Origin: Macrostomum hystrix
Taxonomy: Eukaryota; Animalia; Platyhelminthes
Reading direction: 5' to 3'
DNA length: 64,000 nt
Assembly: GCA_950097015.1 (NCBI GenBank)
Contig: CATNEN010000038.1
Location: 27,218,001 to 27,282,000 of the forward strand
This document shows positions 1 to 64,000 of this stretch, one piece after another. The position numbers were made by a program, and so were the translations under genes. Position 1 is the first letter of the stretch. The number at the start of each line of letters is the position of its first letter. The notes beneath the pieces were generated by a model. That model was not told where the DNA came from, made no database searches, and saw only the letters and a list, made by a program, of their open reading frames with translations.

Positions 1-328
1 AACGGCAGGTTTCACAATCACGCGGTTCAAAGCGAACCTTTAAGAGCCTTTTAAGTTAAAAGTGAACTTTTTTGCTGAAGTGTTGATTCATGCAAATCAT
101 GAAAACTGTTATTCATAAAAACTATTTTCTTGACTATGTTATATAGAAAGGCGAGATTTTATTCGATTTGTTACGCAAAAAGTATCTAAATTGTTTGAGT
201 TGAAATGAATAGTTGATTTTTAATAAAAAGCTAATTTAAAACAAACAAATATAAAGTTCGCATGCCAAGATTATTTCCTTGATGCAAAGACAATTAGCAG
301 CGCAGATTAGCAGACTCCTAATACTCAC

Positions 329-370
329 TTTGCACCAATGGGTCCTACTGAATACACTGCGGCTGTGGAC
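329..370 (-). CDS. 42-nt cytoplasmic micro-exon (STAAVYSVGPIGA)
   Basis: atgaccag| ... |GTGAGT, phase 2-2, open in frame. Confidence 0.6.
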
Positions 371-3300
371 CTGGTCATTTATTTAGTGAAAGCACAGCAA
401 ACTTTAAACACAAACCAGTTGGCATTGTTGTTAATCTACATGTATTTCTTTAATGAAAAAATCATTTAATGAAAAAATGAAAGGGTGCGAAAGGGACAGA
501 CAAGGTCAGAGAGGGTGCGAAAGGGACAGACAAGGTCAGAGAGGGTGCGAAAGGGACAGACAAGGTCAGAGAGGGTGCGAAAGGGACAGACAAGGTCAGA
601 GAGGGTGCGAAAGGGACAGACAAGGTCAGAGAGGGTGCGAAAGGGACAGACAAGGTCAGAGAGGGTGCGAAAGGGACAGACAAGGTCAGAGAGAGTGCGA
701 AAGGGACAGACAAGGTCAGAGAGGGTGCGAAAGGGACAGACAAGGTCAGAGAGGGTGCGAAGGAGACAGACAAGGTGAGAGAGGGTGCGAAAGGGACAGA
801 CAAGGTCAGAGAGGGTGCGAAAGGGACAGACAAGGTGAGAGAGGGTGCGAAAGGGACAGACAAGGTCAGAGAGGGTGCGAAAGGGACAGACAAGGTCAGA
901 GAGGGTGCGAAGGAGACAGACAAGGTCAGAGAGGGTGCGAAAGGGACAGACAAGGTCAGAGAGGGTGCGAAAGGGACAGACAAGGTCAGAGAGGGTGCGA
1001 AAGGGACAGACAAGGTCAGAGAGGGTGCGAAAGGGACAGACAAGGTCAGAGAGGGTGCGAAAGGGACAGACAAGGTCAGAGAGAGTGCGAAAGGGACAGA
1101 CAAGGTCAGAGAGGGTGCGAAAGGGACAGACAAGGTCAGAGAGGGTGCGAAGGAGACAGACAAGGTGAGAGAGGGTGCGAAAGGGACAGACAAGGTCAGA
1201 GAGGGTGCGAAAGGGACAGACAAGGTGAGAGAGGGTGCGAAAGGGACAGACAAGGTCAGAGAGGGTGCGAAAGGGACAGACAAGGTCAGAGAGAGTGCGA
1301 AAGGGACAGACAAGGTCAGAGAGGGTGCGAAAGGGACAGACAAGGTCAGAGAGGGTGCGAAGGAGACAGACAAGGTGAGAGAGGGTGCGAAAGGGACAGA
1401 CAAGGTCAGAGAGGGTGCGAAAGGGACAGACAAGGTCAGAGAGGGTGCGAAAGGGACAGACAAGGTGAGAGAGGGTGCGAAAGGGACAGACAAGGTCAGA
1501 GAGGGTGCGAAGGAGACAGACAAGGTCAGAGAGGGTGCGAAAGGGACAGACAAGGTCAGAGAGGGTGCGAAAGGGACAGACAAGGTCAGAGAGGGTGCGA
1601 AGGAGACAGACAAGGTCAGAGAGGGTGCGAAGGAGACAGACAAGGTGAGAGAGGGTGCGAAAGGGACAGACAAGGTCAGAGAGGGTGCGAAGGAGACAGA
1701 CAAGGTCAGAGAGGGTGCGAAGGAGACAGACAAGGTGAGAGAGGGTGCGAAAGGGACAGACAAGGTCAGAGAGGGTGCGAAGGAGACAGACAAGGTGAGA
1801 GAGGGTGCGAAAGGGACAGACAAGGTCAGAGAGGGTGCGAAAGGGACAGACAAGGTCAGAGAGGGTGCGAAAGGGACAGACAAGGTCAGAGAGGGTGCGA
1901 AGGAGACAGACAAGGTCAGAGAGGGTGCGAAAGGGACAGACAAGGTCAGAGAGGGTGCGAAAGGGACAGACAAGGTCAGAGAGGGTGCGAAGGAGACAGA
2001 CAAGGTCAGAGAGGGTGCGAAGGAGACAGACAAGGTGAGAGAGGGTGCGAAAGGGACAGACAAGGTCAGAGAGGGTGCGAAGGAGACAGACAAGGTCAGA
2101 GAGGGTGCGAAGGAGACAGACAAGGTGAGAGAGGGTGCGAAAGGGACAGACAAGGTCAGAGAGGGTGCGAAGGAGACAGACAAGGTGAGAGAGGGTGCGA
2201 AAGGGACAGACAAGGTCAGAGAGGGTGCGAAAGGGACAGACAAGGTCAGAGAGGGTGCGAAGGAGACAGACAAGGTCAGAGAGGGTGCGAAAGGGACAGA
2301 CAAGGTCAGAGAGGGTGCGAAGGAGACAGACAAGGTGAGAGAGGGTGCGAAAGGGACAGACAAGGTCAGAGAGGGTGCGAAGGAGACAGACAAGGTCAGA
2401 GAGGGTGCGAAAGGGACAGACAAGGTCAGAGAGGGTGCGAAGGAGACAGACAAGGTCAGAGAGGGTGCGAAAGGGACAGACAAGGTCAGAGAGAGTGCGA
2501 AAGGGACAGACAAGGTCAGAGAGAGTGCGAAAGGGACAGACAAGGTCAGAGAGGGTGCGAAAGGGACAGACAAGGTCAGAGAGGGTGCGAAGGAGACAGA
2601 CAAGGTCAGAGAGGGTGCGAAGGAGACAGACAAGGTCAGAGAGGGTGCGAAGGAGACAGACAAGGTCAGAGAGGGTGCGAAGGAGACAGACAAGGTCAGA
2701 GAGGGTGCGAAGGAGACAGACAAGGTCAGAGAGGGTGCGAAGGAGACAGACAAGGTGAGAGAGGGTGCGAAAGGGACAGACAAGGTCAGAGAGGGTGCGA
2801 AGGAGACAGACAAGGTCAGAGAGGGTGCGAAGGAGACAGACAAGGTCAGAGAGGGTGCGAAGGAGACAGACAAGGTCAGAGAGGGTGCGAAGGAGACAGA
2901 CAAGGTCATAGAGGGTGCGAAGGAGACAGACAAGGTCAGAGAGGGTGCGAAGGAGACAGACAAGGTGAGAGAGGGTGCGAAAGGGACAGACAAGGTCAGA
3001 GAGGGTGCGAAGGAGACAGACAAGGTCAGAGAGGGTGCGAAGGAGACAGACAAGGTCAGAGAGGGTGCGAAGGAGACAGACAAGGTCAGAGAGGGTGCGA
3101 AGGAGACAGACAAGGTCAGAGAGGGTGCGAAGGAGACAGACAAGGTGAGAGAGGATGTAAAAGGGACAGAGAATGCCAGAGGGGATGTGAAGTTCGGTCT
3201 TGTAGATCGACTCGTTAGAAAGCAACGGTGAAGTTAAAAAACTTAATTAAACTATTCCTTCGACTTGTTTTACAACAATCAAATATCAACAAAGAGATGT

Positions 3301-6300
3301 TAGACTTTCAAAGCAGTTGAATTAGTCAAACCAAACTAGAAAATATTCTGTGTGTAACACTGACCCGAAGCCATTTTCATACCACCACGGTCTAAAAAAT
3401 AGGATAGTAGCATTTTTCATTTCGTAATTTGCAACTTTCTGACAAGTAGTTAACTTTAAGACTGATAATAGAAACAAATATTTGCTAGAATGGGATTGGA
3501 GATTTACTTAGAATGGGATTAGAGATTATTTAGAATGGGATTAGAGATTATTTAGAATGGGATTAGAGATTATTTAGAATGGGATTAGAGATTATTTAGA
3601 ATGGGATTAGAGATTATTTAGAATGGGATTAGAGATTATTTAGAATGGGATTAGAGATTATTTAGAATGGGATTAGAGATTATTTAGAATGGGATTAGAG
3701 ATTATTTAGAATGGGATTAGAGATTATTTAGAATGGGATTAGAGATTATTTAGAATGGGATTAGAGATTATTTAGAATGGGATTAGAGATTATTTAGAAT
3801 GGGATTAGAGATTATTTAGAATGGGATTACAGATTATTTAGAATGGGATTTGAGATTATTTAGAATGGGATTTGAGATTATTTAGAATGGGATTTGAAAT
3901 GATTTAGAATGGGATTAGAGATTATTTAGAATGGGATTAGAGATTATTTAGAATGGGATTTGAGATTATTTAGAATGGGATTAGAGATTATTTAGAATGG
4001 GATTTGAGATTATTTAGAATGGGATTAGAGATTATTTAGAATGGGATTTGAGATGATTTAGAATGGGATTAGAGATTATTTAGAATGGGATTAGGGATTA
4101 TTTAGAATGGGATTAGAGATTATTTAGAATGGGATTAGAGATTATTTAGAATGGGATTAGAGATTATTTAGAATGGGATTAGAGATTATTTAGAATGGGA
4201 TTAGAGATTATTTAGAATGGGATTAGAGATTATTTAGAATGGGATTACAGATTATTTAGAATGGGATTTGAGATTATTTAGAATGGGATTTGAGATTATT
4301 TAGAATGGGATTTGAAATGATTTAGAATGGGATTAGAGATTATTTAGAATGGGATTAGAGATTATTTAGAATGGGATTTGAGATTATTTAGAATGGGATT
4401 AGAGATTATTTAGAATGGGATTTGAGATTATTTAGAATGGGATTAGAGATTATTTAGAATGGGATTTGAGATGATTTAGAATGGGATTAGAGATTATTTA
4501 GAATGGGATTAGAGATTATTTAGAATGGGATTACAGATTATTTAGAATGGGATTAGAGATTATATAGAATGGGATTAGAGATTATTTAGAATGGGATTAG
4601 AGATTATATAGAATGGGATTTGAGATTATTTAGAATGGGATTAGAGATTATATAGAATGGGATTAGAGATTTACTTAGAATGGGATTAGAGATTATTTAG
4701 AATGGGATTTGAGATTATTTAGAATGGGATTTGAGATTTACTTAGAATGGGATTAGAGATTATTTAGAATGGGATTAGAGATTATTTAGAATGGGAATTG
4801 AGATGATTTAGAATGGGATTAGAGATTATTTAGAATGGGATTAGAGATTATTTAGAATGGGATTTGAGATGATTTAGAATGGGATTAGAGATTATTTAGA
4901 ATGGGATTAGAGATTATTTAGAATGGGATTAGAGATTATTTAGAATGGGATTAGAGATTCTTTAGAATGGGATTTGAGATGATTTAGAATGGGATTAGAG
5001 ATTATTTAGAATGGGATTAGAGATTATTTAGAATGGGATTAGAGATTCTTTAGAATGGGATTTGAGATGATTTAGAATGGGATTTGAGATTATTTAGAAT
5101 GGGATTAGAGATGATTTAGAATGGGATTAGAGATTCGTTAGAATGGGATTAGAGATTATATAGAATGGGATTAGAGATTATTTAGAATGGGATTAGAGAT
5201 GATTTAGAATGGGATTAGAGATTATTTAGAATGGGATTAGAGATTATATAGAATGGGATTTGAGATTATTTAGAATGGGATTAGAGATTATATAGAATGG
5301 GATTAGAGATTTACTTAGAATGGGATTAGAGATTATTTAGAATGGGATTTGAGATTATTTAGAATGGGATTTGAGATTTACTTAGAATGGGATTAGAGAT
5401 TATTTAGAATGGGATTAGAGATTATTTAGAATGGGAATTGAGATGATTTAGAATGGGATTAGAGATTATTTAGAATGGGATTAGAGATTATTTAGAATGG
5501 GATTTGAGATGATTTAGAATGGGATTAGAGATTATTTAGAATGGGATTAGAGATTATTTAGAATGGGATTAGAGATTATTTAGAATGGGATTAGAGATTC
5601 TTTAGAATGGGATTTGAGATGATTTAGAATGGGATTAGAGATTATTTAGAATGGGATTAGAGATTATTTAGAATGGGATTAGAGATTCTTTAGAATGGGA
5701 TTTGAGATGATTTAGAATGGGATTTGAGATTATTTAGAATGGGATTAGAGATGATTTAGAATGGGATTAGAGATTCGTTAGAATGGGATTAGAGATTATA
5801 TAGAATGGGATTAGAGATTATTTAGAATGGGATTAGAGATGATTTAGAATGGGATTAGAGATGATTTAGAATGGGATTAGAGATGATTTAGAATGGGATT
5901 AGAGATTATTTAGAATGGGATTAGAGATGATTTAGAATGGGATTAGAGATTATTTAGAATGGGATTAGAGATGATTTAGAATGGGATTAGAGATGATTTA
6001 GAATGGGATTAGAGATTATTTAGAATGGGATTAGAGATGATTTAGAATGGGATTAGAGATTATTTAGAATGGGATTAGAGATTATATAGAATGGGATTAG
6101 AGATTATTTAGAATGGGATTTGAGATTATTTAGAATGGGATTGGAGATTTACTTAGAATGGGATTAGAGATTATTTAGAATGGGATTTGAGATTATTTAG
6201 AATGGGATTGGAGATTTACTTAGAATGGGATTAGAGATTATTTAGAATGGGATTAGAGATTATTTAGAATGGGAATTGAGATGATTTAGAATGGGATTAG

Positions 6301-9300
6301 AGATTATTTAGAATGGGATTAGAGATTCGTTAGAATGGGATTTGAGATTCTTTAGAATGGGATTTGAGATTATTTAGAATGGGATTAGAGATTATTTAGA
6401 ATGGGATTAGAGATTATTTAGAATGGGATTAGAGATTATTTAGAATGGGATTAGAGATTATTTAGAATGGGATTAGAGATTCGTTAGAATGGGATTAGAT
6501 ATTATTTAGAATGGGATTAGAGATTCGTTAGAATGGGATTTGAGATTCTTTAGAATGGGATTTGAGATGATTTAGAATGGGATTAGAGATTATTTAGAAT
6601 GGGATTAGAGATTATTTAGAATGGGATTAGAGATTCGTTAGAATGGGATTAGATATTATTTAGAATGGGATTAGAGATTCGTTAGAATGGGATTTGAGAT
6701 TCTTTAGAATGGGATTTGAGATGATTTAGAATGGGATTAGAGATTATTTAGAATGGGATTAGAGATTATTTAGAATGGGATTAGAGATTCTTTAGAATGG
6801 GATTTGAGATGATTTAGAATGGGATTTGAGATGATTTAGAATATGATTTGAGATTATTTAGAATGGGATTAGAGATTATTTAGAATGGGATTAGAGATTC
6901 TTTAGAATGGGATTTGAGATGATTTAGAATGGGATTTGAGATTATTAGAATGGGATTAGAGATGATTTAGAATGGGATTTGAGATGATTTAGAATGGGAT
7001 TAGAGATTATTTAGAATGGGATTAGAGATTATTTAGAATGGGATTAGAGATTCTTTAGAATGGGATTTGAGATGATTTAGAATGGGATTTGAGATTATTT
7101 AGAATGGGATTAGAGATTTACTTAGAATGGGATTAGAGATTATTTAGAATAGGATTAGATATTAGTTAGAATGGGATTAGAGATTATTTAGAATGGGATT
7201 AGAGATTATTTAGAATGGGATTTGAGATTATTTAGAATGGGATTAGAGATGATTTAGAATGGGATTAGAGATGATTTAGAATGGGATTAGAGATGATTTA
7301 GAATGGGATTAGAGATTATTTAGAATGGGATAGAAGTTTATATAGAATAGAATTATATATTCAGGAGAACAGATTAGCTGATTTTTGATGACTTAAATCG
7401 CGGCCAATAAAGAATAAAAAAGAAAGCACACAACATTTTTTGTTGAAAAACTGTCTGAAAAACTGAAAAACAAAAAATTGTCCTGTCTGAAAAACAGGAC
7501 AATGGACTTTCGACTTTCAAAAAGCAGAAAATTTAGTCTCACCTATTGGTATCTGAAAAGTCACCATTTCTATCGCGATGTGGTCTGAAATTCAAACAAA
7601 AAAATGAACAGTAATGACTAAATATTGCAAAGATTCATGCAAACATGTAGGTTAAAAAATAATGTTGAATTTACAGAGAATACCATGCAAAGTTTTCGAT
7701 CTGAAATTCAACAACTTTTCAAGACAAACACAATCTCACTCCTCATTTGTACTTTGAACAACTACCGATTCCAATCCATGCTGGTCTTTGTACAGCTACC
7801 CACCTGACTCCTCTCTGCTGGTCTTTGTAAACAGCTACCCCAATTCCCTTCTCGCTGGTCTTTGTAAACGATTCACGTCACTCTTCTCTTGTCTTTGTAC
7901 ACTGTCAACCACCTCACTCCTCGCTTGTCTTTGTACACTGTCAACCACCTCACTCCTCGCTTGTCTTTGTACACTGTCAACCACCTCACTCCTCGCTTGT
8001 CCTTGTACACTGTCAACCACCTCACTCCTCGCTTGTCTTTGTACACTGTCAACCACCTCACTCCTCGCTTGTCTTTGTACACTGTCAACCACCTCACCCT
8101 TTTCTGTTCTTTGTACACAGCTACTCTTCCAAGATTTTAAAAGACAGAGAGGGTGCGAAAGGGACAGAGAAGGTCAAATAGGGTGGGAAAGGGACAGACA
8201 AGGTCAGAGAGGGTGCGAATTACAGCGGAATAAAAGCGCTTACCTCTTCATGCACCGTCCAAGCTCGTCGCGCCGTTTTATAGCCAGGATAACAAGGATG
8301 ACAATGAGCAGGGCAAACAGAACGGCTCCAATGACGCCGCCAATAATTTGGCGCAGAGTATAATTGAAGCCAGTGGTGAATCGGATGTCTCCGTCGGACA
8401 TGGTGCAGCCGTTGGTGGTGCAAGCTACTAGATACACTCGATACGGCTGTTCATAAGCCAGCGGCCCGTTGCAATGGCCGATGCAGGCGTCCGAAGCGTC
8501 GCCAATGACGAAAGTCGACATAGGATCGCTGGATGCTGCGGAGAAGCGCATCGACAATGAAGAGAACAAGGAGGAGGTCGGCGAGGCTGCTGCAGTGCGC
8601 TGGCTGCAGCTAACATTGAAGGTATAGGGATGCTTGTAGCCGCGGTCGCTGCCGTCGTAATTTCGATTGCCGCCGAGCGTCCAATCGGCGTCGCTAAAAA
8701 TGTCGCGACCAACTAGAAGGCTACAGTAGCGAATCACACCGAAGCTGTCGTTGAATGCTCGCGAGAAGCCGTCCAAACTGATCGTGGCTTTATCGTGGCC
8801 TACCAGCTGCACGTTCGCCGTGTCCTGAAAGAGAACAAAAATAGGTGTGTCCCGGGAGTGAGGTGGGTGCCACTGGAGCGAGGAGGGTGTCACAGGGATG
8901 AGGTAGATGTCACTGGATTGAGGTGGCTGTCACTGGAGTGAGGTGGCTGTCACTGGAGTGAGGAGTATATCAGCCGAATGGTCACTGAATGTGCAAAAAA
9001 GTAACAAGCTAGCAGTTGGTAAATGCTTACCTGCAAATCAACACCGAGAACGCGGAACGCTTTGCCAGGCTTAATAACTACAATGTTGCTCTGAACCTCA
9101 AGGCCAGGGTTTGGACTTTCAGGCGTGTTGACAAGCAGAGCAGCGAAGGTGAGGCTGATATCCGGCTTGATATAGGCTACACTGCTAATGTCTAGCTCCA
9201 GTTTGGAAGCATTGAATGGCAGTGATTCGCTGACGCTCACACCCGGAGGCGCGCTTGTCAAACGAAGTACATAACGAATCGGTACTCCGTTACGCCGAAG

Positions 9301-12300
9301 TGGCTCTACCCAGGAGCAGCGGACCCGATTGTAAAAATCAGGCAAAGTCACGCAGCTCAAATTCTGCGGCGGGTCGGCCTTATCAGGCGAAGTGCGAGAC
9401 ACGACTTCGCTGGCGACAATGGCGCTAGTAGAGATACCGTTAAAACTGACCGTAGCTTGAACGGAAAAACTGTACCAGGTGAATGGCTGCAGGTACTGTG
9501 CCAAGTAACTGGGTGAGACTACATTATAAAAGCCGGAATAATTCTGGTTTACAGTGTAAGTCACTAGGCATATGCCGTGAGTAACAGGTAACCAGGTTAG
9601 ACTAATCGATGAAGAATTCAGAACGGTTGTGTTAACGTTTGGAGAAACAATGCTGCTTGTAAGGTTGCCAATTTTTGTGGCTCCATTGGCCCTCGACGTG
9701 CTGCTATTGCTGTAGTTATTCTCGGTAAACAAAGTGAACTCGTAGTTTGAGACGCACTGTGTCAGGTTTGAGACGCGATATTCCTGATGAGGAGTGTGAT
9801 AACAGAGCTCTGCGTTACAAAGCAATTCGGTATATCAAAAGAACAAAAAACAAAATACTCGTTTACCAAAAAACTATATGTAAAATATGCAAAAAGTTCA
9901 ATACGTAAAGTATTTTTACAAGGAAACCTAGGCTATAATTGCTAATTTATTTTCAATAATGAGCCACGATGACTCACATGCTATTTTTAGAAATAATGCC
10001 ATGTGACGTAAAACTGGAGAACCAAATTTCGAGAGCTAATTTTGTAATGCTGACCACGAGAACCGACAAAACGCAGCTAAACAAACAAGTTAGACCGCAC
10101 TGTGCAAACATGAGTGGCCTAAGTAAACATCCGGTGCTAAACAGTTTTTCCAGAAAAAATTACAATAAAAACTAGTTAAAATCTGAACTGAAGTCCACCG
10201 GACTTCAAAGAAGTTTTATGAAGAAGAAGAGAACTCATCTGTCAGGTAAGCGCTATACTAGGCCGAGTTATTTTTTGCTAGCAATTGTTGGTGAATGGAA
10301 CTACGTTCACGAGAGCCACATATCGTCGATACATTTGACAAAGGCCTCCTTATCTCCTAGGATACAATTTTAGAGGATGATTGATTGATTTGAGTTATCC
10401 GTTATCTTTCGGAGGTAACGAAGAAGACGCCCTTTCAATAGTTCACTAGGGCACACGTTTCTATTGTGAATTCCGAGCTCGAGGAAACCGACAAGTAATC
10501 TGATTCGCTCTCGTTCCTTATTGGCCAACAGATAATTCAAGCGCAACAGACAGGATCGCTGCTAATCGTTTGAATTTACGCAAAAAACGCGAATTATACT
10601 CACATTGGTAGAATAGCTGCTAATCGTTATCCACTGATCAGTGGTGGGACTGAAAAAAGCGTGCAGCCAATAGCGCTTAAACTCTCCATTTAGAGTAGCG
10701 GGAGGAACCCAACGCAGGATGGCATATGTATCTTCAATTTGATGGACAACTAGAGATCCGGGAGCGTCCGGGGTGTCCGGCAAAGTGCGCTCCGTCAGGC
10801 TGATGCTGTTACCGGCAAGAGTTTGACTGACTGGCGTCACTGACACACTGTAGTTGGCCCAAGGAACTAGGCCGGTTAGATTTAAAACAATGTCCAAAGC
10901 CGCGTTGAACTCAAGCGAATTACGACCAAGGCAGTCAGCCAGCAACTGGTCAACAGTGGCGCTCACATTGCAGGCATCTGGTAGGTCTAGTTCGCAACTT
11001 AGGTTAAGATTCAAATAGTAGCCACTGAGGCAAGAGCCGCTACTGTTTGCTAGGCGAACGGCGTAGGCCATGATGCGACCGTTGGGCGCAGTGGGTCGAC
11101 TAAAGTTCAGTCGCATCTGACGCTTATCAGGCTGCAAGCCAACTAAACTGACTGGCCCGCTTGGTAGCTCGAGAGTTCGCGAGGTGGCATTCGACTTTAC
11201 TAGGCCCGGTCCGGCCCTATTTAGTGGCCACACACTGACACGGTAACGAGTGTTGGGCTGTAGGACATCCCCAGTGTCTCGTGACAACTCTGTATTGCTT
11301 TTGCTGTAGCTCACATTTGCAACGTCTGAGCAGCCGGTGAGAATGGCCGCTGTACGATCAGGTGAGTGCACACGGCTGCAGTCGATGCAGATGAAACGCG
11401 CCGCGTACGTGCAGTTGCCGACATTGCCAACGCTATCGAGCGAATCCAAGCGCAAAGCGTACTCAAATATATAGCCTTTGCTAAACTCAACTGTATTCCA
11501 GTTGAGAACAACACCTCTGCCTCTGCGCGCAGCAAATCTAGGAGTCAAGCTTTGCTCAGGTGGTAGATCGTCTAACAGCTTGGGCGGACTGGTCTCTACG
11601 CTTCTTAAACCTTCGCCTATAGTAGTCCACGCGCTGACGTCACAGCTGTACAGCACACCCGCGGACAGATTTGTTACGTTCTGATTGGTCGATGTGGCGT
11701 TGACAGTTGAGTTCAAGCCCATACTAGAGTAGCAGCGCACAGTGTAGGCAATGATCTGTCCGTTCGGTTGTTCGGGTGGCGACCACGAAATCTGCAGCCA
11801 TTCGGCGCCGTTGCTAATTATGCTGGCCCCAGTCGGTTGACTCGGTTTGTCCTGGAGTGTTGACTGCCACACAGCCGGTGCAGTTATTGAAACGCGATCG
11901 AAATACCTGGCCAGGTACTGCAGCGAATAGTTAGTGTAAGGAGTCAACCCGGCGAAGTTGAACGAGCAGGACTGCGCCCAGAATGAGCAATTCTGCTCGG
12001 ATAGAAAGACTCCGGATGAGTTGAACAGTCTCGCAGTTAGAAGCTGAGACAGGGACGTTGCAATGAGCAGTACTGTGAGCTGCCTACTTTGAATATCCGC
12101 CCAAGACTGAGTAGGGACACTGGGATCTAAAGTAAGGAATTGAAATAAATGGCGATATTTTAACAGATTATTATTCAGAGAAGAAAACTTAGTTTCAGGA
12201 AAAATGAATTTGCAGCTCATACTCACCAGTGTACTGTATGGCTGAGTAGGAGTCTGAGCTGTTCTGAACTAGACTAGCCTTTTCAGCCACTGCCACAGCA

Positions 12301-15300
12301 CTGATGGTGGCATTGTCTGAGTAAGAAAAACTACCTCGGAATACAATTGAATAATTGCTAAATGGCACATTTCGATATACGTTCAATCTAGCTGATTTGA
12401 GATCGATGATTAGCGAATCGGCGCCGATAGCGAAACTAGAATTCCAAGAAACAGTGAGCTCAGAATTGGCTGCATTTGTTGCATCTAACTTGAAGGCTGT
12501 TGTAAACGAGGAGCTACTGGCAATTAAACGTGGCTCTGAAATTCATGAAGGTGGTCAGTGACTCAGGTGGGTGATAGAGGTGGTGAGTGACTCAGGTGGG
12601 TGACAGAGGTGGTCAGTGACTCAGGTGGGTGACAGAGGTGGTCAGTGACTCAGGTGGGTGAAAGAGGTGGTCAGTGATTCAGGTGGGTGACAGAGGTGGT
12701 CAGTGACTCAGGTGGGTGACAGAGGTGGTCAGTGACTCAGGTGGGTGATAGAGGTGGTGAGTGACTCAGGTGGGTGACAGAGGTGGTCAGTGACTCAGGT
12801 GGGTGACAGAGGTGGTCAGTGATTCAGGTGGGTGACAGAGGTGGTCAGTGACTCAGGTAGGTGACAGAGGTGGTCAGTGACTCAGGCGGGTGACAGAGGT
12901 GGTCAGTGACTCAGGTGGGTGACAGAGGTGGTCAGTGACTCAGGTGGGTGACAGAGGTGGTCAGTGACTCAAGTGGGTGACAGGACAGTGACTTCAGTCA
13001 GCAAGATCAGCAAAGGACGCAATGTCAATGAGGACAGATTAATAACCCACTCGTCAGAGCAGTTGACGTAGCCGGCACTGAGTTGCTAAAGCCGAACTTC
13101 GCGACGACAATTGTTATTGCCAGAACAGTTCCAGGATTGAAGCCCGTCTGGTTTAAGTGAGTTGCCGTCGTGTTCAAACTAACATGTCCTATTGTAACAT
13201 TGTAGAATACATTCTGACTGGCAGACGGACTCCAGTTGACAGAGACACTCTCGAAGGTTGACCTCCAAATTATGGAAGAATTGCTGACTGGAGACAAATC
13301 TGTGAAGAGCGGAAGAAATGCGAAATAAATTATATTGTATAGCCTTTATACAATTTTTTTACTTTATTAAACTTCAAAACCTACAAGCACCACTGCAATA
13401 AATGCAAACACACAAAAGCCACTTACGAGTCTTGCCAGTGGACATTGTGGCTACACTATCATTAAAGCCTCCTTTTTTGACTACTATGGAGACATTGTGA
13501 CTCTCGCCTGACTGCAGGTTGCAGCAGGAGCCAGACAGACTTGTGGCTGCATTAATCGTAGAATTTGAGCCACAGGTGAGCTCGTAGCTCACTCCCGATG
13601 TGTTCGACATAGTCCATGACACATCAAGACAGGTCTCATTGGAACCCGTCACACTCACGCTTGTCACTGGTGACACCACTGGAAAGCGAGAAGCGATTGC
13701 AATGTGTGTAAAGTAGCAATAACAAAACTGACAATAGTCTACACATTTCCCAGATACAGAACTGATTGGGTGATACGAAAGTTTCAACCGAACTAAAACT
13801 AAATAATGAAGACCAATCTGACTCCGATGATCAGCAGGTAAGAGAAAATTATCACAAAAAGCTGGTACATTAAGCATAGGACTATTGCAGAAATCCATAC
13901 TTGAAATCTGATCGTGGACTATCAAAAATGTTTCATCTAGTCAGCGAAAAACGAGATAGGGGAAAAAGGAAATAAATTGCAGCTTTACAAAAAATTGTAT
14001 CAATGGAAATTAATCGTTACTATGGGATTTAATTGATACTATGGAATAGAATTGATACTATGGAATAGAATTGTTACTATGGAATAGAATTGATACTATG
14101 GAAAAGAATTGATACTATGGGATTTAATTGATACTATGGAATAGAATGGATACTATGGAATGGAATTGTTACTATGGAATAGAATTGATACTATAATAAT
14201 AAAAAAAATAATAATTGCAGGAAGGCTGCGGGCAATGACACATAGTTTGGTGACACTAGACCCGCAGCCAGCGAGGAGGCAATTCTGCCCATTTCGCTGA
14301 CTCCTGAGCACACACGCACACAGATACCGTACTCAGGCATACGCTCACACAGGTGTGTACATCTGCCCTGACTTTCTCATCGTCAGGCAGTGTACACTCG
14401 AACTGTGCCTTGGAGGTTGGCCCTCAAGGGCGTAAATTGCACAACAAGCCCCAAAGCCTTCTCTCCGCGGCTGCGCCCCAAATAAATGTGGCCTCGCCGT
14501 GGAATCGAACTTAGGGACTGTGGTGCGAGTGGCAAACGCGTAAACCGCTCTGCCACCGACCCCCTGAATTGATACTATGGAATAGAATTGATACTATGGG
14601 ATAGAATTGATACTATGGAATAGAATTGTTACCATGGAATAGAATTGATACTATGGAATGGAATTGATACTATGGATGAGAATTGATGCTAAAGAAACGA
14701 ATTGTCACTATGGAATTGAATTGTTACTCAATTATAAATAAGATATTCATCAGTAACATCTAAGAATTCAACAGCTCCATTTTAAATTCAATCGCTGTAG
14801 AACCGACAGACAACGCATCAAATTTTGATGCACAGAAATCAATCGGGAAGAACCGATGGCCCCTTTAAGTTGCAAATTAAAGGACAATGATCGGGTTACA
14901 TTGGAGCTGCAACGAGCATCAAGCATAGTGCTAGGCGAAACTGTTCAAGCCTTGAAAACCAAAACAGCTGCATGGGTAGTAGCGTGGCGTACCTAGCAGC
15001 AAAGCAGCAATTATTGCACACCATAAATATTGGTTTCTACGCTACAGTTGTCGACAGTGATGACCAGGCAACTATGGTCAACAAAACATCAGTAATAATG
15101 CCAATTGCTCGATCAGCAAGACGTTGGCGCATTCTCAATCAAATCAATTATTAGATATCGTGACTAATGATATACACAGGCCGTAAATCGAACTGACTGC
15201 AACTTGCGAATAACTCCACCAACAACCAATCGGTAGTTTCAAAGAAATCGCTGATTAACATTACTGATTCTCAGGCTAATTCAATACACGCTGCAATCAG

Positions 15301-18300
15301 TGCGAACACGACCGAAGCAACACAAACTCAAACTTACGGGTCTTGCCAGTGGACATTGTAGCTACACTATCATTAAAGCCTCCTTTTTTGACTACTATGA
15401 AGACATTGTGACTCTCGCCTGACTGCAGGTTGCAGCAGGAGCCAGACAGACTTGTGGATGCATTGATCGGAGAATTTGAGCCACAGGTGAGCTGGTAGCT
15501 CACTCCCGATGTGTTCGACATAGCCCATGACACATCAAGACAGGTTTCATTGGAGCCCGTCACACTCACGCTTGTCACTGGTGACACCACTGGAAAGCGG
15601 GAAGCGATTGCAATGTGTGTAAAGTGGCAATAACAAAACGGACAATAGTCTACACATTTCCCAGATACAGAACTGATTGGGTGATACGAAAGTTTCAACC
15701 GAACTAAAACTAAATAAATGAAGACCAATCTGACTCCGATGATCAGCAGGTAAGAGGAAATTATCACAAAAAGCTGTTACATTAAGCACAGGGCCATTGC
15801 AGAAATCCATACTTAAAATCTGCTCGTGGACTGTCAAAAATGTTTCATCTAGTCAGCGAAAAACGAGATAGGGGAAAAAGGAAATAAATTGCAGCTTTAA
15901 AAATCATTGTATCAATGGAAATTAATAGTTACTATGGGATTGAATTGATACTATGGAATGGAATTGATACTATAAAATAGAATTGATACTATGGAATGGA
16001 ATTGTTTCTATGGAATAGAATTGATACTATGGAATAGAATTGATACTATGGAATAGACTTGATACTATGGAATAGAATTGATACAATAGAATCGAATTGA
16101 TGCTAAAGAAACGAATTGTTACTATGGAATCAAATTGTTACTCAAGTATAAATAAGATATTCATCAGTGACGTCTAAGAATTCAACAGCTCCATTTTTAA
16201 TTCAATCGCTGTAGAACCGACGGACAACGCATCAAATTTTGATGCACAGAAATCAATCGGGAAGAACCGATGGCCCCTTTAAGTTGCAAATTAAAGGACA
16301 ATGATCGGGTTACATTGGAGCTGCAACGAGCATCAAGCATAGTGCTAGGCGAAACTGTTCAAGCCTTGAAAACGAAAACAGCTGCATGGGTAGTAGCGTG
16401 GCGTACCTAGCAGCAAAGCAGCAATTATTGCACACCATAAATATTGGTTTCTACGCTACAGTTGTCGACAGTGATGACCAGGCAACTATGGTCAACAAAA
16501 CATCAGTAATAATGCCAATTGCTCGATCAGCAAGACGTTGGCGCATTCTCAATCAAATCAATTATTAGATATCGTGACTAATGATATACACAGGTCGAAA
16601 ATCGAACTGACTGCAACTTGCGAATAACTCCACCAACAACCAATCGGTAGTTTCAAAGAAATCGCTGATTAACATTACTGATTCTCAGGCTAATTCAATA
16701 CACGCTGCAATCAGTGCGAACACGACCGAAGCAACACAAACTCAAACTTACGGGTCTTGCCAGTGGACATTGTAGCTACACTATCATTAAAGCCTCCTTT
16801 TTTGACTACTATGAAGACATTGTGACTCTCGCCTGACTGCAGGTTGCAGCAGGAGCCAGACAGACTTGTGGATGCATTGATCGGAGAATTTGAGCCACAG
16901 GTGAGCTGGTAGCTCACTCCCGATGTGTTCGACATAGCCCATGACACATCAAGACAGGTTTCATTGGAACCCGTCACACTCACGCTTGTCACTGGTGACA
17001 CCACTGGAAAGCGAGAAGCGATAACAATGTGCCTTAACTGGCTCTAACAAAACCTACAACGAACTTAACACAGTTTCCACAGAAATTTTAAGATTCAAAA
17101 CGTGCCGCTTAAAAAGTCTGATGAAATGAAAATTAATGCCTTTCAGCGAGCCTTGAAAGCGAACCACAACAGCCCATTCGGCTTCGAGCTCTATAAAATT
17201 ACTTAATCGCATATTATTTAAATCCTGTTTTAAGTACTCATTTCGAAACTCTCATTTGGAAAGGATAAATGCTATGGTACTGTTTGGTTCCCAAAGACGC
17301 TGCCAAAGCATTCTTAATCGGGGGCACGTTGCTGATAGCCTTAGCTATCTGTCGACGCGTTGAAGACCCAAAGCAAAAATCAAACAGCATGAAAACTAGC
17401 AAACAAACTCGAAGAGCGTGAACTATAAAAAATCAAGAAAGCTATTTATGCAGCACACGGCATCCGCTAGTACAAAAAGTCAATCAGCTAATTAAAGTCC
17501 TTTCTAAAGCTTGTGATGAACGAAAAAAGGTGACAGAAGCTAAGTGCACGTCCCATTTTGCACATTTAAAGAACACGAAAATCAAGCGACTTTTGGGAAA
17601 GCGCTGCTACTTCAAGCTAATGATTCTACCGAAAATTCACACCACTGCAAACAACGCGAACGCTTCACAAGCCACACAAACTTACGGGTCTTGCCAGTGG
17701 ACATTGTGGCTACACTATCATTAAAGCCTCCTTTTTTGACTACTACGGAGACATTGTGACTCTCGCCTGACTGCAGGTTGCAGCAGGAGCCAGACAGACT
17801 TGCGGATGCATGGATCGGAGAATTTGAGCCACAGGTGAGCTGGTAGCTCACTCCTGATGTGTTCGACATAGCCCATGACACATCAAGACAGGTCTCATTG
17901 GAACCCGTCACACTCACGCTTGTCACTGGTGACACCACTGGAAAGCAAGAAGCGATTGCAATGTGTGTAAAGTGGCAATAACAAAACTGACAATAGTCTA
18001 CACATTTCCCAGATACAGAACTGATTGGGTGATACGAAAGTTTCAACCGAACTAAAACTATATAAATGAAGACCAATCTGACTCCGATGATCAGCAGGTA
18101 AGATGAAATTATAACAAAAAGCTGTTACATTAAGCACAGGGCTATTGCAGAAATCCATACTTAAAATCTGCTCGTGGACTGTCAAAAATGTTTCATCTAG
18201 TCAGCGAAAAACGAGATAAGGGAAAAAGGAAATAAATTGCAGCTTTACAAATAATTGTATCAATGGAAATTAATCGTTACTATGGGATTTAATTGATACT

Positions 18301-21300
18301 ATGGAATAGAATTGTTACTATGGAATAGAATTGATACTATGGAATAGAATTGATACTATGGAATGGAATTGATATTATGGAATCGAATTGATACTATGGA
18401 ATCGATTTGATACTATTGAATAGAATTGATACTATGGAATGGAATTGTTACAATGGAATAGAATTGATACTATGGAATGGAATTGTTACTATGGAATAGA
18501 ATTGATACTATGGAATGGAATTGTTACTATGGAATAGAATTGATACTATAATAATAATAATAATAATAATAATTGCAGGAGGGCTGCGGGCAATGACACA
18601 TAGTTTGGTGACACTAGACCCGCAGCCAGCGAGGAGGCAATTCTGCCCATTTCGCTGACTCCTGAGCACACACGCACACAGATACCGTACGCAGGCATAC
18701 GCTCACACAGGTGTGTACATCTGCCGTTGCTTTCTCATCGTCAGGCAGTGTACAGTCGAACTGTGCCTTGGAGATTGGCCCTCAAGGGCGTAAATTGCAC
18801 GACAAGCCCCCAAGCCTTCTCTACGCGGCTGCGCCCCAAATAAATGTGGCCTCGCCGTGGAATCGAACTTAGGGACTGTCGTGCGAGTGGCAAACGCGTT
18901 AACCGCTCTGCCACCGACCCCCTGAATTGATACTATGGAATAGAATTGATACTATGGAATAGAATTGATACTATGGAATAGAATTGTTACCATGGAATAG
19001 AATTCATACTATGGAATAGACTTGATACTCTGGAATAGAATTGATGCTAAAGAAACGAATTGTTAATATGGAATCAAATTGTTACTCAAGTATAAATAAG
19101 ATATTCATCAGTGACGTCTAAGAATTCAACAGCTCCATTTTTAATTCAATCGCTGTAGAACCGACAGACAACGCATCAAATTTTGATGCACAGAAATCAA
19201 TCGGGAAGAACCGATGGCCCCTTTAAGTTGCAAATTAAAGGACAATGATCGGGTTACATTGGAGCTGCAACGAGCATCAAGCATAGTGCTAGGCGAAACT
19301 GTTCAAGCCTTGAAAACGAAAACAGCTGCATGGGTAGTAGCGTGGCGTACCTAGCAGCAAAGCAGCAATTATTGCACACCATAAATATTGGTTTCTACGC
19401 TACAGTTGTCGACAGTGATGACCAGGCAACTATGGTCAACAAAACATCAGTAATAATGCCAATTGCTCGATCAGCAAGACGTTGGCGCATTCTCAATCAA
19501 ATCAATTATTAGATATCGTGACTAATGATATACACAGGCCGTAAATCGAACTAACTGCAACTTGCGAATAACTCCACCAACAATCAATCGGTAGTTTCAA
19601 AGAAATCGCTGATTAACATTACTGATTCTCAGGCTAATTCAATACACGCTGCAATCAGTGCGAACACGACCGAAGCAACACAAACTCAAACTTACGGGTC
19701 TTGCCAGTGGACATTGTGGCTACACTGTCATTAAAGCCTCCTTTTTTGACTACTATGAAGACATTGTGACTCTCGCCTGACTGCAGGTTGCAGCAGGAGC
19801 CAGACAGACTTGTGGATGCATTGATCGGAGAATTTGAGCCACAGGTGAGCTGGTAGCTCACTCCCGATGTGTTCGACATAGCCCATGACACATCAAGACA
19901 GGTTTCATTGGAACCCGTCACACTCACGCTTGTCACTGGTGACACCACTGGAAAGCGAGAAGCGATAACAATGTGCCTTAACTGGCTCTAACAAAACCTA
20001 CAACGAACTTAACACAGTTTCCACAGAAATTTTAAGATTCAAAACGTGCCGCTTAAAAAGTCTGATGAAATGAAAATTAATGCCTTTCAGCGAGCCTTGA
20101 AAGCGAACCACAACAGCCCATTCGGCTTCGAGCTCTATAAAATTACTTAATCGCATATTATTTAAATCCTGTTTTAAGTACTCATTTCGAAACTCTCATT
20201 TGGAAAGGATAAATGCTATGGTACTGTTTGGTTCCCAAAGACGCTGCCAAAGCATTCTTAATCGGGGGCACGTTGCTGATAGCCTTAGCTATCTGTCGAC
20301 GCGTTGAAGACCCAAAGCAAAAATCAAACAGCATGAAAACTAGCAAACAAACTCGAAGAGCGTGAACTATAAAAAATCAAGAAAGCTATTTATGCAGCAC
20401 ACGGCATCCGCTAGTACAAAAAGTCAATCAGCTAATTAAAGTCCTTTCTAAAGCTTGTGATGAACGAAAAAAGGTGACAGAAGCTAAGTGCACGTCCCAT
20501 TTTGCACATTTAAAGAACACGAAAATCAAGCGACTTTTGGGAAAGCGCTGCTACTTCAAGCTAATGATTCTACCGAAAATTCACACCACTGCAAACAACG
20601 CGAACGCTTCACAAGCCACACAAACTTACGGGTCTTGCCAGTGGACATTGTGGCTACACTATCATTAAAGCCTCCTTTTTTGACTACTACGGAGACATTG
20701 TGACTCTCGCCTGACTGCAGGTTGCAGCAGGAGCCAGACAGACTTGCGGATGCATGGATCGGAGAATTTGAGCCACAGGTGAGCTGGTAGCTCACTCCTG
20801 ATGTGTTCGACATAGCCCATGACACATCAAGACAGGTCTCATTGGAACCCGTCACACTCACGCTTGTCACTGGTGACACCACTGGAAAGCAAGAAGCGAT
20901 TGCAATGTGTGTAAAGTGGCAATAACAAAACTGACAATAGTCTACACATTTCCCAGATACAGAACTGATTGGGTGATACGAAAGTTTCAACCGAACTAAA
21001 ACTAAATAATGAAGACCAATCTGACTCCGATGATCAGCAGGTAAGAGGAAATTATCACAAAAAGCTGTTACATTAAGCACAGGGCTATTGCAGAAATCCA
21101 TACTTAAAATCTGCTCGTGGACTGTCAAAAAGGTTTCATCTAGTCAGCTAAAAATGAGATCGGGGAAAAAGGAAATAAATTGCAGCTTTAAAAATCATAG
21201 TATCAATGGAAATTAATCGTTACTATGGGATTTAATTGATACTATGGAATAGAATTGATACTATGGAATAGAATTGTTACTATGGAATAGAATTGGTACT

Positions 21301-24300
21301 ATGGAATAGAATTGATACTATGGAATAGAATTGTTACTATGGAATAGAATTGATACTATGGAATAGAATTGATACAACGGAATAGAATTGTTGCTATGGA
21401 ATGGAATTGTTACTTTGGAATGGAATTGTTGCTATGGAATGGAATTGTTACTATGGAATCAAATTGTTACTATGGAATGTGATTGATACTATGGAATGGA
21501 ATTGATACTATGGAATAGAATTGTTACTATGGAATAGAATTGGTACTATGGAATAGAATTGATACTATGGAATAGAATTGTTACTATGGAATAGAATTGA
21601 TACTATGGAATAGAATTGATACAACGGAATAGAATTGTTGCTATGGAATGGAATTGTTACTTTGGAATGGAATTGTTGCTATGGAATGGAATTGTTACTA
21701 TGGAATCAAATTGTTACTATGGAATGTGATTGATACTATGGAATAGAATTGATACTATGGAATAGAATTGTTACTATGGAATAGAATTGATACTATGGAA
21801 TAGAATTGATACAATAGAATCGAATTGATGCTAAAGAAACGAATTGATGCTAAAGAAACGAATTGTTACTATGGAATCAAATTGTTACTCAAGTATAAAT
21901 AAGATATTCATCAGTGACGTCTAAGAATTCAACAGCTCCATTTTTAATTCAATCGCTGTAGAACCGACGGACAACGCATCAAATTTTGATGCACAGAAAT
22001 CAATCGGGAAGAACCGATGGCCCCTTTAAGTTGCAAATTAAAGGACAATGATCGGGTTACATTGGAGCTGCAACGAGCATCAAGCATAGTGCTAGGCGAA
22101 ACTGTTCAAGCCTTGAAAACCAAAACAGCTGCATGGGTAGTAGCGTGGCGTATCTAGCAGCAAAGCAGCAATTATTGCACACCATAAATATTGGTTTCTA
22201 CGCTACAGTTGTCGACAGTGATGACCAGGCAACTATGGTCAACAAAACAACAGTAATAATGCCAATTGCTCGATCAGCAAGACGTTGGCGCATTCTCAAT
22301 CAAATCAATTATTAGATATCGTGACTAATGATATACACAGGCCGTAAATCGAACTGACTGCAACTTGCGAATAACTCCACCAACAATCAATCGGTAGTTT
22401 CAAAGAAATCGCTGATTAACATTACTGATTCTCAGGCTAATTCAATACACGCTGCAATCAATGCGAACACGACCGAAGCAGCACAAACTTGAACTTACGG
22501 GTCTTGCCAATTGCTGTTCCGGCTACACTATCATTAAAGCCTCCTTTTTTGACTACTATGAAGACATTGTGACTCTCGCCTGACTGCAGGTTGCAGCAGG
22601 AGCCAGACAGACTTGTGGATGCATGGATCGGAGAATTTGAGCCACAGGTGAGCTGGTAGCTCACTCCCGATGTGTTCGACATAGCCCATGACACATCAAG
22701 ACAGGTTTCATTGGAGCCCGTCACACTCACGCTTGTCACTGGTGACACCACTGGAAAGCGAGAAGCGATTGCAATGTGTGAAAAGTGGCACAGTTTTCAT
22801 TTCGCAACTTTTTGGATTCCCATTTAGCAGTCAAAAATCTGATGCGTGCACTATTCACGCTTTGTTTTTTTAACAAAGCCTTTTGCCGAGGAGACTAAAA
22901 ATGCAGGTGTAGTTTGTTGGTGTGATTTCTATATTTTATCGAACTTAGTTAAGAGACTAGCAAGTTTTGCCCCCCTTCGGGGAGCAGAAATACTTTTAAT
23001 TCGTCTAGTATATACTTTTTAGCAGCTGAATTTACAGCTTTTTAAAGCTACAATGAACCACCAGTTGGCAATGATCCCCCAGTTGATGATGATCCCCCAG
23101 TTGATGATGATCCCCCAGTTGACAATGATCCCCCAGTTGACAATGAACCCCCGGTTGACAATGATCCCCCAGTTGACAATGATCCCCCAGTTGACAATGA
23201 TCCCCAGTTGACAATGATCCCCAGTTGACAATGATCCCACAGTTGACAATGATCCCCCAGTTGACAAAATCCCCCAGTTCACAATGAACCCCCAGTTGAC
23301 AACGATCCCCCAGTTGATAATGATCCCCCAGTTGATGATGATCCCCCAGTTGACAATGATCCCCCAGTTGACAATGAACCCCCGGTTGACAATGATCCCC
23401 CAGTTGACAATGATCCCCCAGTTGACAATGATCCCCCAGTTGACAATGATCCCACAGTTGACAATGATCCCCCAGTTGGCAAATATCCCCCAGTTCACAA
23501 TGAACCCCCAGTTGACAACGATCCACCAGTTGACAATGATCCCCCAGTTGACAATGATCCCCCAGTTGACAATGATCCCACAGTTGACAATGATCCCCCA
23601 GTTGACAATGATCCCCCAGTTGACAATGATCCCCCAGTTCACAATGATCCCCCAGTTGATGATGATCCCCCAGTGGATGATGATCCCCCAGTTAATGATG
23701 ATCACCCAGTTGACAATGATCCCCAAGTTGACAATGATCCCCCAGTTGACAATTATCCCCCAGTTTACCATGATCCCCCAGTTGACGATTATCCCCCAGT
23801 TGACCATTACCCCCTAGTTGACAATGATCCCCCAGTTGACAATGATCCCCCAGTTGACAATGATCCCCCAGTTGACAATGATCCCCCAGTTGACAATGAT
23901 CCCCCAGTTGACAATGATCCCCCAGTTGACAATGATCCCCCAGTTGACAATGATCCCCCAGTTGACAATGATCCCCCAGTTGACAATGATCCCCCAGTTG
24001 ACAATGATCCCCCAGTTGACAATTATCCCCCAGTTTACCATGATCCCCCAGTTGACGATTATCCCCCAGTTCACCATGATCCCCATTTTGATGATGACTC
24101 CCCAGTTGACGTTGATTTTTCAAACGCTGGGTTAGCCAAGATTCAAACTCAGGTTTCGCCATGTTTTAAACCCTGGTGGGCTATGATTCAAACTCTGGTT
24201 TAGCCATGATTCAAACTCTGGTTTAGCCATGATTCAAACTCTGGTTTAGCCATGATTCAAACGCTGGGTTAGCCATGATTGAAACTCGGTTTTTGCCATG

Positions 24301-27300
24301 ATTCAAACTAGCCATGCTGATGATGATGGTTTAGCCATGATTCAAAGCCTGGTGTAGCCATGATTTAGTCTCTGGTTTAGCCATGATTCAAACTCTGGTT
24401 TAGCCATGATTCAGACGCTGGTTTAGCCATGATTCAGACGCTGGTTTAGCTATGATTTAGTCTCTGGTTTAGCCATGATTCAGACTCTAGTTTAGCCATG
24501 ATTCAGACTCTGGTTTAGCCATGATTCAGACTCTAGTTTAGCCATGATTCAAGATCTGGTTTAGCCATGATTCAAACTCTGGTTTAGCCATGATTCAAAC
24601 TCTGGTTTAGCCATGATTCAAACTCTGGTTTAGCCATGATTCAGACGCTGGTTTAGCCATGATTCAGACGCTGGTTTAGCTATGATTTAGTCTCTGGTTT
24701 AGCTATGATTTAGTCTCTGGTTTAGCCATGATTTAGTCTCTAGTTTAGCCATGATTCAGACTCTAGTTTAGCCATGATTCAGACTCTGGTTTAGCCATGA
24801 TTCAGACTCTGGTTTAGCCATGATTCAAGATCTGGTTTAGCCATGATTCAAATTCTGGTTTAGCCATGATTGAAACTCGGTTTTTGCCATGATTCAAACT
24901 CTGGTTTAGCCATGCTGATGATGATGGTTTAGCCATGATTCAAAGCCTGGTGTAGCCATGATTTAGTCTCTGGTTTAGCCATGATTCAAACTCTGGTTTA
25001 GCCATGATTCAGACGCTGGTTTAGCCATGATTCAGACGCTGGTTTAGCTATGATTTAGTCTCTGGTTTAGCCATGATTCAGACTCTGGTTTAGCCATGAT
25101 TCAGACTCTAGTTTAGCCATGATTCAAGATCTGGTTTAGCCATGATTCAAACTCTGGTTTAGCCATGATTCAAACTCTGGTTTAGCCATGATTCAAACTC
25201 TGGTTTAGCCATGATTCAGACGCTGGTTTAGCCATGATTCAGACGCTGGTTTAGCCATGATTCAGACGCTGGTTTAGCTATGATTTAGTCTCTGGTTTAG
25301 CCATGATTCAGACTCTAGTTTAGCCATGATTCAGACTCTGGTTTAGCCATGATTCAGACTCTAGTTTAGCGATGATTCAAGATCTGGTTTAGCCATGATT
25401 CAAATTCTGGTTTAGCCATGATTCAAACTCTGGTTTAGCCATGATTCAAACTGTGGTTTAGCCATGATTCAAAATCTGGTTTAGCCATGATTCAGACGCT
25501 GGTTTAGCCATGATTCAGACTCTGGTTTAGCCATGATGCAGACTCTGGTTTAGCCATGATTCAGACTATGGTTTAGCCATGATTCAGACTCTGGTTTAGC
25601 CATGATTCAGACTCTGGTTTAGCCATGATTCAGACTATGGTTTAGCCATGATTCAGACTCTGGTTTAGCCATGATTCAGACTCTGGTTTAGCCATGATTT
25701 AAATTCTGGTTAAGCCATGATTCAGACTCTGGTTTAGCCATGATTCAAACTCTGGTTAAGCCATGATTCAGACTCTGGTTTAGCCATGATTTAAATTCTG
25801 GTTAAGCCATGATTCAGACTCTGGCTTAGCCATGATTCAAACTCTAGTTTAGCCATGATTCAGACTCTGGTTTAGCCATGATTCAGACTCTAGTTTAGCC
25901 ATGATTCAAGATCTGGTTTAGCCATGATTCAAATTCTGGTTTAGCCATGATTCAAACTCTGGTTTAGCCATGATTCAAACTGTGGTTTAGCCATGATTCA
26001 AACTCTGGTTTAGCCATGATTCAGACGCTGGTTTAGCCATGATTCAGACGCTGGTTTAGCCATGATTCAGACTCTGGTTTAGCCATGATTCAGACTCTGG
26101 TTTAGCCATGATTCAGACTCTGGTTGAGCCATGATTCAGACTCTGGTTTAGCCATGATTCAGACTCTGGTTTAGCCATGATTCAGACTCTGGTTTAGCCA
26201 TGATTCAGACGCTGGTTTAGCCATGATTCAGACGCTGGTTTAGCCATGATTCAAACTCTGTTTTAACCATGATTCAAACTCTGGTTTAGCCATGATTCAA
26301 ACTCTGGTTTAGCCATGATTCAAACTCTGGTTTAGCCATGATTCAAACTCTGGTTTAGCCATGATTCAAACTCTGGTTTAGCCATGATTCAAACTCAGAT
26401 TTGCTATGATTTATGATATTTTATTTACGAAATGAAAAAAATAAATTAAAATAATCTTCAATCACTACTGGCTAAAAATTCGTCTAAATGATTTGACGCA
26501 GTGCAGAATCGAACCCTAGCCTAGCCTAACTTATTCCCAGTGCCTACACATCGGCTATTCCGACTGTTGGTTAGTGGGTGAAAAATCAGCCTTATAAAAT
26601 GAATTTTCAAAGTTCTGGCTTTGTACAATGAAGTAAGAAAATAGAGTACACTTAGTCTCGCGGTTGGTTGTGTACATTTATTTCAAATTTGTCTCCAGAG
26701 TGCAGGCTTCAAATTCAATCAGCTAGGGGTTGTTGCGCAATTTCTCTCCGCGGCTGCGCCACAATTTAATGTGGCCTCACTGCGGAATCGAGCTCAGGGA
26801 CCTTGGTGTGAGAGGTAGACGTGGTAACCGATCTGGCACTGACCCCCTAGTTAAGACCTTCTAATACTTTATAACTGAGTAGGCACCTTTTCGTGCGAAA
26901 AATGTGCTAGCACTAGCAATTGATACACATTAGTCACATGTGACACTTGGATAAAATTTACTAGACTCCAGTGATGAATAAATACACTGCGGAAAATCGC
27001 TAACTGCTAAATACAATGTTTATTAGATAAATTTATTATCAACTTCAAATATAGCATTTTATACGTTGAAAATATATTCAGCGTATTGATACTTCGTATG
27101 ATAGATCGTTGTGGCTTGTCAAACTAGAACATATTTTAGCGAATTCATGTTCCTAATTTAAATTTTAGAGACTATACGAGTATTAAAGGTATCCTAGATG
27201 CGTTAAAAGATGCATACCTAGTGTTGGTTACTATAGCGCTGATTAGGAATATGCATATATACTCACACGTCTGACCGGAAGCGATTGCTGCAGAGCTGTT

Positions 27301-27672
27301 TGGATATCCAGTTGCCGTAGCAAAGACTGTAAAGTTGTAACTATTACCAGAATTCAGGCCAGTACAGTTGTATTCAGTGCTAGAAACATCGCAGTTATCG
27401 CTGGCTAGAGGACAGTTGACACAATATTTCACGCCCGTTGGATATGCACTCCGGCTAAACCAAGTTAAATAAACTGAGCTAACTGTTGCTTTTGCAGGAA
27501 CAGCAGAAATATTATGGACCGCTTCAAGCGGCGGTTTAGTTGTCGCAACGGTAGATGTCTGGACTTGAGTGGTTCCAACGGTTGTTGACGCGGTATTATG
27601 TAGCGGTGTCATGACAGCGAAAATCACGATCAGCAGCAAGTTGCTGACCGAATCGCTTAGGCTAAGCCGCAT
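329..27672 (-). CDS. Multi-exon FN3-repeat type I membrane receptor, R3 receptor protein tyrosine phosphatase-like (PTPRB/J/Q, Ptp10D family); 3' end runs off the left edge
   Basis: Phase-consistent GT-AG exons: 27672-27267 (signal peptide, Thr-rich stretch, FN3); seven 252-nt FN3 exons; 13299-13051; 12535-12227; 12126-10604; 9783-9031; 8824-8244; micro-exons 7584-7543, 3391-3365, 370-329. About 1900 codons in total. FN3 motifs include WSPPEQPNGQIIAYTV and LTPYTNYS. The juxtamembrane motif FVIG..C..HCNGPL...PYRVYL is typical of R3 RPTPs, followed by a TM helix IIGGVIGAVLFALLIVILVILAI-KRR. No phosphatase domain is seen inside the window. Confidence 0.85.
481..3170. repeat. 30-bp minisatellite (gagggtgcgaaagggacagacaaggtcaga), about 89 units, intronic
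   Basis: Direct tandem periodicity with a few recurrent variants (aggga/ggaga, gtc/gtg). Confidence 0.98.
3365..3391 (-). CDS. 27-nt cytoplasmic micro-exon (R-PWWYENGF)
   Basis: attttttag| ... |GTCAGT, phase 2-2, in the short unique island between two satellites. Confidence 0.55.
3487..7330. repeat. 22-bp minisatellite (gaatgggattagagattattta), about 170 units, intronic
   Basis: Tandem periodicity; variant blocks recur at 418-bp and 640-bp spacing. Confidence 0.98.
7543..7584 (-). CDS. 42-nt cytoplasmic micro-exon (R-PHRDRNGDFSDTN)
   Basis: tttgaatttcag| ... |GTGAGA, phase 2-2, continues the TM exon in frame. Confidence 0.7.
7880..8115. repeat. 36-bp minisatellite (tgtctttgtacactgtcaaccacctcactcctcgct), about 6 units
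   Basis: Tandem copies in intron 7585-8243. Confidence 0.92.
8244..8824 (-). CDS. Juxtamembrane and transmembrane exon of the receptor
   Basis: Acceptor ctttcag|GAC and donor AG|GTAAGC; CNGPL motif, 23-residue hydrophobic helix, then KRR. Confidence 0.88.
8850..8965. repeat. Degenerate 20-bp repeat (gtcactggagtgaggtggct) filling a 206-bp intron
   Basis: About 6 imperfect units. Confidence 0.75.
9031..9783 (-). CDS. FN3 exon of the receptor
   Basis: Acceptor catcag|GAA TAT and donor CAG|GTAAGC; motifs LQPFTWYSFSVQA and WVEPLRRNGVPIRY. Confidence 0.85.
10604..12126 (-). CDS. Large multi-FN3 exon of the receptor
   Basis: Acceptor ctttag|ATCCC and donor AAT|GTGAGT; several FN3 repeats within ORF 10562..12226. 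Confidence 0.88.
12548..12985. repeat. 29-bp minisatellite (gtggtcagtgactcaggtgggtgacagag), about 15 units
   Basis: Fills most of intron 12536-13050. Confidence 0.95.
13427..22750 (-). CDS. Array of seven near-identical 252-nt FN3 exons: 22750-22499, 20881-20630, 19947-19696, 17937-17686, 17003-16752, 15589-15338, 13678-13427
   Basis: Each has a ctttccag| acceptor and a C|GTAAGT donor, phase 1-1, and 84 open codons (VSPVTSVSVTGSNETCLDVSW...NLQSGESHNV..VVKKGGFNDSVA...GKT). Confidence 0.9.
14005..14725. repeat. 19-bp minisatellite (gaattgatactatggaata) interrupted by a SINE; paralogous arrays at about 15915-16140, 18265-19085 and 21205-21890
   Basis: Same unit in the equivalent intron of each duplicated cassette, with different copy numbers. 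Confidence 0.92.
14195..14564 (-). mobile_element. tRNA-derived SINE (family A)
   Basis: Minus strand begins GGGGGTCGGTGGCAGAGCGG (box A) ... GTTCGATTCC (box B) and ends in a (TTA)n tail; several copies in the window. Confidence 0.85.
18550..18922 (-). mobile_element. tRNA-derived SINE (family A), paralogous insertion
   Basis: Near-identical to 14195-14564 and in the same minisatellite context, with a (TTA)n tail. Confidence 0.85.
23050..24110. repeat. 18-bp minisatellite (gttgacaatgatccccca)
   Basis: About 58 tandem units in intron 1 of the receptor. Confidence 0.97.
24120..26410. repeat. 23-bp minisatellite (ctggtttagccatgattcaaact)
   Basis: About 100 tandem units directly abutting the 18-bp array, with internal block duplications. 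Confidence 0.97.
26743..26848 (-). mobile_element. SINE family A, 5' head fragment
   Basis: Matches the tRNA-like head of 14195-14564 (ggctgcgcc...gtggcctc...ggaatcga...gacccc). Confidence 0.7.
27267..27672 (-). CDS. First coding exon of the FN3 receptor (signal peptide, Thr-rich linker, Cys-containing FN3)
   Basis: ATG at 27672, hydrophobic LLLIVIFAV, motif TGLNSGNSYNFTVFA, donor ACGT|GTGAGT at 27266 (phase 1). Confidence 0.8.
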
Positions 27673-29129
27673 TGAGTTGCTTTGGAGCAGTTAGGAAAGG
27701 AATTGAGAAGAATTGCTTCCCAGCTCTTTACTGTGCTGCAAGGACGCGAAAGTTTATGTAGAGAAGCGAACAATCTTAGGAACACGGAAATGCCAAATGT
27801 ATTTATTATAATTCTTTTTGTTTTCAACTACCAGTGACAGGCTTTAGGGAGAGTATAGAAAAGTAGAGCTTGAGTCTTATATAGTGTAGCCTTGCGGCAT
27901 TATTTATATATAGCATTCGAAATGGACTGCGTTGAGTGTGCGCATTAGAAATGCTAATTTGCTAACCGAGCCTGACCCAACCAGAGGCGCATTGAAGCAA
28001 GGGTGGACGGGGGAAGACGGTGAGCGCACAACGCGACTAACTTTGATATCGTGCACTCTGTCTTTCTTTCTCTTTTTTTCCGACCCGCTCGTTACCTGAA
28101 GCAAGCCTATACTCCATTTAACAAGGCGACGAAAAAATATAGTCAACCTGTGATGCTATTTTAGGTTACACAAAGCCGTATGCAATTTGTATGGCTGTCG
28201 GTTGGGTCAGTCATATTCAGTTGACAATACGAATATACCATCGCCTATACTGTTGTTCAAGCCAGTGCTTGAATTAAAGAGGCCAAAATAGAAAGATTAG
28301 GAACAAGGATTTCATATTCAATAGAGCCACATGGAATAGCTAGATATATATCAATTCTATACACATTTTTGTACTTCAACAATACAAAACTGAACTAAAA
28401 TCTTTATCTAACTCAAGAACAAACGAACAAACAAGCAATCAGTCTGAGGTAATATGCACACGCACACAAGAATGCTGAATGTCGACAAGCTTTACGTATT
28501 AATACTTAGCATCCGTGAAGCTAATTTAATTTAGACGAATGCGCGATAGGACTATAACTATAGTTAATCTATTCAGAACTCAAACATTAGTATGTGTGGG
28601 ACAGTGCGGTCAGGTGTAGTCCAACTCAAACAGAAATAGGCACCATGGTGGATCGATAATACAGCATATCTAATCTAGCGGAGATTAAAAGTCTCAACGG
28701 ACTGCATGGCTAGCAAGGCAACTAATGTAGTCCTGTTCGCCCCGAACGCTGCTATCATGCAGCCAGTGCTTCAGCTTATTAAGACGCACCTGTCGAAACC
28801 TAAATTAGCAGTTTTACAGCGCAGTTAGTCTGAGTGTTGGCATTATTATTAGCATTCCATTTGGCCATTTTAGGCTTAAATTAAGTAGCTAACTTTCTAA
28901 TAGAGTTCCGACTAGGTAACATCTGCAAGCGTCTAGGCGAACTGAATAGTGTGCAAATTTATTCTCCAGTTTAGCTGAAGTATAGATTCTACTAAACTGC
29001 AGCTAAGTAAATGATTTGCTTCATTGACTAACTGGCTATGGCTTCGACACAACTCGCATATCACACTTTTACCAGCTAAAATATTGATACTTCAGAACAA
29101 ACAGTAATAGGCAGGGAGTAATCCACTTT

Positions 29130-29990
29130 GTCCCTGATTACTTCACTCCCTCCTTGACTATTCCACTCCCTCCTTGACTACTCCACTCCCTCCTTGACTA
29201 CTCCACTCCCTCCTTGACTACTCCACTCCCTCCTTGACTATTCCACTCCCTCCTTGACTACTCCACTCCCTCCTTGACTACTCCACTCCCTCCTTGACTA
29301 CTCCACTCCCTCCTTGACTACTCCATTCCCTCCTTGACTACTCCACTCTCTCCTATAGACTACTCCACTCCCTTCTATAGACTACTCCACTCCCTTCTAG
29401 ACTACTCCACTCCCTCCTTGACTACTCCATTCCCTCCTTGACTACTCCACTCCCTCCTTGACTACTCCACTCCCTCCTTGACTACTCCACTCCCTCCTAT
29501 AGACTACTCCACTCCCTCCTATAGACTACTCCACTCCCTTCTATAGACTACTCCACTCCCTCCTATAGACTACTCCACTCCCTCCTATAGACTACTCCAC
29601 TCCCTCCTATAGACTAATCCACTCCCTCCTATAGACTACTCCACTCCCTTCTATAGACTACTCCACTCCCTCCTATAGACTACTCCACTCCCTCCTATAG
29701 ACTACTCCACTCCCTTCTATAGACTACTCCACTCCCTCCTATAGACTACTCCACTCCCTCCTATAGACTACTCCACTCCCTCCTATAGACTAATCCACTC
29801 CCTCCTATAGACTACTCCACTCCCTTCTATAGACTACTCCACTCCCTCCTATAGACTAATCCACTCCCTCCTATAGACTACTCCACTCCCTTCTATAGAC
29901 TACTCCACTCCCTCCTATAGACTACTCCACTCCCTTCTAGACTACTCCACTCCCTTCTAGACTACTCCACTCCGTCTAGACGTCTCCCTC
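29130..29990. repeat. 20/22-bp minisatellite (ctccactccctccttgacta changing to ctccactccctcctatagacta)
   Basis: Tandem array whose unit length shifts along its length. Confidence 0.95.
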
Positions 29991-32900
29991 CCTCCTAGAT
30001 TACATATTCTGTTAACATGGCAAGCGGATGTCTGCCGGCTGCCAAGCATTTTATTCTTGAAATACTATCGATCTAGAACATTTGCATATAGATTTACATC
30101 TCACTTCCAACTTCCTACACCTGACTTCAGTTTTTGTAAACAGTCTTCTTACACTGTATAAACTATTCGCAGTTTCGCAGCACTGTATAATATGCTGGGA
30201 AAATGGATAGAACAGGTTTGGCTAATAAGAAGGAGATGCTAAAAATAGAAACTCGGTGTAAAAATTGCTCAAGTAACAACGACAGTGTAGAATCTTCAGC
30301 AATAGTTTCATTATTTAAAATTTTCAATGCAACACAAGCTAAGTGCTGCGCATACGACTACACACTGTATACACCGCTGCTAATGCTTTTGGCCCCCCTA
30401 TCTTTACGAAATTATGTAGCTGCGAAAATTCTAGAAAAATCAACTTCACACTGAGCCAGCAAGCTTTTCCGCTACATGTTATTATTGGAAATAGAACTCT
30501 GGGCAGTAAGCCTACTTTTAGATACAAACAGCGGCACACAGATTGCATTCCTGATTTAAACATACTCACTTATGACCGACCATCATAGTGTTTCATGCTT
30601 ATTGATCACTAAACTGTTTTAAATAGATAAAATGAATATAATATATATAAGCCACATTAAATATGGATTTTAGATTATTTTAAGTTGAAGTGCGTTAAAA
30701 CCATAGAGATGCTATATATAATTATATAAAATAGCTAAGGTGTTTATTTTAATTAAAAAAATAAAGTAGTACATAATAAATGACAACAAGTAAATTACCC
30801 AAGTCAATTAGTTAGCAAATATGCTAAATCATTTATGTTAAGTCTAAACTAAGTCATTTCAGCTAAAAAATAAGAAATTACTTCTCATTTTCATCTAAAA
30901 TAATTAAGAGTAATCTGATAACTAGGAAGAATATCAGTACTAAGAGGCCAGAAGCTTCATAGCCAAATAGAAACAGAAATAACAAGCACTTGCTTGGGCA
31001 AGACATGTCTGAGTTATGCCTATGAGGAACGCCTCTATGCTGATCCACCAGCTGACACAAGTGCAAATTTGCAGCTGAGTGTTCATGGTTGACCCTAGAG
31101 TGGCCAGACACAATAGGCAAGAGTGCTACACTATAAAGGCCCTCTGGCTAAATTGAGTGAGGGACATAGCCCCAGCCTTTTTACCTATGTTTTGAGGTAC
31201 CTTTTGAGGTCACCCTTTGACAGGAAATGGCTCTGAGTATTGGTATTGCCCTTTGACTCTGGGAGGATACAAATTTTTTGTACTACTGAGGTCTTGCTAT
31301 ACTAAGGGCTAGGGATTAGTCAGGTAACTAGCAGTCTTTTCTATTTTGCCTAGCCAAGCTATTTTGCCTAGCTAGTGCTTGACCAGTCAGTGTTCTTTTT
31401 ATTAATTATTAATAAAAATGTGCATGTCATCTATGAAATATCAAACTAAAGCTAAAGCTAAAACTGAAACTGAAGCTAAATATTTCATGTAGAACAAATG
31501 ATAGGCCACAAAAACTTTGAATTGATTGCAAATTGAAGCATAAAGTTATAAGATAAGACCTATTCATTTCTGTGTTTCCTTCATCAAAGTGTTAGATAAG
31601 GAAGATTAAGCAAATTGGGGCATAAAGATGAAAACACAAAAATATTGTCTGAATAGCCAACTATCTAAGCCTAGCTAGCTGCCAATGCTAAGTCAACTTT
31701 AAATCCAACAACATAATCATGCATACTTGATAGACATATATGTCAATGTCTTGTTTATGATTATATGCATAAAATTGTTTAGAAATTGCAGCTTCCATGG
31801 AACTTATAAATTTATAGTAAGACCATAAAACAAGTGCTCAGTGTTTCTATTATAGGAACAAAGTTCAAGATAGGCGATAGCGAGAAGTACACCTCACTTA
31901 CTTGAAGCAAAATTTTGAAACTTATGTCGAACTTAGAGACAATTAAAAAAACTGCACCGAAATATTTGTATTCAAAGTTAAATAAATTTGAAAATAAAAG
32001 TTTGCGATCACGGCACAATAGTATTACGTTTAGATATTATAGCTACGTTATACAATTATTGCTCTTTATATTTGGGAAGTTCAATTTTAAGGACCAATAG
32101 AAAAGCAAACAATGGTGCCCATATAGCGAAAAGCAAATAGTAAATACATAAGATATTTTGTATACAGTGACCATGCACCGTTTTAAAATATGGTATCTGA
32201 GTATCTTAAACTTTACTTTGCCTGAAGTAAACGCCTCTTTATAGAGTTAGTATCTTAGAAAATTGCGAACCTAAATTAGCGCTTGTTGAATTAACGCAAT
32301 CGTTCGATTAAAACATAATCATCTAACACACGGGTAATTTTTCGAAACAAATAGTGGTAGGTATGTAACTAAGGTGCCTATCTTTTACGTAATTTTTCTC
32401 TTAAACGAGAAACCGATTTAAGAAGTTAGGGAACTTTTATTACCTAAATTTAGAATGGACATGATCTGCAATTACCTTACCAAGCAATTATTTGTTACTA
32501 TTTTAGCTACGCTCGTATTACTAAAACTATAGACAGGATTCAAAAGTTCTTAAAGTACACCAAAATTATATTGGGGTGAAATAAACGAAAAATATACTAT
32601 ACTCCGTGAAATGTGAAGAAAAAGAAGAATTTTTAGCGACAACTTTTTCGGCATCGTAGGACTTTATAAATGTGTATTGTACAACAAAGGAAGAGGTAAA
32701 CCTTTAATACACTCAAGCTCAATGTATTGAAAAATATGTTTTAGTCTTAAACAATATAAAAATCATTTAGTTTTGAACGATTTTCGAAGACTATACTGAA
32801 CGGGTGCATTTTTTATAGTCGTCGTTGTAGATTTTTTTTAAATTAAGAACGAAAATAAAAAGAGCTTCTCAAAATGACTTATATACTAACTGATAAGAAA

Positions 32901-33899
32901 TGTACTGATGAGATATTACACAGATTCACAACTGAGACAACTAGATATCAGATCCAAGCGAATGCAACTTCAAGTATAGGTCCAGCCAAATCTAAATCGC
33001 AAACACAGCATATTACTTTATTGAGACCAAGTTTCGTTCATTACTTAATCTTAGTGTTGATCGAGTTGACTGCACATTGGTGGCGTTTAGCAACAGCTGT
33101 TGCTGTATATTTTTAATGGCGTTTTTGACATCTGGAGACCTTGGCATTTTCCTACTATATGATCCCAATTCTTCGTTGCGTTTTACATAAGCAGCTTAAT
33201 TATAATCCCCAAAACAGCTTATGTAGAAAGCTGAATTCGTTTTCTGGCATATCTCCATGTAGTATGATAGTATTTCAATAGAAACCCGCCTTCAAGCTGA
33301 AGCATTCTCAGTGTTAAAATCTAAAAATCTCTATAGCTTTAGAATTACGTATCTTAGTATACTTATACTTAAAATGTAAATTCTCATGCGGAGACATCAA
33401 TTACGACTATATTCAGGAATTATGTACGTATGTTGGCTGGTAATACAGGGATAGCGGTTGAAAAAATTCGAATGAATTCCCACGTCTTCTGGCTGCAAAG
33501 GAAAGACATCAAAAGTTAAATAAATCTACATGATTACAGAAATAACAAGACATGAGTAGGCCAAATGTATAGTCTCACGTCTCAGAGAACTTCACCTCGA
33601 TGATCACGTAGGCGCAAAAAATCTAGATTTGCTGCAGGTATGTTATTTTGGCTTCAAACAAATGATGCAGATTTTATTTCACATAGAAATGTGAAATATA
33701 AAAAACATAAATTATAAAGTAATGTCATCAAATAGTATAGTAGTAAGAGATTAAAGTTTAGTAACAGTAGTCAAAATTCATTATTAACTATAATAGTTGT
33801 CAATAATGTGTGAAACAACCTCGAGCATATAAAAGAGAGTTCACACAATAAAGCAACTCCAGAACAAAGGCAGACAGAGCATCGCGTAAATCAAGCTGT

Positions 33900-34208
33900 T
33901 TAGGAGATAGGGTTGGCCATTCGGTGCGAGCTGGTCGTATGTAGCTGCTGATTTAACTGATTTACAGCAGTCGAGCGATGTTGAGGTGCCATGTAACTGT
34001 CATCCAGAAGGACACATTGCTCTGTGCCACCGAATGCCGCATTCATCAATGGTAGCAGATGTGTTTGCAAAAGATTGGCGTCAGATCCGGCAGTAATAGA
34101 TGCGTCTAGAAAGACCAGATCCGTCTTTGAATGTAGGGTGATGCCGGCCCACACATGTACGGATGCAGACTGGCCTTTGTGCTCTGCACGTGTTGTTGCT
34201 GCCGCCAC
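33900..34208 (-). pseudogene. Degenerate Tc1-like DDE transposase fragment
   Basis: VHVWAGITLHSKTDLVFLD ... LLPLM ... VLLDD..APQHRS resembles Tc1 VWG..S/QDNAP.H motifs; truncated. Confidence 0.65.
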
Positions 34209-34841
34209 ACGCGAAATCGGCTCTCATCAGTAAAATTATTCCAAAATATGTTCCGAAATCGATGCTCACACTGCATCGATTGCATGGCTTAGCTCCGTTT
34301 GGACAAACCGAGCGATGAGCAAAAATGACCAAAAACTGGGCCAAAACATACCAGCAAATCTTGCCATGCCTTTTTGCGCCCGCGTGAGGGTCAAATCTGA
34401 AATGTTGCTGAATGTATACAAGTACGTGATATTAGCTTTTTGATAGGATTTAGAGCCAGTAAAAACGAGGTATGCCAGTCGTCGAAACGGTAATCTCAAA
34501 CGCTTCCCAGCGCTAATAGCATAATGATTTATGTTATATAGATTTACATGATTTATTAGACAAATATTGAACACATAAAAACAATACAGCACCACAAAAT
34601 ACTTTTTGTTAGCAGCCCGCGTTGGCAATCAAACCAATAGTGGGTAATTCAAGGTAAGAAAAAATAAACGAGGACTGTTGTTTTTTCTCGTCCCAGTTAT
34701 TTGGTTAAACAAAAAGATTGCTGGTTACCCACACAGTTGGATCACATGACAGATTTGACTCCCATATCATTTTGACACATCCAACCGATTCGAGTCCTCA
34801 GCGGTAAGTCAAGCACGATAGGTAAAAGCTTATTAAATGCG

Positions 34842-35975
34842 ATGCAACAGCTGCGAAAATTGATCAAGCCAGTTCTTCTGGTGGCAGGCATTCTCCTCCT
34901 CACAGCCCTTAACCTGAAGGTTTTCCAAGGTAAAGAAAGTTTGAAAACTTTATTGAAAAGCCGATCTAAAGCCAGCGAGGACACGGACATTGTGCAGGTT
35001 ACCCCAGAAAACCCGCTGCCTCCGGGAGCTTGCAGCGCCTACAGCGAGCTGCGCAACCTGAACTTTCTGCACAAGTCCATCAAGGAGAACATCTGCGAGG
35101 GCGCCATCGCCTACACCGTTGTGAACAGCGCGTTTCCCCTGTGCCGACTGAAACAGCAGCTGCCGCAGGTGCTCACTGACGCCGTCAGGGCTGGCAGCAC
35201 TGAGACATTCATCCTGAGCCCCCTCACTAGGAGAAGTGTTCCCAGCTTCGTCTACTCCAGTCCTGACCTCATCTCCACGAGCATCCGCAACGCGCACATC
35301 TTCGAGGAGAGGAACGTGCGCATCATGCAGCACATCGTCCAGAAGCTGAACGCTCAGTCGCCAGTCACATTCATCGACATCGGCTCTAACATCGGCGTGT
35401 TCACTCTGTCGGCACTCGACCTCGGAGTGCCCGTCATCGCTCTGGACGCGAACATCCGCAATCTCATTCGCATCAAGCTCTCATCCGAGGCCACAAAACT
35501 GCCACACAAGCTGCACCTGCTGTGGAACTTCATCAGCCGGCAGGTGTCTCTCATGTACCTGAACTTTCCACAAGACTGCAACATCGGCGGTGCCACCAAG
35601 TTCGGCAGGGCGGTTGTCGATACCATCCCAATCATGTCGGCGAACGCAGATTCCATAGTCAGACTAGTCAACACGAAGTTTGTTGTCCTGAAGGTCGACA
35701 TCGAGGGCGGTGAAGGAGAGTTCTTCAAGAGCGCCCAGAAGATGTTTGAGCGCTTCACCATTCCCGTGGTCCACATGGAGTGGCTGAAACGACACATGAG
35801 CGAGGAGGAGCGCCTGTTCATGATCAAGTTCTTCACGGACCGGCGCTACAGCCCCAGGACCATGACCGATTTAAACAAGCTCATTAATATCCGGGACAAT
35901 TTCTACGAAGGTGATGACCTCATTTGGCTACACGAAGAGTTTTTGAAGAGCACCGTTTTTACTAGTCTGCTCTGA
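34842..35975 (+). CDS. FkbM-family (Methyltransf_21) SAM-dependent methyltransferase with N-terminal type II membrane anchor, copy 1, intronless
   Basis: 377 aa; FIDIGSNIGVFTL (SAM-binding motif I) and VLKVDIEGGE (FkbM motif); basic N-terminus followed by VLLVAGILLLTALNL. Confidence 0.9.
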   Translation: MQQLRKLIKPVLLVAGILLLTALNLKVFQGKESLKTLLKSRSKASEDTDIVQVTPENPLPPGACSAYSELRNLNFLHKSIKENICEGAIAYTVVNSAFPLCRLKQQLPQVLTDAVRAGSTETFILSPLTRRSVPSFVYSSPDLISTSIRNAHIFEERNVRIMQHIVQKLNAQSPVTFIDIGSNIGVFTLSALDLGVPVIALDANIRNLIRIKLSSEATKLPHKLHLLWNFISRQVSLMYLNFPQDCNIGGATKFGRAVVDTIPIMSANADSIVRLVNTKFVVLKVDIEGGEGEFFKSAQKMFERFTIPVVHMEWLKRHMSEEERLFMIKFFTDRRYSPRTMTDLNKLINIRDNFYEGDDLIWLHEEFLKSTVFTSLL

Positions 35976-36259
35976 AATATACAAAGCATAAAGGTTTGAG
36001 TATGCCGTGCATGTTATATTCATGAATATTTCGTAAAAACGCCGAAAAGGAACTGTTTTTCGCATCAATAGTCTTCCGGGAGTAGAATTGTTTCGTTTTG
36101 TCGCATGCCTTTTTATTGTAGTTATTGAGAAAATTATTAATAAAACTAGTACACTAAGCCCCCTTGGGGGAGCACTACTGTTCAGACAAAAAGTATTGTG
36201 TAATGCAGAAGGGCAAAACACACCTGAAAGTAAACAAAAACGAAAACTCGTTTCGTCAG

Positions 36260-36672
36260 TATGAATTTCCCTGCATGCCCTTCACGCTTTCACTTTAGAT
36301 AATTCGTGCAAGCTAGTTAAATAATTATGATATCCCTTGTTAATTTTGGTTTTCATCGATAATTCGTGAATTTACGTCGATAATTTTTCTTCCCTCAATA
36401 ATTCATGTTTTTCCCAAGATGGATCATTCTTTTCCCTCGAGAATTCATGCTTTTCCTTCGATAATTCGTGCTTTACCTCGATAACCTGGTTCCCCCCTCG
36501 ATAACTCATGATTCCCCTCGATAATTCATGCTACCCCACTTGATAATTAATGTTTTTTCTTCAATTGGTCATGCCACGTCGCTGATATTTCATACTTTCT
36601 CTCTAATAATTCAGGATTTACGGTTTTTTATTCATGCTTCCCCCTAGATAATTCATGCTATCCCTTCAATAA
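36260..36672. repeat. Degenerate ~22-bp repeat (gataattcatgct..cccctc); the same family recurs at about 42005-42330
   Basis: Recurrent ataattcatgct motif on both sides of the Gypsy-containing block. Confidence 0.75.
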
Positions 36673-37675
36673 ATCAATAAAGCTACGTATGCTCGAACAG
36701 TCTTCATTGTGTGACAGTGTAAATACTTTTTGTTTCAGTGTAGATACGTTTTCATTTTTGTTTTCATGTAAATACGTTTTGTTTTATAAAAATATTCATT
36801 AAAATTCTAAAGTTTAAAATACGCCAAAAGTAAATAATTTGTTTTACTTGTAACCGTATCAATAGTAACACAGTATGGATGTCTTTTGTTTTAAATGTCT
36901 ACCGTATAAATATTATTTTGTAAAAATCCAACATTTAAACAAACGCTAATTTTCTTTATATATATATAGCCGCAGTTTTCAGAGAGAAAAATATAGTTGT
37001 CATTGAGTTTGTTGTGAGTGAGTGAGTGGAAAGAGTCAAGAGTCAAGAGTCAAGAGTCTGCAAGCAAAAGTGTTTGTTCAAGATATAAAAGGAGTGCTTT
37101 GTGAAAGAAGTGTATTGTGTTATTCATTTTAAGAGAAGAGAATATTGAGAAACATAATCAGAACCATTCTAAGAACCATACTAAGAATCGTACTAAGAAT
37201 CATACTCAGATTTATACCAAGAATATTACAAAAGGGGAACTGCTAAAACTCTAATCTCGGGGACGCCTAATTGACTGGAAACGCATAAAGTTGCCTAATT
37301 TACTGCTTGTGCAATACATACGCTACCAGATTGAAGAGATAAACGGCCCATTTAAGTACCGCCAGTTTAAACATCTACATAATTAATTGAGACAGCAGCA
37401 GTGAGATCAGTTATTACTCGTAAATAAGGGCCTATAACAAATTTGATCAGTCTAATCCTTTGATGAATAGGCACTTTCTGGTGAAAAAATGATAAAAATT
37501 GGTCTAGCCATTGTTATTCTGTAGCGTTTGTACGTTTGGATAGATTTAGATTAGACATTTAGTATAGGTAGACTAGCAACCAAGAAATGCTCGAACAAAC
37601 GTAGTCTTCGCTAGATACCAGTTCCGCCTCTGCACACAGGCAGCTGGAGAATCTATTGACGCATGGTACGCCAGA

Positions 37676-39757
37676 TTGCGCACAGCTGCAGAGCCATGTG
37701 AGTTCGAGAATCTCAAAGACTCCCTCATCAGGGACCAGCTCGTGGCAACTTGCTCATCCGACAAGCTGCGCAGGCGGCTGCTCCAGGAAGCGAACATCAG
37801 CCTTGACGAGGCGCTACGGAAGGCTAGGGCGTTTGAGGCAGCCGATGAACAGGCCACCGAGATGGAGGAGTCGGAGACGCATGTGGCGAGCGTTGCCCAT
37901 GGCGATAAGGTGAAACCTGACAGAAAAGGCGCGACTCTGACGTGCAGCAGGTCCGGCGATCAGAAGCAGCTCACGTGTTACCGCTGCGGCGAGAAAGGCC
38001 ACGCCACCTGTGACGCAGCCAAAGGTAAAATCTGCCGCAACTGCGGCAAACCCAACCATCTCGCTTTGGCCTACCGCCAGCCTCGACAGATGCACAACAA
38101 CCGGACCCAGCAGCAGAGAATCAGCACTAATGCAGTCTTCAGTTCTGCTGACGGCTCCACGGAGGAAGATGTGTTTGCTCTGTACGACGGCGGCGACTAC
38201 CCAGCCGACGTCTCGCTGTCCGTACAGGTGGCAAATCGACAACTGCCCATGATGGTCGATAACGAAGCCAGCTGTAGTATCATGAGTCTCAAAACCTTCA
38301 GGACTCTTAATCTACCGGACCTTCGTCCAACAAGAGCAGAAGTCCGCGCCTACGGGGTACCGACACCTCTAAAGATTGCAGGGGTCGCCGAACTCCACAT
38401 CAAAGTTGGAGCAGCCAAGACTACCGCGACATTTCACATCATGGACGGCGACGGCCTGACAATTCTGGGACGCCAGCCTGCATTCAAACTTGGAGTGCTG
38501 AAGATCCAGAGGCCACAGATCTCCGACGCGCAGGAAATTAGCGCAGTCTCTGACACGCCGTCATCGCAGTCAAATGATCCTCAACTCGACGCAATTCTGC
38601 ACCGGCACAAAGAGGCATTCAACGGCATCGGCTGCATCAAGGGCTTAGAGGTCAAAGTCCAGCTATCCGAAAATGCCATTCTGGTATGCCAGGCGCCTTC
38701 CCGGGTAGCTGCTCACCTCAAAGAAGCCGTAGTTGACGAACTCCGGGCACTAGAGAAGCAGGACATTATTGAGGCCGTCAAAGGACCAAGCGCCTGGGTA
38801 TCCCGTATGGTAGTAGGGCCCAAGACCGATGGGGGCGTCAGAATCTGCCAGGATCTCCGCGACCTCAACGCTTTCGTTATACCGGAGAAACAACAGATCC
38901 CCACGCTAGAAGAGATCACGGAGGAGATGGCCAACGCTAAAATTTTCAGTGAACTAGACATCCGCAAGGCGTTCTACCAGATTCCAGTTCACGAAGACAG
39001 CCGCCACTACTTCACCTTCAGCACGCCTCTCGGACTAATGCGACTTAAAAGACTTAGCATGGGGTTCACGAATGCCTCGGAGATTTTGCAACGGATCATG
39101 CTGGGCATCCTCAGCGACATTGAAGGCGTCCGGTGGGCGCACGATGACGTGGTGATCTATGCATCTGATTTAAAGCAACATCATAAGAGACTGGACGCGT
39201 GCCTTCAGCGCCTGCGTGTGTACGGCATCACCCTCAACAGGGACAAGTGCAGGTTCTCCCGTCCGTCCATCGAGTTTCTCGGCATGCGCCTGACTGCTCG
39301 GGGCATGGAGCCAGCTGCTGAGAAAATTGAGGCCATGCAGAGCTTTCGGCAACCTGCAAACGTTTCCGACGTCCGCTCATTCCTCGGCACCGCGAACTTC
39401 TTGTCAAAATTCGTCCCAAACTTCGCTCACCTCGCCGGGCCCCTCCGTCAATTGACAAAGAAGGGCCAGGTCTGGGAGTGGACGGATAAGCACACTGCGG
39501 CATTCGAAAGCATTAAAAAAGCGATCGGCGCCGCGGAAACGCTCGCCTTCTTCGACCGCAGGCGGCAAACCGAGCTCCTAGTGGACGCCTCCCCGGTCGG
39601 CCTGGGCGCCATCCTCACGCAGAGGCAGCCGGACGGCAGCAGCAGACCCGTGGCTTACGCCAACAGAGCCCTTTCAGCAGTGGAACAGCGGTACGCGCAG
39701 ATAGAGCGAGAAGCTCTGGCCATCAAATTCGGGTGCTTGAAGTTTGAACACTACTAG
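37676..39757 (+). pseudogene. Gypsy gag-protease-RT-RNase H ORF (interrupted)
   Basis: 693-aa ORF with the motifs above; breaks inside RNase H. Confidence 0.88.
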
Positions 39758-39801
39758 CCGGAGACCCAGGCTTCACTGTAGTAACAGACCACCGACCACT
39801 C

Positions 39802-41393
39802 GTGCCGCTGTTCAAGCCTGGCACTCGTCCACCGCCACGAATCGAACGGATGACATTGCGCATCCAGCACTTCCGCTTCGATCTGATTTACCGACCCGGG
39901 CCGACCAATCCAGCCGACCTGCTAAGCCGGCAGCCACTGCCAGAATCAAGGAGGAACGTTGGTGAAGAACTTGACACCGCCTTCGTCAACACCGTGTCGG
40001 CCGGAGCTGTGCCAAAGGGCTTCAGCCTCGCTCAAGTGCGGGAAGCGTCGCGCACCGACAGCGGCATCCAGGCGGCGCTAAGCGCCATCCGAACCGGTAA
40101 CTGGAATATCCGCGACCCGGCCCAGCGCTCCTACAAGACCGTCAGCAACGAGCTCTCAGAGAGTGACGGCGTCCTGCTAAGGGGCGACCTCATCCCGGAG
40201 ACACTGCGCAGGCCTGTCCTCCAACTAGCGCACACCGGCCATCTAGGCGCTGACCGAACCCTGAAGCGGCTGCAAACGAAAGTCTGGTGGCCTCGCATGC
40301 GCAGCGACTGCCAGAGCTTTGTTCAGTGCTGCACGCTCTGCCAGGCCGCCTCCACTGGAGCGCGTCAAACGCCTCTTAAACCAACGCAGATCCCAGACGG
40401 TGCCTGGCTCACTCTAGGCATGGACTTCTACGGACCAGTACAGGGCCAGATGCTGCTAGTCATCACAGACCTCTACTCAAATTATCCAGAAGTCAGCTTC
40501 CTGAACTCATCGACAGTGGAGAGCGTGAGCCCGCACCTTCGCCGACTGTTCGGTAGATTCGGCGTCCCTATCGAGGTGGTCACTGACAACGGCCCGCCAT
40601 TCAATTCAGCCACTTTCCGCAGCTTCCTCACCACCTATCACGACATCGCCTTATCTGCCCGCTTTACCCTGAATCCAATGGAGCGACAGAGCGAGTCAAC
40701 CGGAGCATTGGAAAAGTCATCCAGATGGCTGTGGCCGAAGGGCGTAACTGGAAGGAGGCCATCGAGGACTGGCTGCTGGCTTTCCGCACAACACCGCACC
40801 GAGCAACCAGCCACGCACCCGCAGAACTCCTCATGGGCAGGAAGATGAACGATGGCATCCCGACCACTAAGCCGTCTCAGCCGGTCGAGGTGAATCATTA
40901 AGAAGTTTAAGACTGGCACCGGAATTACGTGCAAGATATGAAATCAAGATTCGATGACCGCAAGGCTGCCCAGGAGCACGGCATCATTGACGGCAGCAAA
41001 GTTCTACGAAAGCAGCAACCGCGCAACAAGCTTCAACTGCCTTTTGAGCCTTCTCTGTGGACTGTCAAGCTGGTCCAGGGAGACACGTGCGTCCTTCAAC
41101 GCGGCGAACAATCGTGCATGGGACACGTCACTCAACTGCGGCCCCTGATAGAGTCCGCCGGTCAGTCTGCCGGCCACTCTGCTGGCCAGTCCGCCGGCCA
41201 GTCCGCCGGCCAGTCCGCCGGCCAGTCCGCCGGCCAGTCCGCCGGTCAGTCTGCCGGCCAGTCTGCTGGTCAGTCCGCCGGCCAGTCCGCCGGCCACTCT
41301 GCTGGCCAGTCCACCGGCCAGTCTGCCGGCCACTCTATTGGCCAGTCCGCCGGCCAGTCCGCCGGCCAGTCCGCTGGTCAGTCTGCCGGCTAG
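39802..41393 (+). pseudogene. Gypsy RNase H end and integrase (frameshifted), with a SAGQ-repeat tail
   Basis: Zinc-binding HHCC and core D,D motifs in 39802..40848; HVTQLRP in 40929..41393. Confidence 0.85.
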
Positions 41394-41535
41394 TCTGCTG
41401 GCCAGTCCGCCGGCCAGTCCGCCGGCCACTCTGCTGGCCAGTCCGCCGGCCAGTCTGCCGGCCACTCTGCTGGCCAGTCCGCCGGCCAGTCCGCCGGCCA
41501 CTCTGCTGGTCAGTCCGCCGGCCAGTCTGCCAGCC
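41155..41535. repeat. 12-bp minisatellite (gccggccagtcc) at the end of the Gypsy pol
   Basis: About 31 units, translating as SAGQ/SAGH. Confidence 0.95.
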
Positions 41536-41778
41536 AGCCAACCGCTAACCCTAGCGATTGTGTCGCCACACGACAGCGTCCCAGGGCTGCGCGTAGCAAA
41601 GTGCTTAGCTACAAACAATAACTCATTTTGCGTGCGGCCGTATTTTCTCAAATGAGTTGCTATGGACTGTCTTGCGTTCTATGGGCTTTTTTCCGCTAGA
41701 TTGCTGTAACAATCCCTTGCTCTAAAGCTTTGCTCTTAGCTCTTTTATCCCCCGGCAATCTCTCTAGTTGGGGAGAAG

Positions 41779-41978
41779 TGTAGGCGCCAAGTGGGCGCGC
41801 GTTCATTTAGTCGTGTTAGCTGTAGGCCCTGAGTTATACGAGCTATCGTAGTGTGCGAGGAGTTGCTAGCGATTAATGTACATCTGCACCCATCGGCCGC
41901 ACGTTGCATGTTCATCACCAAATATCAAATATAATCGATTGCTCAGAGCCTGCTTCGCTTTAGGCTTTTTCGTCTACA
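41779..41978 (+). mobile_element. 3' LTR (200 bp) of the Gypsy element
   Basis: Polypurine tract GGGGAGAAG at 41770-41778 directly followed by TGTAGGCG ... CGTCTACA (7/8 inverted termini); no 5' copy seen. Confidence 0.75.
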
Positions 41979-42895
41979 TAAAGCATCGGTCAGCACTCCT
42001 TACAGTTAATACATGCTATCCACAGATAATTCATGCTCCCCCTTGATAAATTAAGCTACCCCTCAATAATTTATTCTACCCCTCGATAATTTATGCCACC
42101 CCCAAAATTAGGACGATACCTCGATAAATCATGCTACCTCCTCTATATTTCATGCTACACCCTCGACCATTCATGCTTCCCCTTTGATAATTTAGGCAAC
42201 CCTCCTGATAATTCATGCTACACTCTTTAATAAGTCATGTTTTCATAACCATAATTCATGCTCCCCCCTGATAGTTCATGCTTTCTCCTCATCAATTCAT
42301 GCTACCCTTCGATAAGTCATGCTACCCTAAACATAAAACAATAATTGCTTCCCTGCACGAAAAAACGCTATTTTATTTTAGAGTAATGCTATTAGCTAGG
42401 ATTAATTAAAATATTGTGTCCTAGTTTTGGATCTAATAACGATTACAGCAATGCTCGAAACAATTTTCTTTAATTTTGAAAATAAAATAAGGCTAAAACA
42501 GCTACGTATGGGTCGTATGCTCGAACAGTCTTCATTAATATTTGAATCGATACCGCTTGAAAAAGTTAAAAAAATTATAATACCGTTTTTAGCTATGCTG
42601 AAAATATTTTTTCTCGTTTTTCTAGTTTCTATTTTTGAATCTGATTACGCTTCCAGCTCGGCTGGAAATTGTTGTTAGTTTATAATATAACATTTTTATA
42701 TCTGCATTAATATTTTAATCCTATTAAATATTGCTTGCCAGAATGCTTGAAAAAACGTTAAAAATTTTATATGAACTACGATAATAGCTTTGCTCAAAGT
42801 CTTATATATATTTTCGAATCTAAAAACTCTGGCAGAAATGCTCGAAAATTCGCTTTTCGCTAGTCGCTTTCACCCCAAGCAAGAGATTCTCTATC

Positions 42896-43318
42896 ATGTC
42901 AACGGCGCCAAAGCAGACTGTTGATGCCAATCGCATCGTTGAATTCGTTCGACACACAGGTGACCTATGGCGGAGCCTCAGATCACAGCCAATTCATTTG
43001 TCCGAAGTCTTGTGGCAGTGGGACAACGCACGACCTCATGTGGCCCAGCCTGTGCAGCAGTACATGGAGACTCGTGGAGTTCAACTGCTTTTTCAGAGTC
43101 CCTACAGCCCTGATTTCAATTTATGCGACCGTTTTTTCTTCAATTGGCTGAAATCGGACTTCTCGAAGCGGGAGTTCAGCAGCCACGATGAGGTCCGCGA
43201 GGCCGCGTTGCAGTGGGCGAGGGGTCTGGATGCAAACTGCTTGAAACGCGAGGTTCTACGGCTCGTGGAGCACTGCCAATCTGTGATTGACTTCAGGGGA
43301 AATTACATTACTGATTAG
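42896..43318 (+). pseudogene. mariner-like transposase C-terminal remnant
   Basis: WQWDNARPHVA and QSPYSPDFNLCD match the mariner HDNARPH and YSPDLAPxD motifs; the stop follows G-N-Y-I; the N-terminus is missing. Confidence 0.85.
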
Positions 43319-43968
43319 TAAAGTTTCACTGTTCTGCGCGTTTTTATAATTAACCTTTTGTAGTTTTCTCATGACTTTCCGGACACCCGGAATAGGTGCA
43401 ACCAATTATTAAAAGCAAAAAGCGAACAAATCAACAGATTAAACTTTCGTTTTTCAAATTAACTGAAGAAGTTCAAGCCACACAAAGCGAATTATTTCCG
43501 TATTAACAAACCGAAACTCCAACAGATAGGACCTCATCAAGTACTCGTGCCTATCTTGCTCATTTCTTCCATCAGCGACGGTCCTCCGCGGTTGTAGACC
43601 GTATAATAGTAGATCTTCTTAAAAACAATCTTTCGACGATCAATGAAATTCCGTCACAATTGCTGCACATGCTTTCATTTGCTGTCATTTTCTTTTCCGG
43701 TTCTATACTAGAAGTTTTACATGTATTCACTTTAAAAATGAGACAACACAAATCTTAAGTTAGGCGAGCTCACAACCGAACAGAATGCAGGTCTAACACG
43801 CATAGAATTTAAAGTAATTAATATAGAAAACATATTGGATGCATCAAATAAAAGAATGAAAGCTTCAATAACTCCTTATGCTAAAGATAAACCAGATTAA
43901 CGGATATCTGCTTATAAAACATAAAAAAGAGCTTACAGCACTTTGTGATACATTATTTGACGGGGTGA

Positions 43969-45231
43969 TTAAAAAACGCAAGTTCCATTTTTTATGTAGT
44001 CCTCATGAATCCAAATGAGATCGTCGCCATTGTAGTTATTGTCCCGGATATTAATGATCTTGTTTAAATCGGTCATGGTCCTGGGGCTGTAGCGCCGGTC
44101 CGTGAAGAACTTGATCATGAACAGGCGCTCCTCCTCGCTCATGTGTCGTTTCAGCCACTCCATGTGGACCACGGGAATGGTGAAGCGCTCAAACATCTTC
44201 TGGGCGCTCTTGAAGAACTCTCCTTCACCGCCCTCGATGTCGACCTTCAGGACAACAAACTTCGTGTTGACTAGTCTGACTATGGAATCTGCGTTCGCCG
44301 ACATGATTGGGATGGTATCGACAACCGCCCTGCCGAACTTGGTGGCACCGCCGATGTTGCAGTCTTGTGGAAAGTTCAGGTACATGAAGGAAACCTGCCG
44401 ACTGATGAAGTTCCACAGCAGGTGCAACCTGTGTGGCAGTTTTGTGGCCTCGGATGAGAGCTTGATGCGAATGAGATTGCGGATGTTCGCGTCCAGAGCG
44501 ATGACGGGCACTCCGAGGTCGAGTGCCGACAGAGTGAACACGCCGATGTTAGAGCCGATGTCGATGAATGTGACTGGCGACTGAGCGTTCAGCTTCTGGA
44601 CGATGTGCTGCATGATGCGCACGTTCCTCTCCTCGAAGATGTGCGCGTTGCGGATGCTCGTGGAGATGAGGTCAGGACTGGAGTAGACGAAGCTGGGAAC
44701 ACTTCTCCTAGTGAGGGGGCTCAGGATGAATGTCTCAGTGCTGCCAGCCCTGACGGCGTCAGTGAGCACCTGCGGCAGCTGCTGTTTCAGTCGGCACAGG
44801 GGAAACGCGCTGTTCACAACGGTGTAGGCGATGGCGCCCTCGCAGATGTTCTCCTTGATGGACTTGTGCAGAAAGTTCAGGTTGCGCAGCTCGCTGTAGG
44901 CGCTGCAAGCTCCCGGAGGCAGCGGGTTGACAACTGTGAGTTGCTGGTCCTTCGATGCAGGCGTTCCGGCTACAGTCGATCTCTGTTGCTGACTCGTCGC
45001 CATTGGCTCGGGTTGAAGCACTGGCTTCGCCTTCTGCATCGGTGCTACATTGACACCTTCCGGTCGCTGAAGCTGCTCTGCTTTCCATGTCTCCGCTGGC
45101 GCTTTGTGGCTGCCGACCCCAAACTCGATACCTCCTTCATACAGTCCATATATAAGCCTAGTGACTAGAACTGTTATAAGAATTATCAGTCCTATTTTTA
45201 ACCACTTCATAGCGTTGACTGTGATGTGCAT
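43969..45231 (-). CDS. FkbM-family methyltransferase with type II membrane anchor, copy 2, intronless
   Basis: 420 aa; same catalytic core as copy 1; TM IGLIILITVLVTRLIYGL; longer P/Q-rich stem. Confidence 0.9.
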   Translation of the reverse strand: MHITVNAMKWLKIGLIILITVLVTRLIYGLYEGGIEFGVGSHKAPAETWKAEQLQRPEGVNVAPMQKAKPVLQPEPMATSQQQRSTVAGTPASKDQQLTVVNPLPPGACSAYSELRNLNFLHKSIKENICEGAIAYTVVNSAFPLCRLKQQLPQVLTDAVRAGSTETFILSPLTRRSVPSFVYSSPDLISTSIRNAHIFEERNVRIMQHIVQKLNAQSPVTFIDIGSNIGVFTLSALDLGVPVIALDANIRNLIRIKLSSEATKLPHRLHLLWNFISRQVSFMYLNFPQDCNIGGATKFGRAVVDTIPIMSANADSIVRLVNTKFVVLKVDIEGGEGEFFKSAQKMFERFTIPVVHMEWLKRHMSEEERLFMIKFFTDRRYSPRTMTDLNKIINIRDNNYNGDDLIWIHEDYIKNGTCVF

Positions 45232-45530
45232 TTTTTGCAGAATGTCCCGGAACTGCTATTAGCGAATGCTGTAGCAACCCCGTCCCAGCCGGTTCTAAAA
45301 TTTGTGAATTTTTGTGTATCTGATAGAACTGTTTCAATTAAAAAAATTCTATATTTTTTAAATTATTTTTTATTTTTTAATAAATTTTACTATTTTTACT
45401 ATTTACTATTCAATTAAAAAATTTTACTTATTGTAAAATTGATTGACTATAAATTTGCAAATATGAGCGTCTATAATGTTTGCAATACCGAACGTAAAGG
45501 TCCGTTTATTTGAGGCGAGGCTACATTAGT

Positions 45531-45603
45531 TGGGGGCGCAGCCGCAGAGACAGGGCTTGGGGGGCTGGCACACTGCCTGACGATAAAAAGTCAGGGCAGA
45601 TGT
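45531..45603 (+). mobile_element. SINE family A internal fragment
   Basis: Reverse-complement match to the body of 14195-14564 (ggggcgcagccgc...cactgcctgacgat...agtcagggcagatgta). Confidence 0.6.
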
Positions 45604-48205
45604 ATCAGTAGCTGTGTTGTGCCTTAGATTCAAAGAAGTGGGCTGGATTGCCTCCTGGCTAATAGCGCTGTCGACAAGCGATGCATTTCTGACAGCGCCA
45701 TGCGAATATAAATATGAAACAATGTTATACGAGTACAAGCTAAGCAAACTTACTTGAATAATGTCCCAATTGTTGTTTACAAGGGATTTATAGCACAGCC
45801 CGTGGCCAGTCGTCTGTTTCGCTTAGATTTTCTTTGCTAAGCCAGAATTTCTGTTCTCTCTCTCTCTCTCTCTCTATGCACTGGGCAGTTATGCCGAAAA
45901 ATGTAATTTATGCAAGAACCAGACAATGTAAATTCTTGGGCTGCTTCCTTGTTTCTCTGCTCTCTTTATGTTGATAGCCTTCAAGCAGTATGACAAAAGT
46001 GTAAAAGTGTAAATTCCTATTACTGTCGGTTATATTTACTTGCCGTATCGTATGAGTTTTTACTAGTCTGTGATTCAGCTATACATACCCACGTAAGCCT
46101 TGAGAGAGAGAGTTCTGCTTTATTTTCTAGAGAAGGAGAGGAGGGTTGAGGGGGTGAGACAACTCGTATGACTTAGCCATGTAGATAGACGGATATGTGG
46201 CACACTCACCACACACCAACCTCCCTCCCAGTCTTTGGGGTTGGTTGATGGAGTCTGGGGGTGCGCGCATGCACATTAGGGTGGAATGAAGTCTGCTTTT
46301 AGAGGAAATTACCTATATAGAGGCAAGGACTCAAACTAGCTTGCGCGCTTTCACAAGTGTACATTCAACTTTCATCCCTTTCTATTCGTGCTCTAACGGG
46401 TTGAGCATGTCGTGCTCAAGTCTTCTTAATAATTCATCGCTTGTGTGGGATTGTTCTAGATGGCGTGGCTTACCCTGGTCTTGTTACCTTTGAGCTAATG
46501 TGCGTCCAGCTTTTTCTGTACTACCGCATCTAAATCCCATACCTTTACACTTCCCCCTACCTTAGATTGTAGAGTGCGTGCATATTTAGTGTAGCTTTCA
46601 TCGATTGCCTGCATGGCTTAGCAACAGGCTAAAAAAATAGTTTGAACGTGTCAATTTTCTCTCTCTTCCGTTAGCTTTCATTTCGCAGACTCTTAACCTT
46701 GCTAGACTTTTTTTCGCGTTGTAAACTTGTAAACGTTAGTTCTGACTGTTCACTATAGGTCCTGTTATGTATAATCACAGGGTGCGTGTTAATTCCAATT
46801 TTGTGCATATCCGCCATTTATAATACACTGAATTTAATAAAAATGTGGGCCTGCGCGTTAAGCCAGCATGTGGCATTGCGAATTTGGCTCGAATATTGCT
46901 ATTTGTAACACTGGTCTATATGTGCCAGCTGTTTAATCTCTTTCAGCTGGCCATTCAACTCCAGTTGGTGAAGAGATTATTAAAATGCAACAGCCAAGTA
47001 AAATTTGTTAATTTCGTGCAAGGAAAAAGTGTAACTTCTATTTTGTCTTGAATTTTTTCATCCGGCTTCAAGCATTTATATAAGCCGTGATGGGCCTGTG
47101 CTTTCAATAATAGTTTTGACGTCTCAGGAAGACACCAAAGTGGGAGACAAACAACAAAAAGAGCCCGTATTGTGATCGCTACAATAAGATTGGAGCTTCA
47201 GGAGCGGCTGGATGTGAAAGTGTCGGCGCTATCCGATTAGCGGATTTTTTTATTAGATTCTGTGCTATAGGGTCATGAATTCACAGGGCCATAAATCTCT
47301 CGACACTCGACAGAATTATTATAATAGCATTGCGGCAAAGTCGGTGGCGGCGTCGGCGACGATCAAGGGCAAGGACAAAGTCCGTATTTCACAGAGCGGA
47401 CGCAAACACAAATCGCTGTGCTGCAGAGACGAAATGGAAGTTACATTTTGTGAGACTGATTTGCTCGGACTTCGGCAGGCCGGTCTCGCGGACGAAATTG
47501 AAGTTACTTTGTTACTTAGAAAATAAGCCACTGGCCGTACAGTTAGCCAAGCCGGGGTTGGATGTGTTGCGCAGCGATTCCACAGTCTGTGTACAGAGCT
47601 GTTCAGTCCGTGGACCGGCTAAGCCGCCAAATACGGTATCCATTTTACTGATGGATTTAATTGAAGCATTAAGTGTCTCTTAGAAGAAACTCACAAACTC
47701 AAATATTCTTTCAATAATGCGCTCGTACATACGTCTTCATATCACAAATAGTTCGATTTAAAAACGTTTGTTAAGTTCGATTACAAATAGTTCGTTTAAG
47801 CTGTAACTAGATAAATAAAATGTGTCACATGTCTAGTCTATGGAATTTTTAGCAGACGCATCATATTCAAATATAAAATACGATTGCTTATTTAATCGTT
47901 AAAAATTGTACTATTCTGAGCCTGGAATGTGTTGTCTATGGTAATTTTTGGTGAGATTGTTTGACAAAAACTAGGATATAATATCATATAATCTCCTCGA
48001 AATAAGGAGCATTATATCGAACATTGAAGTGAACTTTGAATTTGGCTTTTACGTTTTGCCACCACTGACTGACTGGCTGCTTCGTGACTGTATCTTCGTG
48101 AGAAATTTATTTTTTGTCTATGGTCGGAATCAAATGGTCTAAACCTATATGTCTATCAATCAGATGGGATGCCCCCGAAAAATAAGCAATCGAATTTCAT
48201 ATATG

Positions 48206-48340
48206 ATAAACGCCGTTTAATTCATCATAGTCTATGGTTAGAATGTCCGAGGCTGCGTTTAATGGTCTCGAGGCGAGCGTAGCGAATGAGTCCTGCGTGA
48301 GCTCATTCTAACCACAGAATGTGAATTAAACGGCGTTTAT
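48206..48340. repeat. About 40-bp imperfect inverted repeat, probably part of a non-autonomous DNA element
   Basis: ataaacgccgtttaattca...tggttagaatg pairs with cattctaacca...tgaattaaacggcgtttat. Confidence 0.7.
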
Positions 48341-48720
48341 TTACATAATAAGCACATGTAAGGCACCGACGAAAAAGATTCAATTTAAATATCTAGCCAT
48401 GAGAACAGAGAGAGAATGTCATCGCGTAAGAACCCCGAGCTATTTCGAGAACCGAACGCAGGTAGTGAATAAGAGCGACCGAGTGTGTGATTGAGCCTGC
48501 AAGCGGGTTAGAAACGAAATAGAAATTTCAGGTGAGAAAAGCACATGTATATATATATATATATATAACTACTCGTAGCTTGAAAAGTCAGGCAAGCTTG
48601 CAACTCGCTATAGAGATAGTATCCCAAGTCACTAGTGAGGCACACAGAGAATTTAGTTCTTATAAGGCAATCATTTGTTTAAAGCCGCACCGATTTCTGA
48701 AACTCAGTAGAAGTTCAGCG

Positions 48721-49860
48721 CTATTTCACAGCCTCAAGCACGGCGCTAAGAAACTCTTCGCGAATCCAGATAAGCTGATCGCTTTCGAAATTGCTGTCCT
48801 TGATGTTGACTACTTTGCCGAGATCGTGGATGTTTCTCGGGCTAAATTGCCTGTCCATTAGGAATTTGATCATGAACAGGCGCTCCTCCTCGCTCATGTG
48901 CCGTTTCAGCCACTCCATTTGAACCACGGGAATGGTGAAGCGCTCAAACATCTTCTGGGCGCTCTTGAAGAACTCTCCTTCACCGCCCTCGATGTCGACT
49001 TTCAGGACAACAAACTTCGTGTTGACTAGTCTGACTATGGAATCTGCGTTCGCCGACATGATTGGGATGGTATCGACAACCGCCCTGCCGAACTTGGTGG
49101 CACCGCCGATGTTGCAGTCTTGTGGAAAGTTCAGGTACATGAAGGAAACCTGCCGACTGATGAAGTTCCACAGCAGGTGCAACCTGTGTGGCAGTTTTGT
49201 GGCCTCGGATGAGAGCTTGATGCGAATGAGATTGCGGATGTTCGCGTCCAGAGCGATGACGGGCACTCCGAGGTCGAGTGCCGACAGAGTGAACACGCCG
49301 ATGTTAGAGCCGATGTCGATGAATGTGACCGGAGATTTTTCATTGAACTTTTTGACTATCTTTTGCATTGTTATGATGCTCGGCTCTTCAAAGATGTGCG
49401 CTTGGCGGATTGAAGTCGAAATGAGGTCGGGGCTGGAGTACACGAAGCATGGGACGCTGTTCTTACTTAGAGGGCTCTTGAGAGTTGTCTCAACGCTGCC
49501 AGCCCTGACTGCGTCAGTAATCACTCCTGGCAGCTTCTCTTTCAGCTGGCAAAGTGGGAACGCGCTGTTTACAATCGAGTAGGCTTCGGCGCCCTCGCAG
49601 ATGTTGTCGCGAATCGATTTGTGCAGGAAGTTCAGATTGCGCAGCTCGCTATAGGCGCTGCAGACTCCGGCAGGTAGCGGATTGTCTATGGTAACCGGCA
49701 CCGTGTCCTCGGCTGCCTCTGGCTCACTTGTGCTGGTGTAGAACCGCTGTAGACCGCCACCCACCACAAGCTTGTAGATTATTGTGGCTAGCAGCAGCGC
49801 CAAAAGTATTGTAAGCGCGTCTCGAACGAGCTTGCGCTTCTGTGGTCCGCCGAGGGGCAT
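48721..49860 (-). CDS. FkbM-family methyltransferase with type II membrane anchor, copy 3, intronless
   Basis: 379 aa; KRK followed by ALTILLALLLATIIY; FIDIGSNIG and VLKVDIEGGE. Confidence 0.9.
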   Translation of the reverse strand: MPLGGPQKRKLVRDALTILLALLLATIIYKLVVGGGLQRFYTSTSEPEAAEDTVPVTIDNPLPAGVCSAYSELRNLNFLHKSIRDNICEGAEAYSIVNSAFPLCQLKEKLPGVITDAVRAGSVETTLKSPLSKNSVPCFVYSSPDLISTSIRQAHIFEEPSIITMQKIVKKFNEKSPVTFIDIGSNIGVFTLSALDLGVPVIALDANIRNLIRIKLSSEATKLPHRLHLLWNFISRQVSFMYLNFPQDCNIGGATKFGRAVVDTIPIMSANADSIVRLVNTKFVVLKVDIEGGEGEFFKSAQKMFERFTIPVVQMEWLKRHMSEEERLFMIKFLMDRQFSPRNIHDLGKVVNIKDSNFESDQLIWIREEFLSAVLEAVK

Positions 49861-51592
49861 TTATATGCTGCCTGGATTGAAGTATTACGGTTGGGAATAT
49901 TCTTATCAGATTCGATTACGGAGTTTAAGCATTGCTTGGCAGAGGTCGAGATTTGGCTTTACCAGCCGTATAGTACGTGAAGTATTTTTTTGCAACCACT
50001 GTCAAATTACTTTAGTAGAATCAATTAAATAGTGCAGGAACCGAGGTTCTACAGGAGTCGACCGAAATTGTGTTGATACACATGGAAGAAGGACTGATTG
50101 GCACTCTGGAAGTTAAAGATGACACCACAGACCTTGACTAGACAGTGTCATCGACCCTGTCCGGAGCTTCCTTAGCGACGATTGAGTATGTAGAGTAGCC
50201 TATGCAACATATTTGCCTCAAATTCCTTATATGCATGCTGGCACTATACTGTACTGTACAACATACGAGAAATGGATCCACACGACTCGTACGAGCTCGT
50301 ACGCAACAAAAATATGAGAAAAGCTGACTCACTGTTTTGTTTAAACTAGCTTAAACAGATGGTCGGAGTTGTGAGTTCCAGTATCGTTTGGGAGGCTGGC
50401 TGTTGTGAAGTGTTCCTGCTGAGTGTCCAACCCTATGAGTATTATACCGTCGCGGGCTATATTGACCACACCTAGGCTAGTTGCTTGGATGCTTTTCATG
50501 CCCAATCGGCGCGCTCATGACAAGGGGGTTGGAGAACACCACGCATTGGAATAGAACAAGAGAGTGCTGAGTGAGCGGGGAGGAGTGGGTGGTAGTCCTG
50601 TGTGAGCTCAAGCAATGCTGGCACACACATTTAGCCTGTTTGGGGTAGCTAGCTGCATGCGATATCTTCATGCTGTCTTCATGCTGGGGGCAGGTCTGCT
50701 CCATAGTACCGAATAAAAGCAGCTGAATAACATAACTTACAAGCGTAGAATTCGGCTATTCGCGAGAGATAAAAAGCGGAGAGGGAGAGAGAGAGAGAGA
50801 GAAGGGAGAGAGGGAGAGGCAGTTTTAACTCCAAACTGGCTCGCCAATATTGACCGATGATGTACAGTACCCTACTCCTTTTTTCAATGGATTTTTAATA
50901 GACCATAAAGACCACTATAAACTGCGTGAGAGGCAAACCAAACGGGAACGAGAAACGTTTAAGTGCCACAGGCTAAACCTGTACAAAACGTAGACTGAAT
51001 TATGCAAAAAGTAGATTAGATATTTTCTCGTATGTTGATGTACGTAGTAAATAGACTTCGGAAAGCAAAGTTCTTTTTTGTTCTTGGCTGCGGTAAATTA
51101 AAGATCAAATCAAAGGTAAATCAAATGAATAAATCTAAAATATGAGCATGAAAAAACTGACATGCACATAGAAATTCATTGCTTTTACAGATGACAGACA
51201 TCCAATTTGTACAATAGCGCCATTGTTCTTTCCAGCCCATTACTGTCGCGTGGAGGGCAACGGCCCAAGCATAAATAGAGAATGATGCCAATTGAGATCC
51301 TTGCGTACAGTCAAAAGCGTACAGTGACGCTCTCTTCAGTTCCACGCCACCCCAACACCTGCAGAAGGTAAGACTGCAGACTCCCAGGATTTGGTCTGCA
51401 GGTGAATAACGTACAGCAAGATGCCTCTAACCCCAGGCTATGCTCAACTCTACTCACACGCACTCCAAGCTGCGCCAACCAAACTCCCAACAGAACAGAG
51501 CTGAGCCTTTAAGTAGACCGCTCAGGACTTATAGTAATAATTGAGGAATCTGAAGGTAGCAGTTTCGACGTGTGGGGTTTGTTTTTATCGAC

Positions 51593-51611
51593 ATGAAGCA
51601 GAACCACCAGA

Positions 51612-51647
<36 letters not shown>

Positions 51648-52002
51648 CCGTCGAGATGAACATCGGCGGCCAGACCATTTCCGTCTCGCCAAACATCGCC
51701 GACAAGTTTCCCAACAGTCGACTGGCCCGTCTGCTCTCGGGTCGCGAACCCGCGACCTGCACGGACGCACAGGGCCGGCTTTTTCTGGACAGGAATCCGG
51801 CGGTGTTCACCGTGGCGGTGGACTTCCTACGGCACGGCGGACGCTTCCTACCACCGGGCGGCATTCAAAAGTTCGACGACTGGGAGCGGCTAGAGGCTGA
51901 AGCCGACTACCTGCAGCTGCCCGAGCTGACCGCCCAGCTGCGCACTCTGCAGCGCGACCGCGAAGGCGCTTCGGCGTCTGTTCAAAGACCTAGAGGTCGG
52001 CA

Positions 52003-52034
<32 letters not shown>

Positions 52035-53420
52035 TGTCAGCAGCTGCTTCGTCATCTGCGTCAGCCGTCGCATTCTTGGAGGTTGGAGAATCGGAACAAG
52101 CCGTTTTCCTGGAGGGCGCCGATCCACAGAGGCAAATCGTTTTACTTGTGAGCTGGCGCTACTGGACCTTCTCGCTAATTTGGGCAACTTTTAGAGAATT
52201 TATTGAGGTTCTTATAACGCTTTCTACGAAATTAAATTACTTAACATTAGTATGAACTGACGAGACTTAATATATTAATCGAAATTTTAACGCAATTAGA
52301 CAATATTTTTAAACGCTTTTTAATAAGAATAACTTTAAACGTCTGGTGTTGTAGTTTTAATAGTAGTCAGAGCGCCAGACTGACGACTTGAAGGTCGGGG
52401 GTTCGATTCAAGACGATCCACTTACGAATAAGCAACTTGTGTCTTTTAGTATGACACTTTACTCTGCATTGCTTAATTTAGTTTACTCAGGTGTTAAGTA
52501 AACTAATAACTAACAGTAATAATAAGAATACCTGTATGAGGGCCGCGGGCAATGGCACATCATTTGGTGATACTGGACCTGCAGCCAGCAAGGAGGCAAT
52601 TCTGCCTATTTCGCTGACTCCTGAGTACACACGCACAGGTGTGTACATCTGCTCATCATCAGGCAGTGTACACTTTTAATGCGCCTTGGAGCTTCAAGTG
52701 CATGCGCAAATTGTACGACAAGCCCCCAAGCCTTTCATCCGTGGCTGCGCCGCACTGCGGAATCGAGCTCAGGGACATTGGTGCGAGAGGCAGACGAGAG
52801 TTAACCGCTCAGCCGCTTACTCCCTAGATTACTTACTACTACTACTACTTACTCCCTTAAGTATAGGTATCAGCAATAGCTGTGGGTGTGGCGTCCCTCA
52901 GTCCATGGACTCAACAACTGTAAGCAGCACAATCTGCGCTATCCTGTCGACTGCACATCTGGCCCAATAGCTGACTATTTTGGGTAGATGATATGAACGA
53001 ACAGACTACTTATAGTAAAGATGTAGAGCTATTTGCAACATTAATTCAATACATCGTACATAAAACACACAATTGCGAAGACTGAATCTAAATCAAACTA
53101 TTGGCCAGGGTGAGCTCGGCTGTCTACGCGAAATCCTTCGCAAGCGTTTGAATCCCTTGCTGCCACAGCTGATGCAGCGCGTCGATGAGCTGTCAGAGCG
53201 TCGCGGGCGTCGTCTGCACGACGCCGACACAATCAGCCTCAACCTGCCAGAGGGCCACGTGCGCGAGCGAGGCCTCGGACCATTGGACGAATTCAGGGCG
53301 GTGCTGCTGCGCGAAATCGCTCGGGTGGCACTACCGGGACCGCCGAGCCAGATGAGCCTCAGCACTGGCGAGCAGCGACTGCTGTTCCGCGTGCCCACTA
53401 GCGACGATGGCGCTGATTGA
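51593..53420 (+). CDS. KCTD-type BTB/POZ (T1) domain protein, two exons (51593-52147, 53109-53420), about 288 aa with polyQ tracts
   Basis: VEMNIGG...FPNSRLARL...LFLDRNPAVF...DFLRHG...EAEADYLQL is the KCTD BTB signature; donor CTT|GTGAGC and acceptor ccag|GGT, phase 0. Confidence 0.82.
52345..52480 (+). mobile_element. Degenerate SINE family B fragment
   Basis: gacttgaaggtc..ggttcgattc..gtgtc..gacactttac resembles 60551-60877. Confidence 0.5.
52505..52826 (-). mobile_element. SINE family A, diverged copy in the KCTD intron
   Basis: Aligns by eye with 14195-14564 over the full length, including the TTA tail. Confidence 0.8.
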
Positions 53421-53434
53421 ACACACTAAGGAGG

Positions 53435-53898
53435 CCTACCGCAGATCCCTCAGCCTGACAGCTGTCACCCTACCGCAGATCTCACAGCCTGACAGCTGTC
53501 ACCCTACCGCAGATCTCTCAGCCTGACAGCTGTCACCCTACCGCAGATCTCACAGCCTGACAGCTGTCACCCTACCGCAGATCTCACAGCCTGACAGCTG
53601 TCACCCTACCGCAGATTCCTCAGCCTGACAGCTGTCACCCTACCGCAGATCTCACAGCCTGACAGCTGTCACCCTACCGCAGATCCCTCAGCCTGACAGC
53701 TGTCACCCTACCGCAGATCTTACAGCCTGACAGCTGTCACCCTACCACAGATCTCACAGCCTGACAGCTGTCACCCTACCGCAGATCGCACAGCCTGACA
53801 GCTGTCACCTTACCGCAGATCTCACAGCCTGACAGCTGTCACCCTACCGCAGATCTCACAGCCTGACAGCTGTCACCCTACCGCAGATCTCCCAGCTG
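53435..53898. repeat. 34-bp minisatellite containing the palindrome TGACAGCTGTCA, about 13 units
   Basis: Unit cctaccgcagatctcacagcctgacagctgtcac, starting just after the KCTD stop codon. Confidence 0.95.
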
Positions 53899-54498
53899 TG
53901 CCGGATATGCCGGATTTTTCCTACATGATTTTTAAATGTAAACTAACCCTGAAACGTACTCGGAAAAGTGGCAAATATTTTATTATATAAAATTCTAGCG
54001 CCTACGAGAATTCTAGCACACGTGCTTAGTTACTATTAGCTCGAAATAAGGCACAGTGACTTTGAATTATTATGTAGTTTTAATTTCCTTACTTTTTTAT
54101 TCAGTGAGCGAGATTGCCGTCTTAAACCAGCTTAAACCATAACAAGAGGTGCTGAAGGACATAAAAGGTCCCGAAACACACGGAAAATACAATACTGGAG
54201 AAGGAACGACGCCATAAAGCAAGCCGTCTCTTGTGTACCACGAACAAGAAGTTTTAGATAACCTTTGCTTACCATACCAGTATATTAAAAGGCAATTCCG
54301 ATTGAAATTAGATTAGGTAGTTAGTGTTTTTGGCTATTGTGATATATGCAAACGAATAGCTCTTAGAAATTTATGTCTTCAGGTATAATATTTATTTTGC
54401 TTTATTAACTGTTAGCATGCAAACGTTTACTTAAAAAATTCGAGTTACTAGAAAACATTACAAACGCAGGTACAATATATTATATAAAATAATGGTAG

Positions 54499-54748
54499 AG
54501 TGCAACGGCACTAAAGTGCAACGGCACTAAAGTGCAACGGCACTAAAGTGCAACGGCACTAAAGTGCAACAACACTAAAGTGCAACAACACTAAAGTGCA
54601 ACGGCACTAAAGTGCAACGGCACTAAAGTGCAACGGCACTAAAGTGCAACGGCACTAAAGTGCAACGGCACTAAAGTGCAACGGCACTAAAGTGCAACGG
54701 CACTAAAGTGCAACGGCACTAAAGTGCAACGGTACTAAAGTGCAACGC
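54499..54748. repeat. 16-bp minisatellite (agtgcaacggcactaa), about 15 units, each a mini inverted repeat
   Basis: AGTGC-AACG-GCACT in nearly every unit; two units read AACAACACT. Confidence 0.95.
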
Positions 54749-54865
54749 CTTTCTCACCGGACAAGCATCCAAAAAATTGCAATTGAGTTTGATTGATCTG
54801 CTAGAAAAAGCGAAGGTCTCAATTTAAGAACTTTAAATCAACGAACTTTAGTTTCAAATTGAAGT

Positions 54866-57800
54866 TTAAAACGATTGTCCAAAGTTTCTAGCCGCTTTGT
54901 TAAACTTGCCAAATTTAGGCTTCAGTTGTTGCGGCTTCTGCTGGAACTGTTGATAGAACTGCGGCGGCTGCTCCTGCTGCTGCTGGAACTGCTGGATGTA
55001 CTGTGGCAGCTGCTGATACTGCTGCTGAGGTTCAAAGCTTTGAAATGATGCGTGAGGCTGCTGCGAAGGCGGTACCCAACCCAAGCTGCCGCCACCGCTG
55101 CCCGACTGTTGCCAGGCCGCTGACGATGGAGCCTGTTGAGGCGGCTGGGAAGGCTCATTAAGCTTCATCTTGTGCAGCCGAGTCTTTTTGTGATGGCGCC
55201 ACGGATTAGAATCGTCGCAATTAACTTTGCACAACGGGCAATAAGATACAGGAGATTGGATTTTTTTATTGAATATCCGCTGCTGCTGATGCTGCCGCTG
55301 CGGCTGCAAAGTTGGCATAGCTGGGCCGCTGTAAACCGACGGTCCCGGATGAATTGAAGCTTGCGGCAGGGGGCCACCAAATCTGTGCCGCGGATTCGGT
55401 AATACGGAGCTGCTGACGCGGAACGATGGGGCCGCAAATGTACTTGCCGTGGCAGACGTGGCGGCAGCTGCAACCGCGGCGGCGGCTGAAGCCTCAGCGG
55501 CGGCTGCGGCGGTGGCGGCTTTCAGGTGCTCGGCAGATTCATAATGACGCTTAGCAGCTGGCAGGGTGGCCATGCGAAATTTACAGCAGGAGCAAACAAT
55601 GACAGAATTTGGCGGAACCTGCAAGCGGCAATGTGTGAAAGTACTTAATCAGAAGGCGAGTTTGATTCAGGTAAAGGGAATACTGAACGATTAGGAAAGA
55701 GGATTTGGGAAGAGACACTGAAGAATTAGGGAAGACACTGATGGATTAGGGAAGAGACAATGAATAATTAGGGAATAGACACTGAAGTATTAGGGAAGAG
55801 ACTGAAGAATGAGGGAAAAGACTGAAGAATTTGGGAAGAGACACAGAAGAATTAGGGAAGACACTGATGGATTAGGGAAGAGACATTCAAGGATCAGAGA
55901 AAAGACAAAGGATTAGGGAAGAGATAAACAAAGGATTAGGGAACTGAAGGACAAGTAGAGAAAGCCTGAATGATTAGGGAAGTGGCGCTCACCTGTCTAG
56001 GAGATTTAGTGCCAGCTTGACGGTTGGTAATAACTCTACTAGCAGCAGTTGCCCGAGGGACAGTCATTGAAGCCGAGACTGGGAGTTGGACGACGTTGAC
56101 CGGTTGATGATTAGCACCAGGGGAATCCGCATTATCAACTGCCTGATTTTTGGGGGTCTCATAGTTGGCCTGTTCAGTCAGTGTGGTCTCAGAAGTCTTA
56201 GACTGGCTATTATCTGGCGCCTTAGAATCGGAGCTGTCAGCTGTGAGCTGCTGTTGCTGCTGCTGCAACTAAGATTATAGAAGTGCTACTTAAAAGCTTT
56301 ATATTAAAAAGATCTTTACAATAAATTCAATTAAAATTTCTTTTCTAAAATGTTGTAAGATGAACCTATAATATTATTAAATCCGTAGATTTAAGTTTCT
56401 CATCTGTACCAGAAAGAGTCTAATCTGTGCCAGAAGGAGTCTAATCTGTGCCAGAAGGAGTCTAATCTGTGCCAGAAGGAGTCTAATCTGTGCCAGAAGG
56501 AGTCTAATCTGTGCCAGAAGGAGTCTAATCTGTGCCAGAAGGAGTCTAATCTGTGCCAGAAGGAGTCTAATCTGTGCCAGAAAGAGTCTAATCTGTGCCA
56601 GAAGGAGTCTAATCTGTGCCAGAAGGAGTCTAATCTGTACCTGAAAGAGTCTAATCTGTACCAGAAAGGGTCTAATCTGTGTCAGAAGGAGTCTAATCTG
56701 TACCTAAATGAGTCTAATCTGTACCAGAAAGAGTCTAATCTTTACACTAAAGTTTCTTATGTAAAATAACATGTCTTGACGCATAAAACCCACATCATGA
56801 TTGTCGCAATGCTCCTTATTATTGGTATTCAGCTGCTCCATGGCTTGAATTGATCCTGTCGATGAGGAAGCTAGGCCACCAAAGCTGCTACCGCTCATAG
56901 CAATATTAGCCAAGTGTTTAGGGGAGGCCATGTGACCGCGAATTTCGCTAGCAGCCGAGAAGTACACACCGCAGAGGGCGCAGTGCCGCTGCTCAAGGAG
57001 TTGGCGAACGTCCGGATCGGCGCGGTGGGCATCTACGTCGATGCCTTTGAGAAACTTGGCCTGAATTTGCGGTTGAAAGTGACAAAATGTATCATTTGTA
57101 TTATTATTTGTAATATTAGCATCAACTGAAGTTCCTGAAGTGTTTTTAGGGTCAACTGAAACAATTAGGAATTAAGTTTCTTTTTGAAGGATAACTGGCT
57201 AACTGAAGGGGATTATTTGCCAAAGGAGAGGAACACTCGCTAACTTAAGGGGATAATTTGCTTTAGGAGGGAGAATCGAAGTTAAAAATTTTTGGACACT
57301 CTTAACTCCGCTCACACTAAAATCAAGTTCACTTTCAACGCTGCTTCAGATCAGAGGCTCCCTATCTTAGCTCCCTATTATCGACTTTCCCTCGTGTCAC
57401 TTTCCACTCTGACCCCTCCAGTCCAGCGTCTGCACCCAGCTTGTTTTTCTCTCCCTCTGCGCTCGTTGTCGTCTCTTAACCCCCCAATGTACATCACCCT
57501 AGGGTTTTCATACCCTTATTTGTCTCTCCTCGCTGTCTACCCCCTTCTGTCCTAGCCTATCAAATAATCTACAGTTCGAGGTCCGAAGCAGGGCGAGAGT
57601 GCGCTCGTTGTCGTCTCTTAACCCCCCAATGTACATCACCCTAGGGTTTTCATACCCTTATGTCTCTCCTCGCTGTCTACCCCTTTCTGCCTTTCAAATC
57701 ATAATCTCGAAGGCTCATTTTATTAACAGGGATAAGTCGCAAACTTTGTGGTATTATATGCCAAAGGAGAACATAACTCGCTAACTAAGGCGGAGAATAG

Positions 57801-58269
57801 AGAGGATAACTGTTTAACTTTGTTGGATATTTTGCTAAACGAGGGGAAAACTCGCTAAAACTTAAAGGGATAATTTGCCAACGGAGGGATTTATTAGCCA
57901 ACCAAAAAACAGACCTACCTCGTCAATGGCGTGAACCCTGGCCATTTCCAAATCGTGCAGATTGCTAGTATACAAGACGCCCTGGCGTTGAAAAGCCACA
58001 GGCAATGGGGGACAATCAGGATTGGCGGCCTGCCATAGGCGCCTATGCTTTTGTCCATTGTAATGCATCATAGCGATGTTCGGCGACCACAATAACACAT
58101 TGCATAGGTCGCATCTCATATAGGCGAATAGTTCGTGCAGCTGAGGAACTGCGTCTGGCGACACAATATAGTTGCATTTTCCAGCGGCTTTGCGTTTGAC
58201 GACGCCACCCCGGTGACTTGCGGCTAGACGTTTTGAATTCTGCCTAGCCTGTCTCGGATTGCTATCCAT
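54866..58269 (-). CDS. Four-finger matrin/U1-type C2H2 zinc-finger protein (ZNF346/JAZ, ZNF385, ZMAT-like RNA-binding), four exons (58269-57919, 57060-56794, 56268-55993, 55618-54866), about 548 aa
   Basis: Four widely spaced C-x2-C-x12-H-x5-H fingers (CDLC..HYNGQKH, CALC..HMASPKH, CSCC..HYESAEH, CPLC..HKKTRLH); all junctions phase 0 and GT-AG. Confidence 0.82.
55685..55975. repeat. Degenerate ~22-bp repeat (gaattagggaagagacactga) in a zinc-finger gene intron
   Basis: Recurrent attagggaa motif. Confidence 0.8.
56403..56740. repeat. 21-bp minisatellite (gagtctaatctgtgccagaag)
   Basis: About 16 tandem units in an intron. Confidence 0.95.
57290..57710 (+). mobile_element. Penelope-like retroelement remnant with a tandem pseudo-LTR
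   Basis: LNSAHTKIKFTFNAASDQRLPIL resembles the Penelope RT motif LNSxHxxIKFTxE...LPFLD; ~105-bp direct repeat at 57457-57565 and 57600-57708. Confidence 0.55.
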
Positions 58270-58963
58270 GATAGGCTTGGCTGAAAAATTAACACGATTT
58301 TCATTGCCATTTCCAAGGCCTACTGGACAGTAGAGAGACCACGCTGTTTTTCAAATAATCAGCGACTCTTGTCGAAGACCCTTCGACCCTAAAACTCTAG
58401 GATCCTTTGCTTTGAGCGGCACTAAAATTTCAGGCCTAATAACTGTCTTAAAAATTATTAAATTATTAAAAAAAGAAACCCAGCAGGAAAAAACAATAAT
58501 AAAATTGCAAATCGCATTGAAGGTAAAGGTAGATATGTGATGTTTGTTTAACATTAAATTGCCTTTTAAAAACTTATTATGTACATTGCCATAACATACT
58601 CGCAATTAACAGAAAAACAGAGCAGAGAGTTAAAATTAGAAAAAAACTTTAAATGCTTAGAGTTTTGTATATACACAAACAACAAGTAGATACAAGAAAA
58701 CAACAATAGAGAAAGTTATAAACTGCCAGACAGTACCTTACAATTCCTCGCAAATATTTAAGCTAATATTATAATGCATGTTATGCTGGAACAAATTCAT
58801 GACCAGGCTTTTGTACTGCAAAAATATGGATATAGCTTAACTTGATCAGTTTAAGTGGAAGCTTTCATTGGAGTACAAAGCTTAAAATTATATTTAAAAT
58901 TAGTTTATAAGAAAATAATTAGCATACTTAAAATACAGCAGCTGCTGGTGGCACTGAAGGCAG

Positions 58964-60362
58964 TCAGTGCTTCAGCTTCTTGGAAGGGGAGTCGGTGAGG
59001 GCCGAGGACCGCTTGCGGCACAGTCTGGGACAGCCGACCGCAAGGCCTTGGACGTCGCTGGTGAGGCCGCTGTGCAGAGCATCGGGCTGGACGCTGGAGG
59101 TGGCGGCAGGCGCGGCTGTCAGAGTGCGCGAGTCGCCGTCCTCGACGTCGGCGAGTACTGGCGGCGACTTCGTCAACGGCGTCGGCGATGGCGAAGAACG
59201 TGGCGATACGCCGCCGCTGCTGCTGGCCGCATCGTCCCAGCGGTGCAGCTGCAGCTTCCACTGCTTGACGCAGCCGTCCCAGGCCCTGCGGGACATGCGG
59301 ACAAACTTGTTGGGCGTTCGCGGGTCGCCCTTCTCCCGAAGCGGCTTCGGCACCGCCTTGGCATAGCTGGCGTAGGCCGTCAGGTTCTTCGACTTGTCGA
59401 TGTCGCGCTGCCTGCGCAGCAGCACCGCCTCGTCGTCCTCTAACTCGAAGCAGCTGCTGTCGGAGGCGTTCGAGTTCAACGAAGCGTTCAGATTGGCTCC
59501 GAGGCTGCCGTTGAGGCTCTGCGACTGCCGCTTCTGCGCCTGCTTGGCCTCGTAGCGCTGCTTGTCGCGCCTGGTGGTCTCGAACAGCTCGTCCTGCTTG
59601 GCCCAGTCCGAGTACATCGGCATGCGCTCCTTCACCTGCAAGAATTTGGCAGCGTGCAGTGCAGTCAGGCGATATTCAGACCGAAACTCAGATATGAGAG
59701 CCTGGGCTGCATTGACCAGCAGCAATGATTAACCCAGCTGCACCGACCAGATGAAGTGACCAGCTGCAATGACCAGCCCAGCTGCAATGAACAGATGCAC
59801 TGACCAGCCCAGCTGCACTGACCAGCCCAGCTGCACTGACCAGCCCAGCTGCAATGACCAGCCCAGCTGCAATGACCAGCCCAGCTGCAATGACCAGCCC
59901 AGCTGCAATGACCAGCCCAGCTGCACTGACCAGCCCAGCTGCAATGACCAGCCCAGCTGCACTGACCAGCCCAGCTGCAATGACCAGCCCAGCTGCAATG
60001 ACCAGCCCAGCTGCAATGACCAGCCCAGCTGCAATGACCAGCCCAGCTGCAATGACCAACCCAGCATACAGCTACTGTCTCCACCCGCTCAATCGCACCT
60101 GCCGCAGTTCGATGTCGGCACTGTAGTAGCGTGGCGGTAGTCGGCGCAGAGGCGGGCGTTCAGTGGAGCCCGGAGCCGCCCTGCCTGCCAGCCTGCTGCG
60201 GCCAGCTGCAAAGAAGCTGCAACGCTTGTCGCTGACTGTTGGCGAGGACATTGCCGAGGTGGCAACTACAGAGGCGGGCAGAGAAGGCCGTGAGATTCGA
60301 CTCCGCGATCGGCTGCTGTCTCGACAAAAATGTGGTGATGACGCCTTTTGACGGTTCTCCAT
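58964..60362 (-). CDS. SLBP: Histone RNA stem-loop-binding protein, two exons (60362-60099, 59635-58964), about 311 aa
   Basis: LLRRQRDIDKSKNLTAYASYAKAVPKPLREKGDPRTPNKFVRMSRRAWDGCVKQWKLQLHRWD matches the SLBP RNA-binding domain (RRQKQI..GKNT..Y..Y...VP...TPNK...SRR.WD....W...LH.WD); an upstream DWA motif; phase-0 GT-AG intron. Confidence 0.92.
59705..60063. repeat. 18-bp minisatellite (gaccagcccagctgcaat) filling the SLBP intron; short second array at about 62010-62090
   Basis: About 19 units. Confidence 0.95.
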
Positions 60363-60550
60363 CTTCTCAAGGCTGCAAAGGCGAGGGTGTGTGATTGAGG
60401 CTGCTATTGACTGTCTTTAAGTATTTAATAACTTGTTTTATTAGAGCTTGTCTGGTCTATAATAATAAATTTGAAATTATTATTTTCACTATATGAACTT
60501 ATATTACTATGCAAAGGATTTCAGTCAACTCAGTGTGTTATCTATTATTG

Positions 60551-60877
60551 TGGAGCCGTGGCCTAGTGGTTAGGGCGTCAGCCTCAGGACTTGAAGGTCC
60601 ATGGTTCGACTCCCGGACCAGGCGGCGACCTGTGTCCTTGAGCAAGGCACTTAACCACATATTGCTCCAGTTCACCCAGCTGTGATTGGGTACCAGCGCA
60701 AGCTGGGGAATAGAAAGGGTGGAGTGGCGACCCCCCACAGTAACTCTGTGACTGTGACAGCCGTACACAGTCTCAGATGTGCCGCGCACTCGCTGCGGCT
60801 GTGCCTTGACTATACATCTGGCAAAAACTGGCTGCTTGCAGCCTGCCAGGTGTAGTTCTATTCTATTCTATTCTATT
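60551..60877 (+). mobile_element. tRNA-derived SINE family B with a CORE/Deu-Nin-like central domain
   Basis: GTGGCCTAGTGG (box A), GGTTCGACTCCC (box B), then gtgtccttgagcaaggcacttaacc and cacccagctgtgattgggtacc; (TTCTA)n tail; tctatta on both flanks. Confidence 0.85.
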
Positions 60878-62954
60878 ACCTAATTTCAGTAGTCCCAAAA
60901 ATTTGCAAACTCAGTACATACTCATGCAGTGAGTGAGTTTTGTTGCTATTTTTTGGCTGCATTTATGCATTATGCTCATCTTGTCTTAAAAAGCATAGGC
61001 TGTAGCCACCCTTAATAAATTTATTAAAAAAAATTAAAGAAAATTTTCCTTAACTTCTCCCAAAAAAGCTAGTTGTGGCTTGCCAATACATATTATAGAT
61101 AAGTACTAAATATACCAAAAAGGCATATTTAATAATTATTGACAATAGTCTATAATCTATATAAATTGATGACTTGTTACATTGCTACATAGGTCTATGG
61201 AAATAATCCCTATATTTGGAGACATGGCATAGCCAATGATACCAGTGAAGTTGTTGCACTGAATTGTTTATAAATTTATAGTCACAATGATAATAGATCA
61301 GGGCTTGTATTGTTTGTCTTAAAACTTAATCATGCAATGTATTTGAAAAATAACTGCTTGAAAAAGCTGAGCCCCTGTATAGAGCCAACAGTAAAGTACA
61401 GGAAAATACTGTTGAAATACAAAACTTGTTAGTTGATTGGACAAAGTAAAACTAAATAAAACTAAACTAAAAGTTCACCTTTCTGTAATAAATGTTGTCT
61501 CTTGTCACGTCTTGTAAAATGCTATACACATAAAAACAAAACATTGACATTTGGCTCAATATTTCAATATATTTCTTTTTTCTGCTATACATACATTCCA
61601 TTTTAATCTTAGTTATGTACAAAAAATATTGTTCTTATACAGTTTTAATTTTATATGCCAATATGTAAATGTTTTTACTTGGTATATAACTTGAATTATT
61701 GAACTTATTAAATTAGTGAATTTATTATGACTTATTTTATATAATAAATTTTCAGAACTTTTTATAATTTTCTTTGTAAGGCAATGGATCTATACTAATG
61801 GCAGTATTGCTTGACAAGACCATTGAACATGAAAAATGGACACAAATTTCATTGCCATTTTAAGGCCTACTTGACAGAAGAAAAACCCATACATGTGCAA
61901 CCTTCCAAATCTTAGCTGGCCATGCGACTTAGTTCTTGCTCTATTTACGACTTAGTTTGCTCTTATTTGCGACTTAGTTCGTTTCATTGCTCTATTTATG
62001 ACTTAGTTTGACCACAGCTGCAATGACCAGCCCAGCTGTAATGACCAGCCCAGCTGTAATGACCAACCCAGCTGCACTGACCAGCCCATGCATGGAAAAA
62101 CCACACTGCTTTTATCCCAGGAAAAGACCATAGGGGTATTTCAAATACCCAGCCTACTACATGAAAGCTCCCAAAGCAAATGAAAGTTTCATGAAATTTT
62201 CATGAAAGTTCTTATTGATCAACTAAATTTCAAGCAGTGCTTTGCTTAAGATGTTTCAAAATATTTTGGCTACTTCTTGTTTCCTACCTACCGAATCAAT
62301 CTTAAATGGGTCTTAGCACTAGATAGGCTCTAGTAGGGCTATCCTTTATGGATTCTAGACACTTTGTAATCTTACAACTTTGTTAGACTTTAAAGAAACC
62401 CGTGAGTGTATTGTTTTGTAGAGTTATTAATTATTATTTATGTCTGTTATGTATATATAGCAAAACTATAAAATAGCTAAATGACATTTGCATACTATGG
62501 TAAAAAACTTTTATTACAACTTTAGTTATAAACGAGTTTTCTTAGAACAATTTCTGTAATGGCGGCGAGCATTGGGCTTAACCATGTCAACCTATAAATG
62601 TTCATCATTTTTTCTTCGTACTATTGGCGATTGTCGTCTCATTCTAACCTATACTAGCTAGATCTGTATTCTAGACTTGTCTTTTGTCGCACCGTTTAAA
62701 TAACCTCATTTTAGGCTGGACTATGCAGTGGACTTAAAATAGCTTCTTGATTGGCAAAGCCAATAAACAGTTCGGTAAATTCCGCATAGACCTAGTCCAC
62801 CGCATTATAAGGTTTGTTAAACAGTGCGGTTTTTTAACATGTTATAAACTGTGCGTTAGGCCTAAAAACGGCTAACTTCACCACAGGGTAATGTTGACAT
62901 TACTATGCAGTAAAGTTAGTGTTTTTACCGCGTGGTAAAATGTTGCTAAAGTCG

Positions 62955-63840
62955 CCTGCCCTCACTGCCATTGCTAATAGGGTGCCTGTAGCATGAGCAG
63001 CAGCACCTTCTGTACTGGCTGGGGGCAATACGCTTCAGTGCGGATGAGATGGCCCATCAGCAGAAGTTGCCTGCGGCACAGCAACTCGCTTGGATGAGCA
63101 AGGCTGGCGTGGTGATAGGGTAATGTATCATCAACCAAACAAGAATGTGTATTTTTTTAACTTCAAACCTAAGCTACAGATTTTCTATTTAAGATATGAT
63201 GATAAATCAAAAGCCAAGTTATAGAAAACAGTTACATCTTTCTAAAAAGTATCTGCTTTTGCTATTTTATCAAATAGAAAAAAGTTATTCCTGCTTTTTT
63301 TTCTAAAACCGAACAATGATTTTCATGTATCTTCAAACCAAACAGAGAATTTGATGTTTGGTTTTAAAATTTGAGTGAGTGGTTTAATCTTATTTTAAGG
63401 AGTTAACTATCATGAATTATGTCATTTGAAGGCATTTTTCATGCTCTATAAATAACTACATTTATGGTCATTTAATTGGCAAGCAACCACATACAATCTT
63501 TGTCTAAAGTACATACTGAAAAAATGTTGTTAAAAAGTATGCTTTTGTAATAAAAATTTCTACTGAAACATCAATATCTTTCTTTCCTCTTAATGCTTCA
63601 TTGCACATCATGCCTCAGCTTGTAGATAATTTCTTCAACTTTCAAATTAGTTGTTCTGTGAAACACAATAGCTTGTTTCTGTCTTGCATAAGACCAAGGA
63701 AGAAGTCAAAATTCTTGTTCGGTTTTGAAGATACACTGTTCGGTTGATGATACATTACCCTAGACTGCTGCATTGGTGGTGTTGTGTGGTCATAGCCGAG
63801 TTTAAAGGCAGTCCGCAGCAAATTAGTTATGTCCAGTTTC
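62955..63840 (-). pseudogene. LINE (RTE-like) ORF 3' remnant interrupted by a MITE
   Basis: Removing 63118-63760 and one TA restores TTNAAVYHHASLAHPSELLCRRQLLLMGHLIR, like the TNxxLY...RRRRLxxxGHxxR C-terminus of RTE-type ORFs. Confidence 0.7.
63118..63760. mobile_element. MITE / non-autonomous DNA transposon with 24-bp TIRs and a TA target duplication
   Basis: TA|GGGTAATGTATCATCAACCAAACA ... TGTTCGGTTGATGATACATTACCC|TA; AT-rich non-coding interior. Confidence 0.88.
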
Positions 63841-64000
63841 ACTCTTTAATCAGTTGCATTGCTAAGCTAAACCCAAAAATATTTGTTGAAGATTAAGAAG
63901 AAAGATTTTTACATCTCATTTGGGTGCTTAAGTTGAAAAACCCTAAGCTAATTTAATAGTGTTTAAGTTAGAAGGTAATATTTTGGAGGACTTAGGCCCA

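Follow-up and report, generated by a model that had tools for sequence, protein, structure and literature searches.

The window, i.e., the whole stretch of 64,000 nucleotides of Macrostomum hystrix DNA analyzed here, carries on its minus strand the ectodomain and the membrane span of a receptor gene, within which seven nearly identical exons (cassettes C1 to C7) lie between 13427 and 22750. All exons and frames below are on this strand, and carets mark splice borders. The first coding exon, U (27267-27672), holds the start codon, the signal peptide and the first FN3 domain (Pfam fn3, E 0.0024, below the cut-off), and ends in phase 1 at the donor ACGT^gtgagt. Between U and C1 lies intron 1 (22751-27266, 4516 nt), most of which consists of two minisatellite arrays detected with Tandem Repeats Finder, an 18-mer repeated 59 times (23050-24110) and a 23-mer repeated 100 times (24119-26411). 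On the other side of the cassettes, exon D1 (13051-13299; 249 nt, phase 1-1) encodes an FN3 domain without their cysteine pattern, and both of its borders coincide exactly with ends of spliced contigs in X3, X4, and X9; at 13051, the loose-end letters correspond to 12506-12535, within the FN3-like exon D2 (12227-12535; 309 nt, phase 1-1). These are followed by a large multi-FN3 exon (10565-12126; acceptor ...actttag^AT at 12126, lower bound set by the open reading frame) with three passing stretches against Pfam fn3 (E 8e-27), and by an open frame with one or more further FN3 domains (8950-9825; Pfam fn3, 28 bits), the limits of which are those of the frame and not exon borders. A last open reading frame (8243-8893, limits again those of the frame) encodes a membrane-proximal domain, the membrane span (IIGGVIGAVLFALLIVILVILAI) and the basic stop-transfer KRRDE; its match to PF18861 PTP_tm (E 0.01, 16.5 bits) was below the cut-off of 26.3.

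The catalytic part of the gene lies just outside the window. A profile search beyond the left edge retrieved PF00102 pieces on the minus strand, about 1-2.7 kb away (C38:27215278-27216829), in a single set that covers profile positions 1-222 and has an intact CX5R loop (HCSAGVGRTG), which bears out the label "R3-RPTP-like" of the initial annotation. The nearest other PTP pieces lie 43 kb off in a different gene, and there is no second PTP domain in the array gene. An exon for the last ~12 positions of the PTP profile was not found by motif scan or paralog comparison within 5 kb after ...MVQTK^gtgagg, where the latter gave no conserved block, and the gene model is therefore incomplete at its 3' end; in the R3 subtype, the PTP domain is followed by a C-terminal tyrosine motif (YxN-hydrophobic). 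Searches were made exon by exon, as were fold predictions, and never on the joined spliced protein. The ectodomain exons, queried one by one against Pfam, gave FN3-type matches only (fn3 and Fn3_Dep-1_3rd), Ig, MAM, CA and all other ectodomain modules being absent, and parts of 8950-9825 and 8243-8893 were without a match. The best single-domain PDB chains for two PTP exons were those of PTPRJ (65-68 bits), with small margins over PTPRZ, PTPN7, and PTPN9, followed by PTPRH and PTPRB (57-61 bits); tandem-domain chains outscored PTPRJ solely because two stretches add up. In the sense of FN3-only ectodomain matches combined with a single membrane span and a single catalytic domain, the array gene can be classed as an R3-type receptor tyrosine phosphatase. 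It shares these features, including the single HCSAGxGRTG domain, with PTPRJ/DEP-1/CD148, PTPRB, PTPRH, PTPRO, PTPRQ, and Drosophila Ptp10D and Ptp4E.

The cassettes are intact, stop-free exons of 252 nt each: C1 (22499-22750), C2 (20630-20881), C3 (19696-19947), C4 (17686-17937), C5 (16752-17003), C6 (15338-15589), and C7 (13427-13678). All are in phase 1-1, i.e., the first two nucleotides finish a codon and the last one opens another, and all share the borders ...cgctttccag^TG (acceptor) and ...AAGAC(C/T)C^gtaagt (donor), whose pyrimidine tract plus cag and gtaagt fit the consensus at least as well as the splice sites of neighboring exons. No additional or decayed copies were detected by tblastn of the window. 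Pairs of cassettes differ at 0-17 of their 252 nucleotides (0-6.7%) and are 88-100% identical in protein, falling into four variants: C1 (variant 1), C2 and C4 (variant 2, identical in DNA as well), C3, C5, and C6 (variant 3), and C7 (variant 4). Variable positions number 13 of 83, and any two variants are at most 10 residues apart. The variable residues are located in strands B, C, C', F, and G and in the C'-E turn, outside the usual binding loops (BC, DE, and FG). Each cassette encodes one four-cysteine FN3 module with between three (C1) and five (C7) N-glycosylation sequons. Those searched (C1, C2, and C7) matched PF25300 Fn3_Dep-1_3rd, a model based on DEP-1's third FN3, with 26.1, 27.5, and 28.2 bits, respectively, scores barely reaching or exceeding the cut-off of 26, and the fold predicted for a cassette (C5) was FN3 (pLDDT 78; TM 0.75-0.80 against solved FN3 domains). 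These coordinates and borders confirm what had been described initially, namely seven intact 252-nt phase 1-1 exons with near-identical splice sites and four variants, placed directly after the first FN3, which is that of U. The FN3 repeats of known R3 receptor phosphatases are old and divergent, and in this respect the seven adjacent, almost identical repeats found here are different.

The recombination history of the array is still legible from its introns, which form a mosaic of three kinds of upstream and three kinds of downstream flanks that recur among the copies at 0-4.3% difference. The resulting tandem units measure 0.9-2.9 kb, with a similarity of 94-100%. Self-BLAST revealed the youngest event, a two-exon unit of ~2.94 kb that is present twice on the minus strand (15980-21492) as C2-C3 and C4-C5, with copies that agree at 97.7% across 2570 nt; the introns inside the two pairs, 682 nt each, are identical across the 300 nt adjoining each exon. 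Beside the units there are 19-mer minisatellites of 8.6-35.5 copies. One of these (TACTATGGAATAGAATTGA; 14018-14728, no strand assigned) occupies a long cassette intron and is split by a 373-bp interspersed repeat (14194-14566), and others are found at 15930-16142, 18278-19086 (split by the repeat at 18552-18924), and 21215-21889. Divergence of the cassette exons is about that of their introns (pS 0.02-0.09), which suggests that the copies are young and under weak constraint. Diversifying selection on the cassettes was considered and rejected, as pN/pS ranged between 0.3 and 0.8 and was below 1 in every informative pair. As for the mechanism, recurrent unequal recombination between the introns, which are rich in repeats, may have multiplied the exon together with its intron, and the last amplification step would have been the duplication of the 2.9-kb block holding two exons.

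Comparison with related genes revealed different cassette counts: seven here, three near-identical plus one divergent in the tandem neighboring paralog, and one in Macrostomum lignano PAA46194.1, a collinear but partial annotated model that could have collapsed near-identical exons. The catalytic exons of the paralog are nearly identical to those of the array gene and its ectodomain is short, and D1 and D2 are 53% and 54% identical to residues 256-338 and 340-441 of PAA46194.1, respectively. In a tree of cassettes, sequences grouped by gene, with just two inner branches well supported because the alignment has 83 columns. Longer matches from the representative search were rejected as orthologs after Pfam showed them to be generic FN3 proteins. 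Searches for homologous proteins with one cassette and with residues 95-340 of PAA46194.1 gave no matches, a result of little weight since the length window of the search is the probable cause. These comparisons, for M. lignano made with a partial gene model, suggest that the amplification is lineage-specific. Since cassette numbers differ between related genes, ectodomain length changes via the cassette exon over evolutionary time. The initial annotation proposed an accordion-like system in which copy number or alternative splicing tunes the length or the identity of the ectodomain; the part on length stands in this evolutionary sense (7, 3+1, and 1), and the part on Dscam-type recognition diversity is not supported.

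We consider it likely that the array arose recently, and in this lineage specifically, when the second FN3 exon in an R3-type receptor tyrosine phosphatase gene was amplified in tandem, and that it lengthens the stalk of the receptor. Each cassette would insert one FN3 module membrane-distally, right after the first FN3, and since each such module bears sequons, the main consequence would be a longer and more glycosylated stalk, extended by ~20 nm through the six extra modules if an FN3 measures ~3.5 nm. The length of the stalk may in turn influence the function of the receptor. On the other hand, such an amplification would not yield a repertoire of differing binding specificities.

An amplification of this kind could still be in progress. 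Copy-number polymorphism is established for LPA kringle IV-2, in which, as in similar exon-containing VNTRs, unequal crossing-over alters protein length in steps of one domain. Such loci resemble the present array in their near-identical kilobase tandem units carrying whole in-frame exons, but here every domain has a single exon and the units combine three intron types in mosaic fashion. Ongoing unequal crossing-over would produce a heritable polymorphism of receptor length, a process compatible with the tandem amplification favored here. The high identity of the 0.9-2.9 kb units, their position beside unstable 19-mer minisatellites, the identical exons and intron flanks of the youngest duplication, and the different cassette numbers of paralogs and species all point in this direction. 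However, the one assembly analyzed represents a strongly inbred line (F about 0.998; PMC10468722), and we regard a copy-number-variable array as possible, if doubtful.

Transcription of the array was visible in contigs of RNA-like runs. Spliced contigs of 2.1-2.8 kb are present in X3 and X4, and the joints seen are of three kinds, linking U with a cassette, one cassette with another, and C7 with D1. In an X4 contig, the last 30 nt of U are joined to a cassette start (loose end at 17937, the start of C4), and an X3 contig (loose end at 17686, the end of C4) joins a cassette end to the start of another cassette. Likewise, X9 record 29 connects the last 119 nt of a C5-type cassette with the initial 87 nt of a C4-type one. 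In both X3 and X4, the D1 contigs extend into a 32-nt overhang which bin depths assign to 13427-13458, i.e., to C7. The array is therefore transcribed and spliced head to tail. Joints that skip cassettes were not seen among these contigs: none links U to D1, in X3 and X4 nothing but the end of C7 precedes D1, and C7 is without detectable skipping. The initial claim that any subset of cassettes can be joined or skipped without a frameshift holds insofar as all are in phase 1-1 and skips stay in frame, but "any subset" was too strong, given that no partner other than C7 was detected for D1. The contigs were built with k=31, at which the succession of near-identical cassettes is unresolvable, and the 127-nt RNA contigs are two letters off every assembled copy and hence have no single-cassette assignment. 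Because no molecule was seen to span the whole array, we infer, rather than read directly, that all seven cassettes are included in most mRNAs.

The depth of these contigs bears on the question of length isoforms, in which C1-C6 would be partly or wholly skipped in some transcripts, by regulation or by chance, to give receptors with one to seven modules and differing reach. Shared-cassette contigs in X3 and X4 have about 1.8-3.8x the depth of single-copy exon contigs, as compared to 4.7x in DNA; contig depth is a poor measure, and on that measure an mRNA would contain about 2.5-4 cassettes instead of seven. Such isoforms would all be in frame, and single-exon FN3 repeats of tenascin-C are in fact alternatively spliced (PMC4422809). 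Yet the missing skipping joints and the C7-D1 connection described above speak against them, every cassette has the same consensus-like splice sites, and 5'-ward coverage decay along a long mRNA explains the deficit equally well, the C7-specific contig being already at 0.64 of the depth of the D1 contig in both X3 and X4. The RNA depths are thus an ambiguous hint at a below-full cassette dosage, and we find length isoforms rather unlikely. We also hold as unlikely the broader proposition that the number of distal FN3 modules varies per receptor molecule, either between transcripts through skipping of C1-C6 or between animals through unequal crossing-over. If true, it would provide a natural series of R3 phosphatases differing in stalk length alone and, together with the short paralog of nearly the same catalytic exons, a non-vertebrate test of size-dependent phosphatase exclusion from cell contacts.

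Assemblies err at near-identical tandem repeats, and with C2 and C4 identical along with their flanks, the long-read assembler might have inflated an array of fewer copies or fused haplotypes. Contig depths in the DNA run X1 were 66-77 for single-copy flanks, 149-165 for the 682-nt intron of the youngest unit, which is assembled twice, 252 for an intron segment assembled four times, and 338 for the cassette contig, and thus scale with assembled copy number (1x, 2x, 3.5x, and 4.7x), which supports the initial view of the array as real. X1 is possibly the assembly's own sample, which makes it a proper control for over-expansion that is silent on other animals, and short-read contigs do not allow copies to be counted. 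Moreover, the remaining cassette copies differ by many substitutions and by the presence or absence of the 373-bp repeat. An assembly artefact is accordingly very improbable. Dscam-like diversity, in which one cassette per transcript or varied combinations would create cell-specific recognition surfaces, was proposed initially and is in keeping with a homologous exon array of four protein variants at the distal end of a receptor, but it can practically be dismissed: the tandem joints in X3 (17686) and X9 record 29 contradict a one-of-many exon choice and the cassettes are therefore not mutually exclusive, the few differences between variants (13/83 positions, at most 10 in any pair) come with pN/pS below 1 and leave the BC, DE, and FG loops invariant, one protein is encoded by three cassettes, and two cassettes are identical in DNA.

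Several known systems resemble the array in part. Tenascin-C contains within a longer FN3 string a block of FN3 repeats (A1-D), each on an exon of its own, of which A1-A4 have about 80% amino-acid identity, taken as a sign of possible duplication, and repeat number is 6 in chicken and mouse, 7 in rat, and 9 in human (PMC4422809). It differs in being a secreted matrix protein with documented alternative inclusion, whereas the present gene encodes a signaling receptor and its copies are far more alike. Dscam clusters and other mutually exclusive tandem exons also originated by tandem exon duplication (PMC9013439, PMC6071210), but their exons are strongly divergent and substitute for each other, one per mRNA, whereas the cassettes are joined serially and have almost the same sequence. 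Finally, the accepted model for CD45 holds that its exclusion from close contacts depends on size (PMC5676914). Like CD45 and CD148 in kinetic segregation, the flatworm receptor is a phosphatase with a large, presumably rigid and glycosylated ectodomain; a comparable role of its length would be extrapolated purely from this analogy. As a tandem amplification, the locus would be a clean example of domain-number evolution caught very early, with an intron mosaic that can still be read and a single copy in the partial gene model of a related species, and should there be length isoforms or copy-number variants, it would be a simple system for testing whether the stalk length of a phosphatase matters. 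The array points to no new kind of molecule or mechanism, and exon growth of this sort is ordinary for these genes: the FN3 strings of such receptors are known to have grown via duplicated symmetric exons. Symmetry in frame is also not peculiar to the cassettes, as D1 and D2 are phase 1-1 FN3 exons too.

The cassette array is real, expressed and young. The seven 252-nt exons, all on the minus strand, were located at 22499-22750 (C1), 20630-20881 (C2), 19696-19947 (C3), 17686-17937 (C4), 16752-17003 (C5), 15338-15589 (C6) and 13427-13678 (C7). Each retains an intact open reading frame, has phase 1-1 and is bordered by ...cgctttccag on the 5' side and gtaagt on the 3' side. Variation among them was restricted to 22 of 249 in-frame nucleotide positions and defines four proteins: that of C1, one shared by C2 and C4, one shared by C3, C5 and C6, and that of C7. 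The identity of 93-100% among seven copies excludes chance resemblance, and no extra or decayed cassette copies were found in the window by tblastn. The initial annotation, which had described seven intact 252-nt exons of phase 1-1 encoding four proteins, was right on every point checked.

The assembly of M. hystrix (~220 Mb in 42 contigs) was obtained from a highly inbred line with PacBio and Illumina reads, complemented by RNA-Seq and Iso-Seq (PMC10468722). Contig depths in the DNA run X1 were 66-77 on the single-copy flanks, 149-165 on the intron of the two-exon block (2 copies assembled), 252 on a shared long-intron segment (4 copies assembled) and 338 for a contig on C5 that is common to several cassettes. 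Depth rises in step with the number of copies assembled, and over-expansion of the array by the assembler is therefore unlikely; X1 possibly derives from the assembly's own sample, which makes it the right control for over-expansion and uninformative on other animals.

The runs X3 and X4 behave as RNA, since they yielded spliced contigs and an exon depth of 15-63 versus an intron depth of 2-6. Their spliced contigs (2143 and 2831 nt) cover D1, the first exon after C7, exactly (13051-13299) and run on into the following exon, D2. In X4, the final 30 nt of U, the first coding exon, are joined to a cassette start (loose end at 17937, mapping to 27267-27296), and in X3 a cassette end is followed by TGGTGTCA, a cassette start (loose end at 17686). 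Likewise, in a third RNA-like run, X9, a 206-nt contig consists of the final 119 nt of a cassette of C5 type followed by the initial 87 nt of one of C4 type. Such serial joints exclude a choice of one cassette out of many. Tandem exon duplication has been tied to mutually exclusive splicing (PMC9013439, PMC6071210); unlike Dscam-type mutually exclusive exons, however, the cassettes are joined in series, and the earlier suggestion of Dscam-like recognition diversity does not hold.

The D1 contigs of X3 and X4 overhang D1 by 32 nt. In a k=31 graph an overhang of this length is expected if D1 has a single predecessor and this exon has the C7-specific T two bases ahead of the junction; with an end of the C2-C6 type 30 nt would be expected, and with a further predecessor 0 nt. 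Judged by the bin depths, the overhang falls on 13427-13458 in C7 (40 nt x 57.4 / 171 = 13.4, which matches X4). The contig table thus suggests that there is no detectable skipping of C7, and a joint between U and D1 was absent from the X3 and X4 contigs, from which rare isoforms may in both cases have dropped out. Contigs built from 31-letter words cannot order near-identical cassettes and are hence blind to skipping among C1-C6. Contig depth, a poor guide to cassette dosage, was 1.8x that of the D1 contig for the shared-cassette contig in X4 and ~2.5x in X3 when summed over places; relative to the C7-specific contig it was 2.8-3.8x in X3 and X4, and 4.7 by the same measure in DNA. This RNA deficit hints at less than full cassette inclusion. 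It would be explained equally well by coverage that falls along a long mRNA toward its 5' end, since in both runs the C7-specific contig already had only 0.64 of the depth of the D1 contig.

The gene that carries the array starts with U (27267-27672, minus strand), which contains the start codon, a signal peptide and the first FN3 and ends in the donor ACGT|gtgagt. Downstream of the cassettes, also on the minus strand, follow D1 (13051-13299, 249 nt), D2 (12227-12535, 309 nt), a large exon of 1.56 kb that encodes several FN3 domains and has its acceptor at 12126, an open frame with further FN3 (8950-9825) and a frame with a membrane span and basic stop-transfer (8243-8893). Both D1 and D2 have phase 1-1, so the frame symmetry that had been highlighted as a property of the array, although present in all cassettes, is a rule of the gene. 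Symmetric frames are common for FN3 and Ig exons generally. The predicted PTP domain lies on the same strand 1.2-2.7 kb past the left edge of the window, in three exon pieces with the motif HCSAGVGRTG (C38:27215278-27216829), and no second PTP domain follows it. The label of an R3-RPTP-like receptor is borne out by this motif-bearing domain. Sequence matches indicate that the gene works like an R3-type receptor phosphatase and is most likely one: the cassettes score at the cut-off of Pfam PF25300, a model based on DEP-1's third FN3, the PTPRJ-type PTP_tm model matches the membrane-proximal frame weakly and below its threshold, and two PTP exons, compared with solved single-domain structures, matched PTPRJ best and then PTPRH and PTPRB by small margins. 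All of these homology searches were run exon by exon rather than with a spliced, joined protein. Just outside the left edge of the window (L005 7260-7290), the PTP domain breaks off at ...MVQTK|gtgagg; neither an exon completing the domain nor one encoding a C-terminal tail turned up within 5 kb of this site, and comparison with the paralogous gene described below revealed no conserved block after it.

A predicted structure of one cassette (mean pLDDT 78, seven strands) resembled solved FN3 domains with TM scores of 0.75-0.80. Every cassette encodes four cysteines. Three of its N-glycosylation sequons are invariant and 0, 1 or 2 more are variable, for a total of 3, 4 or 5. The 13 variable residues sit in strands B, C, C', F and G and in the C'-E turn, and the BC, DE and FG loops, which form the usual binding end of FN3, are invariant across cassettes. 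Four of the 13 (P40T, H42N, S44A and F63S), within residues 38-44 and 61-63 of the 83-residue module, make or break predicted sequons. Exons diverge by 0-6.7% and shared intron flanks by 0-4.3%. Since exons are no less different than introns and pN/pS was 0.3-0.8 in every informative cassette pair, the copies are young and weakly constrained; these ratios give no sign of diversifying selection among cassettes.

The flanking introns form a mosaic. Over 300 nt upstream, C2, C4, C6 and C7 share one type, C3 and C5 share a second and are mutually identical, and C1 is unique. Over 300 nt downstream, one type is common to C1, C3, C5 and C6; C2 and C4 share a second and are mutually identical, and C7 is unique. 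A 2.94-kb block, made up of C2 and C3, the 682-nt intron between them and part of the intron that follows, occurs twice with 97.7% identity. Long cassette introns contain a 19-mer minisatellite (8.6 to 35.5 copies), which in two of them is split at the same spot by a 373-bp interspersed repeat (14194-14566 and 18552-18924; 96% alike). This shared position implies that the insertion predates the duplication of that unit. Copies of the repeat number in the thousands across the genome, with no fewer than 3620 first-look candidates, and this abundance together with an identity of 96-98% suggests a young SINE- or MITE-like family. Mosaic introns are the pattern expected from repeated unequal crossing-over, which we infer would have built the array. 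A 60-codon plus-strand open frame recurs in four long cassette introns (14972-15154, 16386-16568, 19330-19512 and 22133-22315), most likely as a by-product of the duplicated intron segment.

Among 1.8 billion representative proteins, the nearest were fragments from Macrostomum lignano. The partial model PAA46194.1 is collinear with our gene (signal peptide, first FN3, one cassette, D1, D2 and large exon; 53% identity in D1 and 54% in D2), its single cassette deriving from a transcript-based model that may have collapsed repeats. A paralog with a short ectodomain lies ~45 kb downstream on the same strand (G000:C38:27170998-27183761; L006 5986-7765 and L007 3343-8761), and has four cassettes, three of them near-identical and one divergent, ahead of a membrane span and a PTP domain. 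Its cassettes are 43-46% identical to C1-C7, and a cassette tree grouped them by gene, with only the paralog group well supported (83 columns). Its second and third PTP exons, in contrast, share 97-99% protein identity with ours although the introns do not align, which suggests that the catalytic exons were recently exchanged or underwent gene conversion. Exons of this type form another cluster at C38:14.53-14.57 Mb, and the hemichordate Glandiceps talaboti provides an independent case of the same type of burst, in a 'fibronectin-like' protein (XP_078000500.1) that contains a tandem series of eight DEP-1-like FN3 repeats, almost identical to one another. Such bursts have thus affected this FN3 exon recurrently; the array is ordinary as an event, and the gene that carries it is of a known kind.

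Tenascin-C contains a block of single-exon FN3 repeats that differ in number among species and are alternatively spliced, of which A1-A4 are ~80% identical and taken as a possible duplication (PMC4422809). This block is the closest precedent for the cassette array. A second is LPA kringle IV-2, an exon-carrying tandem repeat. The proposal that cassette number tunes ectodomain length found support across genes and species (seven here, three plus one in the paralog, one in the partial M. lignano model). That receptor size matters derives from work on CD45 and CD148 in vertebrate lymphocytes (e.g. PMC5676914); by analogy, size might also matter for the flatworm receptor. Our literature search found no paper linking Macrostomum with receptor phosphatases.

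Very long minisatellites (18-30-nt units, up to 100 copies) occupy the large introns of the gene and neighbouring DNA (453-3231, 7788-8140, 23050-26411 and 29139-29973), and positions 1-8000 have a strong GC skew. Elsewhere in the window, 34842-49860 holds three intronless paralogous genes of 377-420 aa with an N-terminal membrane anchor, read as putative FkbM-type methyltransferases in the initial annotation, and a retroelement pol frame (37676-40848) lies between two of them.
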